A stretch of DNA of 63,999 nucleotides, filler included, from Stramenopiles sp. TOSAG23-3 (Eukaryota), in the NCBI GenBank assembly GCA_900128585.1. It is 19 parts of 19 records of this genome, joined end to end, with 100 filler letters (N's around TTAATTAATTAA, not from the genome) between each part and the next. Parts side by side here need not be neighbours in the genome. Positions count along the whole stretch, not along the records: positions 57,393 to 60,653 come from LT644323.1; 18 more parts are not named here. The stretch is one strand, 5' to 3'. Within the stretch, counting starts at the first letter, position 1; the number at the start of each line of letters is the position of its first letter. A program made the position numbers and the translations under genes. Shown in pieces: positions 1 through 63,999 of this stretch. Under the pieces are notes generated by a model. It saw only the letters and a program-made list of their open reading frames with translations, had not been told where the DNA came from and did no database searches.

Positions 1-226
1 ATGTGTTATAGTATGGAATGAATCAATGTACTCATGTTGTTGTGACATGTTCGTTTGAATTATTGAGAATGTGTATGTGTCCATGAACGATTTTGTAAAT
101 TAAAACTATTGTAAATATACATCATATATATACAAACGAACCATCAGAGGAAGACCCCAAGTAGTGTCCCCTTCAGCCGATTGTCAAAAACAGGATTGAG
201 CGTGCAGTAGTCGTAGTGCTGTTGAA

Positions 227-1510
227 TTGATGGCTTCCTTCATATCTTCGGATGCACTGGAGCAGATAGGCACTTTCGATGCCGATGCCACCCCAATCAA
301 ACGCCGGGGCGGCAGGGGGTTTACGCCGACGAAGCCAAGCGGCACCCCAACCTCCAGAATGACCCCAAAGCGTTTTGGAATGCATAGTGCGCACAACACC
401 CCGAAACTGAAAGGCTCCTCGACAAAACTTTCTGCGATTAATGTACATAGCAATCGCAGCGGGTCCATCGGTACCCCAACGCTAGTCTTCGACGCGGAGA
501 ACATCCACCCGAACTCGTCCAGAAAGGGGAGGAAGGGCACCCCCTTGAACTCCATCAAGCCCCGAAGCAACCGAAAGCATCGCACGCCAAGCCGCAAGGC
601 CGGCCTCGGGTCCAGCAACTCCCTTTCGGAAAGCTGCAGCAGCCTCCCCAGCATTTCGGGCCGGGCAAGTGCAAAGAAGCACTCCGGCCGGAGTGGAAGA
701 AAACAACAACGGCCGTTTTCCAGCCCCTCGTCCGTCGAGCAAGGACTGGGAAAGCTGAACCTGGACACAAGCAACCTTGCGTGCGAGCAGGGCGATGTGT
801 CGTTGCTGACGATTTCGAAATTCGAACACCAGAGTGACGACGAAGAAAGCGAGAAACTGGAAGAAAAGGTAGTCACGCCCATACAGGGGAGCAAGGCACT
901 TGGGAAGCACGCCGCTCGTAGACCGTTGGGGTTTATACCTTTCGGAAAGACGCTCACCGTCAGCCCTGCCGATTCCTCGTTCTCGCCGGCGTCTCGCTCC
1001 TTCCTGACCCAGCGAGAGGACAAGGAGCGAAATGCCCATGGTGGGGGCGTCATGAAGAAGACGAACATTCAGCGCGTTCTTGCCGAGCGCATGAAGGTGA
1101 CCATGTTCCAAAACAAGCCGTCGAGCTTGTCGTCGGGCAGTAGGCCGGTCGAAGACGAAGAGAACGGGGGCGGTAGCACAAACAGTGAAACGAAAGTAAG
1201 GACGCCCCGGCAGCTGCCCTCTCTAAAGGGGTTAGATGGCATGGAGAATAAAAATAAATTCGGAAGCCCGACAGACATGTTCATGTCGCCCGTGTCGCGG
1301 AATTTTCACACCGTTGGAGAGGACGGAAAACTGAGAAAGGGCAACGTGCGCAAACTGATAGCGCTGAAGGGTAAGAACGACCGGCGAACCAACTTGGCGC
1401 ACGAGGGCGGCAAAAAAAGTATATTAAACAGACAGCCGCTGAACGGTCGTAGGGAAAGTTCGCTGCGGAACGTGTCAACGCACAGCAGTAGCAGCTTCAA
1501 CAAGAAATGA
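227..1510 (+). CDS. Ser/Pro/Lys-rich disordered protein with a Spo12-like SPTDxxMSP motif, possible cell-cycle regulator
   Basis: 427-aa ATG-started ORF, GC-rich, flanked by AT-rich DNA. Contains GSPTDMFMSPVSR, many S/T-P sites and RxxL motifs. Confidence 0.7.
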   Translation: MMASFISSDALEQIGTFDADATPIKRRGGRGFTPTKPSGTPTSRMTPKRFGMHSAHNTPKLKGSSTKLSAINVHSNRSGSIGTPTLVFDAENIHPNSSRKGRKGTPLNSIKPRSNRKHRTPSRKAGLGSSNSLSESCSSLPSISGRASAKKHSGRSGRKQQRPFSSPSSVEQGLGKLNLDTSNLACEQGDVSLLTISKFEHQSDDEESEKLEEKVVTPIQGSKALGKHAARRPLGFIPFGKTLTVSPADSSFSPASRSFLTQREDKERNAHGGGVMKKTNIQRVLAERMKVTMFQNKPSSLSSGSRPVEDEENGGGSTNSETKVRTPRQLPSLKGLDGMENKNKFGSPTDMFMSPVSRNFHTVGEDGKLRKGNVRKLIALKGKNDRRTNLAHEGGKKSILNRQPLNGRRESSLRNVSTHSSSSFNKK

Positions 1511-1760
1511 GGGGCAAAGGGAACGCGGCGCACCACGACGACCCATTTAATTGGATGTCGTCCGCAGGGTGTCTGGGGCACACCAGAGGGAGGAGAAGGG
1601 GTGGTAGCTCTTACGCGGAAGAGCCAAGAGCGTGGCCGGGGGATTTTTGGTAATTCCTAAGATTCTTAAGGAATTTATAAAAAATAAACACGTACTAAAG
1701 TGCAAATGTAGTTCAGAGTTCGTAAATTATTAAAGTTTATCATGAATTTACCAGAAGTCT

Positions 1761-1908
1761 TATTCTGGAACAAGGAGGAGTTTGGGTTCTTGAACGGTTT
1801 TACCTTCTTTTTTCTTTTCTTTTTTGAATCATGTTGTAGCTGTTGGATTTGAAGTAGTATTTGATTTAAAATGAGAGTCTTAAAACATACATATATATAT
1901 TTTGTTTT
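1761..1908. repeat. Dispersed 3'-intergenic repeat, modules E, F and reverse B
   Basis: 1761-1802 (tattctggaacaaggaggagtttgggttcttgaacggtttta) is near-identical to the reverse complement of 15830-15874. 1868-1884 (aaaatgagagtcttaaa) matches 15653-15669. Confidence 0.8.
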
Positions 1909-2262
1909 TCATGTTGTAGCTAAATTTAATTTAGTTTGTTTATGGAGGTGTTTTTCAGGGACGCTTTTCTTTGGTAATAAGTTTTATGATTAGGCACTAC
2001 CATAAATCTCTCTGCTTTTTTTCTTCTGTCACTCTCACTTATTTCGCTTATTTGTTATAAAACTCAAACGTACGAGATGCATTTTGGGGGGTTTTTTTCT
2101 ACCTCTCTCAGCAATTATCTATGACAACATCTCGTTCTGGAAGTCAATTTTGCGAATAATCTCTCGAAGAAGCGGCACGCATTCTGAACTCTCACCAACG
2201 GCAAGTCGTGGCATTTCTACCAATTTTGGAGAAGCTTTCGTGCCTTCTTTCTTGTAGCATGC

Positions 2263-3089
2263 TCACCCGATCGCATTGTACGTGCCGCTTGCCGCGTCCG
2301 GGTCGACTTTGAACAGGAGCCCATCTGCCTCGTTGCTATTGTTGAAGCCGGTGGCGCCCTCTTTCAATCGCTCCATGAGCTTCGTCCGCACATGGCGCAT
2401 AATGAAGGTGATCAACGCCAGCACAATAACGAACGCGGTAGCGATCGGCTGGTTTTCGGTCGTTGTCCAAGCTGGGCTTTTCCAAAACACGCAGCCTAGA
2501 AACAAGTTAAACATCCCAAATGCTTTGGTGAAGGAAATAAATGTTAGTAAGAGCAAGACAAACAAAAGGTGGAAGAAAGAAAGACGTGTCTCGTAGACTT
2601 ACCATACACGGCGATTCCTGTTTTCCCGTGCCACCGATAGACACTCTCCCCGGTCTGTTTCTTGGTGATGTATTTCGTGGCCCCGATGTAGAGCTGGACC
2701 AAGACGAAAAAAAGGACAAGGTATCCGATGCACACGTGAAGCTTTTTCAGGAATTCGTCGTCGTCCGAAAAGAACTGGCTTTTTTTCCCTGCTGCGTGTG
2801 CAACGAAAATCGCAATGTACCCCCCAATGCACAAGAGGCAGGCGAACAGTTGAAGAATGGCGTGCCCCGTCCGGCTTTCAGAGCGCTCGCGCTTGGCGAC
2901 GTCTCCCAAGTAATACTGAAGCAGGCCCTCGTTCATGAACACGGCAAACGCTGCTGTCATTAAAATAGGATGCCATGTAAATGCCTTTGCCGACCCAACG
3001 TCGGTGGTGAACGTATCAAACACGACAAACAACGTCACTAACTCAAGGATGAGCACAACAAACCGCAGGGTCCATAATTTGTACCCCAT
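2263..3089 (-). CDS. Cytochrome b561-family membrane protein, two exons (3089-2603 and 2522-2263), 248 aa
   Basis: WHPILM plus further His residues in TM helices (GHAILQ, LHVCIG, WHGKTG). An 80-nt intron at 2523-2602 has GTAAGT donor, CTAAC branch point and AAAG acceptor, and joins the two ORFs in frame (747 nt). Confidence 0.85.
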
Positions 3090-3293
3090 ATTTTACCTAA
3101 CTTTTTTTAATTATTAAAAACAATGAATGGGTAGGTGGTGTTTAAAAAAAGCTTCGCTCGCCGCCCTCTGTACAATGTAATGAATTGTCCGTCTTTTTCT
3201 GATATGGGTGGTTTGTTTTCTACTTATTTAACGCTGGGGGATAGAATCCCACAATTCTTCCTATTATTATTACGATATTTTATTATGAGATAT

Positions 3294-3393
3294 NNNNNNN
3301 NNNNNNNNNNNNNNNNNNNNNNNNNNNNNNNNNNNNNTTAATTAATTAANNNNNNNNNNNNNNNNNNNNNNNNNNNNNNNNNNNNNNNNNNNN
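3294..3393. other. Artificial contig linker (first of 18)
   Basis: N44-TTAATTAATTAA-N44 has stops in all six frames. Others start at 6686, 10076, 13462, 16847, 20231, 23614, 26997, 30370, 33741, 37109, 40475, 43840, 47204, 50568, 53931, 57293 and 60654. Intervening contig lengths fall steadily from 3292 to 3261. Confidence 0.99.
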
Positions 3394-3472
3394 TCGTTTT
3401 CTTCGTTTTCGTTTTCTTCGTTTTCGTGGATTCGTTTCGTTGATATTGATTGATTCGTTGAGCTTGTTTTGG
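3394..3472. repeat. 79-bp contig-terminal inverted repeat, left copy
   Basis: Exact reverse complement of 6607-6685. Confidence 0.95.
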
Positions 3473-3798
3473 TCAATTTGGTCGTTGATTACTGAACTCT
3501 ACGGTATCTGTAGCATACGCCGTCGTTGGTTTGATCTGTTGAAGGAGGACTTTTGTTTCTTTGTTTGTTCTTTTTGTGTGTTTGTCTTCGTTTGCTGTTT
3601 GTCAGTTTGTTTGCAATACTACGCACGCGTTCGTTTTGTCTTTGTTTGGCTCTTGCGTGTGTCGTTTTCCAACCCGAGACAAAAGTTAGGAACGATTGCC
3701 ACCACCCGTCCGACCGTTGCGTGTCGCCCACCGTTCGATTTTTTCCGTTGTTGTTTGTTGGCAAGCGCGCCCGCCGTCCCTTACGCTCGAACGTGACC

Positions 3799-6150
3799 AT
3801 GTCCGACCCAGCGCCCGCCGCGCCCGCCGCGCCCGCCGCCGCCGCCGCCGCCGCGCCCCCGGCCCGGAACTACCTTGCCGCGCCGTTCTACCGGGGCTCC
3901 TACGTCTTTGACCCGTCCGCGAACACCTCCACGTTCAAGGGGAAGTGGGCCATGACGAAAGACGACTGCGAGTACAGCGGGACCGGGCGGTTCCCTGCCA
4001 CGATGACCGGGCACTTCTTCATGTGGATGGCCAAGAAGAACACCAAGTATCGCGAGAAGGACATTGCCTTCACGACGACGACCCCCCACACGAACGGGAA
4101 CGCCGCGGACAAGGCCGTCCAGGCGGTGGGGAAGAACCAGTTCGGGACCTTCCAGATCGAAGGGACCGTCTCCCTCGCCGAGGGGGCGAACGAGGGGACG
4201 ATGGAGCTGTACAAGTTCTACGACCCCAAGCCCGTAAAACGGCCGAGGGCCAAGAAGACCCCGGTCGCGCGCCGCCGCGCCCCCGCCGCCGCCGCCGCCG
4301 CCGCGAACGGGGGCCTCGGCGGCCCCGTCCCCATCGTCCGCCAGTCCTCCGACCGGAAGCGAAAGGTGAACTCGAAGTTCAAGGAAAACCTGACGGAGCC
4401 CGAGGTGACCCTCGACAACCGCCTCAAGACCTGCCAGCGGATCCTCCTCAAGCTGATCGCGGGGGGGGCCAAGAACAAGAAGAAGTACGTCGAGCAGCTT
4501 TTCTACGAGCCGGTCGACCTCGCGGCCTTTCCCACGTACGCGGACGACATCGCGCCGAGCAAGCCCGTCTGCCTGCTCGACGTCAAGCGCCGGCTGTACA
4601 AAGGGATGTACCAGACGTACGAAGCGTTCGGGACCGACGTTCGCCGGATATTCCACAACTGCTTCGTGTACAATAGCAAGGACGACAAGGCCCGCTGGAT
4701 CTACGACTTGGCCCGGGAGCTGTCGGTCTACTTCGAGAAGGAGTTCGGCCGCCTCCACCAGAGCGTCGTCGACAAGGAGGAGGAGCTGCGCAGGCTCGAG
4801 GCCCAGCGCATAGAGAACGAGCGCCTCGCCGCGGAGGAGAAGCAGCGCCAGAAGGAGGAGCAGGCGCGCAAGAGGAAGGAGGAGCAGGCGCGGCGGAAGA
4901 AGAAGGAGGCCGAGCGGAAGCGCGCCAAGCGGGAGAAGGAAAAGCGGAAGAAGGAGCGGGAGAAGGCCCTGGGGCACAAGCGGAAGAAGAAGGCCGCGAA
5001 GGAGGCCGCGGCCGCGCGGGAGTCGGCCGGCGCGGGCCCCCGCCGGAAAAAGTCGCGCAAGGCCGCCGGGAAGTTCGACGCCGCGGCCGCCGCGGCGGCG
5101 GGGGGGGGCGCCGTCCCCAGCATGCTCCTCGGCCAGATCGAGTACCTGCAGCAGCAGATCGAAGCGCTCCAGCAGGGCCGGCCCTCGGGCCCCGCCGCGG
5201 GGGGCGGCGGCGGCCGGAAGAAGCGCGCCTCGGCCACGGCGAAGAGCACCTGGTCGTACGAGGACAAGGAGCAGCTGACGACGGAGATCAACAACATCCT
5301 GCAGGACGACGACAAGTACATGGTGGAGATCATGGACATCATCAAGAAGCACAGCAACGCCCTCGGGGACGACGACGAGGGGGAGATCGAGCTGGACATC
5401 GACAACCTGTCCATCACCTGCCTGAACGAGCTGAACAAGTACGTCAAGGGGGCCAAGCAGAAGATTCGCCGCCGCAAGGCGCAGGAGAACACGCGGAAGC
5501 GAAAGGAGGCCGAGAAGAAGGCCAAGGAAGCCAAGGCGGCCGCGATGAGCTCGGCGGGGCTCGCGGGCGTGCCCAACATGTCCCGCGCCGCCCCGGCCCG
5601 GCACCAGGGGGGCATCCTGAAGGAGTCCCGGCCGAGCACGGTGGCCCCGCTCGCCGTCCCCACGGCGCCGAGCATGGCCTCCTCCCAGCAGAGCATGGGC
5701 CAGCGAGGGAACATCGTGGACACGATCGATTCCGACGACGAGCCCGACGACGTCGGCGTCGGGTTCGTGAACGTCGCCCCGTCGTCGCAGACCGGGTCGT
5801 TTTCCAGCGGTGGCGCCAGCGCCTGGGCCTCCCTAGCCGCCGGCGGGGCGAGCGGCCCGGCGTCGACGGAGTTCCTGGACATGCACGAGGAGACCGCGAG
5901 CTTGGAGAAGCGAAAGCAGCTGCAGACCGAGGAGGAGAAGAGCCTGAAGCAGGACCAGTCCAACGCCCGGGCCCTGCAAATGGCGAGCCACGAGGAAGCC
6001 CGCAACGCCAGCGACGCGTCGCGCCGGCAAGCGGAAATAGACGCGCAGGCCTCGCGCTCGAACACTGCGGCGGAGGAGGCCATTCGGCGACGCGAGCAGG
6101 AGTCGGCCTTTGGAAACGGCGACGACTTCGACGGGGGCGCCGGCTTCTAG
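3799..6150 (+). CDS. BET/GTE-type protein with a single bromodomain and an extra-terminal (NET) domain
   Basis: Bromodomain FYEPVD...DVRRIFHNCFVYN retains the conserved Asn. ET domain WSYEDKEQL...EIELDIDNL. First ATG at 3799 coincides with the GC shift. Confidence 0.9.
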   Translation: MSDPAPAAPAAPAAAAAAAPPARNYLAAPFYRGSYVFDPSANTSTFKGKWAMTKDDCEYSGTGRFPATMTGHFFMWMAKKNTKYREKDIAFTTTTPHTNGNAADKAVQAVGKNQFGTFQIEGTVSLAEGANEGTMELYKFYDPKPVKRPRAKKTPVARRRAPAAAAAAANGGLGGPVPIVRQSSDRKRKVNSKFKENLTEPEVTLDNRLKTCQRILLKLIAGGAKNKKKYVEQLFYEPVDLAAFPTYADDIAPSKPVCLLDVKRRLYKGMYQTYEAFGTDVRRIFHNCFVYNSKDDKARWIYDLARELSVYFEKEFGRLHQSVVDKEEELRRLEAQRIENERLAAEEKQRQKEEQARKRKEEQARRKKKEAERKRAKREKEKRKKEREKALGHKRKKKAAKEAAAARESAGAGPRRKKSRKAAGKFDAAAAAAAGGGAVPSMLLGQIEYLQQQIEALQQGRPSGPAAGGGGGRKKRASATAKSTWSYEDKEQLTTEINNILQDDDKYMVEIMDIIKKHSNALGDDDEGEIELDIDNLSITCLNELNKYVKGAKQKIRRRKAQENTRKRKEAEKKAKEAKAAAMSSAGLAGVPNMSRAAPARHQGGILKESRPSTVAPLAVPTAPSMASSQQSMGQRGNIVDTIDSDDEPDDVGVGFVNVAPSSQTGSFSSGGASAWASLAAGGASGPASTEFLDMHEETASLEKRKQLQTEEEKSLKQDQSNARALQMASHEEARNASDASRRQAEIDAQASRSNTAAEEAIRRREQESAFGNGDDFDGGAGF

Positions 6151-6606
6151 GCGTGGAACGTGGGCGAGGGGTGGAGTCGGGGGTATTAGTGTTACGCTTC
6201 ACCATGGGGCGAGGTGGAAAGCGCGCGGAGGGGAGCCTCGGCGGGGTTAGGATACAGTCCACAACGGCAAACACCGCGCGCAGTCGCGGGACCGCCGACG
6301 GTGCGGCGCGGCGTTGGACGAACAAAATGGGTTAGGGGCACGCCCGGACCAAATCACAAACTTTTTATTTTTAATTTCAAATATTTTAATTTTTTTTTCT
6401 TTTCCAATGTTTATTACGCCGAAATACGAGCGCGCCATTTTTTTGGTACAATTTACAGTTATGGAGATGTCGAAATTAAAGCAGACACTGTATTAACACG
6501 TACTATATACATAATTTGTTTTAACACGTACTACAAACGTAATGTGTGTTTTGTATTAAACGTAATATAAAAGTTCTTACTCCTCTCAAAAGCTTTCAAA
6601 AAAGAC

Positions 6607-6685
6607 CCAAAACAAGCTCAACGAATCAATCAATATCAACGAAACGAATCCACGAAAACGAAGAAAACGAAAACGAAGAAAACGA
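6607..6685. repeat. 79-bp contig-terminal inverted repeat, right copy
   Basis: Exact reverse complement of 3394-3472. Confidence 0.95.
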
Positions 6686-6785
6686 NNNNNNNNNNNNNNN
6701 NNNNNNNNNNNNNNNNNNNNNNNNNNNNNTTAATTAATTAANNNNNNNNNNNNNNNNNNNNNNNNNNNNNNNNNNNNNNNNNNNN

Positions 6786-9700
6786 GTATGTTCTCCAAAC
6801 TTTGGACAGGAAGAGCACCATTTAAGGCATTTCTACTCAAGTCTAACAATACAAGGTGGGAGAGGTTCCCCAGTGAAGCAGGAATCACAGACCCAATACC
6901 CGTCTCACGGATGATAAGCGTTTTTATTCGCTGGTTAGATTCTTTATGGAACCATGAGACTGGCAACGTACCTGTAAGTCTGGGATGGGAGTCGATAATT
7001 AGTTTGTCCATCGTGCTTGGAAGTCCTACATGATCAGGTAACGACCCATCGATAAAATCATGTTCAAGTCGCAGATTCTTCAACTTTTCCATCACATGCA
7101 TTCCTGTCCAGTTAGGGTTCCCAGAACACCAGCTGCGATTATGACGATTTGACAATGATTGATTCATAAAGAGTGACATCGATAGTGTCACCAAATGTTT
7201 AAACTGTGAAAATGTCTGATTATTCAAAACAGCGTTGAAACAAAACTGCTTGATGTTCATTAATTTCAGGGTCGGCGTCACGACCGCTGGAGCTTTGTGA
7301 ATATAAGTGGGGCCCACGGCATTTGTAAACCCGTTGGCGTCCGCGTAAATATCTCGGAGTACCAACTGTTCTAACTTGGGTAAAGCAAAGAGCTCCATGA
7401 CAGATGAGTAATTTCTGCCGTATTGTTCCACCCTGCTGCTAGCTAGATCTAGGTGCAACACTACCAACTCTTTCATGTTTGTCACACACATCGGTATTGG
7501 GGCAATGGAGCTTGGTACGCGAAATTCCTTGGTATATATTTGTTTTAAATGATGTAAATCGCACAGCACGCCTAGTTCCAAAAATTGACCGGGTGCGGAG
7601 CTAAATATATTGGCCGTTTGCACTGTACTATCGCGATCTATGACATACGCAGAATGCTGTGCTTTGGATCCAAAATATGCAACATCCAAGTCAATGTTGA
7701 CATCCTGAATATTGGTGCATTCCAGCACTCTGTTCGCTTTCAAATACGACTCTACCCAAGAATCGTCCAAGTTACGGATGGGGTTGTTCGAAACGTCCAG
7801 GAGATCGATTTTTTGGAACTCGCGGCTTATATTGATAATGCTTGACGACAAGTCACGGAGGCAATGACCTTGAATAAATAGGGCATTTAAGTTTGGTGCT
7901 GCTTTGGACAAGGCTACCAAGTCACCGCTGCATAAATATTCGCGACTGGACGTTTCCGCACACGGGTTGGTAGCGGACTTGATTCTTAAAAGCTCTGCCT
8001 CGCTGCATTTGGTGCTACGCCGTGACAAATCCAGATACCGAAGGGTTGTCCCAAAATAGTTTTCGAGAAAACGGAACGATGGTTGCGGCCATACGTCGTT
8101 TTGAGAATCCACAATTGTCAGGTTAATCTGAATAGGATTGCCTTCAATGCGAAAATCAAACTCCCCACCCCCCATAGGAAGGATAAAGCTGGAAACAGCG
8201 GTTATTTTATTAAACGATACGTCCAACCGTCTGAGATGTTTAAAATTAGATACCGCTTTGTCTACCGTTTCCAACTCGTTGTGCGCCAATGACAGCTGTA
8301 TCAACGTAGACTTCAAGTGGCGCAGGGTTTTCCATGGAAATTGTCGAAATACGATGGCTTCATTCCGCTCGGCCGACCAGTCCAATAACCTTGAAACTGG
8401 ATTATCGTTAACGTTGAAAACTTCTAATTTTGTTAGATTTATTTCCATACACTTAGGAAGGGTATTTATTTTGTTGTTGGCCAAATTCAAGCTTTCGAGA
8501 TTGTGCAGTTTGCAAAGGGTTTCCGGTAGCTGTGTAACCTCCGGCAATTTATTCAAGAGTGTGTTGTTTGCATCGATTTGAAGTATCGATTGAAAATTAC
8601 AGGTTGGGAATGTAAACGGGCCTTTGGCGAACACGTGCCTGGGTTCACTTTCTCTCCACAGCGTAGTCCCCAGCTGTGAGGCGCAGTATTTATCGATGAA
8701 CGCACAAGATTGGAGAAAGTAGACCAAAAACCCAAACCCAAGTGAAGCAATGGACCCCACAACTATTCGTTCAACTATCAGCTTACGGTACTGCGATTTC
8801 TGCAGCGCAAAGCTCTGTTCCGATAGTGGAATTACCATCCCCGTGGCTTTCTTCTTTTTCTTCCAACGCTTCATTGTCCGCTCAATTACTTTGACCGCCG
8901 TGGCCCGTCGCAATGACCGCATTTGCCACATGATAGTTATTGCAGGGTATAGAGATGCATATATCAACGCCATTTTGCTGATGGGACTGCCTGGCGCAGT
9001 AAAATTGGAGAGCTTTACGTAGGTCATATTCAACATAAAGTACATCAGTTCGACGGTGGCGTCAAACGCATAGATACCGCGCCGAATGTTGATTTCCTCG
9101 ACTCTGTTCTTGAGGCACATTCTGCTATGGTACAATAACGGCGATACTGTTATATTTATCCCAATGAGGCTTGTCGCCGTAATAACGTACTGCAAGTCAT
9201 TCGTTCGGAGTAATGCGTCAAACGATAAAAGCTGACAAACAATTTCTCGAAATTCCCACACTGCACTTTTAACGAAAAAGTAGGACCCAGAGCGTAAATT
9301 TACATGTCCGTGCCACTTTTTGTAGCATTTAAGAATGGGATTTACTGCGAGATGTTTTTCGTTGCGTGTTTTCGTTTTTACGTGAATAGCACAGCGAAGC
9401 AATGTCGTGAAGTTCTCCACGGTTGCCATAATGCTAATCACTAGGATCAACGCCGTTAACGTGTACATAATGATTACATAGACGTTTCCGCGAGCTCCGG
9501 AATGCGCAAAATCAAATTCCAATAATTTTATTACCAACATGACAACAATGATCATATCAATTGCTATTGAAACTCCCAACTGGAGTTTCTCAGTCTTATT
9601 AAATTTGTCTTTATCAAGAATCTGGACTGATTGCCTAAAATGTTTATGTCGGCGCGACCTGGCTACTTTCACGAGTTCGAATTTGTCAAGGCTGAGCGAT

Positions 9701-10075
9701 ACCCCGAATGATAATGTGGATACGATCGTCGCGAAAGCCAAACCTATCTGGGCGTACCATAGGTGGTTATTTCCACGAACGTGCAAGGTGGAAGTAATGC
9801 CGCCAGACGCAGACGACCATTTCAGATATCGGTCATGGGCCTCCGAGGAACAGTTTGCGTGCATATCACTATTGTCCAAATCTGTCGGCACTGTCCGAAA
9901 AATAGTATCGTGTTTTGCCAACACTTCGCTACACGGCTTTGAGGATCCTAACATCGGGGCGTCCAAGCTGATGCCAAACATAAATAATATAGACACATCG
10001 ACCATCGTTTCCATGTCCGTTATCAATCCTGGGTTTTCTGTTTTGAATTTGGCACTTTTTCCGGCAAATATATTC
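6786..10075 (-). CDS. Multi-pass membrane protein with C-terminal leucine-rich repeats, partial at both ends
   Basis: Frame is open across the whole contig. About 7 hydrophobic segments are followed by LxxLxLxxN repeats (LESLNLANNKINTLP, LRRLDVSFNKI, LVLLDLSRNALNGALP). Confidence 0.85.
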
Positions 10076-10176
10076 NNNNNNNNNNNNNNNNNNNNNNNNN
10101 NNNNNNNNNNNNNNNNNNNTTAATTAATTAANNNNNNNNNNNNNNNNNNNNNNNNNNNNNNNNNNNNNNNNNNNNG

Positions 10177-10953
10177 TTGTCGAACGCAGGCTGGGCGACC
10201 GACGCGAAAGCCCGGGGAATGCACTTTGCCGCGCTAGTTCCAAACCAGAAAGGTTTTGAAGCGTTTCATAACGTTGCAAGTCCAATTCTTGATACTGTCG
10301 TTGTCCTAACGTCGTGCACCGAGTCGCACTCGAAGGCAAACGTTGGAATGGGTTTGGCCACAGCTTTGAAAACGACTTGTGATATTATTAAGGACGCGAA
10401 GGCCGAAGGCTACCGCGTATTGGCGTTTGCGAGCCTTGCGTTCGGGTGTCCATTTGAAGGAAACGTAGACCCAATTGTCGTGCGGGACATTGTAAATGCT
10501 TACAGCGAGCTGGACGTCGACAGAATAGTATTAGCAGACACGCAAGGAAAAGCCAAACCAGACCAAGTCGATGTGCTCCTTAGCCCAGAGGTTTTGAAGC
10601 CATCCATAGGGAGGGACAGAATCGGAATGCACATGCACAATACAAACGGTCTAGCACATGCAAACGTTCTCCAAGGTGTTCGAAACGGGATTAAACATTT
10701 CGATAGCTCTATTGGTGGATGCGGTGGCTGTAATTTCCTCCCTGGTGCCCAGGGCAACATCTCAACACAGAGCTTGCTAAAAACGATTGAGGAGGAAATG
10801 CTTGTACATACAAAGGAAGGTTCACGACTTTTGCATGGTATGGACCATGCGGAAATCCATAAGGTGCATGTGCAGTTGGAGAGCGCCCTGGGAAATCCAT
10901 TGCCCTTTGAATATGAAAAGGGCGTTTTGGAAGTGTTTGATGTAATACAATAG
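10177..10953 (+). CDS. HMGCL: Hydroxymethylglutaryl-CoA lyase, 5' partial
   Basis: AFGCPFEG, LADTxG, metal-binding HMHNT and DSSIGGCGGCNFLPGAQGNI motifs. Confidence 0.9.
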   Translation: MSNAGWATDAKARGMHFAALVPNQKGFEAFHNVASPILDTVVVLTSCTESHSKANVGMGLATALKTTCDIIKDAKAEGYRVLAFASLAFGCPFEGNVDPIVVRDIVNAYSELDVDRIVLADTQGKAKPDQVDVLLSPEVLKPSIGRDRIGMHMHNTNGLAHANVLQGVRNGIKHFDSSIGGCGGCNFLPGAQGNISTQSLLKTIEEEMLVHTKEGSRLLHGMDHAEIHKVHVQLESALGNPLPFEYEKGVLEVFDVIQ

Positions 10954-11436
10954 ACACTAAGACTTACATTTGTATTAAATTCTCTATTTTTTTGTTGAGG
11001 AGAGATCTTTATCATTGTTTCTTCGATTATATTATACAAAGTGTAAATGTAATTTTCTTAAACGTACAACAACATCACTATCTTCACGTCGGCATCCGCT
11101 CCTCCAACGCTCAACAGCAGGCAGCAGCAGGAAGAGGGCCCCACCCACAACACAACAAGAGTTTTTATTTAATATAAAATGTACAATGTGTCCTCCTCAC
11201 CTCCTCAGTCCTCCTCAGTCCTCTCTCAGTCCCTCACCTCCCCAGCAGCAGCAAGCAGGAGCAAAAGTGTCTCCCGTTAGTTTTGAAATGTGAAAAGGTG
11301 ATATACAAACTACTCTTACATCTACACATACTTTATGGTTTCGGATGAAGACCAACAAATGGAATTTGCGGTTTCTTTGAACAGATAAATAACGCCGGGC
11401 TGGTTTTATTTGCCTACGCACGATAGTTGTCAACAC

Positions 11437-13461
11437 ATGATGCCCCGCTGTATTTTGATCCTTCTTTTGGCATGGACGTGTTCCGTCCGAGGTGACATAC
11501 AACCGTGGGATCGCTACAACTTGTCGCCTGACTCCAGACTCCTCCACCCCTCAAAAATCCGCGAATCCAAGGGGTCAACGCTGCAGAAATCAACGGAAGG
11601 ATCGGACTTAATATTTCCGGTATCTTTGTGCCACCCGGAATCTTACGTCCTGTTTGATTTCGAACGCAACGTCGCTGGTTGGGTGGCCTTGGAATTTGGG
11701 ACGGTGCCAGCTGGGGCACGAGTCGGTCTCACCTTTTCTGAGAGCACAAACTATGCCAGCTGCCCATCAGATACAGTGAACACCAATTGCAATGCCAGTT
11801 TGCCGGGGAACCCCCAGCTGTATTCTGGCGATGATAGCAAGGGCTCTATTAACGCCGACGGTGCAGTACTCTCAGGGGAGCTTGAACCAAACACAACATT
11901 TCACGTCAACAGTTCTCACCTCCGGGGTGGGTTTCGGTACCTGAACGTCTTCTTAATGCACGCTGACGCAGGCAAATGCGTAGAAATCGAATCAGTCAAT
12001 TTAAAGTTTACTGCGGCGCCGGAGATGAGCAATCTGCGAGACTACAAAAACCACTTCTACTCTAGTGACGAATTGGTCAACCGGATTTGGTATGCCGCTG
12101 CGTACACTGTACAATTATGTACCGTCAGCGATGACCATGGCCGGGCATGGCCTCCACCTCTTCTCGGGTGGAACAATGGTGTGAAAATAGGCGTTGGAGG
12201 GAGTATTATTGTGGACGGTGCGAAACGAGACCGGACTATTTGGCCAGGCGACCTCGGAATCAGTCTTAGCACAGCGTTTGCCACGCTCGGCGATTACAAA
12301 TCTGGGTTGAACTCTCTGACAACTCTTTTTAACCTGCAGTCTCCAACTGGGCAATTGCCCTACGTTGGCCCTGCCGTCTTTTGCCAAAAACCGCAAGGGC
12401 AAGATTGCAAAGGGGAAGGGATGTGGAGCAGCGACACGTACCACCTCTGGGGGCTCATTGGCACTCGCATGATGTACTCCTACTCAAAAAACATCACATT
12501 TGCAAAGTCCATTTACGTAAAATACAAGATGGCGGTGGAGCATTCTTTGAACAAGATTGGCAAAAATGGTCTCTTTGTGGTGGACAAATTAAGCGACTGG
12601 CAAAGAGGCGGGCAGGGTGGCGAGAATATTGCGGCAAATGCGCTCTTGTACAAAGTAACCCAAGACGCAGTTGAATTAGCCACTGTCGCCAAAGACACGA
12701 TGGGAAGCGCGCACTTTAAGTTGGCGGGCCAGCAGCTGAAGGAGCGCATCAACGCTTTGCTGTGGAACAAGGAAAGGAACGCGTACAGGGACAACCCGAC
12801 AAGCAACGTTTACCCGCAAGACGGCAACTCCTTGACCGTTTGGTTCAATGTGACAAAGTCGGCGTCCCAAAAAGAGAATGTTCTTGGATATTTACGGTCC
12901 AACTGGGGCGAACGTGGGGCGATTAGCCCAGAATGGAAATACCAAGGCCAAGACGCCATTGGTACATTCCCTTCCTCTATGGAAGTTTTTGCGTGGCTTT
13001 CTACACCTGGGGCTAGGAATTCCAAACAGGGAATTGAATTGATAAAAAGAACATGGGGGTATATGTTGGGGTCACCGAACTCAACGAATTCAACATTCTG
13101 GGAAGGATTTCAGGCCGACGGACAATTTGCGTTCAGAGGGGTCTATATGTCCCATGCCCATGGATGGGCAACCGGTCCAGCTCCCGCACTAACGTATCAT
13201 GTATTGGGGATCCGGCCTGGAACTGCCAATTATGGGTACGAAGTTCAGCCTGCGTTTGACTCGGGGCTGGCCCACTGCGATGGGAGCCTCTCATTCGCAG
13301 AGTACGGTAGGGTGCGTGTCTCGTGGAGAAAACACACAAACAATACTACGGCCGAATTAACGGTTGACTCTCGCAATTACAACGGCCCCATTGGTCTGGT
13401 TGGCCTACCAAGTGTAGCACAAATTGCTCTGAAAGGAGATCATGAGAAAGGTTCCACTATT
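11437..13461 (+). CDS. Secreted GH78 alpha-L-rhamnosidase, 3' partial
   Basis: Signal peptide MMPRCILILLLAWTCSVRG. Motifs DGAKRDRTIWPGD, STFWE and SHAHGWATGP. Confidence 0.9.
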
Positions 13462-13841
13462 NNNNNNNNNNNNNNNNNNNNNNNNNNNNNNNNNNNNNNN
13501 NNNNNTTAATTAATTAANNNNNNNNNNNNNNNNNNNNNNNNNNNNNNNNNNNNNNNNNNNNTCTTCTGTGGTGATGAAAGAACGACGACGCTGAAACAAA
13601 AAAAAAAGAAGAAGAGAAAGGAGAGGAAGAAAAGAAAGAAAGGAGAGAAGTTAGATAGAAGTAGAAAGAAGTAATATATAGAGCATATATATCGCCAACC
13701 AAAAGGATGTGTATGTCAACGTGTACTTTCCATTCTCTTCTTTAATTTGAAGTAATACACACACGCACGCATTACAATTTAACCAACCCAAAGGTGTTGT
13801 TTATTCGTTGACTTTATACACTGCACGCGCACACGAGAAGA

Positions 13842-15484
13842 ATGGCAAGTGCGTTGAGAGTGGCCAGGAAAGCCACCACGACGACCGTGTATCTGTTGCG
13901 GCACGGAGACCGGCATGACTTCCGTGTGCCAGCGTGGAAGGAGAAGATTGCAAAGGCCGGTGGCCTTGTCATAGACCCCCCCCTGTCTGCACTGGGGCAT
14001 CGCCAGGCAAGAGAGACCGCCGAATTGCTCAAGAACGAGCCCATCGATATGATCCTGTGCTCCCCGTACGTGAGGACCATACAAACGGCTACACCCCTCG
14101 CCGAAGCGTTGGGTGTGCCCATTTCGGTCGAGCCAGGGCTCAGCGAATGCCATCATGTTCAGGACGTTCTCCCTGGGCCAAACAAACGATTCGAAACGTT
14201 CCCCAACGTCGACTTCGAGTACGCCCCCTTGCTGGACCCACAGACCAACACCAGCCCGAAGGGGAAAGAAACCACGTCGGGTTACTTCAACCGCATGATG
14301 AACTTTTCGACCCTCCTTTCCGAACAGCTGGAGGGGAAAACAGTCGTCCTGTTTTCCCACGCGGCGTCTGTGGCTCTCGTTGCTGCTCTGCTGGACTGTG
14401 ACATGGGAGCAATCCCAAAGGGCAATGTCGGAGGGACGGGGCGGTCGGACCTCTTCGCCCCTTGCGGGGTGTACAAACTCGTACGCCACGGAGGGCTCTC
14501 TGGAAAGTGGGAGCTGGAGAGGAACGGCTCCGGCAACGAACATCTGTCCGAACGGTCGCCAGAGACATACCCGTGGGGGTTCCAGCCAGAGGACTGCGAG
14601 CGATGGAGCACCATGCGGAATATGCGGAGTACCCTTGCCCCGTTCAACAACGGGCTCACCGTCCCGCGCATTGGCTACGGCACGTACCAGCGGAAGTCGA
14701 ACGTTCAGCCAGGGGACGTGAAAAACATGGTCTTGACCGCCATACGCTTGGGGTACAGGCACATTGACTGCGCCACGTTTTACAGGACGCTATCCGTGAG
14801 TGCGGCTTAAAGCGTGAGGAACTCTTCATTACTGGTAAAGTATGGAACGATTTTCAAGGGTACGATGCGTGCCGGGTTAGCTTTATGAAATCAATGAACG
14901 ATTTGGGAATCGACTACTTCGACTTGTTCCTAGTCCACTGGCCGTTTCCTGGGTTGCACACCGAAACGTACCGATGTTTGGAACAACTGCACGCGGAAGG
15001 GAAACTGAGGAGTATCGGTGTTAGCAATTACACCGTGGACGACTACAAGGAACTGAAAAAGACCATGAAGATCAAACCAGTGTGCAATCAAATTGAAGTA
15101 AATCCTATGCTGTACCGTAAAGAGACCATTGACTTTTTCCACTCGAACGGAGTGCGAATTTGCGCGTACAAACCGCTAGGGGCTGGGAAGACGTTAAAGA
15201 ACCAGGTTGTTCTCGACTTGGCGAGTAAATACAACGTAAGCGCGGGTCAGCTTTGTATCCGCTGGGGGTTCCAGCATGGGTTTGTCGTGATCACAAAGTC
15301 TGGCAACGAGGGCCGCATGAAGGACAACTATGGCATTTTTAACTTTCAAATTAGCAATGAGGACATGGGTGCGTTGGACGCAATTACGACTGCAGAAACG
15401 AAAGAAAACTTCTACGAGCATTACCTCAGCCGACTCAGCCGAAGGAGCCAAGACCCACCTTCGAAACGGCAGCGTGTGGAGTAA
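13842..15484 (+). CDS. Histidine phosphatase (PGM family) fused to an aldo-keto reductase, frameshifted near 14785
   Basis: RHG, SPYVRTIQTA and FSHAA motifs, then NGLTVPRIGYGT...GYRHIDCATFY. The AKR resumes in another frame at 14786 (DAIRECGLKREELFITGKVWN...DLFLVHWP...SIGVSNY). Confidence 0.85.
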
Positions 15485-15588
15485 GACGGCGAAAGGTGCA
15501 TCTCCCCAAACTTACACTTTTAGTTATTTCACTTCACATTGTGCGCGGTATTTTGATCAGGAGAGATCGTTAATAATTATTTCGTATG

Positions 15589-15874
15589 AAAACAAATTAT
15601 ATAGTATGTTTTTAATAAGGATAAAGGTTGGAACTGAAATCATAATTGATATAAAATGAGAGTCTTAAAGCATATGATATGATACTATAAAAATTTGTTT
15701 TTTTGTTTTAATAAGTACGATCAAAAAGGAAAGAAATAACAGCCAATTTTCTTGTTTAATTAACAGCCAATTTTCTTGTTTTTAGAACAAAGAAGGTATG
15801 TTAATGATACATATCCTCATATCTTATCATAAAACCGTTCAAGAAGAACCCAAACTCCTCCTTGTTTAAGAATA
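15589..15874. repeat. Dispersed 3'-intergenic repeat cluster (B, G, F, reverse B, two reverse A, reverse E)
   Basis: aaaacaaattatatagtatgttttt at 15589; aaaatgagagtcttaaa at 15653; taacagccaattttcttgttt at 15737 and 15761; reverse E at 15830. Confidence 0.85.
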
Positions 15875-16076
15875 CGAAAAAATATTACTTCGTATGATCT
15901 TACATCTTACCGTATTGTACTCTTGGGGTACGAAGTATTAAATAATACGTACACTGGTTTTGAAAAATGATGCCTTTGATCTTGGTATTTGAACTTTTCA
16001 AACTTGTTTTAAGAATTTAATGTACGATGTTCACGTGACCGCAATCCTCAGTCCTCATAGACATTCCTCAGCCCTT

Positions 16077-16846
16077 CTACTGCGGGGGAATCTTTCGGGC
16101 AAACTTCTCCCCAGTTTGAAAATCAGCCCTTACTTCCAATCCGCCTGGTATGCGCTGCCCTGGAGCAATCTTCTTCCACTCTTCTGTAGGCTCAAACAGT
16201 GGGATATTCCCGGTCATGACGGTCAGCATCTTTTCGCAACGCTCCAGTTCGTACGTGGCAAACTCTGCTTCTTCCCCCACAAGGCCCTTCAACGTTTTGA
16301 CATTCTGTTCCAAGGCATCAAACAGGCTTGGGAAAGACCCAAGAAGCGCCTCTGTAAATATTTTGTCGGCCAGTACAAAGCTCAAAATGGCTTGCTGTGC
16401 AACGTCCTTGGTCTGCTCGTCTGCGACCACACTGTCATTCTTAGTGTATCCCATGTACGGCACAATCGTATTCATCAGCACGACACCGTCCTTGGAGGCA
16501 AGCATGTCTGGGAAATCTCCAAGAATGCTGTGGATCAAGAAGACTACCTTTCGTATGATAACCAATCCAACCCTGGACTCCTCCTCCCCCTCGACGGATA
16601 GGTCGGCCGTGGTCCACCGCAAAAAATGCTCGAGCCCGTCGTGGCGCTGAAAAAATGCTTCTAGGGACGGGCGGTACCCTCGAAGGAGGCTACCCAGAGC
16701 AAACAGCAGTTTTCCAAACGTTTTGCTGTGCATGGGTTCCAACCCAATCTGCGCCATAAGGCACTCCAACGCGTCGTGGTCCAGTGCCCACTGCTGGCAC
16801 GCCGGCGCGTTCTGTACAATAGTTCCCAATACGTTCGCGGACTTCT
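16077..16846 (-). CDS. Hsp70 nucleotide-exchange factor-like ARM protein (SIL1/Fes1 family), 5' partial
   Basis: ANVLGTIVQNAPACQ and KLLFALGSLLRG ARM motifs. C-terminal FEPTEEWKKIAPGQRIPGGLEVRADFQTGEKFAR. Confidence 0.75.
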
Positions 16847-17596
16847 NNNNNNNNNNNNNNNNNNNNNNNNNNNNNNNNNNNNNNNNNNNNTTAATTAATT
16901 AANNNNNNNNNNNNNNNNNNNNNNNNNNNNNNNNNNNNNNNNNNNNTGGCAAATAAAATATATACTCACCACACACACAGCAGTCGTAATAGTGTGTCTA
17001 AAATATTTTGAGACAACCAAAAATCTTCTCATTCTTCACACATTATCATCATCAATCGAAGAAGTAAAAAAAAAGAAAGAAAGAAAGACGACAAGAAGAA
17101 GAAACCAAACACTGTATTAACCCTATTATATTATTATTTTTTTATTAAATAATTTAATAATAATATAAAACGTGTTTGTTGTATTATTGGAATTATAAGT
17201 AAATCAATTTATATCGCGCTTCATTTTTGATAGAATTAAGAAATAAGTATAAATTACGATTATTAAAATAACAATTCTATTTGCCTAACGCGTGACTAAC
17301 GCATTACAATCCAGAACACAATCTAGTTACTGGCCACTTACCGATGGCATAATTAGGCAGAAGCGCGATATTAATATTATTCGCGCAACTTACATTGTCT
17401 ATGTTATTATTTGTAGTGAATGAAATATATATACAACGTATGATTAAGAAACGTTTTTCATCATCTTCTTCACGATTATAAATTAAGACAGATAGAATAT
17501 GTAGTATGCATTCATATAGACTGTCTATGTACATAAAAGTAGTTGTCTTCAAGTGCATTTATATACAGTACTCACTCGTAAAGATGAAATCTATGC

Positions 17597-17663
17597 ACCA
17601 CCGGGCGTGCACCAGTCAGTGATTGACGGACCACCGGACGTGCACCAGTCAGTATTGACGGAC
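17597..17663. repeat. Two tandem ~33-bp GC-rich repeats
   Basis: accaccgg(g/a)cgtgcaccagtcagt(g)attgacgg occurs twice. Confidence 0.9.
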
Positions 17664-17769
17664 AGTGGTTCGTTCTTTCTGGATCTTTTCAACGAGTAGA
17701 TTATAAATACATCACCACACCATTCGGTGAATTGAATCTTCCCCAAGTGAATAATATGATCAGATTCAT

Positions 17770-18077
17770 TTTTCGCATTTTATTATGTATGCTTTTTCCC
17801 TCATTTTTTTCCTACGATAGATGAATGAACGATGCTATACAGGTGAATAGTAAAGAGAATAATAATAAGAAATTTCGCATTTTATGTATACTTTCTCTCA
17901 TTTTTTTTCTACGATATATGAACGATGCTATACAGGTGAATAGTAAGAGAATTATAAAAAGAAATTTCGCATTTTTTGTTTTTCGCATTTTATGTATATA
18001 TTTTTTCCCTCATTTTTTTTCTACGATAGATGAACGATGATATACAGGTGAATAGTATAGAGAATAATAATAAGAAA
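17770..18077. repeat. Three tandem ~95-110-bp repeats upstream of GST
   Basis: Unit tttcgcatttt...ctcattttttttctacgata...gaacgatg(c/a)tatacaggtgaatagta...agaaa. Confidence 0.9.
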
Positions 18078-18259
18078 CCCATGTGATCGGTCGGAGTTTA
18101 GGTGTGAAGGTATGTTTCGTGATTGAGCGCGGCGAGCTTACATTTCTGTATTTCGTTGATTACTTTCTGGTTCACTCCAAACCAACAACTATATTTACCA
18201 CAACGAAACTGAAAAAAAAAAATATAAAAAAAATAAAATAATTGTAAACTTTTATAATC

Positions 18260-18952
18260 ATGGCAAGTAAACCTACACTTCACTACTTCGATGTAAACGG
18301 CAGAGGCGAAGTTAGCAAAATGGTCGCCGCAGTCGGTGGGCTCGATATCAACATTGTCGAGTATCCTTTTGTGGCAAATGGCGCGTCAGCGGCCGACAAG
18401 CTGAAAGCGGGTAAGGTTGAATCCGAGCATACGAAGGCTGCCACTGCAATGGGTATGGACGGCTGTGGGCTTCCGATTATCGTACACGATGATCTTAAGA
18501 TCAACCAAAGCTTTGCTTGTGCCAATTATTTTGCTAATATCGGTCCGAAATATCCGAAGGTTACCCCGAGTCAACGGGCCGTCGATGACATGTTTCAAGG
18601 TGCGCTGGAGGACTGTATGGGCCTCGCTGCCGGTGTCATACTCAGTGGTGGTGACCCAGCCCTGGTTCCAAAGGCTATGTCTAAAATTCTCACTCATCTG
18701 AGCAAGTATATTCCGGAAGAAGGATTCGTGCACGGTCATGACACGCCTACCATCGCCGACATATGCATTCTTGTCTTGACCCAAGCGTTAATACCTTTTG
18801 GCGCTACACTTGGTGAAGGTGCTGCTGCCTGCTACAGTCAGTTTCCCAAGGCTGTAGCCCTCGGAGAACGCACTGCTGCGTTTCCGGCAATTGCTGAATG
18901 GCTCAAAAATGAGAACTGTAATCTCAAAAAACCGCCACGTGCTAGTCGCTAG
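18260..18952 (+). CDS. Glutathione S-transferase (Tyr-type, sigma-like)
   Basis: LHYFDVNGRGE, GLPI, INQS and C-terminal PTIADI motifs. Confidence 0.88.
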   Translation: MASKPTLHYFDVNGRGEVSKMVAAVGGLDINIVEYPFVANGASAADKLKAGKVESEHTKAATAMGMDGCGLPIIVHDDLKINQSFACANYFANIGPKYPKVTPSQRAVDDMFQGALEDCMGLAAGVILSGGDPALVPKAMSKILTHLSKYIPEEGFVHGHDTPTIADICILVLTQALIPFGATLGEGAAACYSQFPKAVALGERTAAFPAIAEWLKNENCNLKKPPRASR

Positions 18953-19487
18953 GAAGCCCAGTATATGTCGCATTCAATCTCGACTCCGTACATGCTAGCC
19001 AGACAGTTCGCATCCGGCACACCTGGCATCAGTCATGATGTGTATAATGAAGAGGTTGATTATGGTTCTTCTCTTCTCTAGAAGAAATCTATCAACACGA
19101 GAATAATGGTGATTTTGATTGGGATCAAGATCGCTTTATTTACGATTAATATTCATTTCATTTGGGCCAAAAAAAGTTCTATTTTAGTTTCACTATACCA
19201 ATTTATATAGGACATTGTTACAAGTACAAACAATCATTGAATTTTGTAGCAAAAACTTAAAATATTATACTTGTAATATATTTCCTATATAAATGCGTAG
19301 AATTGCAGTACAGAGTACACAGTATAGTGTTTTTTTTCCAATAATAATAATTCCGAAAAAAAAGAAGAAAATAAACGAAGATATTTATTATTNNNNNNNN
19401 NNNNNNNNNNNNNNNNNNNNNNNNNNNNNNNNNNNNNNNNNNNNNNNNNNNNNNNNNNNNNNNNNNNNNNNNNNNNNNNNNNNNNNN

Positions 19488-20165
19488 CCCCGCAAACTGA
19501 CGACGACGAAGGCGTCGGCGATATCGGCGATATACGTCAGTCTCCTTTTCAGCCTCTTCGCGTTTGAGTTCAGCCTCTTCGCGGGCCCTTACGCACGATG
19601 GTACACGGCCTGACTTCATAATTAATTCCAATACTTTTATTTGTTCAATTTCTTCGATCGGACACTCGACAAGTTGTTTGAGATCATCAACGCATTGTAA
19701 CTGTGTGGCAGTGCAATGGGCGTAAGGGTTGGGGGGGCACTGTGCGGGGCCTGGTTGGCAGAACGCAGCATTCATTTGGTCGAGCTGTGCATTTCTCTCT
19801 TCCTTTTTGATCTTAGCTTTAAGTACTTCAGCTTCTTCGCAAGAAACATCATATTTGGGATTCCCTAAATATTCAAGAAACTGCCAACCGTCTTCACCAT
19901 GTTCAATTTCTTCACTAATGCAGGGACAAGCATCGTCAAATTTCGGACTTTCGACCTCCGAGACATCCAAGACACGATTCAAATTTTCGGCTCTCCTAGT
20001 CCCTTCGGGACAACATAATCCTCCAATGTCACCACTCATAATACGCATCCCCTGTACCCCCTGAGGTGTGGCGTACGAGCAGGAATACTCGGCTTTGCTC
20101 TGCACGGCAAGGCAGGTCACAAGAAAGCAGGTTAATATTATGTTTTTCATTATCTTGTTCATCAT
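19488..20165 (-). CDS. Secreted Cys-rich hypothetical protein, 3' end lost in a scaffold gap
   Basis: Signal peptide (IILTCFLVTCLAVQSKA) and about 11 Cys in the mature region. Runs into the N gap at 19393-19487. Confidence 0.65.
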
Positions 20166-20407
20166 TCAAGTGTGACAAGTTTAGTAATGGAAACACGTAA
20201 ACGTAGGCAAATACGTATTACTTACTTTTANNNNNNNNNNNNNNNNNNNNNNNNNNNNNNNNNNNNNNNNNNNNTTAATTAATTAANNNNNNNNNNNNNN
20301 NNNNNNNNNNNNNNNNNNNNNNNNNNNNNNAGGCCTACTTGCACCTTTGTACACAGGGTATGGCATATCTTTGCCCATCTCCACATCTTTTGTTCCCTCA
20401 TCCGTAG

Positions 20408-20704
20408 CCCATAAAAGAGGACCCATACACCGCGTATCAAGTGCTTTGCAAAGTGTGCAGTAAGGAGTTCGAAGAAAAGCAAAAATATTACAGTTGCAAG
20501 TCGTGCAAAGAGGGGCCCATTCATTATAATTGCCTCCACCACTCCGACAGGTTTGGGATAAATCACTTGAAATGTATCCAAACGTTGATGGAGAGTATGC
20601 GTGACTACACAGACATGTGCATGGTCCTTCCTGGTTACAAAGACCGGCGTGGGATCCGTCCATACGGACATCGAAATGGCACGTACGCACGAAATTTCTA
20701 CTAA
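20408..20704 (+). CDS. Terminal exon of a Cys/His zinc-finger-like protein, partial
   Basis: CKVC...YSCKSC...HYNC pattern (PHD-like). Possible 50-nt GT-AG intron at 20358-20407. Confidence 0.5.
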   Translation, partial: PIKEDPYTAYQVLCKVCSKEFEEKQKYYSCKSCKEGPIHYNCLHHSDRFGINHLKCIQTLMESMRDYTDMCMVLPGYKDRRGIRPYGHRNGTYARNFY

Positions 20705-20859
20705 GAAGTTAGAGTGCCTAATTGTACATTAATTATTTTTTCTCCTTGGTAAATTTAATCCTCAAATAAAAAAAAACAAATTATATAGAATATGCTGTTC
20801 TTTAGATTTAATATTTTTAATCTCTAGATTATCATTATTAGAAGCAGTCAGTGCTCTAA

Positions 20860-22374
20860 TTATTTTCCTTTGTGCTTATAACGTCCTTTTTTCGGCCCGT
20901 GCGATTTCCCATGCCTTTTTATGTGAGACTTATCTTCCTTTCTATAGCCCCGTCGCGCGTGGTTATGGTACCCTATCGGTTCGTGCTCCCTGGCGAAATC
21001 TAACCGGTCTTGAACAATCTTTTCGTGGGCCGCGTTTACATCAAACTCTTTCGTTAACTCCCTCCTTCGTTTACTCCAATACTTGACGCCCATCCCACTT
21101 TTCTTGCGGAGCTCTTCTTGCATCCATTGTGCGCCGTAGTACACCATTGAGGAATCGTGAGTGAGACGTACCCAGTCCTCAAAGTACAATCTCCCTTTGT
21201 CCAGCATGGAAGAGTACCCGCCCTGGCCCCGGCTGCCTTTTTCCTTCTGTTTCAAGAAATGGCGCATTTCCTTCAGCAAGTCATAGTTTACGTTACCACC
21301 ATGACCAGCATCATCTTCGTGGTGCCGCTGTGCGTGGTCAAATGCTTTCAGCCTGTCGCATATGGTGTCGACGTTTATGTATGGTTTGGGGTCGTTGGGA
21401 TCTGGTGGCTGATGGTACTGAAGCTCATGGAACGTGAAGTGCAAGAGCTCGTCCTCGTGCATCAAGCAAATGGTTTCGACCAAAGTGCAGAATTCTTTGA
21501 CGTCCAAGTACCCTGGCTTATCAGCACTACCGTAGTCATGGCAAATGCAATCCACGAACACGCTGGATGCGTACATTTCGTTGTCGTGTTCAAAATAATC
21601 CGACAAGTCTTGGTGAACAACTTGCCCGTTATGGTAAATATCGACTTTTTCAAACAAATGGAACATGCCGTTTAATACCTTGTCCGGATAATCGCCTATA
21701 AGCTTTGTGCTTATAAAAATAGACTGATCAAATTTTATCTCCCGGACCATTTTGTAGCTCTCGTCCCGAAGTATGTCTCGAAATGTCCACAGAAATATAG
21801 CAATTCGTTTTAAGTCCTCTGGCGGCAAGGGGGAGTGGTTGACCTTCTCGGCTACTCCCACTATCTTCAGCAACTCAGACAACTCGTCGACTCCAAGGTG
21901 ACCCTTCTTGTTCTTGTGCTGTTTCGGCGGTGCGTTCTCGACGTGTAAGATCTTCAATATTTGGTGGTAATGCTCACCTTTCATTTTCAGCTCCTTTCGC
22001 TTGTCAAACGTTAGCCCGTTCTTGGCGAACCGTCCGGCGTCACCCGGGCTCATCCCTTTGAACAAGTGAGCGTACTGTTTCATCCCATTCTTTTTCATTA
22101 GCTTCACTACGTTGAACTCGTGCTTGTCGCGATGCTTCGTCGCTGCTTCGTGGTGCTCTTCGTTGTTGTAAGATTTGCTTAGGGTAGGCATTCCTTTTAT
22201 GTGTGCCTTGTCCATAAAATGGAGGGTTTTGTGAAGCAGTGGTTCTTCCAGGCGCTGCCAATCCTCAAGTTGCTCGGGGATCGGTATTTGCGCTCGCCGG
22301 CAGCCCGCGTGCAGAGTGGATTTCCCCGAAAGGCCATGCGCTGCAATTTCCACTTTGGACGATAAACAACCCAT
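20860..22374 (-). CDS. N-acylated EF-hand protein with a SAM-like segment
   Basis: MGCLSSK acylation motif at ATG 22374. Degenerate EF hands (DIYHNGQV, DKPGYLDVKEF). GMKQYAHLF...KELKMKGEHYHQIL is SAM-like. Confidence 0.7.
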   Translation of the reverse strand: MGCLSSKVEIAAHGLSGKSTLHAGCRRAQIPIPEQLEDWQRLEEPLLHKTLHFMDKAHIKGMPTLSKSYNNEEHHEAATKHRDKHEFNVVKLMKKNGMKQYAHLFKGMSPGDAGRFAKNGLTFDKRKELKMKGEHYHQILKILHVENAPPKQHKNKKGHLGVDELSELLKIVGVAEKVNHSPLPPEDLKRIAIFLWTFRDILRDESYKMVREIKFDQSIFISTKLIGDYPDKVLNGMFHLFEKVDIYHNGQVVHQDLSDYFEHDNEMYASSVFVDCICHDYGSADKPGYLDVKEFCTLVETICLMHEDELLHFTFHELQYHQPPDPNDPKPYINVDTICDRLKAFDHAQRHHEDDAGHGGNVNYDLLKEMRHFLKQKEKGSRGQGGYSSMLDKGRLYFEDWVRLTHDSSMVYYGAQWMQEELRKKSGMGVKYWSKRRRELTKEFDVNAAHEKIVQDRLDFAREHEPIGYHNHARRGYRKEDKSHIKRHGKSHGPKKGRYKHKGK

Positions 22375-23713
22375 TATTTGCGCTTTCGCTCTTGTTTCGA
22401 TCAACAGTGTCAAACGTTTACGGTATATCGGGGGTGCTTGACATGTTGATTGGTTATTCATTTTATAGAAGACGCTGCTTCGTTGTTGGCGTTGGGTGAT
22501 TGTTCGTCCCTCAGCGGCGGTGGCGGTGGGTTAGTTGATAAGAAAAGTGTATTATTTTTATTATTATTATTAATTATATTATTATTATATTAAAATATAC
22601 CACCCACCAGTCTACTACGGTGGAACAGGTAGTATTAATATTATACCGGTACCGGTACAACAGGTTAAAATACCTGGTACGGCACCCGTACGGTATTAAT
22701 AGGTACTACCAATACTCTAAATAAACTACCTCGTCGTCGTCGTCGAGGAAAAGAAGAAGAAGAAGATGATTGTTGTTGTAATATTAACTATAAGGTAAGA
22801 AAGAAATAACTTCTAGGAGGTGTGATATCGAAGGAGGCATTAAGCGTTTTTATTTAGTATACATTTGTTATACTTATATATAGTATTAATATAATCCTAT
22901 AGAATAAGACTATTCATCACATCACAAATCTGTATTAAAAGGGAATACTATGTATTTACTTATTTGTTATATCTATATATAAATTTAGTATTGATTATTT
23001 GTATTCTAAACAGAGACCCCTTTGAGTTTGAGATGATGGTTCCAATTTTAGTAGAGGACTGACTGACTTTACATACTACTTACTGGTATTAATAATACAA
23101 TACAATCAATACAATAAGATTGAACTGTGGAAAAACAATCAAAAGACTTCTTCTCCTTCTTCTCTCCTCTTCTTTTGTTTTCTACTTCTTCTTCGTTGTT
23201 GGTTTTTTATTTATTACATTGGTTTAGTAGGTATTTCTATTTAATAGTATTCCTATGTACTATTAAAATATCAAATTTTGAACAATTCTCCTCTCCTCTC
23301 TCCTCTTCTCATAAATATCCCAAGATCATCATCATATTATTTATTATCCATCATCAACTAATAATAATTATAATTTTTTTAATAATAAAAATAATTAATA
23401 ATTTTTTTTCTTATTATAATAAATATTTTATTAATATATTATAAATACTATATAGACACATCATCATAATAATAATATATACCAACCAAATAAAAAAAAT
23501 TCTTCTCTTCTTCTTCTTCTTTGTTGGTATACTTTATTTTTTTATTACACAAAAAATAAGTTAGGTTACTTACTATCCATACCAGTAGTGAGTAAAAGTG
23601 AATCGTCTCTTATNNNNNNNNNNNNNNNNNNNNNNNNNNNNNNNNNNNNNNNNNNNNTTAATTAATTAANNNNNNNNNNNNNNNNNNNNNNNNNNNNNNN
23701 NNNNNNNNNNNNN

Positions 23714-23792
23714 ATTTCCTGTTTTCCTATTTAATGTTCGTACTGTATAATGTTTTTACATATACGGAAGTCTCCGTGAGAATACAGCGCTT
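23714..23792. repeat. 79-bp contig-terminal inverted repeat, left copy
   Basis: Exact reverse complement of 26918-26996. Confidence 0.95.
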
Positions 23793-24068
23793 TGAAAGCG
23801 ACATAGCATAGGATATGGAAGACTTATTAGTTTTACGGAATAAAAACACTCTCGCACTACCTTTACTACACACCTGCTATATTACAGACAATTATAATTA
23901 TATTGAACCATTTTTCTTTTTTTGCTGAGGAGGAGGAGGTAGGAGGGGCTACTATTTATATTGATAAGAGCTAGTGTCGTTTTCATTCTCTGGCAGTATC
24001 TAGTATCTAGTCATGCCCACCAAATTGTCGGCTAAAGAATTAATTTTCGAACCGTCATAGAAAAGAAT

Positions 24069-26954
24069 ATGCAATCTTCCAAAATTCACATGAGTTCACA
24101 GTCCAGAAACAAATATTGCAAAGGTATTTCCGCCTCTGCCAGCCCGGGTGGTCGGGGGCGTACGGAAATATCAGTTTCGAGTGCGACTGCAAAGATGGCA
24201 CTGCGAAGGGTGAGTGTCGTAGGGACAATCCGAAAACGATTCCAGACAAACCTTCGTGCCCACCAGGACAAACTAACGAGAAACAAGAGATCGCTCGAGA
24301 GGAAAAAGTCTAACCTTGAATGTTTCCCACACACAAATGCGGAAAATATGCCGACAAAGCCACCCGATAGAAGAAACGTTAAGTCTTCGCTCCCAATTAT
24401 GAAGCAGTTGCAAGACGAGAAGCACTACAAGCACAACATACAAAGAATTATGGCAGACATAACTCAAGACTTCTCGAATAGACTGCTTCATAAAGATGAC
24501 AGTCGTTATGAAAACCTCTGTGCCCAGATTTCTGCAAAACGAGACCAGCGTGATAAACGGGAGAAAGAACAGGCGCAGGGAAAGGAAAATGCCCCGTTCC
24601 GGGTGCCCCCCTCGAAACTGGCGCAGCAAACCGTAACGTTGTTTTTAGGAAACCGCAGAAACAGCATTGCATCGAACTTGCTTTTGCAGCAACTTCACCG
24701 AAAGGGCCCGGCGAAATTACCGGACGATTCCCGTCAAATTTCTGCAAACAATAAGCTTAGAGAGGCAATACAAAAAATGCAGCGTACAATGAAAAGTAGG
24801 GATAGCATTGGAAAGTCCAAAACTACTTCTGGCGACATCAGGAGAGTGAAGGGCGGCGGCAAAGAGTACTCTCGCCGGGGCTCTGTCTGCTTACCGAGGG
24901 TATTGGGGAATGGGACGGCAAACGCTTCCCCAGAGACAAACGAAAAACTGCATCCATCCTTGCGGCCACTCCATTTGTTGGAAACTGTACAAAACATAGG
25001 TCCGTTCTCCCCCTTCAAAATGGATGAACTTCTCCAAATTGTACGAGTAATGGAGTGTGTCCAGTTGCCTCTGGGCGGAGCGCTCCGTGATGAAGCAGAG
25101 AAGATCGACCAGTTGGCCTCGGCAGGAGCGGGGTGGTTCTGCTACCTCCAGTCGGGTGTGTGCGCAACTTTCTGTCCGCGCACGGGTGAATGCACTAAAC
25201 AGTATCAAGCTGGAAGCTATTGGGGCGAAGATTATTTGATGTTTGACGAGTGCAACGGTTGCCCTAACGTAGTTGCCCAGACTCCGTCTACGGTGTGGAC
25301 ACTGTCGTCTGCAAATTTTCGATCGGCGATTGCAAAGCAGAACGAAGAGGCGTTTCGTGTGTTTAAACACTACATTGACTTCATCCCAAAATTGGCGAAT
25401 CGCCTGCAGACCTACGAAAGTGTTCACAATTTATTTTGTCTGTTCGATACGGAAACCTACAGCCCCGGGTCTGTTCTTCAAGCCGATGGTGCCGACAACG
25501 GTGGCACTCGAAAATTATATGTAGTCAAGCACGGCACAGTCAGATGGGTTAGGAAACTTTCAGAAAATTATCACGGTGGTAATTCAATGGCGATTCCACT
25601 GGAGAAGGAAGGCACCCTTCGTGCTGGTGGTATTTTTGGCATGTTTTACCTGCAACCGGACACGGAAGAGAACCGTACAAAGTGTACTGTGCCCACCACT
25701 TTGTTCGTCGACGATGGGGAAGGCGTGGAGTGCTTTACTGCCCCAGTGGATGTTTTGAAGCATTTTTTTGATAGCTCCTACGATCCCCTGAAACGGCAGG
25801 GTTGCCCTCGCGAGCCAAGGAGCCCCGCGTACTCCGTGCCTTGGCAATATCAACCACCCCGTCGAACATCGTCCAGTATTGCCGTGGCGAGCCTGGGGGC
25901 TCTTGACGTCGACCTATGCACAGTGAAAGCTCGCCTCAGGCAGGGTCGGTGGTCCTCTGAATTGGCAGTGGTAGAACAAGTGGGGAAAGACAGCGGTCGC
26001 AAAGCGTCGAGTTTTCATGTTCGTTGCATTCTGAAGAAGCGTATGGAAGCGGCAGAAAACTACGATCAGCTCTTGGAGGAAAGACGAAATGTTTTGCGTG
26101 TTCGCCACCCGTTCGTAATCCGACTGCGCAGGATCGGCGAAGACCCCGAAGCGTTGTACATGGCCTTCGAACCCGTCAAAGGTGGTACCCTAAGTCGTTT
26201 GTTGGAGAGACAATCGCTTGGGTACTTCCACCATGAGACCGCGCGCTTCTACGTTGCATCTATTATCCTAGTGTTGGAGCACCTTGCTTTGCTGAATATT
26301 GCTCACCGAGACCTCACGACTCGAAATGTGGGCCTGGACAAGCACGGCTATGTCAAAATCATGGGATTCCAGGATTCCAAAACGGTCGAACACCGAACAT
26401 TTACCCTGTGTGGTACACCTGCGTTTATGTCTCCGGAGATGATTCTGTTCAGGGGCTACGGCACGTCAACAGACGCATGGAGCCTTGGGGTGTTGGCCCA
26501 TGAGCTCCTGTTTGGAATAAACCCTTACGCTTGTTCATCTGACTTTAAGACATGCAGCAAAATTGTCAGCGGGGGCGCCCCGCAAATGGTAAACTGCCAC
26601 TCTAGCGTTGCTTCGAGGGATTTTGTATACCGTTTGCTGAAACCTAGGCCTAGTTTCCGCCTTGGTTGCGGAGTCCATGGTCCACGTGGGATGCGGAAGC
26701 ATAGTTGGTTCGAGGGGCTGGTGTGGGAAAAATTAAAACGGAAACGTACGAAAGCGCCTGTGTTGCTCCGGAGCTCACACAAAGGAAAGTCCAATTACGA
26801 AACAAAGTTCGACGGCGACTGTTTTAAAAATGGAAAGAGGCTGTCTCAATTCGTACGGTCGGAGCTATGTGGTGTTTGCCCACCTCGAGGGGGAGTACCA
26901 ACGTTGCCGTTGTTGAGAAGCGCTGTATTCTCACGGAGACTTCCGTATATGTAA
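24069..26954 (+). CDS. cGMP/cAMP-dependent kinase-like protein with two degenerate cNMP-binding domains and a degenerate AGC kinase domain
   Basis: TFTLCGTPAFMSPE, DAWSLGVL, RLGC and HSWFEGLVW are PKA/PKG-like. cNMP-like segments GSYWGE and KLYVVKHGTV. Catalytic motifs are altered. Confidence 0.85.
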   Translation: MQSSKIHMSSQSRNKYCKGISASASPGGRGRTEISVSSATAKMALRRVSVVGTIRKRFQTNLRAHQDKLTRNKRSLERKKSNLECFPHTNAENMPTKPPDRRNVKSSLPIMKQLQDEKHYKHNIQRIMADITQDFSNRLLHKDDSRYENLCAQISAKRDQRDKREKEQAQGKENAPFRVPPSKLAQQTVTLFLGNRRNSIASNLLLQQLHRKGPAKLPDDSRQISANNKLREAIQKMQRTMKSRDSIGKSKTTSGDIRRVKGGGKEYSRRGSVCLPRVLGNGTANASPETNEKLHPSLRPLHLLETVQNIGPFSPFKMDELLQIVRVMECVQLPLGGALRDEAEKIDQLASAGAGWFCYLQSGVCATFCPRTGECTKQYQAGSYWGEDYLMFDECNGCPNVVAQTPSTVWTLSSANFRSAIAKQNEEAFRVFKHYIDFIPKLANRLQTYESVHNLFCLFDTETYSPGSVLQADGADNGGTRKLYVVKHGTVRWVRKLSENYHGGNSMAIPLEKEGTLRAGGIFGMFYLQPDTEENRTKCTVPTTLFVDDGEGVECFTAPVDVLKHFFDSSYDPLKRQGCPREPRSPAYSVPWQYQPPRRTSSSIAVASLGALDVDLCTVKARLRQGRWSSELAVVEQVGKDSGRKASSFHVRCILKKRMEAAENYDQLLEERRNVLRVRHPFVIRLRRIGEDPEALYMAFEPVKGGTLSRLLERQSLGYFHHETARFYVASIILVLEHLALLNIAHRDLTTRNVGLDKHGYVKIMGFQDSKTVEHRTFTLCGTPAFMSPEMILFRGYGTSTDAWSLGVLAHELLFGINPYACSSDFKTCSKIVSGGAPQMVNCHSSVASRDFVYRLLKPRPSFRLGCGVHGPRGMRKHSWFEGLVWEKLKRKRTKAPVLLRSSHKGKSNYETKFDGDCFKNGKRLSQFVRSELCGVCPPRGGVPTLPLLRSAVFSRRLPYM

Positions 26955-26996
26955 AAACATTATACAGTACGAACATTAAATAGGAAAACAGGAAAT
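26918..26996. repeat. 79-bp contig-terminal inverted repeat, right copy, overlapping the kinase stop
   Basis: Exact reverse complement of 23714-23792. Confidence 0.95.
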
Positions 26997-27098
26997 NNNN
27001 NNNNNNNNNNNNNNNNNNNNNNNNNNNNNNNNNNNNNNNNTTAATTAATTAANNNNNNNNNNNNNNNNNNNNNNNNNNNNNNNNNNNNNNNNNNNNGA

Positions 27099-27152
27099 TT
27101 TATTTCGGGGGTTACGCTTCCCGTGGACGGAGCCCTGCATTTGATCTCTTAA
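27099..27152 (+). CDS. 3' tip of a short-chain dehydrogenase/reductase gene
   Basis: Translates FISGVTLPVDGALHLIS*, matching the SDR C-terminal (F/Y)ITGxxLxVDG motif. Confidence 0.6.
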   Translation, partial: FISGVTLPVDGALHLIS

Positions 27153-27631
27153 ATCCCTACTCGTGGTATAAAATACATACTATATAATCAGTTTTTTTAA
27201 CTGTTGTTGGTACGAAGTAGTAGAAAAAGAAAAAAAACAAGTTAGGATTAGGGTTGGAACTCTGAAGAAATTGAAATTGATATAGAGACGACTACCAAGG
27301 GGTATTATTTAGACTAATAATAAAAAAAGCTTGATAGCTTTTGAGAGAGTCTTATAATGATGTAAATTATTATTAATAATAGTGCGGTTATATTATTATT
27401 TTGATCAAAATATACAAGTTTATTACGGATGAGAAGACGTTAGAGAATAATAACTTTCGAGCTATTCGACCGAAAGGGCGAGTCGATGCCACCGGTGTTT
27501 GGCCAGTAGCATTACGTATCCCTTACCTAACTTGGGAGGCTTTTGGAAAGTAGTAGTACATGTCAGACTACGATACATTTTGGATGAGCTAGACCTTGGT
27601 GAGTTTGGTGGTTGAGTGTCGTTTCGCGGAG

Positions 27632-29326
27632 ATGACAACGATGAGCCTTCGGCTCGCGCTCTCGATCCTGGCGTGCCTCCACCTCGCGCGCGCGCTCGCC
27701 GGTCAGCCCACGCGGCGCGCGAACCTTCTGGTGCTGGAACTCCCGCCGCCACCCCTCGTGCCCTCTCTGCCGGCTCTCCAGCTGGGGCTCAACGCCGTGA
27801 GCGGCACGTGGTGCCCCTGCGGTGCGTCCGCCGCGGCACCTTGCCCGGCGGGGCCGTTCAACGTGACGAACGATATCCTCCGCTTGGGCCCCTCCATGGT
27901 CCGGACGCACGACGCCATGCTTCTCACGCCAGAGATCTACCAGCACGCGGCCAACCGGCCGTGGGGCGTGCGCGTGTTCAATTGGGACAGCATCTACCCC
28001 GATTTGAACGCGGACCCGACCGACCCGAAGAGTTACAACTTTACCGACGCCGACCGATGGAAGGCTGAGTTCGACCGCCTCGGCATAAGGACGCTGCTCC
28101 GTCTTGGCTCCAGCGTCAACCAAGGCGCGGCGTCCACGAACATTTCCATGTCCGATGTGGACCATTTGAGCGAAGCTTTTCTTCATTTCGTGAAACACTT
28201 TAACGACGGGTGGGGCGCTGCGGCGTCCGCGCACCACTCCCAAAACAACCTCCAAAAAATCGAGTACGTCGAAGTTTGGAACGAGCCAGAGGGTGCATTT
28301 TGGACGGGAGATGCAACAACACTCCACGCGCTGCTTCATCAAACGATCTCGAAACTTCGCAAGTACGATCCGTCGCTGTACGTGGGGCCAAACAACGCGT
28401 GTCCGTACGGCGACTGCACGAACAATGCAAGCCACTCGGACGACGGTTACGAGTTTGACGCTCTGGACGCCGTCATGAATATGACCTCTGATCCAGATCT
28501 GCTACCGAACGTGTACTCGTGGCACGAGTACATTTATCAATATCCCACGCTGACTGATGTTTTGTTCAACGTCACCAAAGAGAAGTTACGAGAGCGCAAC
28601 TTCTCCTCCTCATTTGTAGCGTCCTCCCCAACTCTTCGTCCGATACAACAAATTATTACGGAGTGGAACCCGTGCGCGGAGGGGTCGTGCCTGAAGCCAA
28701 AGGAAACCAACTCGTGGGCCGCGGCTGATTTTGGACAGACTGTCATGGTGCATGCTCTGTTGGGTGTCAACGTGTCCATGCCCTACCCGCTCTGTGCGGT
28801 CAACAACGACTGGGGTCTCGTGTCGACTGTCGATGATGGAGAGAGCGAGGCTCAGAGCCATTCAGTGACGTGGCGTCCGCAAGCCTACGCGTTCGAGATG
28901 ATGAGCAAAATTCTGCGCGAAACGCCCCACGTGTTTAGTGGTGACGTGACGCCGGCAGTGTCTCCAGAGAAATTCCCAGATCGTCCTTATCTTGGCGCTG
29001 GATTTCTCAACGTGAATCGAACGAGAATCAATGTGGTGTACGTCGCAAGAATGAAGAACGCCTTGAAGGAGAGAAGCGAGCTGCGAGTGGAGCTGCGTAA
29101 TGTTGGAGCTGCCGGAGACATGTTTCAAGTGACGTGCTCGGTGATTGACGATCAGAGCGAGCCAGAGGGAGTGACGCGAGCATGCGCGGGTGTGAACGGG
29201 ACGACGACGTCAGTGGCGACGGCGATGGTGGTGGTGGTGGCATCCGATGGAAGCGTGTCCTTTCCGCACAGGTTCGAGGCAGCGACACCGTCGCTGCTAA
29301 GGGTGAGGTTGGTAAAATTGTACTGA
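27632..29326 (+). CDS. Secreted clan GH-A glycoside hydrolase, GH39-like
   Basis: Signal peptide; YNFTDAD; acid/base EVWNEP; YSWHEY; nucleophile ITEWN. Confidence 0.8.
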   Translation: MTTMSLRLALSILACLHLARALAGQPTRRANLLVLELPPPPLVPSLPALQLGLNAVSGTWCPCGASAAAPCPAGPFNVTNDILRLGPSMVRTHDAMLLTPEIYQHAANRPWGVRVFNWDSIYPDLNADPTDPKSYNFTDADRWKAEFDRLGIRTLLRLGSSVNQGAASTNISMSDVDHLSEAFLHFVKHFNDGWGAAASAHHSQNNLQKIEYVEVWNEPEGAFWTGDATTLHALLHQTISKLRKYDPSLYVGPNNACPYGDCTNNASHSDDGYEFDALDAVMNMTSDPDLLPNVYSWHEYIYQYPTLTDVLFNVTKEKLRERNFSSSFVASSPTLRPIQQIITEWNPCAEGSCLKPKETNSWAAADFGQTVMVHALLGVNVSMPYPLCAVNNDWGLVSTVDDGESEAQSHSVTWRPQAYAFEMMSKILRETPHVFSGDVTPAVSPEKFPDRPYLGAGFLNVNRTRINVVYVARMKNALKERSELRVELRNVGAAGDMFQVTCSVIDDQSEPEGVTRACAGVNGTTTSVATAMVVVVASDGSVSFPHRFEAATPSLLRVRLVKLY

Positions 29327-29665
29327 TTGATTCTTTCTAATGGCGACATAGGCACCAAATTGATACTAGTATACTAGAATATATACTTGAGATGTGTCAT
29401 TTGTTTTTTGACTTGTTCATAGTTTTATACGTATTTCAACTTTGAGTTACATGATTGCTGGCCATCGTTGATAACAGATGAAGTGATGACGAAGGGCGAA
29501 GACCAACATCATTTGAAGAATCGATGATTGCATCCGTTCACTCCCAACCCACGCACAAACAACTCCGTTGACAATAGTGTGGAAAACCACGCTGAGAGTT
29601 AGAGCCTAACTGATGTAAACTATTAATACTCTTCACAGTTAGACACTATCATTATCTTCTAAAGT

Positions 29666-29758
29666 AAAAACAAATTATATCTTCTAAAGTTATGATATTA
29701 GACACTAACTATTTTATTAAAAAACAAGAAAATTGGCTGTTATTTAAGTAATTAAATT
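29666..29758. repeat. Dispersed 3'-intergenic repeat, modules B and A
   Basis: aaaaacaaattatat at 29666; aaaacaagaaaattggctgttatttaagtaattaaa at 29721. Confidence 0.85.
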
Positions 29759-29761
29759 TAG

Positions 29762-29970
29762 CTTCGTCGTATTGAGACACAGTGGGAAAAGCCAAAATGC
29801 ATTGTCAAAGAGGAGGAAGAACGAGCTGAACAGTTGGCAAAAATCAAAATGGNNNNNNNNNNNNNNNNNNNNNNNNNNNNNNNNNNNNNNNNNNNNNNNC
29901 AAGATTCAGCGCGAGGAGGAAGAAGAGGAAAAGGCCAGAGAGGAGGCAAACCTTGAGGCGATGTTAGCGC
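29762..29970 (+). CDS. Isolated exon-like fragment (WW-domain tail plus Glu-rich coiled coil) spanning a scaffold gap
   Basis: LRRIETQWEKPKCIVKEEEERAEQLAKIK...KIQREEEEEEKAREEA, bounded by TTTAG and GTACGT. Confidence 0.4.
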
Positions 29971-31235
29971 GTACGTCGGTAATTTATTTTAAATCTTATT
30001 ATTCATATGTATATGATATATGATAACGCTTAATAGATAAAAACAAAATATTAATATCTAAAAATTTAGCTTACTCATACCTTCCTTCTTGAATATCTAA
30101 AGAACAGCCAAAATATTCTGTTTAATAAACAAAGTACGTGAACCTTTTTTAAATAATTCAAGCGAGGAACTAGCACGGAAGCGCGGGCAGGCACCTTCTC
30201 GACAGGAAATGATCAACAAGGCCAGCTTTTTATATCCTTGACAGTTCCGTCTCTTTATCCTCTGATGACCTGCCGCCCTTCTTGCAAAGTCCATTCAGGA
30301 TCAGTAGCGCCCCAATCAGACAAAATATCACTCCGCAGGACCACAGAATAGTACCTGCAAGCGTAATAGNNNNNNNNNNNNNNNNNNNNNNNNNNNNNNN
30401 NNNNNNNNNNNNNTTAATTAATTAANNNNNNNNNNNNNNNNNNNNNNNNNNNNNNNNNNNNNNNNNNNNAGTGACGTTTTTACGGGAAACACTTTGATAT
30501 ATTAGTAGTGTAGAGTGATTTACAAGTACGTAAATAAGATAGGAAATTCAACTCGAAAAAGATAAACACGAAGTTGCACCTGGTAAAAAGCAGGCGAACT
30601 ATCAAAAACAGGAAGAAAAACAACATATTGAGTTTTTTTTCTCTCTCTCCACTTTCCGATTTAAATGACTTCTACTCTATATAATTTGTTTTTCAAAAAG
30701 AAAAAATTGTATACTCTTGTATACATAAAGAGTTTTAGTTCTTTAACTTGTTTGTACTGTTTTTAAAAATCTTCTCTAGCTTTCGATTGGGTTCCACCTC
30801 GATTGTTTGATCCCGGGGTGGAGGAGCTTGTCTCGTACGCGCCGCGTACCGGAACCTAACGCGCCACCAATTCCCCTCTCCATACGCAAGAGGACCGAGG
30901 GAAGACGGACGCAATGATCCCGTTCAACATTGGGCCAGTGCCTTTACCGGATCGAACAAAGCAACATGGCGAGCCCACAAAAATTCCCAGCGACCCTAGG
31001 AGCCGTGACGACACGGAAAATGGCGTCGGTTGCTTGACCCAGAACGGACAAACTGCAGCAAACGAATCGGGGTCCGACCCCTCCACAGAGACAACTGGGG
31101 AAGAACGGCCAGCTCATGCCGGAATCAGATCCCCTCCAAAAGGAGAAAATTCCCCACGAATGCCGGGAGACAGCGACTTTGCAACCAAACAAGCCAGGAA
31201 ACCGCCGTCACGCACTCAATAAATAACAGACATTA

Positions 31236-31379
31236 AATTATTTTGTTTTGAAGACAAAATAATGGCTGCTATTTATGTATTTAAAAATGTAGAAAAAGAA
31301 AAAAGGGGGTGTCAGTTCAAGATCAAAATATCTCCTCCTGTTGCAGATCCTTCCAACTTCTGGTCAAAACTCCAATTGA
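31236..31379. repeat. Dispersed 3'-intergenic repeat, degenerate reverse B, A and D
   Basis: ggtgtcagttcaaga...tctcctcctgttgcagatcc...ttctggtcaaaactccaattg matches 58468-58507 and 63885-63937. Confidence 0.85.
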
Positions 31380-31555
31380 CTACTAAGCAGCGGCGTAATA
31401 ATATTTTTGAAGGTGTCCTGGTTCCACTCATTGAATATAATAAGAATATGTTTTCTTAGACCTTAGCATTTAATCAAGAGTGCTGTGTGACGCAACGTTC
31501 TTCTGAGCTCACGCCTCTCCTGTTCACCAAATTCTGAGATCTACAGAGACAGGCA

Positions 31556-32854
31556 TCAACTTCTTTCCCAATCCAACTTATATAAATCTTTCCGCTTCTG
31601 CTTGCCCACTGGTATATTTTCCCTAACCTCTTCGACATTCGCGAAATCTATATCACAGAGTATAATATCAGAATTATGTCCAGTTGTTGCAATTACATCT
31701 CCCCACGGTGAAATTACTGTTGAGTGTCCCCATGCATGATATGAGGCATCCAAATTTCTTGCTGGGGAAACAGTTGCAACATAAACTTGGTTGTCGACTG
31801 CTCTTGCTCTCTGCAAAAGTTCCCAGTGTGCTGGACCTGTTGTCATGTTAAATGCACCTGGAAAGACCAAAAGTTTGCATCCTTCTTCTCGCATAATCAT
31901 GCTTTGTTCTGGAAAACGTATATCATAGCAAATGCCAACCCCAACTTTACCTTGGGGCATTTCAAATGTAGTCAATGAATTACCGGCTGTCAATATATCA
32001 GATTCCTTGAAAGTTATACGGCCAGGGACATCGATATCAAACAAATGGACCTTCCTGTGTTTGCCAACTATTTTTCCATGTGGGGAAATTATTACAGACG
32101 TATTATATATACTACCATCTGAGGCGATTTCCGGTATGCTTCCACCTATGATGTAAACCCGATGATGAACAGCAGCCTCGATTAACATGGTAGTTGAGGG
32201 GCTCAGATCCACATTTAATTCTGATACGGATGAAGGAATAACCTCGGCATACTTTGGAAATGACGACGTATCATAAGGGCACTGAAAACATTCTGGTAAA
32301 GCTACAAGATCCGCCCCACCCCGTACAGCATAGTCAATAGCACTTCTGGCAAGCACCAAATTAGCAGCTTTGTCCTTCCCAACCGAGATTTGACATAAAC
32401 CTAGGCGAAGTTTTTTTTTTGAGTTATCGCCCGCTTTGAAAACCTCATCGTTTTTCGGCAGTTGAACGTTTGTTTTCGCACCTTCAAGCGCAGAAGACAA
32501 AGAATTCACACGTGTTTCTAAATCGATTATTGTCTCAATGTTTGACAGCGCTTTTGAAATATCTGATATTCCAAGTTCAGAGTGGCTACTGCGCTGTGCA
32601 CTATCAGCAAGTGAAACGACCCCGAGACTAGCCAAAGTCGCACTGCTGAAGAGAGTAAATAAGCTATTTGGCCAGATACCCTTTTTGTATGCTTTCGTAG
32701 AGAGTGAGAACGTGGAGCGAGCCGACATTCTCGTGGCCTCACTAATAGAAGAAATAGGTTTGGCTTCCTGGACCAATAGGGATCTGGAAAAGCGATTTGC
32801 AAAAAGTGCACCACGGCGGAGAACAGGGGGACCACGAGGGAATAGGTGCGACAT
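31556..32854 (-). CDS. NIT2: Omega-amidase (nitrilase family) with a long N-terminal targeting extension
   Basis: E-K-C triad in ALPECF, HRKVHLFD and GICYDIRF; also GAFNMTTGPAHWELLQRARAVDNQ. Confidence 0.93.
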   Translation of the reverse strand: MSHLFPRGPPVLRRGALFANRFSRSLLVQEAKPISSISEATRMSARSTFSLSTKAYKKGIWPNSLFTLFSSATLASLGVVSLADSAQRSSHSELGISDISKALSNIETIIDLETRVNSLSSALEGAKTNVQLPKNDEVFKAGDNSKKKLRLGLCQISVGKDKAANLVLARSAIDYAVRGGADLVALPECFQCPYDTSSFPKYAEVIPSSVSELNVDLSPSTTMLIEAAVHHRVYIIGGSIPEIASDGSIYNTSVIISPHGKIVGKHRKVHLFDIDVPGRITFKESDILTAGNSLTTFEMPQGKVGVGICYDIRFPEQSMIMREEGCKLLVFPGAFNMTTGPAHWELLQRARAVDNQVYVATVSPARNLDASYHAWGHSTVISPWGDVIATTGHNSDIILCDIDFANVEEVRENIPVGKQKRKDLYKLDWERS

Positions 32855-33288
32855 TTCTTCGTTCGTGAACCGTTTTAGTGTCTGGCACGAGTAAATCGTT
32901 TGTGTGTATATGGATTGCTGATGCGTTACTTAGCTTCGAAAAACCGTGGCAAGGCGTTTCTTGGGCTCAAGAGTTTAAATGAGGCACAACCCAGAAAGAT
33001 AATATTATGCGAAATGGTCAATAGCGGCTTATTATTCGATGTGGTCAATATTGATAAGCTTGTCCACAAGCATGAGCCACTTCTACAAATTGTTTCGAAT
33101 GTCAGATTGTGTTGTGGAGAAGACCCTGCGAGTATTAGTCGTCTAGTAATAATCTCTAAACTTCCGAATTTGAACGGAGGATAGTTGGAATAGTAGAGAG
33201 AATAAATATGATGTGTTCCCTAAATTTGATGTTAAGGAAATCGTCACAAACGTTATATTTGGGTTGTTAGTCTCTTCTTCCATCACAT

Positions 33289-33496
33289 ATGCGATGAGGA
33301 ACTTGCCAAAACGGACCATTTATTTGTGAGTTTAACAAAGATAAATCCTTAACTAGTTAGGAAAACCTAAATTTTATTTTGATTTCTTAAACAAGTTTTA
33401 AGGTTTGATATTTATTGTTATATTAATTAATGCTGTTTAAAAGTGTATGACTCTTTTTTCAAATGGTTCGTTTTGGCTAGTTGCTCCTTATCGCGT
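33289..33496. mobile_element. Degenerate foldback (MITE-like relic)
   Basis: 33289-33321 is an imperfect reverse complement of 33461-33496. Inner arms also pair loosely. Confidence 0.5.
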
Positions 33497-33840
33497 CGTC
33501 TGAACGCGCCTCGTCAATTTTTGTGCAACACTGTATTGAAACACTTGTTACCACTTACATTTGATAACTTTTCTTGTGCAAGTACAACGTAATAGCCAAT
33601 CACAATACAGTAGAAACAGTTGTTTACGGCCAGATGAATTTTTATTTTATTTTATAAGATCAAAATAGCACTGACCTAAATTGATAGCGTTGTGCAGCAT
33701 TGGATTATACGTTAAGGAAGGAACATTTGGGTAAAGTAAANNNNNNNNNNNNNNNNNNNNNNNNNNNNNNNNNNNNNNNNNNNNTTAATTAATTAANNNN
33801 NNNNNNNNNNNNNNNNNNNNNNNNNNNNNNNNNNNNNNNN

Positions 33841-34110
33841 AGAAAACAAAAGAAGAAAACAAAAGAAGAAAACAAAAGAAGAAAACAAAAGAAGAAAACA
33901 AAAGAAGAAAACAAAAGAAAACAAAAGAAAAGAAAAGAAAAGAAAAGAAAGAAGAGAAAAGAAAAGAAAAGAAAAGAAAAGAAAAGAAAGAAGAAAAGAA
34001 AAAAGAAAAGAAAAGAAAAGAAGAAAAGAAAAGAAAAGAAAAGAAAAGAAAAGAAGAAAAGAAAAGAAAGAAAGGAAAAGAAAAGAAGAAAGGAAAGGAA
34101 AGGAAAGAAA
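33841..34110. repeat. (AAAAG)n-type purine microsatellite
   Basis: Seen directly at the contig start. Confidence 0.97.
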
Positions 34111-34799
34111 GGCCTCGTATTATCATACGAATTGGTCTTCTCGCTTATATTTATTATTAATAATTAATTAGCTCCTTTTGTTTGAGGTTTGAGGTTTGAG
34201 GTTTGTTTGTTGGTTTATTTTTTAGAAAATTGAATGGTTGACTATGGCACTAAGAGGAATCCTAGTATAATATTAATAGGATGAATTACTTGTTTATATT
34301 TAATATTATATTTATCTATTACAACTATTTCATAGATATAATATAAATTAGAATATATATAAATACAACAACTTCCCTTTTTGATTGGGAAGTCGATCGA
34401 CGTAACATTCGTATTACATAAATACATAAACAGAGCATTGGTTTATTCGGTTACCCAGCCCGGGACCCGGGAACGGGGGGAAGAAGAAAGCCGCCCGTTA
34501 TTTTATTATTTTTATTTTTTTTTAATCCCTTTCCTTTGTTGTGTGCTGTTATAATATTTTCAATTTTTTTCATACAAAAAAAAAAAACGAAGAAGAAAGA
34601 AAGAAAGGAGGAGCCAAGAGAAGAAGTGAATTATGAAAATATTAAAGACACGATTGAATGAACATTGTTAGAAACCATCTTTTGAACCATTTCCCAAAAT
34701 TCTTTACCCCATCGAAATTAGTTCAAACGTTCCACACACACCACACTCAAACGCCAACGAAAGCACAAATTTAAACACGTTTGGACCGTTTCGTAGAAC

Positions 34800-36806
34800 A
34801 TGGCCCTTCGACTGTTGAAAAAGTTTGATGAGCTGGACCGAAAGGAACGGATCTTGACTGGGACGAGACGGTCGAGGTACAAACGGTTGACCGACAACCC
34901 GGACAGGAGAACGGCACGGTCACATCGGCGCCGGCCCCAGAGTGCCGGGGTACCGGTGCGACGAGTCGGTGGAAGTAGGAATAGTAGAAGGTCCCAACGC
35001 CCGCAAAGTGCAATCCCCCAGCGGAGAGCACGGCCGCGCTCGGCCATTGGCACGCGGGGGCGCCCTGTCGCCTTTCGTCGCCAAGACGGAGGCCCCGTTT
35101 CTCCTAAGAACAGACCAGCCGCGCCAGAGGTGGAGAATGTTTTTGGTGGTGGCAAAGACGTGGGGTCAAAGCAGGGTGGGAACGGGGCAAAACCGCCGCC
35201 GGCCGCTCGCCGGCCCCGCCCGGCCTCTGCGGGGCCGCTGCGAATTAGAACGGACCGATTCGGTGGGGGAGGGCACGCAAGGAAAAGGAACGATAGAAAA
35301 TTGGTTTCATCCTCGTGCAAAGGGTGGAACCGGAACATGCTGACGCGGGGCTCGTCCTTCAAAGCCCCGGGGTCGATAGGAGAAACAAAGGTAGACATTA
35401 GTCGTCGCATCGTCCACCCCCAGTTTTATTTCCTGCGAGTCTGCGTTCAAGGAATGGTGGAAGACTACGGGGGCACAGTGTTCGACGTTCAAGTCACGGA
35501 TTTGAGCGATGAGAACAGACCGGCACACTGGTACACCGATTTGGTCGCAGACCCAACGGGGCACCTGCTCTTCCGTCCACACCCAATCCCTGCCCTTAAA
35601 TCAAGATTCTCCACCCGCACCGTCATTAGCCCAATTCATGATTTTCACTGGGTCAAGACCGTGTCCCAGATGTACGGCCACGCCGTTCGCGTCCAAGTGT
35701 ACGAGCAGCAGGGCCACTTCCAAACGATGTTCATAGACCGGTGCGCCTACTACGGCAAGGCGGACCCCGCAATATCTGCCATGTCAAAGTCGTACGAGCA
35801 GTCCAGCCTGGTCCATGGAATCAGCTTGAAGAAGAAGAAGCAACGGCCGACAACCGCACCCGCCAACCGAATCACCAGGCGCGCCGAGTCCATGCTGCCC
35901 GCCTCGGGGGAAATCACCCCCAGGCCGGGCGGTGTAAGCCCAAAGAAGAGGCCGGGCGGGAGGCAACGAGGTCAACTGTCGTCCGACCTCGACACGAACG
36001 GGTCCTCGCCAAACGCTAAGGCACAGGTAAACCCGAGGGCAAGCACGAGAGAAAGCCCGCGCTTGGCCAAGGTTGGCGCAAGGGAATTGCCGGAAAAGAA
36101 GAACGCCCCCGAGACCCCGAGGGAACTGGAGATCATCAACCTACAGAAGCAAATTTCACCGAAAAATCCCCCAAGCCCATTTTTGAAATCAAAGGTGAAG
36201 CTTTCGGTTCCACCCTCGCCAAAAGTGGGGTCGCCGGCCAACGGCAGGTCGTTGAGCGGGTGGAAAAGGGATGGGATGTCGCCTTCCCCTTTCAAATCGG
36301 GGAACACAGGGCTGCGAATATCGGACGGGGCCAGTCCCCAGGCGCTGCGAAGGCAGAAGGAATCGGCGAACGGTTTAGAAGTTGTCGCAAAGGCCCACAG
36401 TAGCCCGTACTTGAAATCCAGGCGCGACTCTGCGTCCCCGCGCCCCAGCCCCAAGGAACGGGTGGGCGAAGAGGAAGCATCCTCATACGAGGCGCTGAAA
36501 ACATACAGGAAGCAAATTCTCAACAGCTTGCGGGCCGAGAACGCGCGGGCCTCTAGGCACCTCAACGAGCAGAAGACCCGGCAAACGCTTCTGGGAAAGG
36601 GGAACGCGATGCAGCTGAGGACAAACCCCGTTGATGTCGCCATTCGCAAAAAGTCACCGACTCGCAGCCTCTTGGTAGACATCGATAAAGCTACAATTCC
36701 GATTCCTGTAGAAAGCAAGTTTTCCGACGAGCTCGATGAGCAAGAAAAACAGGACCGCGATTTGGCAATGTTCTTGGAATTCAGCAAGAAACATGCGAAG
36801 AAGTGA
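34800..36806 (+). CDS. Hypothetical basic protein with repeated RPxSA motifs and a small central beta-rich domain
   Basis: 668-aa ATG ORF. RPQSA twice, RPRSA, RPASA and RPTTA; many SP sites. Confidence 0.8.
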   Translation: MALRLLKKFDELDRKERILTGTRRSRYKRLTDNPDRRTARSHRRRPQSAGVPVRRVGGSRNSRRSQRPQSAIPQRRARPRSAIGTRGRPVAFRRQDGGPVSPKNRPAAPEVENVFGGGKDVGSKQGGNGAKPPPAARRPRPASAGPLRIRTDRFGGGGHARKRNDRKLVSSSCKGWNRNMLTRGSSFKAPGSIGETKVDISRRIVHPQFYFLRVCVQGMVEDYGGTVFDVQVTDLSDENRPAHWYTDLVADPTGHLLFRPHPIPALKSRFSTRTVISPIHDFHWVKTVSQMYGHAVRVQVYEQQGHFQTMFIDRCAYYGKADPAISAMSKSYEQSSLVHGISLKKKKQRPTTAPANRITRRAESMLPASGEITPRPGGVSPKKRPGGRQRGQLSSDLDTNGSSPNAKAQVNPRASTRESPRLAKVGARELPEKKNAPETPRELEIINLQKQISPKNPPSPFLKSKVKLSVPPSPKVGSPANGRSLSGWKRDGMSPSPFKSGNTGLRISDGASPQALRRQKESANGLEVVAKAHSSPYLKSRRDSASPRPSPKERVGEEEASSYEALKTYRKQILNSLRAENARASRHLNEQKTRQTLLGKGNAMQLRTNPVDVAIRKKSPTRSLLVDIDKATIPIPVESKFSDELDEQEKQDRDLAMFLEFSKKHAKK

Positions 36807-37528
36807 AGCGAGGGGGAGATAAATCAGTGTTTTGCAATTGTGTCCTCGACATCTTCGAATAAAATGTCGTAAGATTCTGTTTCGTAAATAATAAATGTTT
36901 TAAACTTTTAAAAGACAAACAAAATATAGTCTTTCATGTTATAGTGTCTTAATGTTATTATTATATAAATTTATATTGTACTTTATGTTTTCCGTAAATA
37001 AAATCCAATTTTAATTATAAAAAAAGAAAAATATTAAAAGTATCGTACCACCTGTTCGCTATTACGATGTAAATACTATTGAATCTCATTTTGATATAAA
37101 AGTATATANNNNNNNNNNNNNNNNNNNNNNNNNNNNNNNNNNNNNNNNNNNNTTAATTAATTAANNNNNNNNNNNNNNNNNNNNNNNNNNNNNNNNNNNN
37201 NNNNNNNNAAAATAATAATAAATAATAATAATAAAAAATATATTACTGTATAATAAAATAATAATAATAAATAAACAACAACAAAAAAAGAAGAAGAAGA
37301 AAACCGCTTTCTCTTCTTTCTTATTTTTTTCATTTCGTCGTACCTAAACAAAAGTCCAAATCAATCAATCAACAAACAAGCTGAAAAGAAAGAAAAAGAC
37401 TTTTGAATAATTTACGCCTTGATCATACGTTCAAAAGGTGATTTATTTACTTATTATTCAACCAACAATTTAAAGAATTGCTGGGTGCTACATATATAGA
37501 TAGCACGGGAAAAAGTAGAGAGACCACC

Positions 37529-38047
37529 ATGGTGGACGTGTGGAATGTCATAAGAAACGACGCAAAGTCGAAAGGGATAAAGTTTGCACAGCCTACGTTT
37601 AACTCCAACGTGATGGGATTTTACCATGCTGTCAACTGGCAGGAGCGGTGGATCCAGTGCATTTTGTTGTTTCATGTTTTTGTAATTACCCTTGTCATCG
37701 TGACCCGCAACAATTCCAATATTCATAGCCTGCTCTTGGCGGCAATATGCGTCACCGTGTACTTTGCAGAGACCTTCAACACCTACGGTGCAGAAAATTG
37801 GGAAACGTTTTCCACTCAAGACTATTTTGACAAGAACGGCGTGTTTGTCACCGTTGTGTTCAGCGCGCCGCTTGTGTTTACCGGGTTTTCTATGACGCTG
37901 TACACCATGTACAAGTCGTCCCAACTGCTGATAAAAGTGAAACGGAAGGAACTCGGTGTTGACAAAAAGGACCGAAAGAAGAAGAAAACTGAGTTGGGCA
38001 AAAAAAAGAAGGGAGGGGGCGGGGACAACAAGCCGAAATCGGACTGA
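37529..38047 (+). CDS. TMEM18: Transmembrane protein 18 (start uncertain)
   Basis: FYHAVNWQERW...AETFN...NWETFSTQDYFDKNGVF...SAP plus a basic C-terminal tail. Confidence 0.88.
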   Translation: MVDVWNVIRNDAKSKGIKFAQPTFNSNVMGFYHAVNWQERWIQCILLFHVFVITLVIVTRNNSNIHSLLLAAICVTVYFAETFNTYGAENWETFSTQDYFDKNGVFVTVVFSAPLVFTGFSMTLYTMYKSSQLLIKVKRKELGVDKKDRKKKKTELGKKKKGGGGDNKPKSD

Positions 38048-38134
38048 GCGGTGGGGGGATGCAAAGTACAAAGTATGTTTTTACCATTTGTCATTTCACA
38101 ATATTGTACGAAGAATCTTTTCATCTTTTAATGT

Positions 38135-39940
38135 TTACTCTTCCGTCTCGTCCACAAACTCTGGGACGGCACCAACTTTCCCAACCCTCCACCCTTTGAA
38201 CTTTTCCCGGGGGGTCGCGATGGCGGAGACCTGCGGGGTCGCGATGGTGGAGACCTGCGGGGTCGCGATGGCGGCGGCCTGCGGGGTCGCGATGGCGGCG
38301 ATCAACGCGGCCCCCTTCCCAGAGCCGTCAGGGGACAACTCCAACTTAATGTTCTTTTTGTCGCCAAACATTTCCAAAAGAGCAATCTGCATGTTCTCTT
38401 TGAAGAATGGGTAATGCTCGAACACCGACCCGTCGATCGCTACGGTGCAACTATCTTCTTTGTGGATTTTTCGGATGACCGCCCCGATGGCCGCCGCCGA
38501 CAACCGTGCTGCGCGCGTGGACACCATGTCGCACACGTCCCTCAGGACCGCTTTGTCTGACTCGGATGTGCTCGACCAGAGGCGCCAAAAATTTGCGAAG
38601 CGCTCGACCTCCTCCTCGTTCACGCCTTTGGCCCTTGCGAGGCTTTTGCACAGCTCGACGGTGTACTCCCCCTGCCCCGCTTTGGCGGCGGCCTGCTTCC
38701 ACGGGTTGTTCTCGTCCACCTCGGCGCCCCCGCCTTGGATGAGGGACATCATTGGGGTCAAAAAGGCGTGGGGGGACGTGAACACGCGGTCGACCAGGTC
38801 CTTGGCCCCGCCCTCCCGGTTCGAAAACAAAGCGTTCTCTTCGCGCAGCCGCTGGCACGCGATCCTTGCAATTTCCCCCAGGTACCGCCCACTGATCTGT
38901 TTCTCAAACCGCTGCTGCCCCGGGTGCTCATCAGCGTCGATCGCGGCATCGATGCTGTTCCACATGCCAGGGATCTTGTTCGAATCGAACGCTCCCCACT
39001 CCATGTTGATGATGACCTTGTCCTTTCCCGCGGGGGCATCGTCCCACTTCGTCACGTTGGCAATGTCCTCCACGTAGCACGCGTTGCACCCCGTGCCCAG
39101 AATGACACCGAGCACGGTGTCCGGCGCTTCGATGACGTGCGCCACCAGCGTTCCCACGGTGTCGTTCACCAGGGCAGCCACGTTCACGTTGATCGAGCTC
39201 TTCTCGAACGCCTGCTGGAGCAGCCCGACGACGTCCTCCCCCTCCACCCCTGGGGTATGGAACCCTTTCGTCCAATGCACCAGGGAGCCGGCATTCAGCG
39301 CGTACTGGGTGCACGGGAAGGAAAACGTAAACCCAAGCGGCAAAGGCTTGCCGCCGTTGTCCCCGGCGGGCAGGGCTGCGACAGTGTCTGCAATGAACTG
39401 AAACAGGGCCTCTCCCGAGCTCTCTTTCGACATAGTGTTGGCCGGTATTTTCGCTTTCTTCGACGCCGCCAGCGAAACTTCCCCATCCTTCAGCTTGAAA
39501 CGCAGGACGCGAAAGTTGCTCCCTCCCAAATCGAGCGCTAAAAATTCCCCGTCTTCTTTCCCGGTCGGAAGGTCGCAGACGTACGACGGGAGCATTTTAA
39601 ACATGCACCCGTCCTTTTCCAGCCCCCTCTCCATCTCGACCGTCATGTCCGCCGCTATCTTTTCCAGCAGCTCCACGGGGGTGTCAAACTCGAGCTGCAA
39701 CTTTTTCAATTCAAAGGACGTGCTCTCGACGTCCAGCGAGCTGGAAGCAGGGGCAAGCTTCACCTCGTCGCACCGTGCAGGCTCAAAGACAGACGGGGAC
39801 AATTGGGATTCAAATGCAGCCACCCAACCACTCCGTTGGGCGTGACTATCGGCGAACGACTGGGACCACACACCATAACCGAGCGCGGCACTGGCAGCCG
39901 ACGCCGCAGCAACCCGGGCACGGAGCGCAAAAGTTGCCAT
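38135..39940 (-). CDS. HXK: Hexokinase with a mitochondrial-type N-terminal extension
   Basis: LALDLGGSNFRV, LGFTFSFPC, WTKGF, VNDTVGTL, ILGTGCNACY, INMEWG, FEKQISGRYLGE and DGSGKGAA motifs. Confidence 0.97.
   Translation of the reverse strand: MATFALRARVAAASAASAALGYGVWSQSFADSHAQRSGWVAAFESQLSPSVFEPARCDEVKLAPASSSLDVESTSFELKKLQLEFDTPVELLEKIAADMTVEMERGLEKDGCMFKMLPSYVCDLPTGKEDGEFLALDLGGSNFRVLRFKLKDGEVSLAASKKAKIPANTMSKESSGEALFQFIADTVAALPAGDNGGKPLPLGFTFSFPCTQYALNAGSLVHWTKGFHTPGVEGEDVVGLLQQAFEKSSINVNVAALVNDTVGTLVAHVIEAPDTVLGVILGTGCNACYVEDIANVTKWDDAPAGKDKVIINMEWGAFDSNKIPGMWNSIDAAIDADEHPGQQRFEKQISGRYLGEIARIACQRLREENALFSNREGGAKDLVDRVFTSPHAFLTPMMSLIQGGGAEVDENNPWKQAAAKAGQGEYTVELCKSLARAKGVNEEEVERFANFWRLWSSTSESDKAVLRDVCDMVSTRAARLSAAAIGAVIRKIHKEDSCTVAIDGSVFEHYPFFKENMQIALLEMFGDKKNIKLELSPDGSGKGAALIAAIATPQAAAIATPQVSTIATPQVSAIATPREKFKGWRVGKVGAVPEFVDETEE
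38211..38300 (-). repeat. 24-bp coding tandem repeat (about 3.7 copies, xIATPQxx)
   Basis: ggggtcgcgatgg(c/t)gg(a/c)g(a/g)cctgc units. Confidence 0.95.
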
Positions 39941-40369
39941 AACTTTTAAATGTATACTGGCTGTACAAAAAGAGTTGGATGGAATGAATACGTACCTTTA
40001 TTTTTCTTCACTCGCCTTGCGCGTGAAAAAACAGAGGGAATGAAGAAGCGCGCACAAATCGGATGAATTTTAATTCACTCCATTCCTTATACCTTTCCTC
40101 CAAAATAGAAAAAACAAAACTCAAAATTATTATTTCATTATTATTATTATATATATTATTGGAAGAAGAAGAAGAATTATTTTATTATTATAATAATAAA
40201 ATATAGTAGTCATCATCGTCTATTATTATCCATTATAATTATTATATTATTAGACTAAATAAATAATAAAAAAAAATAATAAATGTCCACCCAAATAATA
40301 AACACCACCAACAACGGAGTAAAAACATTAATATAAAAATACCATAGTGACTCGTGACGCGCTTATCCT

Positions 40370-40410
40370 AGAAAGAAAGAAAGAAAGAAAGAGTCGAAAG
40401 AAAGAGTCGA

Positions 40411-40446
<36 letters not shown>

Positions 40447-40650
40447 GTCGAAAGAAAGAAAGAAAGAAAGAAAGNNNNNNNNNNNNNNNNNNNNNNNNNN
40501 NNNNNNNNNNNNNNNNNNTTAATTAATTAANNNNNNNNNNNNNNNNNNNNNNNNNNNNNNNNNNNNNNNNNNNNAGAAGAAGAAGAAGAAGAAGAAGAAG
40601 AAGAAGAAGAAGAAGAAGAAGAAGAAGAAGAAGAAAGAAGAAGAAAGAAG
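40370..40650. repeat. (GAAA)n and (GAA)n microsatellites at two contig ends either side of a linker
   Basis: Seen directly. Confidence 0.95.
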
Positions 40651-40681
40651 AAAAAAGAATATAATTTTTATTAAATCAAAA

Positions 40682-40727
40682 TAATACTAAATAGCATACA
40701 GCTGATACGATATGCTATTTAGTATTA
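40682..40727. other. Perfect 17-bp hairpin with a 12-nt loop
   Basis: taatactaaatagcata / tatgctatttagtatta. Confidence 0.9.
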
Positions 40728-41169
40728 AACAACTTTTTTTCGGTATTTCTTTCATTTTATTATTATAAGTATATATACTGTATACTAAAACATTTCAATA
40801 GGATGAATCATTTTATATTATACCCTAATTACAACACTATAATGAAGAAATTCAAAAAAAAAAAGAAGAAGAGAGAGAAGAAGAAGAAATAATATAATAT
40901 TTTTTTATTGTCTTTTTTTTGGTGTGGTTGTTGGTGGTTGGTGAAAAAGTTGAAAGTCTAAGATAAGTATGTAACTGAAAGGATAAAATGTTTCATGTTA
41001 TCATATTTTTTTGTGATTGTGTGCGTTGCTGTGTGTTTGGCGAGTATATGCGGGTCTCTTGTGATTGTTTAGGTGTTTTGATCTATACTACTCTTTCAAA
41101 TTTAGAAAGGAGAAGAAGCCCCGTTGCCGGTGTGGTTGGCGGCGTGTTGCTGGCTGTTTAGTGTATCGT

Positions 41170-42735
41170 ATGGCTTCGGGGTCGTTGTGGGGGAAACTCT
41201 CTGACTTGGCAGATAGGGCAAATGATATTATAGGCGAGAACATTGATAACTTATTAGAAGAGTCAGACGGTAGTTACTACTCCGATGAAAACGCTTACGA
41301 AGAGGACGCCGAACGTCCACCGGAGGGCGAACCGGGCGTCCGACGCGAGCCACCACCGCAACGTCCTGAGCCGGGGAGGCCAATAGTAACGGTTGCCGCC
41401 CCTGGAGTCTTGAAATCACCTAGTGTCGTTGCCGCAGTAAACACGACCGAAAAGCCGAACGCGTCGGACGTAGAGGGCAAGGCCAACAAGAAAAAGGTGG
41501 AGGCGGTTATTTCACTGACAGAGGTGGTGGTTGCCCCTCCAAAAGCAGTGCAACAGTTGCGAATCGACGCGCCAGCGGCCACCAGGTCTCCGGCGGCCCC
41601 CCATACACCGGCTACCCCTCCACGACTAAAGGAAGCTCTAAAAGTAGCAGAGATAACCGCAACGACGGCAATTAACGCTCAAATGGCGATGGCGGAGCGG
41701 TGCGCCTCGGCGGAGGAACGGGTTGCGGATTTGCAGGCAGAGCTCCACAGGTTAAGGAAAGCGGAAGAGCGGCACCTAGGGACTCAAAAAGAGTTGCAGC
41801 GGGCTCACCAGCGCATTGAAGAGTTGAACGATGGCATGAGCGCGCTGGAGAGAAAAATGAAGGCCCACGAGCTGGACACGGATAAAGCAAAGATGCGAGC
41901 AGAGGAGTATGGGCGGGAGCTTCGCAGCACCAAACTGGAGTTGGACAATGCGATGGAAGCCTCGACGCAAGATTCGGGGACGGCCAAGGTGACGATTAAC
42001 GAGCTGCAAGTCCGCGTCAGCGAGCTAGAAATCGTCGAGCAATCCGTGCGGGTTTTGGAGGCGGACTATGCGGGCACGAAGGCAGACCTTGCAATGAAGG
42101 ACGACGATCTAAAGCGGGCAACGGAGGAGCTGACAAACTTGCGCGGCGTCCTTGAAGGATTTAGTTCCGAATTGTCCGACACGAAGAATAAATGTACAGA
42201 AGACGTCATGGCCACACGGGAGAAGGCAAGGAAAGAGAAGGAAAAGATGCAAATGGAGTGGGAACAAATGTTGAACCACTGGAAGACGAAGGGGGAGAAT
42301 GCCGACCAGAAAATAAAGGAATTAGAATCGAACTTGAAGGTGAAAACGGTCGCCCTTACAGAATCAGCCGCGGAGGAGGCGAAGCTACTCCGGGCCCTCG
42401 ACCGAGCCGCGAAGAAGCTTACCCTCGGGGCGGACGAAGAGTTAGTCGACCGCCGTTTGGTGAACAAACTCCTTACCACCTACCTGGACAGTTCCAAACA
42501 GTTCGACCCTGAGGTGTTGACCCTCATGGCCAATATCCTCGGGTTTTCAAAAGAAGAGAAGGAGCGCATCGGTGCAGTGCGGCTCAACGCTGCGAACGGA
42601 GGGCGGCCCGGCAGTTGGTGGGGAGGCGGCGGAAGCAACGCCGGCGTGCCGAAGAAGCGCATAGACCCCTCGAAGGTTGCCTCATTGGATGATTTGTGGA
42701 AGAACTTCTTGATGGAAGACGACGACGACGATTGA
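41170..42735 (+). CDS. GRAB-domain golgin (GMAP-210/Rud3/plant GC3-4-like)
   Basis: Long coiled coil; VDRRLVNKLLTTYL...EVLTLMANILGFSKEEKERIG; terminal SLDDLWKNFLMED. Confidence 0.85.
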   Translation: MASGSLWGKLSDLADRANDIIGENIDNLLEESDGSYYSDENAYEEDAERPPEGEPGVRREPPPQRPEPGRPIVTVAAPGVLKSPSVVAAVNTTEKPNASDVEGKANKKKVEAVISLTEVVVAPPKAVQQLRIDAPAATRSPAAPHTPATPPRLKEALKVAEITATTAINAQMAMAERCASAEERVADLQAELHRLRKAEERHLGTQKELQRAHQRIEELNDGMSALERKMKAHELDTDKAKMRAEEYGRELRSTKLELDNAMEASTQDSGTAKVTINELQVRVSELEIVEQSVRVLEADYAGTKADLAMKDDDLKRATEELTNLRGVLEGFSSELSDTKNKCTEDVMATREKARKEKEKMQMEWEQMLNHWKTKGENADQKIKELESNLKVKTVALTESAAEEAKLLRALDRAAKKLTLGADEELVDRRLVNKLLTTYLDSSKQFDPEVLTLMANILGFSKEEKERIGAVRLNAANGGRPGSWWGGGGSNAGVPKKRIDPSKVASLDDLWKNFLMEDDDDD

Positions 42736-42872
42736 GAATCTGTCGCCGGGCGCTACAGATTTTGTACGATAAATTCACAGGACCGATAGAAGAACGAGGA
42801 ACGTTCAGACTTTATAATGCACTTCCTAATTTTTATAAAATAAACTAAGAAATCCTTACACCTCCTAAGAAT

Positions 42873-42995
42873 TAAGAGTCTTACCTCGTAATTTCTTTTG
42901 ATTAAACGAAAAGCGTCACATTCCCATGAAACATGTTACAGTCATACAACTTTGTAGTAAAAAAAACAAATTATGTAGTAATACTATACTCTTAC
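42873..42995. repeat. Dispersed 3'-intergenic repeat, F-like and B modules
   Basis: aagagtctta at 42874; aaaaaacaaattatgtag at 42962; lies between the convergent golgin and Rab18 genes. Confidence 0.55.
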
Positions 42996-43059
42996 GAATT
43001 ATATATATAAACGCACGCAGAGCAACGCGGCGGTGCCCCATGCCTCGGCCACTTGGGGG

Positions 43060-43686
43060 TTAACAACAGCCATAACCATCGCCGCCTTCGCCACTGCTGT
43101 ACTCGGAGTTCAACCGCGTTGGCTGGGTTCTACGCTGAGAAGTGATTTCCATCAGTTTCGGATTATCCATGATTTTCATTATTAACTCGTTGAACACTTC
43201 GTCGATTCCGACTTTTGTTTTCGCGCTGGCCTCGAGGAACAGCATCCCCTTGGCACGCGCCCATGCCTCCCCTTCCCGCCGACTGACGGCACGAGGTTCT
43301 TTATCAATCTTGTTTCCTACCAACAATTTGACGACGTTTTGGCCCCCACCCGGGGCATAAACGTCTACTTCTTGCAACCATACCGCAAGGGCTTCGAAGG
43401 TTTCTCTACGTGTTACGTCGTACGTCAGCACTATTCCCTGGGCACCACGGTAATATGCACTCGTCAACGTGCGGAACCGCTCCTGTCCGGCCGTATCCCA
43501 TATTGTCAGTTTAATACTTCTTCCGTTCTGATTCACTATTTTCACTTTAAAATCTACCCCAATCGTACTTTGCAAGTTTGAGTCAAACGTGTTCTCAGTG
43601 TACCGAAGCAAAATCGACGACTTTCCTACGCCCGCATCGCCAATGAGCAACAGCTTGAAAATGTTATCGTATTCCGCGGTTGCCAT
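43060..43686 (-). CDS. RAB18: Rab GTPase, Rab18/RabC subfamily
   Basis: GDAGVGKSS, TIGVDFKVK, KLTIWDTAGQERFRTLTSAYYRGAQG, VGNKID, EASAK and terminal CC. Confidence 0.93.
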   Translation of the reverse strand: MATAEYDNIFKLLLIGDAGVGKSSILLRYTENTFDSNLQSTIGVDFKVKIVNQNGRSIKLTIWDTAGQERFRTLTSAYYRGAQGIVLTYDVTRRETFEALAVWLQEVDVYAPGGGQNVVKLLVGNKIDKEPRAVSRREGEAWARAKGMLFLEASAKTKVGIDEVFNELIMKIMDNPKLMEITSQRRTQPTRLNSEYSSGEGGDGYGCC

Positions 43687-44450
43687 GGTTATCCTTCATT
43701 AACTTTTTCATACGGTCTAGTGTGTCACTGTCTTTATAGTGTTTTCTGCGACGTACATCGTTTTTAACTCTAAAGCTGTGTGAACTAAAACGAATGTTCT
43801 GAAATTTTATCTCGTAACGTAATAATATTTTTTTATTATNNNNNNNNNNNNNNNNNNNNNNNNNNNNNNNNNNNNNNNNNNNNTTAATTAATTAANNNNN
43901 NNNNNNNNNNNNNNNNNNNNNNNNNNNNNNNNNNNNNNNTTATTAGTCAAAAATATAATAAAGAAAGGTTGCTTCCTTTCTTTTTTGTTGGAGGATGATG
44001 TCCCTCTTGTGAAGAGGTACAACAACAACACAGGATTAGTATACGACTATATATAGGACTTCTTGTATTAATAATAAATGAATATACCAGCATAGCAGCG
44101 CCAAATTAATGAAATTTGTAACCCTTGCCTTGGTACAACTAACTCTTTCAAATTCACTCATTCGTTCTATTTGCCCGTTACAATTTAAAAAAATTTATTA
44201 AAAAAAATTAACATACGTACCATTATGAACAATTAGAATAATAAAAAAGAAGGAAGAAGAATGTTCTTCTTCTTTCTTATAACTACGAGAAAAGCGTTTG
44301 TTAATTCTTTAATTCCCCGGGCGTCGAACGGAAAAAATTGAAACGGCATGCTTAGTATAGTACAGACCGAAACGATCGCTCACGAAGGAATTTATTGGTG
44401 GGGAAAAGAAGAGGCCTGTTCAATCGATTGGTACTACGACGTTAGGAAAC

Positions 44451-45209
44451 ATGCATTTTGCAGAAGAGAATCTTCCGTATTCTCCGATTTTGCAACCTAG
44501 CGCTTCGCCGCCGAAACCTCAGTGGGGTCGTTCGCAACGGACGCGAAGGGCTTCGAATTTCAACCAAAATTGGGTACCGGAGATCGACAACAACAGGGAC
44601 ACGTTCGGAACGATTCATCAGGTATGGAAAGCGGAGGTGAACGATGCGCTGGCAGCAGAAACGAAGAAAAGGGAGGACAAGCGCCACAAGCGGGCAACGA
44701 AGCATGTTCCGGGAGCCTCTATGAACTGCCACGGCGTGACTTCCGTCGCACGGGGTCTGGGCGAGATTCTTCTTAGCAAAGTGAACAGACCCGACCAGAA
44801 CAATCACATAAAAGTCGGAGAGGAGCTATTGAAGGATTTAAAAATACGCAATGTAGCTGAGAGAAGGCAAGGGCGGCACCACATGTACCACAGAAAGGCA
44901 TGGGAAGACAAGAGAACTTCGTTGAATGAAACTCCAATCAAGAGATTAATAGCAATGAAGTTGGAGTACGAAGAGCGACGAAAATGGCTCCGGGAATCGA
45001 CACTTTCACAAGAGTGGAAAAAGAGGCACAAGAAACGAGTGTACAACCCTGTGAACGTGGCATCGCAGCATTCAATAGAGTGGGGAACACCAGAAATTAA
45101 ACGCAAAGAATACGACGAGCGTCGCGCATTTCTGAAGAGCAATCTGTCTTCTAAAGAACGGGCCGCCATAGCCCGGCACCTTAACCTGTCCCCTCAGAAG
45201 TACTACTGA
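44451..45209 (+). CDS. Hypothetical basic helical protein
   Basis: 252-aa ATG ORF with coding-like composition; no family recognised. Confidence 0.75.
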   Translation: MHFAEENLPYSPILQPSASPPKPQWGRSQRTRRASNFNQNWVPEIDNNRDTFGTIHQVWKAEVNDALAAETKKREDKRHKRATKHVPGASMNCHGVTSVARGLGEILLSKVNRPDQNNHIKVGEELLKDLKIRNVAERRQGRHHMYHRKAWEDKRTSLNETPIKRLIAMKLEYEERRKWLRESTLSQEWKKRHKKRVYNPVNVASQHSIEWGTPEIKRKEYDERRAFLKSNLSSKERAAIARHLNLSPQKYY

Positions 45210-45297
45210 TATCCGTGCGTACACACGCGGTTGTAAAGGCAAAAATGCAAAATATGAAAATACGAGCACAGTACAAAGTAAGTTTTAGGGAAATCTT

Positions 45298-45462
45298 AAA
45301 ACAAGAAAATTGGCTCTGTTATTTAAAAGTAAATAAAATTAATGTACTGCGAACTGAAATCTACAAAAAACGAAGAGAGAGGTTTTTAATATTTTTACAC
45401 AAAGTGTGTACTCAAAAAATTTAATTCTTCGTATACAATAAAAAAAAACAAATTATATATAG
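45298..45462. repeat. Dispersed 3'-intergenic repeat, modules A, C and B
   Basis: A variant at 45298. 45334-45362 is an exact 29-bp reverse complement of 63963-63991. B at 45445. Confidence 0.88.
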
Positions 45463-45662
45463 TTAATATTTGTTTTTACACATGTTTCAGTGTTTTTCTA
45501 ATCAGGAAGTATATCTTTTGGGTAAACAGTTCTGTCGTATCTAGATGTCAGAGCGCATATATTTAGGTTGTAAGAGTTGTTCGTAAAATCCCAGTTTAGG
45601 CAACTGCTTCATACACACAAAGGAAAAACTCACTTTTTGGTAAAAGGAAAAATTAACTGTTT

Positions 45663-46955
45663 TTACAGATCGTACGCACTTTCGATGCCTCGTTTACACT
45701 CTTCCAACGGTTGAGCCCCTACTATACTCGCAATGTTGATACCGTCTCTGAAGCATAGCGTAATTGGGTACCCGGGAAACGCAAATTTCTTTCTTACCCA
45801 GCTGTTGTCTGGCTCGTGAACCACATGAAAGTTAACAAGGGGGTATTCGTTCACGAGCTTGTCAAACGTGCACGAATCGTCTTGTACAAACGCGTTTGTG
45901 TCCTTGTCAAACCCGACGAAGACTCTTGAAAAGTGGCACCATTGCCCGTAAAAAGTAACAACATGGTAGCCTTTTTTGACGCCTGCCTCGAACGCTTCCA
46001 CACTTTCCCACTGGTTCTTTTCCTTGTCAGGCACGAGGCACTTCTCCCTCCGTTTCAAAACAAACAACCGTTCGAAGTTTGACGGAAACGGGTTTAGTTT
46101 AACGGATTTTGAAACTTCCCACTCTAGTTCAAGTCGGTCAAAAAACGATTCCCCCCCATTCACCCCACCCCTGCCTTCCCCTACGTATATCAGCGTATCT
46201 CCTTTATACCTTTTCAACGCGTCGAGGGCCAGCCGGCTATCCTCCAAAAGCGGCGGGTAGCAGAGGAAAAGTGTTCTGTGCGTATGCGCTGGGTTCAACA
46301 GTTCCGATTCGTCCCCGAACTGCACCGTGGACACGTGCTTGGGATCTCTCCGATGGCCATCATCGGAGGATGACGCGGACGGCGGCGCAATCGAGCTGTT
46401 ATTGTCGAAGCCAACCATGTCCCCATGCGGGTAGTGCTTTGTCATAAACGCCTGCAGCCATTTGCCCGCCCCGGCGCCAAGCTCTATCAACGGGCTGTGG
46501 TCCAGCAATATGTCGAGCGCTTCGTCTGTCCACGCCGCGCAACCGTACTTTTCAACGTACTCGGCCCTCTTTTCATTTGCGTTTTTAACCCCATAAATGA
46601 TCTCGTTCGATTCCTTATTGACGCGGACTTGCAGTTCCACCACACAACGGTCCTGCTGGCGCAGATCCGTCGTTGTCCGTTTGCAGATGTCGACGTGCTC
46701 TCGCATTTCGACCATGTATTTCATCAGTTTGTCTTGGGCTTCCTTTCGTTTTTTCAAACCTTGCTCCAACTCTTTCCACTCAAAAGGCGACGTTTGTGCA
46801 GAAGATGATTCACTCTTTCCCCAAAACGCACGCACAGGCTCGCGCGAACTATCACCGTCCAAACCCCACAACGAGCAAAGGCACGCGGCTGCGCCAGACG
46901 ATGCCAAGATACCTGCGCTACCCCGCTGGGAGTTTGCGAAGTGTCGAAAGAACAT
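45663..46955 (-). CDS. Class I SAM methyltransferase-like domain fused to a thioredoxin-like domain
   Basis: LIELGAGAGKW, TLFLCYPP and LIYVGEGRGG; then VVTFYGQWCHFS...GYPITLCFRDG...IVGA. Likely ATG at 46955. Confidence 0.8.
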   Translation of the reverse strand: MFFRHFANSQRGSAGILASSGAAACLCSLWGLDGDSSREPVRAFWGKSESSSAQTSPFEWKELEQGLKKRKEAQDKLMKYMVEMREHVDICKRTTTDLRQQDRCVVELQVRVNKESNEIIYGVKNANEKRAEYVEKYGCAAWTDEALDILLDHSPLIELGAGAGKWLQAFMTKHYPHGDMVGFDNNSSIAPPSASSSDDGHRRDPKHVSTVQFGDESELLNPAHTHRTLFLCYPPLLEDSRLALDALKRYKGDTLIYVGEGRGGVNGGESFFDRLELEWEVSKSVKLNPFPSNFERLFVLKRREKCLVPDKEKNQWESVEAFEAGVKKGYHVVTFYGQWCHFSRVFVGFDKDTNAFVQDDSCTFDKLVNEYPLVNFHVVHEPDNSWVRKKFAFPGYPITLCFRDGINIASIVGAQPLEECKRGIESAYDL

Positions 46956-49311
46956 ACCGTAACAACTTAATAGCAACCAACCGACCGTTCTTTTACACAA
47001 TTGGTGTACCGGCAAGGCAAATGGTTAGTGTTGCGGTGGCAAGATTCGACGCAAAAATCGTGAGTTTACACAGCGTATGTAAAGCAGTTGAATTGCTGCT
47101 AGAAAAAAAGCATTTTAATTATGATGAAAGTATACAATGCAGAAAAAAGGGAAATTTATTATTATAATAGAAAGTTACCGTATTATTATTATAGAGTATA
47201 ATTNNNNNNNNNNNNNNNNNNNNNNNNNNNNNNNNNNNNNNNNNNNNTTAATTAATTAANNNNNNNNNNNNNNNNNNNNNNNNNNNNNNNNNNNNNNNNN
47301 NNNAATTGGAGAAGGAAGGAATGAACGCGCTTGGTTTATTTGATAGCAAAGGATTTAGTAGTATTTGTATTATATAAGTACGATATCAGGTAAAATATTC
47401 CTGTACCTTGTAAATGAAATTTTCACCTGGTAGTGAGTGAGTGAGTGAGTGAGGGACAGCGAGTGGCGTAAAATGAAAGAAAAATAACAAGAACAAAGCA
47501 TTACTGAATATCGAAATAATATAGAAATAGCATACAATATAAATGTATTAATGACAATACTAATATATTATACTTATACATATTCTTATTCCTATTCATT
47601 TGAATAAAATATTCGTTGATTGCATTGGTTGTTTCTGGTGCTATTTTCCTACTAATAATCTAAATAAATAAAATTTAAATAAAATAATAAAATCGATCGA
47701 GCAGATCTCTTCCTTCTCCTTGCTTTCTTTCAGTTGCTCTCTGGCGCAAACGTTATCCAAAATATTTTATAATAAAATAACGAGAGCAAGATTATTATAT
47801 TGATTTAACAACACGAAAATGCAGGTGTGTTACTTTCGCGGCATTTAGATGGTGATGATGCGAAAATCTCCCCTTTCTTGCTTTTCTATTTATTCTTCCC
47901 TCCTTCATCACTCATTCCTTTCCTTCCTTCCTTCCTTTCCTTCCTTCCCTTCCTTCCTTCCTTGAAGACAGGAGATGATTTCATTTTTTATTTCAGAAGA
48001 ATTTTAGAAATATTTCAGAAGAAGAATTTCAGAACTAATTAAAACTAGAGATAAAAATACCACCACCACCAAAAAGAAAGAACTCTTTTCCTTCCCTTCT
48101 GCAAACAACACCACAACAGGGCGCCCTCGTCGCGTGCGCCGTGCGTGTAGTACAAAAAAATGCTCGAAGCTAATTAAGTGTGAGAAGAGAAAAGGGAAAA
48201 AATAATCAAATAATTATTGTTGTATATCATGCAATTTGCATGTTAGAAATGATAAAGGCGAAATTAAATGAACGTATGTACATACACTACTACTACACTA
48301 TACACTGTACTTTATAATTAAAATAGAAGAAATATCTTCAACATTTAATAAATAAAATGACACATAATCACATAATTACAATTAAAAAATAGAACAACCG
48401 AAGAAGCGATTTTGGAAGAAGAAGAATTCTCAGCAGCTATTATTATTATAGCAGATTCTTTTTCTTTCTTTCTTTCTTTCTTTCAGTTCACCTGCTGTCT
48501 TTATATTAACAGTGCAGGTCCCATTAGGTCGTTTTGATTAACTAATCGTTTTAATGCTATTTTTATGTATATAACTATTGATCAAAACAAAAAAATGGAA
48601 ATGCCATGCTATTTGTATGTTATTTATTTATTATAAATGAGAACAAATGAATCAATAAATTTAATTTTCATTTATATATACACAGCATAGAAATAGAAAC
48701 AGAAAAGGGCAAATTATTATGAAAACAAATATTATATATATAAACATAGCATAGGGAAACTATTAATTTTTTTTAGTTTTTAATAATAATAATAATTATT
48801 ATGACTAAAAAAAAAAACAGAAAAAATGGATTTTTTATTTTATTATACATCAACATAGCATTGGAATGAACTTTTTTTTTTTTACAAAAGAAGAAGAAGA
48901 ACGAAAAAAGAGAATAATAATAAATAATTAATAATAAAAAAATATAGTGTTATAAGTATAATAATAGTGAGTTTTAATTAGAAGGAAGGAAAAGGATAAT
49001 CAACACAAACAAGTAAACGTCATCCAAAACATTTTCATCGAGGAAGAAGGGACAAAATCAAGAACAACAATCAAATCATTTTGTTTGTATACATTAAAAT
49101 TACTTACGTGTTCAAAGGGAACGAAGGAAAGCAGTTTTCAACGCTCTTTTTTGTCGAATTAGCAAACACGCATCACAGAGACAGACAGCTCGCATCAGCG
49201 AGTGCCAGGACGAGCCAGTGTCAGGAGAAGCTTTGTGTGGTCGGTTGCGTCTGTAGATCCCCCCTACACTGGCATCGATACGCTCGCACATACTAACGCA
49301 GTATCACGCAC

Positions 49312-50499
49312 ATGTCCCGTTACCGAGCTAATTTAGAAGTTTGCGACGCTGCGCTGCCCCAGGGGGGAGGGGCCCTTGCGAAGGGGCCGTCGCCGTTCGC
49401 GTCGGACGACACCGTCCCGTACGGCGATGACGAGGAACTCGCAACACTAAAGGAAAGACCGAAACGGCGGAAACGGTCCCGCAGCTACAGCAATTTTGAC
49501 CCAACGGCGACCAAGGCGCCAAGGAAAACTGGGCCCCGCGCGACGAAGAAGCCGAAGAAGAAGCCCGACACTGGGCCGTCCAGCACAAGCAATGCCCCGA
49601 GCACCGAGGAAGAGGACGTTTGCTGCATATGCCTGGACGTCCCCAAAGTCCGAGGGAAGATCAACTCGTGCGACCATAGATACTGCTACTGCTGCATAAA
49701 GCGGTGGTCGGAGGAAACGAACACGTGCCCGCAGTGCAAGAAACGCTTTACAAAATTAGAGCGGGTCCCCGCGGCCGACGATGCCAGTGCCCCGAAAGGG
49801 AAAAAGCCCAAGCGGAAGAAGAAGGACGTCATTACCATCAAGAAAAAAGACATACAATCCTCGAGCGACCATCAACTGTCTGGGATCCTGGCCCGCGTGT
49901 TCGAGCACTTTGCCCTTCGACCAGTATCTGCCGTTGACCACCCACGGAGCCGGAACAACCCGCGCTCGGGACTCCACCGTCTGTTTCGACTCGAGAGACG
50001 GGTTACCCCGAACGCCCCGCCCACGTCCATCGACGACCCTATCAGTTTGCTGGATTCAGACGATGAGAGCGCTGGAAGCAACGGCGAGAGCCCCACGAGC
50101 ACCAGCACCAGCAGCGCCCCCGCGATTCGCTCAGAGGTAGACATGGGAATGTCAGGCGCGTCGTCCTCGTTAAACGACCTGGTAACGGATTTGCCCACTC
50201 TAATCCGCCGAATAGGAGCCGTCCGTGGGGAACGCTTCCGTATGTCCCAGGTGAGTGGGATTGCCCAGATCCCCACCTCCATCCAGGACGGCCGTGGCAC
50301 GTCTGCGGAGACTGCGATCGCCCTGCTTTCCGACGACGAGGAGGATGACGAGGAGGCGCAAACGGGACTGGGCTTTGACGACGACACGGACGACTCCGAT
50401 TCCGATTTTATGACAGAAGACGACGACTTTGATCTCTCCGACGACGATTCCAATTTTCTTACCGAAGACGAGGACTTGCTCGACCTTGTCTTTGACTAG
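49312..50499 (+). CDS. RING-HC E3 ubiquitin ligase with SIM-like motifs and an acidic tail
   Basis: CCICLD...SCDHRYCYCCIKRWSEETNTCPQCK; PISLLDSDDE; AIALLSDDEE. Confidence 0.88.
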   Translation: MSRYRANLEVCDAALPQGGGALAKGPSPFASDDTVPYGDDEELATLKERPKRRKRSRSYSNFDPTATKAPRKTGPRATKKPKKKPDTGPSSTSNAPSTEEEDVCCICLDVPKVRGKINSCDHRYCYCCIKRWSEETNTCPQCKKRFTKLERVPAADDASAPKGKKPKRKKKDVITIKKKDIQSSSDHQLSGILARVFEHFALRPVSAVDHPRSRNNPRSGLHRLFRLERRVTPNAPPTSIDDPISLLDSDDESAGSNGESPTSTSTSSAPAIRSEVDMGMSGASSSLNDLVTDLPTLIRRIGAVRGERFRMSQVSGIAQIPTSIQDGRGTSAETAIALLSDDEEDDEEAQTGLGFDDDTDDSDSDFMTEDDDFDLSDDDSNFLTEDEDLLDLVFD

Positions 50500-50669
50500 C
50501 GAACGCAACGGCGACGCAACCACCATCAGCAGTCGAACTTTGTGCCCCCCCCCCCCCCCCCCCCCCCNNNNNNNNNNNNNNNNNNNNNNNNNNNNNNNNN
50601 NNNNNNNNNNNTTAATTAATTAANNNNNNNNNNNNNNNNNNNNNNNNNNNNNNNNNNNNNNNNNNNNAT

Positions 50670-51575
50670 GAATTATCTGAAAATTCTAAATCTATTTTAG
50701 ATGAATTTAGTGGTGGATTAACTGGTATGCGTTCCAATAAAAGTACGGCACGTAGGAGTAATAATAATAAAAAGCGTAGTACGAAAAAAAGCAATACAAA
50801 ACGAAAAAATCCAAATAGTATCTTTAGGAAAAAATCGAAGAAAAAAGGTTTATATGGCAAAGCACGTAGAATGTACGAAGCAGAATTAGAAAAACAAAAA
50901 GTAAAATTTACGGAAGTGCAACGAGAACGTTTTAGATATATTTTCAGTTTAATAGATGAAGATAAAAGTGGACATGTAGATCAACATGAATTAATGACAT
51001 CGTTACGTATTAATGATGAAGTGATATCATTTGTGAAAAAATCACCATTATTACAACCATTATTACGTGATCGTGATTTACAACGAACATTCATGGCAAT
51101 GGATACAGATGGTGAAGGTGGTATTACCTTTGAAGAGTTTGAAGCATTTTTATTATCAAATGCAACTGTACAAATTGTGGAAGAGGATGAACGTGTATTT
51201 CAAGAAGAAATGAGAAAAGAACAAGAAATGAAAAATAAAAAACAACATGATCAAGATTTAGAGGAAGAAAGTATTGGACGTAATATTAATTTAAGTATGA
51301 AAAAAAGTAATGAAGATGCATTGTTGGAAAAAATATTTAATTTAATAGATGTGAATGGTATTGGTAAAGTTGGTAAAGAAGAATTTATATTTGCATGGAA
51401 ATCCATACCAGATGTGAAGAAATTATCACAAAAATCACAAACATTAGGACCACTTAGTAAACGACATGGTTTTACAAAAGCATTGTTGGAATTAAATACG
51501 GAGAATAGTGATAGCATGACATTTGATGAATTTCATAATTTTTGCCATGTTGGTTTTGTGAATAAGAAGAAGTGA
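50670..51575 (+). CDS. Multi-EF-hand calcium-binding protein, 5' partial
   Basis: DEDKSGHVDQHE, DTDGEGGITFEE, DVNGIGKVGKEE and NTENSDSMTFDE loops. Frame is open to the contig edge. Confidence 0.88.
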   Translation, partial: ELSENSKSILDEFSGGLTGMRSNKSTARRSNNNKKRSTKKSNTKRKNPNSIFRKKSKKKGLYGKARRMYEAELEKQKVKFTEVQRERFRYIFSLIDEDKSGHVDQHELMTSLRINDEVISFVKKSPLLQPLLRDRDLQRTFMAMDTDGEGGITFEEFEAFLLSNATVQIVEEDERVFQEEMRKEQEMKNKKQHDQDLEEESIGRNINLSMKKSNEDALLEKIFNLIDVNGIGKVGKEEFIFAWKSIPDVKKLSQKSQTLGPLSKRHGFTKALLELNTENSDSMTFDEFHNFCHVGFVNKKK

Positions 51576-51909
51576 GAGGGATTGAGAGATTTGAGAGAGT
51601 GAAATTTGGTGGTATTAGCAATAGGAGGTGTGTGATAGCTGAGAGATGAGACTCTAGACTCTAGACTTTTAAAGTGAATATTATTAGGCTGTAAAATAGC
51701 AGGTAAATAGTATAACACACAGTATTTTAAAATCACAAGATTATTAGTTAATTATAGTCCACTTTTATTCGTCCTTTGATGCACTCACACACCCACATCT
51801 CTCTCACTCTCTTGTGTCCTTTCTATCAATTTAAACAAGTATACAGTATACACACACATCTCTCTCACGCTCACACAAAAACACAACTCTCCTATCCTCT
51901 TCTCCCCTT

Positions 51910-53532
51910 TTAAACATTCTCCATCAATGTCCCTGCTGCATTCCCCAATATTGTATCAAATTCACCAGCAACATCACCAACTAAATTCATGATGATATCA
52001 TTTTCTAACAATTCAATAATTTGTGTTTGATTTAATCCTGTATTATGTAAACTATGTTCTTTTGTTTCTAAATGCGTTGCAAAACGAGTACGATTTCTTT
52101 CAATGTCAACAATATCTTGATATCCTAATCCTTTACTCATATTCTTCATGATTTTATTTTTTTTAATAATCAATTCTTTCTCTCTACGTGTTACTGGAAT
52201 CGTTACACCAGGAAATAATTCATTATTCTTATTATTTGAATTCCCATCTTCCATCATATTATTACGATTAATAGTTTTAAATTCATTTCCATTACCATCA
52301 ATACGAATACCAGTTTCACTAATATCCATAGTCGATCGATGTGATGATGAAGTACGAAACTCTGTCCTCCTCCTACTACTATTACGTTGACCGTCATTAC
52401 TGATACCAGTAAAAATATTATGATTATTATCATCAATCGTATTATCTATTTGCAATGAATTCAATGGATTATTATCATTATTTAATCCTAAATCTTCTTC
52501 ATGCAATAAACGTTGATTGACTTTATTAACTATATCATCTTCCATCATTTCTAATTTGCTCATTTCTTTGCGTGCTTGAGCAAGTAATAAAGGCAATTCT
52601 TCCCTTCGTTTACGTTCTCGTTCAATTTCTTCATTTTCATTTAATATCGAACATGTATCATTTAAAATAGAATCTAATACCATGTCCACAAGCTCATCGA
52701 TATTATCTCCAATTACACTTGCACTTTTCTTTGCTAATATATTCATAATAGTATTATTATATATGAAATGTGATTTTCGTGTCTTATTTTGTGCTTCTAC
52801 TAATATTTCTTCCGCTTCTCGAATTAATGGAAAAATCATATTTCGTAAATTTGTTATGGAATTAACACTTTTGTCTAAAAATGTATTTGGGTTTCGTTGT
52901 TGTTGTTTAATCTCATTTAATGTAATTTTTGCTTGCGCTTCTAAATATGCTTTTTGTTTTTTAATTAATTTTTCAACTTCCAATCTCGCTTTTTCATATC
53001 TAGCATCATTTGCATTTGGACTACTACCACTACTTTTACTGTTACCATTCTTATTACGATAATTATTATTATTTGATGGACTAACACTTCTTCTTGCGGA
53101 TTGACTTAATGGTGAACTACGTGATCGACGTAAATAACCACCACTACTTCTTGCACTTCGAGAACTACTTGACAAACTTTTTCGTATGATACGTTTCTTG
53201 TTACTTTTATTTTTTGTTTTTGTTGCTGATGCAGCAGTAGTATTGATTTGATCATCCTCCTCTTCATGCAAATCTAATGCATCAATTACATTACTATTGT
53301 TACTTGTACGTGGTGTATTTCGTTTCTTGATGGAACTTGATTTATTACGTTTGCTACTATTATTCCTTTTTTTCTGGCCTTTATGTTTTGAAACAATATT
53401 AGCAGGTGTAAATGGTAATGTATGTCGATTATCTTGACTATCAATTGGTATATCAATGCTTACATTTATTCTATTGTTTTTATTATTATTATTATTCATA
53501 CGTGGAGAAATACTTTTATTTAACTTTGGCAT
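51910..53532 (-). CDS. Asn-rich coiled-coil protein, C-terminus resembling Moonraker/KIAA0753
   Basis: 540-aa ORF. Terminal DIERNRTRFATHL...QIIELLENDIIMNLVGDVAGEF; resemblance is from recall, not a search. Confidence 0.65.
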   Translation of the reverse strand: MPKLNKSISPRMNNNNNKNNRINVSIDIPIDSQDNRHTLPFTPANIVSKHKGQKKRNNSSKRNKSSSIKKRNTPRTSNNSNVIDALDLHEEEDDQINTTAASATKTKNKSNKKRIIRKSLSSSSRSARSSGGYLRRSRSSPLSQSARRSVSPSNNNNYRNKNGNSKSSGSSPNANDARYEKARLEVEKLIKKQKAYLEAQAKITLNEIKQQQRNPNTFLDKSVNSITNLRNMIFPLIREAEEILVEAQNKTRKSHFIYNNTIMNILAKKSASVIGDNIDELVDMVLDSILNDTCSILNENEEIERERKRREELPLLLAQARKEMSKLEMMEDDIVNKVNQRLLHEEDLGLNNDNNPLNSLQIDNTIDDNNHNIFTGISNDGQRNSSRRRTEFRTSSSHRSTMDISETGIRIDGNGNEFKTINRNNMMEDGNSNNKNNELFPGVTIPVTRREKELIIKKNKIMKNMSKGLGYQDIVDIERNRTRFATHLETKEHSLHNTGLNQTQIIELLENDIIMNLVGDVAGEFDTILGNAAGTLMENV

Positions 53533-54031
53533 GTTGTTGTTGTTGTTGTTGTTATATATCTCGTCGTCGTCTTCTTCTTCTTCTTCTTCAGGTCTTTGTT
53601 GTTGCTGTGGTGTATCTTGTACAATTTGATTATTCGTAGTACTTATGTACGAAGTGGATAATAATGATTCAGAGACTGTGTGTAAAATAAGTTTTTGTTA
53701 GTATGTGGTCTGTGTGTGTTTCTATAGAAGATATATATATTTCATACATACGCATTGATTCATAACTTGAACGATTGTTGATATTATTATTATTATTATC
53801 ATCATATGATAAGCGTAATGGACCATCTTCACCAACTTCTGTCATCGAAACATGTGTTGTTTGTGTACTATTTAAAGAACGATTATGTTGTAATATTGCT
53901 GGTGATTTCTTTCTTTTTTTTATTGATGACNNNNNNNNNNNNNNNNNNNNNNNNNNNNNNNNNNNNNNNNNNNNTTAATTAATTAANNNNNNNNNNNNNN
54001 NNNNNNNNNNNNNNNNNNNNNNNNNNNNNNA

Positions 54032-55726
54032 AAAGTGGGAAAGGGGGCTTACGGAGATGTGTACCGTGCGACCCATATTGCCACCCGGGAGCCGATGGCG
54101 ATCAAGATAATCGATCTTGAATACTCGGAGGATGACATCGAAGAGGTGAGAAAAGAGATATCAATAATGTCTGAGCTCCAGTCGAAGTACCTAACACGAC
54201 TGCACGAATCGTTTGCCGAGGGTTGTAAGCTATACATTGTTATGGAGTTTCTGGACGGGGGGTCAGTCCGAGACTTACTGGACGAGATGGACGAGGCGTT
54301 TTCAGAACCGCTTTGCGCCTATATGATTCATGAAGTCGTACTTGGTTTGAATTATTTGCATTCGAATGGAAAGATTCACCGCGACCTGAAGTGCGACAAC
54401 TTGTTGATGAGCTCCGAGGGAAGCGTGAAGTTGGGCGATTTTGGAGGAACTGGTAGGTTGACGGAGACGGAGGACAAGCGGAATACCTTTGTGGGCAGCC
54501 CGTTCTGGATGGCCCCCGAAGTTATTAAAGAAAACGACTATGACACGGCCGCGGACATCTGGTCTTTAGGAGTTCTCGCCTTTGAATTGGCAAAAGGCCA
54601 ACCGCCCTATTCACAGTTGCACCCGATGCGAGTGCTTTTTCTCATTCCAAAAAACCCTGCGCCTGTCCTTGAAGGGTCGTTTTCAAAGCCCTTTAAAGAC
54701 TTCGTCGGCCGGTGTCTTAACAAAGACCCAAAGAAACGACCAAGTGCAGCAGAGTTGTTGAAGCACCCCTTTCTCAATTTGAACACCAACACGTTGAAGA
54801 AACGCAGGGCAGACCTTGCTCGAGTGGCCGCGGCCAACAAAGAAATTGCTGGGGAAACGTCAATTTGCAGCTCCGTGGAGGGGGAAGACGGGAACGATCA
54901 AGGGCGGGAGGACGGTGCCGCCGCCGGGGGCGAAACGGATGCCGATGGAGTCGAGGGGTTGGATCGTGGCCCAATTGCTCGAAAGAAACCAGAAGCTTCA
55001 CGGGATGATCATGGCGATGGCTGGGACTTTTCTTCTGTGAAAGTGACCCGATCCACGAAGAAAAACTACGGTATGGACAGCCAGGCAAGTGCCATGAAGT
55101 TCTTGAGTCTCCGGGACCAACTAACTCGTGCCCGCAAAGGCATTGGTATGGCAATTCAGTCCGACAAGAAGGGCAACAGCCTCAAGGTAGACGATGCAGA
55201 CCACGGGGCAAACATGCCAGGGACTGCCGCCAGTCATGGAACGGGTCGCAGATCAGACAGAGACTCTGCCTCCACGTGGAGGCCCCGGTCACTGTATTCG
55301 GCCTCCGGGACCATCAGCTCGCGAGGTTCGCATTCCTCAATGCCCAGAAACACAATCTTGGAGTCTGTTGTCAAGCCTTCAGTCGAAAAACTTGCTAGCA
55401 GTGTTGACCAGAGAGACCCTCAGTTTGCGGATGTAATGGGAGCACTTGCCCAACTAAAAAGTTCTTTCGAAATGCTAGAGAAATGCACCGCAAATGGTCT
55501 TCGAGAAGGTGATCTTGTACATAATCTAATGGCCAGCATGTTTGCGTTGGCTAAAAATAGTAACGCCAAGGCTTTAAAATGCCTATACGAAAATCCCTCG
55601 CTGTCAATTGAATTGGGCGATAAAGAGAACGACTTTTCCGCTAATCGTAAGATGCTCAAAGTGTCTCAGAAACTGTTGAGTGCATGGGAAGACAGAACTA
55701 AAGATATATTGAGCAAAGGAGTGTAA
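54032..55726 (+). CDS. STE20 GCK-III kinase (MST3/STK24/STK25-like), 5' partial
   Basis: GKGAYG, AIKIIDLE, HRDLK, DFG, KRNTFVGSPFWMAPEVI and HPMRVLFLIPKN; GWDF motif. Confidence 0.92.
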   Translation, partial: KVGKGAYGDVYRATHIATREPMAIKIIDLEYSEDDIEEVRKEISIMSELQSKYLTRLHESFAEGCKLYIVMEFLDGGSVRDLLDEMDEAFSEPLCAYMIHEVVLGLNYLHSNGKIHRDLKCDNLLMSSEGSVKLGDFGGTGRLTETEDKRNTFVGSPFWMAPEVIKENDYDTAADIWSLGVLAFELAKGQPPYSQLHPMRVLFLIPKNPAPVLEGSFSKPFKDFVGRCLNKDPKKRPSAAELLKHPFLNLNTNTLKKRRADLARVAAANKEIAGETSICSSVEGEDGNDQGREDGAAAGGETDADGVEGLDRGPIARKKPEASRDDHGDGWDFSSVKVTRSTKKNYGMDSQASAMKFLSLRDQLTRARKGIGMAIQSDKKGNSLKVDDADHGANMPGTAASHGTGRRSDRDSASTWRPRSLYSASGTISSRGSHSSMPRNTILESVVKPSVEKLASSVDQRDPQFADVMGALAQLKSSFEMLEKCTANGLREGDLVHNLMASMFALAKNSNAKALKCLYENPSLSIELGDKENDFSANRKMLKVSQKLLSAWEDRTKDILSKGV

Positions 55727-56438
55727 AACACAGAGACAAAAGTTTAAAAAAGGGTTTTAAGTCTTAAAGTAGTATATAGGGGGATCTTGGTAATTTTTAA
55801 CCGATCGACCCGTGAACAACTTTAACAGCTAATTACCATCACAAAATAAAAAATGCTGTTAAAACTGTATTTAACCTTAAACACCTTAATTTTATTTTTC
55901 GGTCCCCTTTGGGCAACCCTAACACCAACCCAAAAAGCCTCACAAACATTCAAATTTTACATAAAAAATCCAGACGCTAATGAAAGTCAGTCACAATTCA
56001 CAACTAACACTAAATAAGACCATAATAGGAACAACGATATGATAGCCACTAATTTATTCTTGCTGCTGCACAATGCATCACAAGAAGTGAAAGGACTAAA
56101 AAGTTTTGAGACGGTTAAGTTGAATAAAAGAAACACCAAAACTCCCATTCAAAACTCGCAACAGTTACGCTCACAATTGAGAAATTATTTATGTGGAATT
56201 TACACCATAAATAATTCAAAAACGTTAAAAAAAAAAGGTCCCCTTTCATATTTTTTAGACTATGCATAAACTTTGACTTCTATCGCAACAAGCAACATCG
56301 AACAAGCGAACGGTGCATCAGAAGAAAAGGTTAGAGAACCTGTGAAAGATTGAGTTAAATACCACTTTTCCAAATATTTCCAGGATATTTATTCCTTTTC
56401 TTTTTTGCTTCTTCTTCTTCTTCTTGGCGTAGCGTTCC

Positions 56439-57025
56439 ATGACTGACGGCGGTGTTTTAGATCGTCTGCTGGGTGCGCAGCCTGTGCTTTATTCTGCGAT
56501 ATCTTCTGCTGCAGAGTACCAACGCCAAATATTTGGTGTTCAGGCCCAACAGCATAATTTTGTTAAAAACAACGGTTACCAGGCCACAGCCCATGGTAAG
56601 TACGCCAATCGCGACATGGCACAGCTGTGCTCCTCTATTTTTTTTTGCGGATGGATTGCCACAGGTTGTGCGGGGCAGGCCGTTTGGGCCTTGCAACGGT
56701 TTATAAAAAGGGACGGGCATAAAATTGGAAGTATGAATAGATATACAATTGGAAAGTTGGCCTTACACAGTACCTTTCTTGTCCCAACTGTAATGTTTGC
56801 GTATGTCGCAGTGCTGAATGAAAGAGCAATAAGTTGTAATAATATGTTCAATTCATCAATAGACGACGAACGTTCGGGGTATTGAAAATTGTCTCAAAAA
56901 AAGAGCGTCTGCTTAAAGAACAACAACTGTTGGAAAAACAAATGGCTGATATGGCTGAACGAATGGCTGAAATAACCGAAGAGTTAAATAATTTAAAACA
57001 AGAAAATTGGCTGTTATTTAAATAA
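56439..57025 (+). CDS. Small membrane protein with a C-terminal coiled coil, two exons (56439-56800 and 56863-57025), 174 aa
   Basis: A 62-nt GTATGT...CAATAG intron at 56801-56862 links the ORF in frame to RRTFGVLKIVSKKERLLKEQQLLEKQMADMAERMAEITEELNNLKQENWLLFK*. Confidence 0.7.
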
Positions 57026-57177
57026 TTTATAAACATTAAAAAATGATTCCTAAGCTTTTTTATTTCTTTCTAAACTTTCTTTTACAGCTACAACATTATC
57101 TTGTGATTTTTACAAATTAAAAAAAAAAACAAATGCACCAACATGTTCTCGCAATATTTTGAGAGAGAGGTCGGTGT

Positions 57178-57292
57178 TTACTTTCCCTTTTCGTCTTTTC
57201 GTCTCCACTGTATCGAGTTTTTTCTTTTGATAACGGACTTCAACTCCAATTCTTCAAGTTCCTTAACGCGCTTGTCGATGTCCTCGGTGCTT
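57178..57292 (-). CDS. 3' tip of an unknown gene
   Basis: STEDIDKRVKELEELELKSVIKRKNSIQWRRKDEKGK*, open to the contig edge. Confidence 0.55.
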
Positions 57293-57392
57293 NNNNNNNN
57301 NNNNNNNNNNNNNNNNNNNNNNNNNNNNNNNNNNNNTTAATTAATTAANNNNNNNNNNNNNNNNNNNNNNNNNNNNNNNNNNNNNNNNNNNN

Positions 57393-57923
57393 CGGCTGAT
57401 TGCGGAGGAAGACGCGGGGATGAACGAGCTCCAGGCCCTTATGGCAAACAGGGTCTCCGAGGATGAAGGGCGACGTTCGCTATTTACCAGAGGAAATAAT
57501 CGACTGTCCCGTCGCATTCTGAAGGGGGCTCTGAAGGGGGGCTCCAAGCCACCCCCCGCGTGTGGGTTCGGGGAGAAGGAAAACAGGAACCCGTCTTGCT
57601 GCGATGACAGTAGCGTGAACCGTGACGAGGACGAAGATTTTATGTTGGACATGCACGATGTTCGAGAAGGGATCCGAAATGTACAGAGGTCCAACGTGAA
57701 GGTCGGCTTACGAGAGGAAAAGGACGAGGCGGACCTTGTCTTTGAACTGGACGAGAACGAAGTGGACGAAATCTCGGAAAAGGTCCTGTTTGAGGTGTAC
57801 GGGGTTAACCTGGGGTCGCAAATGATCCGACCACGCCACACCCTGTTCAAGAGAGAGCAACCCTTTGAGTTCGACAGGCTCGATGATGTTCACCCCTACG
57901 TGAGCAGCGGTTATGAACCTTGA
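57393..57923 (+). CDS. Hypothetical protein, 5' partial
   Basis: Frame open from the contig edge, GC-rich, followed by AT-rich DNA. Confidence 0.7.
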   Translation, partial: RLIAEEDAGMNELQALMANRVSEDEGRRSLFTRGNNRLSRRILKGALKGGSKPPPACGFGEKENRNPSCCDDSSVNRDEDEDFMLDMHDVREGIRNVQRSNVKVGLREEKDEADLVFELDENEVDEISEKVLFEVYGVNLGSQMIRPRHTLFKREQPFEFDRLDDVHPYVSSGYEP

Positions 57924-58062
57924 ATCATTCCATGTTTTGGACCAGTTGAACCCCAGGGTACACCAATGATTATTTGATTTTTACTCAAAGTGGGGTTACA
58001 AGAGAGTTTAATTTCCCATTTCGCGGAGAAAGGAAAAAAAAGAGTTAAGTGTTCTCTCTTTT

Positions 58063-58507
58063 AAAAGCAAGAAAATCGGCTGTTATTTAAGTAAAATATC
58101 ATATTAAAATTACTATATAATTAGTTTTTTTTTTTTAAATTAAAATAATGTACTGCGAGCTGAACTCTAGATTTAGACAATTCGAGGTTTACATTCTCTC
58201 TTTTTAAACCAATTTTAAAAAAACAAATTATCTTATCATAAACAAATTATATACTAAAAAATTGTTTGAGACAGTGGGTATTATTGTTTTGTTGAGCCCT
58301 GGCTCTATCCCAAACGTATTATGATGATTATAATGATGAGTTTCTTTCAAGTCGTATACTATCTTATCATATGATATTTAAAAACATACTATATAATTTG
58401 TTTTTAAAAGCAAGGAAAATTGGCTGTTATTTTTTATAGTAGTAATTAAAATTAAAGAAAAAAAGAAGGTGTCAGTTCAAGAACAATGTCTCCTCCTATT
58501 GCAGATA
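58063..58507. repeat. Densest cluster of the 3'-intergenic repeat (A, C, B, B, reverse B, A, D)
   Basis: A at 58063 and 58406; C at 58146; B at 58220 and 58240; reverse B at 58380; D at 58468. Confidence 0.9.
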
Positions 58508-58713
58508 TTTAAAATATGATATTATTATTTTTTTTTAAATATTTACTCGCGTGTACACACACTTTTAAAAAAAATAGAGGTGAGGAGTGTGTTTTTAAAA
58601 GAGAAAAAGGTCAAGACATTTTTGCAGTTCTTGGCATCTATCTTAAATTTCTAATTTTTTCCACACAACAACAACAACAACAAACACCTCCCCCTCTCTC
58701 TCTCCTTCCCTTT

Positions 58714-59670
58714 TTAACCGATCTGACTCATTCGTTTCATCTGCTTGCGCGTCTTTTTAAGTTCGTTCAGGTCCTTTTTTGTGCGAATGATTCCCAGGGA
58801 CATGTCAATCCCATCGGAACGAGAAAGATTGTTCCCCATATTTCCCATCATCCACATCTTGCCAGCGTATTCATTCGTTTGAAGCTCTTCGTTCTTCGGC
58901 AATGGAAAACTTTTGGTGTCATCCTTGTTCCATCGCTTTGGTTTGAAGTTGGGGTTTCTATCGATGCTTTTCATATAAATAACGTCGGGGCAGGACAATT
59001 CGTACTTCCGATCGTATTTGCTAACGTAGAGCTCCCCAAACCCGTGGTGGTCGAAATTGCGGAGACCCCTATTGTTCACATCGGAATGAATGGACGCGTT
59101 GTAGTCCTGTTTAAAGAAGGCTCGTTTTGGCTCCCTGCACGCAACGTTGTGGTAGCAAGACTTCTCGATTTCCGACGTCGGAGATTTCGCCCGGAAATTC
59201 TCGTAGTACCGGTCCGATGAGTACGCGAAGTGCGAGTCTCGAAGAAACGAATTTCTCAAATCGTTCGCCCGCGGCCTTGGGATTATGTGGGTGTCCGACA
59301 CCGTCGGGCCCGGGGGGGGGTAGACGGTCTTATCAAACGATTTTGTCGTGGAATGTCTCAAATGAATGTCGCTCTCTTTCCTGTTCCCGGTGCTCATTTT
59401 GTGCGAGACCAGTATGTTCTTTGCGTATATGTGCTTGTTCTTTTTCCCCACTTTTGATGGCAAATGAATGTCCGACCTGGACCGTCTAAAATTAAAGTTT
59501 CTCCTCTGCCTCTCTATGCCGTAGTAGTCGGGCATGTTAACCTGTGGAACGTAACTCTTCTCGGAGAATGTACTAACATTGAACTTTGGCTTGACCCATT
59601 TCCCTTGCCCCTCGCTCCCATTCCCCAACACCGCGGCACTCCTGCTTGTTTTAATCGGCGAAAACGACAT
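58714..59670 (-). CDS. Hypothetical basic protein
   Basis: 318-aa ATG ORF in a GC-richer island; no family recognised. Confidence 0.72.
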   Translation of the reverse strand: MSFSPIKTSRSAAVLGNGSEGQGKWVKPKFNVSTFSEKSYVPQVNMPDYYGIERQRRNFNFRRSRSDIHLPSKVGKKNKHIYAKNILVSHKMSTGNRKESDIHLRHSTTKSFDKTVYPPPGPTVSDTHIIPRPRANDLRNSFLRDSHFAYSSDRYYENFRAKSPTSEIEKSCYHNVACREPKRAFFKQDYNASIHSDVNNRGLRNFDHHGFGELYVSKYDRKYELSCPDVIYMKSIDRNPNFKPKRWNKDDTKSFPLPKNEELQTNEYAGKMWMMGNMGNNLSRSDGIDMSLGIIRTKKDLNELKKTRKQMKRMSQIG

Positions 59671-60197
59671 TTATATATTTACTGTATTATTTTTAATATT
59701 ATATAAAGTACTATATTAACGTGGGTTCTAATGTTTCCTTCAAACGTATTCTATCCACCACCAAATTGCAATCAATACCTTCGATTTCAACTCTTTCCCC
59801 TTTCTCTCTCAAAAAGTAAAAGAAGAAAAAAGGATGCCCACTACACTTGCTTACTTGCTTCTTGTTTTCTTTTCTTTCTTCTTTCTGGTATTTACCTGTA
59901 GTCTGTAGTATTAAACAAGATTTTGTTAAAAAACGAATATAAAATTAAAAAATGTTCAACTTTTACATTACCTTAATGTAACGTAATCTACAAAATAAAT
60001 GCATTTCTACAATATACTATGTAAAACTATAATTATAGTCCATTTGAACCGTGCCGAAATTGTTCCATAGTAAGAAAAGTACATGGTATTGTTTATGAGT
60101 TATTTATAGATTCTTACGACGATTTCATGGATCATTCTCATGCATCATGTTATAAATAGGGTTGGAGTTCAACATAGAAAGAGCACTGAGTAACGTT

Positions 60198-60331
60198 GAG
60201 GTAGCATCGTATAATATAAACACAGCATAGGAATATAATTAATAAAGGTGAGGTAGCATCGTATAATATAAACACAGCATAGAAATGTATTTAATAAAGG
60301 TGAGGTAGCATTGTATAATATAAACATAGCA
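60198..60331. repeat. 52-bp tandem repeat, about 2.6 copies
   Basis: gaggtagcatcgtataatataaacacagcatag... starting at 60198, 60250 and 60302. Confidence 0.93.
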
Positions 60332-61032
60332 TTGTTTAAAGTATGAAAAATGTACGTTGAATCCAAGTGAGTAGAAAAGCTTTGATTTAAGGTGAGGATG
60401 CCTTTTGGTATTTTAATGTAATTAATTTTTATGAAGGAATCGTTAGTTTTGTCTCTTTATTTGTTTGAATTCTTTATTTATTTTCTTCCTTTGAGTACAT
60501 TTGTATAATATAACAATGTCCTTAATTATAAATATGATAAGAAACAAAAGATAACTAACCATATTTTTTATTCTACCAATAATAAAAGATCAATCAACAA
60601 ACCAGAGAGAGAAGTGGTAGACTTTGGCATGTAAGAAAGAATTATGAAAAGAANNNNNNNNNNNNNNNNNNNNNNNNNNNNNNNNNNNNNNNNNNNNTTA
60701 ATTAATTAANNNNNNNNNNNNNNNNNNNNNNNNNNNNNNNNNNNNNNNNNNNNAGAAAAAGAAAAAGAAACAAATAGAATAGAATTAATATAGAAATAAA
60801 ACTAATAAAGAAAACGAAAAAATAATAATAATAAAAAAAAAGAACAGAAACAAAAGAAAGAAACAAAAAAAGTAACAAAAGAGAAAGGGACAGAAACAGA
60901 AACAGAAAACAAACAATGACACACGAATCCCCAGCGCAGAGGAGAGGAAACAAAACGAAAGGGAACGGAAACACCATTTATTAGTCTGGTTTATTGTAGT
61001 TTGTTTTTAATATTAGTATTAACGAACGAACG

Positions 61033-63654
61033 ATGGTTTCTTTCACTGTCTCACGCAGGGCCCTGCGGGCGCTGTTGATCACTTCGTTGCTTTGCACGAG
61101 CGCGCTAGGGGCCCCCCAGCGCAACCCCTCTCGTGGCAGGAACGCGCCGTCCAGGACGGCCGGGGCGATTCTGCCCCAGGAGGCGTCCGTGGGAAATAGT
61201 GTGGACATACGGAAACAGGTCGAGGGCAGGAACAGCCCCAGCGAGAACCTCGCCGGCGGCGGTGGCAGCAGCAGCAGTTTAAATAGGGAGTTTGGGAGTG
61301 TCGACAATAGTATTAGGAAAGAGGACGCGATGGCGATGGCCCTCGACGGGGACAGGCTCGCCGCCCCGGGGCTCCCCGCCGCGCGGGCGCCCAAGGCCGG
61401 CGCCGTGCTCAACGGCCGCGCCGCGAACGACCGCCTGCGCGACGTCATGGACAACTTTCGCCTGCCGTCCCAGCAGCAGAAGCACCCGATCGTGCTCCCA
61501 GGGGCCAACGTCCCGAAACCCATCCACGTCGAGGTGCCCCCGGGCCCAAATAGCTGCTGTGGGGACGGGGACTGGGACACGGCCATCCGGGCCTGCATCT
61601 GCAAGAAGGGTTACTACGGGCCACGCTGCCAGTTCAAGAAGGTCCGGGGCCAGAGCCACGGGCGGTACGTCTGCCCCAAGGACTGCCCGCGCGGGGTGGA
61701 GCAGCTGCCGAACGGGCGGTGCGCCTGCCCGTCCGGGTGGAAAGGGCAGCACTGCCAGATCCCCGACTGCCTCCACGGGAAGCTGGGCTGCCCGACGGGG
61801 AACAAGTTCTGCGTCAAGTCCCACTGCCTGTGCTCGCCCGGGTGGGAAGGCCCGCGCTGCGGGACCAAGCCGGTCCCCAAGCTGCCGAAGGCCAACCCGT
61901 TCCCCATGCACGCCGTCAAGCCGAAGAAGAAGCCGGCAACGCCGTGCAACGGCCACGACCTCCCGTGCCAAAACACGGGAACCTTCAACTGGGAGACCTG
62001 CCGGTGCGCGTGCTTGCCCCCGTACATGGGCGAGCTCTGCGACAAGTGCATCCCACAAAAGTGCCCGAGCGGGAAGGTCCAGGACCCGAACACGTGCGGG
62101 TGCATCTGCCCGGCGTCGAGGACGTGCAAGAACAACGGCGTGCTGAACGACGACACCTGCGGCTGCAACTGCACCAACTCGTGGCGCGGGGACTCGTGCG
62201 ACAAGTGCACCCCAAAGAGCTGCAACGGCCACGGGGTCTGGGACATGAAGCAGTGCGCGTGCCTGTGCGACGCCCCGTGGCTGCCGGACACCCAGTGCCG
62301 CACCTGCGGCAGCATGGACTGCGGTAAGTTCGGCACCTTCCAGGAGAAGAGCTGCTCGTGCCAGTGCAAGGGCAACTGGAAGGGCGTCCAGTGCGACGAG
62401 TGCCCGACGAAGGAGGAAAGGATCGTGGCCGGGATCGACTGCGGCCTCCACGGCTGGGACGAGGAGAAATGCCAGTGCAAGGAGACCTGCGACGTTCAAG
62501 CGTGCGAGAACGGCGGGCGCCAGGACCCGAACACGTGTGCGTGCGCGTGCAACGTGCAGGGCAACGGCACCGACGCCGTCCTGAAGCGGGACATCTCAAA
62601 GCTGAAGACGGCGACGTTCTGGGGCGGGGAGGTGTGCCAGACTTGCGTGGAGCCGGCCAACAACCCTTGCCCCGGCTCTCGAAAGTTCAACCTGACCAAG
62701 TGCGGGTGCGAGGACTCGTGCCCCAACGCCAAGTGCGATAACGGGGGGGTGCTCAACAACGCAACCTGCACCTGCGACTGCCCGCCGGGGTGGGGCGGGA
62801 AAATGTGCGACACGCTGGCGGACGGCACCAAGAAGGAGCTGGCCGCTGTGTCCTGCAAAGCAGCCCAGGCGGTGCGCCCGGGCAACAGTCCCGACGGCCT
62901 GTACTTCATCAACCCCACGGGCACGAACCCAGAAGAGAACGGGTTCCAAGTAAAATGCGACATGATGGAAGACGGTGGCGGTTGGATCGAATTGGCAAAT
63001 ATCGGCTCGAACTTGAAGAAAGCCCAGCTGCACGCGGACAAGTACGCGAAAGGCTTCCAAAAGGAGAGCATCAACGGCGAGCACATCTTCCCGTGCAACG
63101 TGTTCGACGGGCTAGACGGCGGGGACGCCGATTTGGAAAACGTCGTCATGCGCGTGACGATGGGGAAGGTCCGCGACTACTTCAAGCCAGTCTCCGGGAA
63201 ATCCTTGTGTGACATGCTGACGAGCCAAAGGAACCACATGTGGAGTGCGAACGGCGGGGTCCCGACAAAGGATGGCGGCGGCGGCTCGTGGTTGAAACCA
63301 ACGTACAACCAAGACCCCAACCTTAAAGAACTCCTGGGCGGTTCGAACAATTCGTACCCACGAGAAATCGACGGTAGGCAGTTTTTGTCGTTTTGGGGGG
63401 GGGACAACGGTGGCTGCTGCCACAAGTACTCGACAATTTACCAAGGAGACAACGGCGGTGCCGATCAACCGTCCTGGGGGTTGGAGTTTAAAATTCATAT
63501 ACAAGAAATAGTCGAACCAGGAAAGCCCGTCATCGATATTGCGGCAGAAAACAAAGCCAACGGAAAAGTCAAGAGTTCATTTTTGGAAATAGGAGAGTCT
63601 CGGATCAATGCTGCATTGCGGTATTTGCAGACCCTAAGAAAGGATCGTGTTTAA
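61033..63654 (+). CDS. Secreted Cys-rich protein with EGF-like and CXCXC repeats and a fibrinogen-related-like domain start
   Basis: Signal peptide; CxCxxG(W/Y)xGxxC repeats; TCxCxC repeats; SCK...PDGLYFINP...FQVKCDMMEDGGGWI. Confidence 0.88.
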   Translation: MVSFTVSRRALRALLITSLLCTSALGAPQRNPSRGRNAPSRTAGAILPQEASVGNSVDIRKQVEGRNSPSENLAGGGGSSSSLNREFGSVDNSIRKEDAMAMALDGDRLAAPGLPAARAPKAGAVLNGRAANDRLRDVMDNFRLPSQQQKHPIVLPGANVPKPIHVEVPPGPNSCCGDGDWDTAIRACICKKGYYGPRCQFKKVRGQSHGRYVCPKDCPRGVEQLPNGRCACPSGWKGQHCQIPDCLHGKLGCPTGNKFCVKSHCLCSPGWEGPRCGTKPVPKLPKANPFPMHAVKPKKKPATPCNGHDLPCQNTGTFNWETCRCACLPPYMGELCDKCIPQKCPSGKVQDPNTCGCICPASRTCKNNGVLNDDTCGCNCTNSWRGDSCDKCTPKSCNGHGVWDMKQCACLCDAPWLPDTQCRTCGSMDCGKFGTFQEKSCSCQCKGNWKGVQCDECPTKEERIVAGIDCGLHGWDEEKCQCKETCDVQACENGGRQDPNTCACACNVQGNGTDAVLKRDISKLKTATFWGGEVCQTCVEPANNPCPGSRKFNLTKCGCEDSCPNAKCDNGGVLNNATCTCDCPPGWGGKMCDTLADGTKKELAAVSCKAAQAVRPGNSPDGLYFINPTGTNPEENGFQVKCDMMEDGGGWIELANIGSNLKKAQLHADKYAKGFQKESINGEHIFPCNVFDGLDGGDADLENVVMRVTMGKVRDYFKPVSGKSLCDMLTSQRNHMWSANGGVPTKDGGGGSWLKPTYNQDPNLKELLGGSNNSYPREIDGRQFLSFWGGDNGGCCHKYSTIYQGDNGGADQPSWGLEFKIHIQEIVEPGKPVIDIAAENKANGKVKSSFLEIGESRINAALRYLQTLRKDRV

Positions 63655-63809
63655 AGAAGTTACTCCCGCGTGACGTTTTATAAGTTATATGATATTTTTT
63701 TTAAAATGTGTTTTGAAAAAACAATTATACGCTATGTGGGACGACGAATTTTCTATTTTTACACGCACCACCCACCGTCTGCGTATCATACATATGATGC
63801 ACCAATTAC

Positions 63810-63999
63810 AAAAACAAATTAGATATAGAGTTAATAACTCCCTGTAAAAACAACTTTCTGAAAAAAATCGTAGTCGTCTACAACATATCTCCTCCTATTG
63901 CAGATCCTCCCCAAGTTCTGGTCAAGATTCCAATTGGCAAGTTGTTAATTTCATATATTTTAAGATTTCAGTTCGCAGTACATTAATTTTAATTACATA
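63810..63999. repeat. Dispersed 3'-intergenic repeat, modules B, D and reverse C
   Basis: aaaacaaattagatatag at 63811; D at 63885-63937; reverse C at 63963-63991. Confidence 0.88.

Follow-up and report, generated by a model that had tools for sequence, protein, structure and literature searches.

Introduction

Between a plus-strand open reading frame (ORF) with its stop at 57923 and a minus-strand ORF with its stop at 58714 lies a convergent intergenic region (57924–58713) made up in large part of short sequence modules that recur elsewhere in the same genome. The question raised by this locus is what these modules are and why they lie where genes end. The region belongs to a stretch of 63,999 nucleotides of Stramenopiles sp. 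TOSAG23-3 (assembly GCA_900128585.1), all of which was analysed and which is referred to below as the window. A sequence-only reading of the window had named seven modules, A to G, recurring across independent contigs and lying nearly always 3' of a stop codon, mostly between convergent genes. It had offered two accounts of them. In one, a mobile element either targets the 3' ends of genes or persists only there; in the other, the modules form a lineage-specific termination or 3'-processing code loosely analogous to bacterial REP/BIME mosaics.

Results

The window and its host

The window consists of 19 contigs of about 3.25–3.29 kb each, arranged in order of length and joined by spacers of 44 N, 12 nt and 44 N, with two internal N gaps. 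The module-bearing stretches lie on separate, spacer-joined contigs, which were thus correctly described as independent. ORFs are long, uninterrupted and GC-rich, with AT-rich spacers in between, and the host is intron-poor. Eukaryotic proteins encoded in the window include a hexokinase, a Rab GTPase, protein kinases, a BET bromodomain protein and a RING protein; the hexokinase shows 98% identity to a metagenome protein, and at most 38% to its best-scoring named match. The contig at 57393–60653 is present in DNA and RNA runs labelled marine or seawater metagenome. The host is an uncultured marine protist.

The assembly is fragmented, with perfect 79-nt inverted termini on two window contigs and several contigs ending in repeats. 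Such features would suit an assembly artefact, with chimeric contigs joined at shared low-complexity sequence. The same repeat ends are found, however, in many independent assemblies as well as in RNA and DNA runs of 15 studies, and gene and module are bridged by RNA contigs; an artefact is therefore an exceedingly remote prospect.

Modules in the window and beyond

The repeat modules are real and occur far above chance. Scanning with a 20-mer (at most three mismatches) gave six window matches to module A (15734 and 15758 on the minus strand; 29726, 57000, 58069 and 58413 on the plus strand) against 0.01 expected, and 0 of 100 shuffles reached six. Two more copies are visible in alignment, at 45298 with a 2-nt insertion and at 31255 in degenerate form; an A-like match at 36996 (three mismatches) looks like chance. 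Module B (16-mer, at most two mismatches) gave 13 matches against 0.14 expected. All previously listed B positions were recovered except 58220, for which 58239 is the better match, and minus-strand sites at 1893, 6507, 27180 and 58113 were added. Modules C (45341, 58147 and, as reverse complement, 63967), D (31331, 58489, 63888), F (1873, 15658, 27345) and G (15626, 27252) were likewise present where the sequence-only reading had placed them, as was E, a 48-nt match of 87.5% identity between 1758–1802 and 15877–15830, which was not placed within the element described below.

All-versus-all blastn of the contigs returned eight main loci: 1758–1918, 15580–15877, 29667–29760, 31222–31378, 45293–45475, 56979–57065, 58047–58510 and 63811–63999. 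Using a degenerate 20-nt pattern, module A was located at no fewer than 132 further loci in public metagenome contigs, 80 of which were taken with up to 2.5 kb per side; together with the window copies this gave 151 instances in 115 clusters (90% identity over 150 nt). A full-text search of about 8.4 million papers and preprints gave no occurrence of the motif.

Two tails, several bodies and one parent gene

The modules are not independent units but contiguous parts of a few longer sequences. These have alternative fixed ends, or tails: type A, (A)3-12 CAAGAAAATTGGCTGTTATTT, beginning (A)nCAAG, and type B, (A)4-12 CAAATTATATAGTATGTTTTAAGACTCTCA, beginning (A)nCAAATT and composed of modules B and F together, contiguous. 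On the element sense strand both tails read ...TTG(T)n; the homopolymer at the fixed end, a run of 3–12 A before CAAG or CAAATT, is thus a T run on that strand and not poly(A). In a stack of 144 non-identical A copies, a sharp left edge, (T)(T)AAAAAC with an A run of variable length, was followed by the block TTAAAAACAAGAAAATTGGCTGTTATTTAAGTAATTAAAATT, with similarity decaying past about +35.

Longer copies form subfamilies, every one starting at the A tail. The tail is followed by module C in subfamily 1, by ...TTTAGCTTCGTCGTA in subfamily 2 (e.g. 29721) and by module D in subfamily 3 (e.g. 31255, 58406, 63888). Behind the B tail lies a body with module G, and this body has internal stretches in common with subfamily 2. 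At least three body subfamilies thus contribute modules C, D and G.

Read in reverse complement, all bodies lead to the end of a single multi-copy gene, namely its 3' UTR and C-terminal codons (...SDEEVDYGS...); the gene products P0121 and P0122 are 744 and 776 aa long and have 265 relatives, mostly fragmentary, among 50% representatives. Among the 274 ORFs of the loci this is the only family that is multi-copy across loci; the other neighbours are unrelated host genes. Pfam gave no domain in P0121 or P0122, in 69 relatives or in the multi-copy ORFs. No reverse transcriptase or endonuclease domain was detected in the parent protein or the 69 relatives (Pfam) or in the 274 ORFs of the loci (clustering). 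A polyketide-synthase domain in one relative was discarded, that relative being unrelated. A PDB sequence profile search with the parent protein found no relative (single chance match, E = 0.49), and a protein atlas search returned unnamed clusters only; zf-RVT clusters in the atlas (score 0.86, 146 shared features) fell below the level that counts.

For a Pol III head with A and B boxes, Rfam gave 0 matches and ARAGORN 0 tRNAs in the window; the element bodies are antisense to a protein-coding 3' end, unlike a Pol III-type SINE head. A stable tail hairpin such as stringent LINEs rely on is absent: folding of the A and B tails gave z-scores of +0.41, +0.91 and +1.42, and the one negative value, −2.25, belonged to the B antisense strand.

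Bodies that equal the 3' end of a multi-copy gene, together with a locus (L031) in which two tandem gene copies each end in a tail, could also be read as a conserved 3' UTR of a multigene family, spread via segmental duplication or gene conversion. Most copies, however, are 25–150 nt long and sit beside unrelated host genes with flanking duplications of their own, and duplication or conversion does not make target duplications of 9–15 nt at each site. We hold this origin to be very improbable.

Insertion signature

Copies always keep the tail and stop at a variable distance from it, from 25 to about 340 nt where bounded by target-site duplications and to at least 430 nt in alignments. Alignments of the three subfamilies have a common start at the tail and differing end points. 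With a family-1 profile, 82 of 83 ascertained matches start at model position 12 or lower, and their ends are spread over 35–348; the corresponding figure for non-ascertained matches is 25/53, many of the remainder being subfamily-2 copies, in which another linker follows the A tail.

The sequence adjoining the tail on its left is repeated right of the copy, as a target-site duplication. In a set of 123 non-duplicate A copies, 33 had an exact flank repeat of 10 nt or more, against 4.7 expected from a permutation control. Adjacent repeats with at most one mismatch were found in 45 copies at a length of at least 9 nt (14.7 expected) and in 30 at a length of at least 11 nt (4.0 expected). Duplication length is variable (9–15 nt). 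The insert measures 25–70 nt in 24 of the 45 copies with adjacent repeats, and six of the inserts are a bare tail of 25–26 nt. B-tail duplications show a weak excess (7/34 against 3.2 expected), individual cases being clean, and B tails nested inside A copies have their own duplications, of 10 nt at one locus (L001) and 13 nt at another (L017).

Thirty-three reconstructed empty sites gave the nick consensus (A/T)TT^AAAA, with T at −2 in 22, T at −1 in 24, A at +1 in 19 and A at +3 and +4 in 20. No orthologous filled/empty pair was present among the loci analysed, where long matches were confined to overlapping or identical records.

Inverted arrangements of module A could suggest a MITE or other DNA transposon, with A (+C) as terminal inverted repeat (TIR) and the mosaic arising from MITE subfamilies with common TIRs. 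At L031, 2489–2847 is bordered by two A copies inverted relative to each other (37-nt arms, 81% complementary); L010, a 2.85-kb convergent spacer full of several copies, includes two inverted copies of about 300 nt with about 1.4 kb between their inner ends; and the contig at 60754–63999 ends in inverted C/A. These pairs are head-to-head neighbours, each with its own body, and there is no transposase and no long ORF between the L010 copies. Direct tandem tails are common: two or more exact A copies occur in 12 distinct sources, pointing the same way in 11 of them and in opposite directions in one (L091). Direct orientation, far ends that vary and provide no second TIR, and duplications of 9–15 nt rather than of fixed length largely refute this reading, which we regard as highly unlikely.

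The nest at 57924–58713 and other window copies

The region between the two convergent stops holds at least five nested or abutting insertions, with modules in the order A+, B−, C+, B+, B−, A+, D+. The leftmost is an A–C type copy on the minus strand (58052–58204), with its tail at the left and an insert of 131 nt (58063–58193) flanked by the 11-nt duplication TTCTCTCTTTT at 58052–58062 and 58194–58204; its body matches family-1 model positions 37–99. Nested in it between modules A and C, on the plus strand, is a B-type tail, ...CTATATAATTAG plus T12 (58102–58134, approximate extents). A B-type copy on the minus strand follows (58229–58370), its 120-nt insert (58240–58359) flanked by the 11-nt duplication TATCTTATCAT at 58229–58239 and 58360–58370. 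Next come a short plus-strand B-type tail, ...CATACTATATAATTTGTTTTT (58376–58405), and, in opposite orientation and tail-to-tail with it, a minus-strand A–D type copy of subfamily 3 (58406–58506), consisting of tail A, linker and module D, in which subfamily similarity stops at 58506. RNA contigs from other loci match 58258–58359 and diverge exactly at 58359 (three runs), and RNA contigs from other loci also diverge at 58506, in agreement with the copy boundaries at both positions. A repeat of TGTTTTTAAAAG at 58399 and 58590 is an uncertain duplication, because subfamily-3 similarity already stops at 58506.

The two copies with duplications in this nest have TSD-flanked counterparts elsewhere in the window. 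At 56986–57028 (minus strand) a minimal insertion, a bare A tail of 25 nt (56995–57019), is flanked by AAATAATTT twice; at 1830–1921 (plus strand) a 68-nt B-family copy (1842–1909) with module F and the end ...TTTTGTTTTT has CATGTTGTAGCT on both sides; and at 6495–6533 (plus strand) a 17-nt B-type tail (6506–6522) has AACACGTACTA on both sides.

Another convergent region carries a nest at 15586–15782, with a short B tail (15586–15615), an inverted B-family copy with G and F (15626–15709) and two tandem A tails 24 nt apart (15734–15782). On the minus strand, 29718–29770 comprises an A tail and the first ~25 nt of subfamily 2; 31247–31420 a degenerate A tail with a subfamily-3 D body, 136–309 nt past the stop of the minus-strand ORF 31556–32854; and 45295–45460, between convergent ORFs, an A–C copy (45295–45363) followed by a B-type tail (45437–45460). 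Solo B tails, also on the minus strand, lie at 20765–20788, behind the stop of the minus-strand ORF 20860–22461, and at 42955–42978, between convergent ORFs with stops at 42735 and 43060. The stretch 63811–63999 holds a B-like tail with a D body (63811–63940) and an inverted C/A-linker (63958–63999) running off the contig end.

Position relative to genes

Gene context in the window, which was not selected for modules, was taken from ORFs of at least 90 aa, chosen greedily. Regions bordered by gene 3' ends only (n = 18, 5746 nt) held 20 motif matches in nine regions; regions bordered by 5' ends only (n = 19, 8312 nt) held one, a B tail at 30677; tandem regions (n = 8, 2825 nt) held two. Motif density was accordingly 3.5/kb in 3'-only against 0.12/kb in 5'-only regions, and module-bearing regions numbered 9/18 against 1/19 (Fisher p = 0.003). 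The upstream regions 22500–23613, 39960–41170 and 47304–49311, earlier described as free of copies, gave 0 matches in the motif scan. An exception to the bias is a plus-strand B-family copy at 27170–27355 (tail 27170–27198, body pieces G and F), seen by eye and missed by the motif scan, which lies upstream of a plus-strand ORF starting near 27593; its contig begins at 27097, and a gene 3' end to the left is possible.

For the metagenome loci, exact A copies were counted on sources no shorter than 1 kb; of 94 such copies, four came from overlapping records and were removed as duplicates. The other 90 comprised 46 convergent, 18 tandem (10 and 8 by orientation) and 0 divergent cases, 18 one-sided cases facing a 3' end, four one-sided cases facing a 5' end and four inside called ORFs (two of these ORFs just 94 aa long). 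Three or four of the 46 convergent calls have the element's own ORF as neighbour. The ratio of convergent to divergent cases has a binomial p of ~3e-14, and a second gene caller, based on codon usage, gave 46 convergent, 12 tandem and one divergent (of 88). Other spacers at these loci, which had not been chosen for carrying A, showed five module matches in convergent regions (8 regions, 2232 nt), two in tandem regions (27 regions, 8574 nt) and none in divergent regions (16 regions, 6842 nt). Comparison of the three classes of intergenic region, which the sequence-only reading had put forward as a check, thus reveals a strong bias, and window densities and metagenome loci alike bear out its placement of the modules mostly 3' of stops and between convergent genes.

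A copies lie from 3 to more than 600 nt from the stop, with no fixed spacing or orientation to the gene. TTAAAA sites are 2.4–2.9x denser in 3' regions, an excess to which the elements themselves contribute; since it is that small, target supply alone cannot give the ~30-fold difference in density, and may account for part of the 3' bias. Among the papers listed by our literature searches, none described a precedent for retroposons restricted to 3' regions in a compact protist genome.

Modules in RNA

RNA contigs place modules inside 3' UTRs. Module k-mers reach a summed depth of 17–301 against 7–19 for the unique gene part (3–36x), so that modules must sit in many transcripts. In the region 57924–58713, RNA contigs from four studies (poly(A)-selected or oligo-dT) run from the plus-strand gene 57420–57923 into module A and end at 58078, 58080, 58089 and 58109, in or just past it; this is one locus, and contigs cannot show true RNA ends. 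Contig cover extends over the plus-strand gene and the repeats only, leaving the minus-strand gene 58714–59670 uncovered, and no poly(A) loose end was listed among the RNA contigs at this locus. RNA contigs from other loci read through A for 34–131 nt.

Module A contains AAGAAA, and on the antisense strand AAATAAC occurs some 20 nt ahead of the end of the tail; AAGAAA on the A strand and ...CTTGTTTT on the other are putative 3'-end signals of the tail. The contig stops give only a weak hint that the tail is able to serve as a 3'-end signal.

A genuine 3'-end code, in which the modules are polyadenylation or termination signals under selection, whether of mobile origin or not, would account for their strict 3' location, for their transcription within 3' UTRs and for contigs of the plus-strand gene that stop, in four studies, in or just after a module holding AAGAAA. 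These stops are nevertheless those of a single locus and of contigs, transcripts of other loci read through A, orientation to the gene is variable (10 against 8 in tandem regions), and half of the window 3' regions (9/18) are without a module; moreover, identity over 25–30 nt, target-site duplications and nesting fit recent insertion and not a conserved signal. We consider such a code unlikely. As primary explanation, the termination or 3'-processing code of the sequence-only reading, modelled on REP/BIME, is not sustained, the modules being non-palindromic as well as contiguous; a secondary, co-opted role in 3'-end formation may exist.

Discussion

The modules are probably copies of one non-autonomous retroposon family, inserted by target-primed reverse transcription. 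A fixed 3' end, variable truncation, duplications of variable length and an AT-rich nick site are together a hallmark of this process. Copies would pass through an RNA intermediate, with endonuclease and reverse transcriptase presumably supplied in trans by a LINE. The copies sit at TT^AAAA sites, including those within other copies. Each insertion recreates the target at its own junction (...TT|AAAA...) and in the linker GTAATT|AAAATT; with target sites recreated in this way, new copies land in or next to earlier ones, which produces the tandem tails and the mosaic appearance. Restriction to 3' regions would mainly result from purifying selection against insertions into promoters and coding sequence in a compact genome, to which self-seeding of target sites would add. 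Of the accounts offered by the sequence-only reading, the one supported is that of a mobile element which targets gene 3' ends or persists only there; it is backed by target-site duplications, one fixed end, truncation, nesting and avoidance of 5' regions, in the window and at 132 or more other loci.

Several observations run counter to a retroposon, among them the absence of a Pol III head and of a stable tail hairpin, the weak B-tail excess and the lack of any reverse transcriptase or endonuclease domain in the ORFs and relatives covered. The ORF adjoining the tail is not a reverse transcriptase, unlike in a LINE; there is no retained poly(A), and a T homopolymer on the sense strand at the fixed end is unusual; and a duplication of at least 9 nt was found in only 45/123 copies, about 15 of which are expected by chance.

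Among known systems, truncated LINEs and LINE-dependent SINEs (e.g. Au-like elements with the tail of an RTE LINE) resemble the present elements in their common 3' end, variable 5' truncation, variable-length target-site duplications, subfamilies in which different bodies end in the same short 3' tail, and a concentration near genes. SINE tails are described as poly A, poly T or low complexity, with target-site duplications of 8–16 nt (PMC8825457), and short retroposons as sharing the 3' tail of a partner LINE, with tail sharing and target-site duplications as signatures (PMC6007223). Here, by contrast, neither a partner LINE nor a reverse transcriptase was seen, and a Pol III head is lacking; a protein-coding gene is the source of the body, ...TTG(T)n without retained poly(A) forms the tail, and many copies measure just 25–60 nt.

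The consensus of L1-type target-primed reverse transcription is TT|AAAA. The nick (A/T)TT^AAAA and the AT-rich duplications of 9–15 nt are similar to it, whereas L1-mobilised copies have poly(A) ends and the sense strand of the present elements finishes with a short stretch of T. Processed pseudogenes and retrogenes likewise copy the 3' portion of an mRNA-like transcript and have target duplications, but the present elements, with no fewer than 132 loci for one tail and roughly one copy for every few window genes, are far too numerous to be a passenger mRNA; two alternative tails exist, and the tail alone is enough for insertion. With MITEs the elements share that they are short, non-coding, AT-rich, gene-associated and assembly-breaking; they differ in having no regular TIRs and a variable duplication length. 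Bacterial REP/BIME are similar in their short modules of varying order and orientation between convergent genes, but the host here is a eukaryote, palindromic hairpins are absent, and the mosaic is built from nested truncated insertions, each with its own duplication.

A more far-reaching possibility is that the elements are actively directed to gene 3' ends or convergent DNA, or that the A/U-rich tail, with AAGAAA on one strand and AAATAAC on the other, has been co-opted as a portable poly(A)/terminator cassette that works in both directions, separating convergent genes in a compact genome. We give this a slim chance. Gene 3' ends or convergent intergenic DNA are not known as a target class of non-LTR elements, and, if either version were true, the domainless parent protein of 744–776 aa might belong to a new retroposition or targeting machinery.

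We conclude that this is a previously undescribed retroposon family of a familiar type, and not a new termination code or an analogue of REP/BIME. The family is abundant in a marine protist lineage and accounts for much of its convergent-gene spacer DNA and for many of the assembly breaks. Its tails provide a simple marker for contigs of this lineage in marine metagenomes; since many 3' UTRs contain them, an effect on mRNA ends is conceivable. The occurrence of 46 convergent against 0 divergent copies amounts to a natural experiment on insertion tolerance or attraction in a compact eukaryotic genome.

Parent gene and protein of the repeat bodies

The bodies of the retroposon copies, that is, the sequence behind their fixed tails, are made up of the 3' end of a multi-copy parent gene, found on public metagenome contigs that carry module A (L031, 511–2490; also L057, L024, and L015). 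L031 carries a tandem pair of gene copies, both of which end in the retroposon tail. The full-length products (P0121 and P0122; 744 and 776 aa) contain a segment rich in Cys and His (…CPCLK…C…HFIGCKSHGLHFYPH…) as well as a tail that is acidic and rich in Ser. No relative of either was found in Pfam or PDB; 265 relatives, mostly fragmentary, were found in metagenomes.

Other repeats and contig ends

Long tracts that are rich in purines and resemble microsatellites, (GAAAA)n, (GAAA)n, and (AAG)n, are located at contig starts or ends, on the 5' side of genes (33841–34110, 40370–40474, 40575–40664, 60754–60970, and 13576–13674). They are not similar to the retroposon tails and seem to be breakpoints of contigs. 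Upstream of the plus-strand ORF at 18260–18952, a direct repeat in three copies (17769–18077; unit 63–105 nt, period of about 100 nt, copies up to 90% identical) is unrelated to modules A–G. In two contigs the last 79 bases recur at the contig's own start as an exact reverse complement, 100% over 79 nt (3394–3472 with 6607–6685; 23714–23792 with 26918–26996), which looks like an artefact of de Bruijn assembly, from a hairpin or from k-mer overlap, and not like biology.

Source lineage and allele differences

The protein nearest to the minus-strand hexokinase (38135–39940) is an unnamed metagenome protein (98% identity), followed by proteins from other metagenomes at 67% and 61%; the best-scoring named relatives are animal tandem hexokinases (35–39% identity). 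A close sequenced relative of the source lineage is absent from the protein collection. Within the plus-strand ORF at 57420–57923, RNA contigs from all four runs differ from the window by the same 12-nt deletion at 57518 and by G>A at 57615, a strain or allele difference common to the transcribed populations.

Spread of the retroposon family

On a further metagenome contig with module A (L010), a 2.85-kb spacer between convergent genes (1864–4713) is largely filled by at least seven family copies, overlapping or nested. Because coding DNA at this locus is AT-rich (34% GC for the locus overall), in contrast to that of the window, the retroposon family seems to be common to relatives that differ in base composition.
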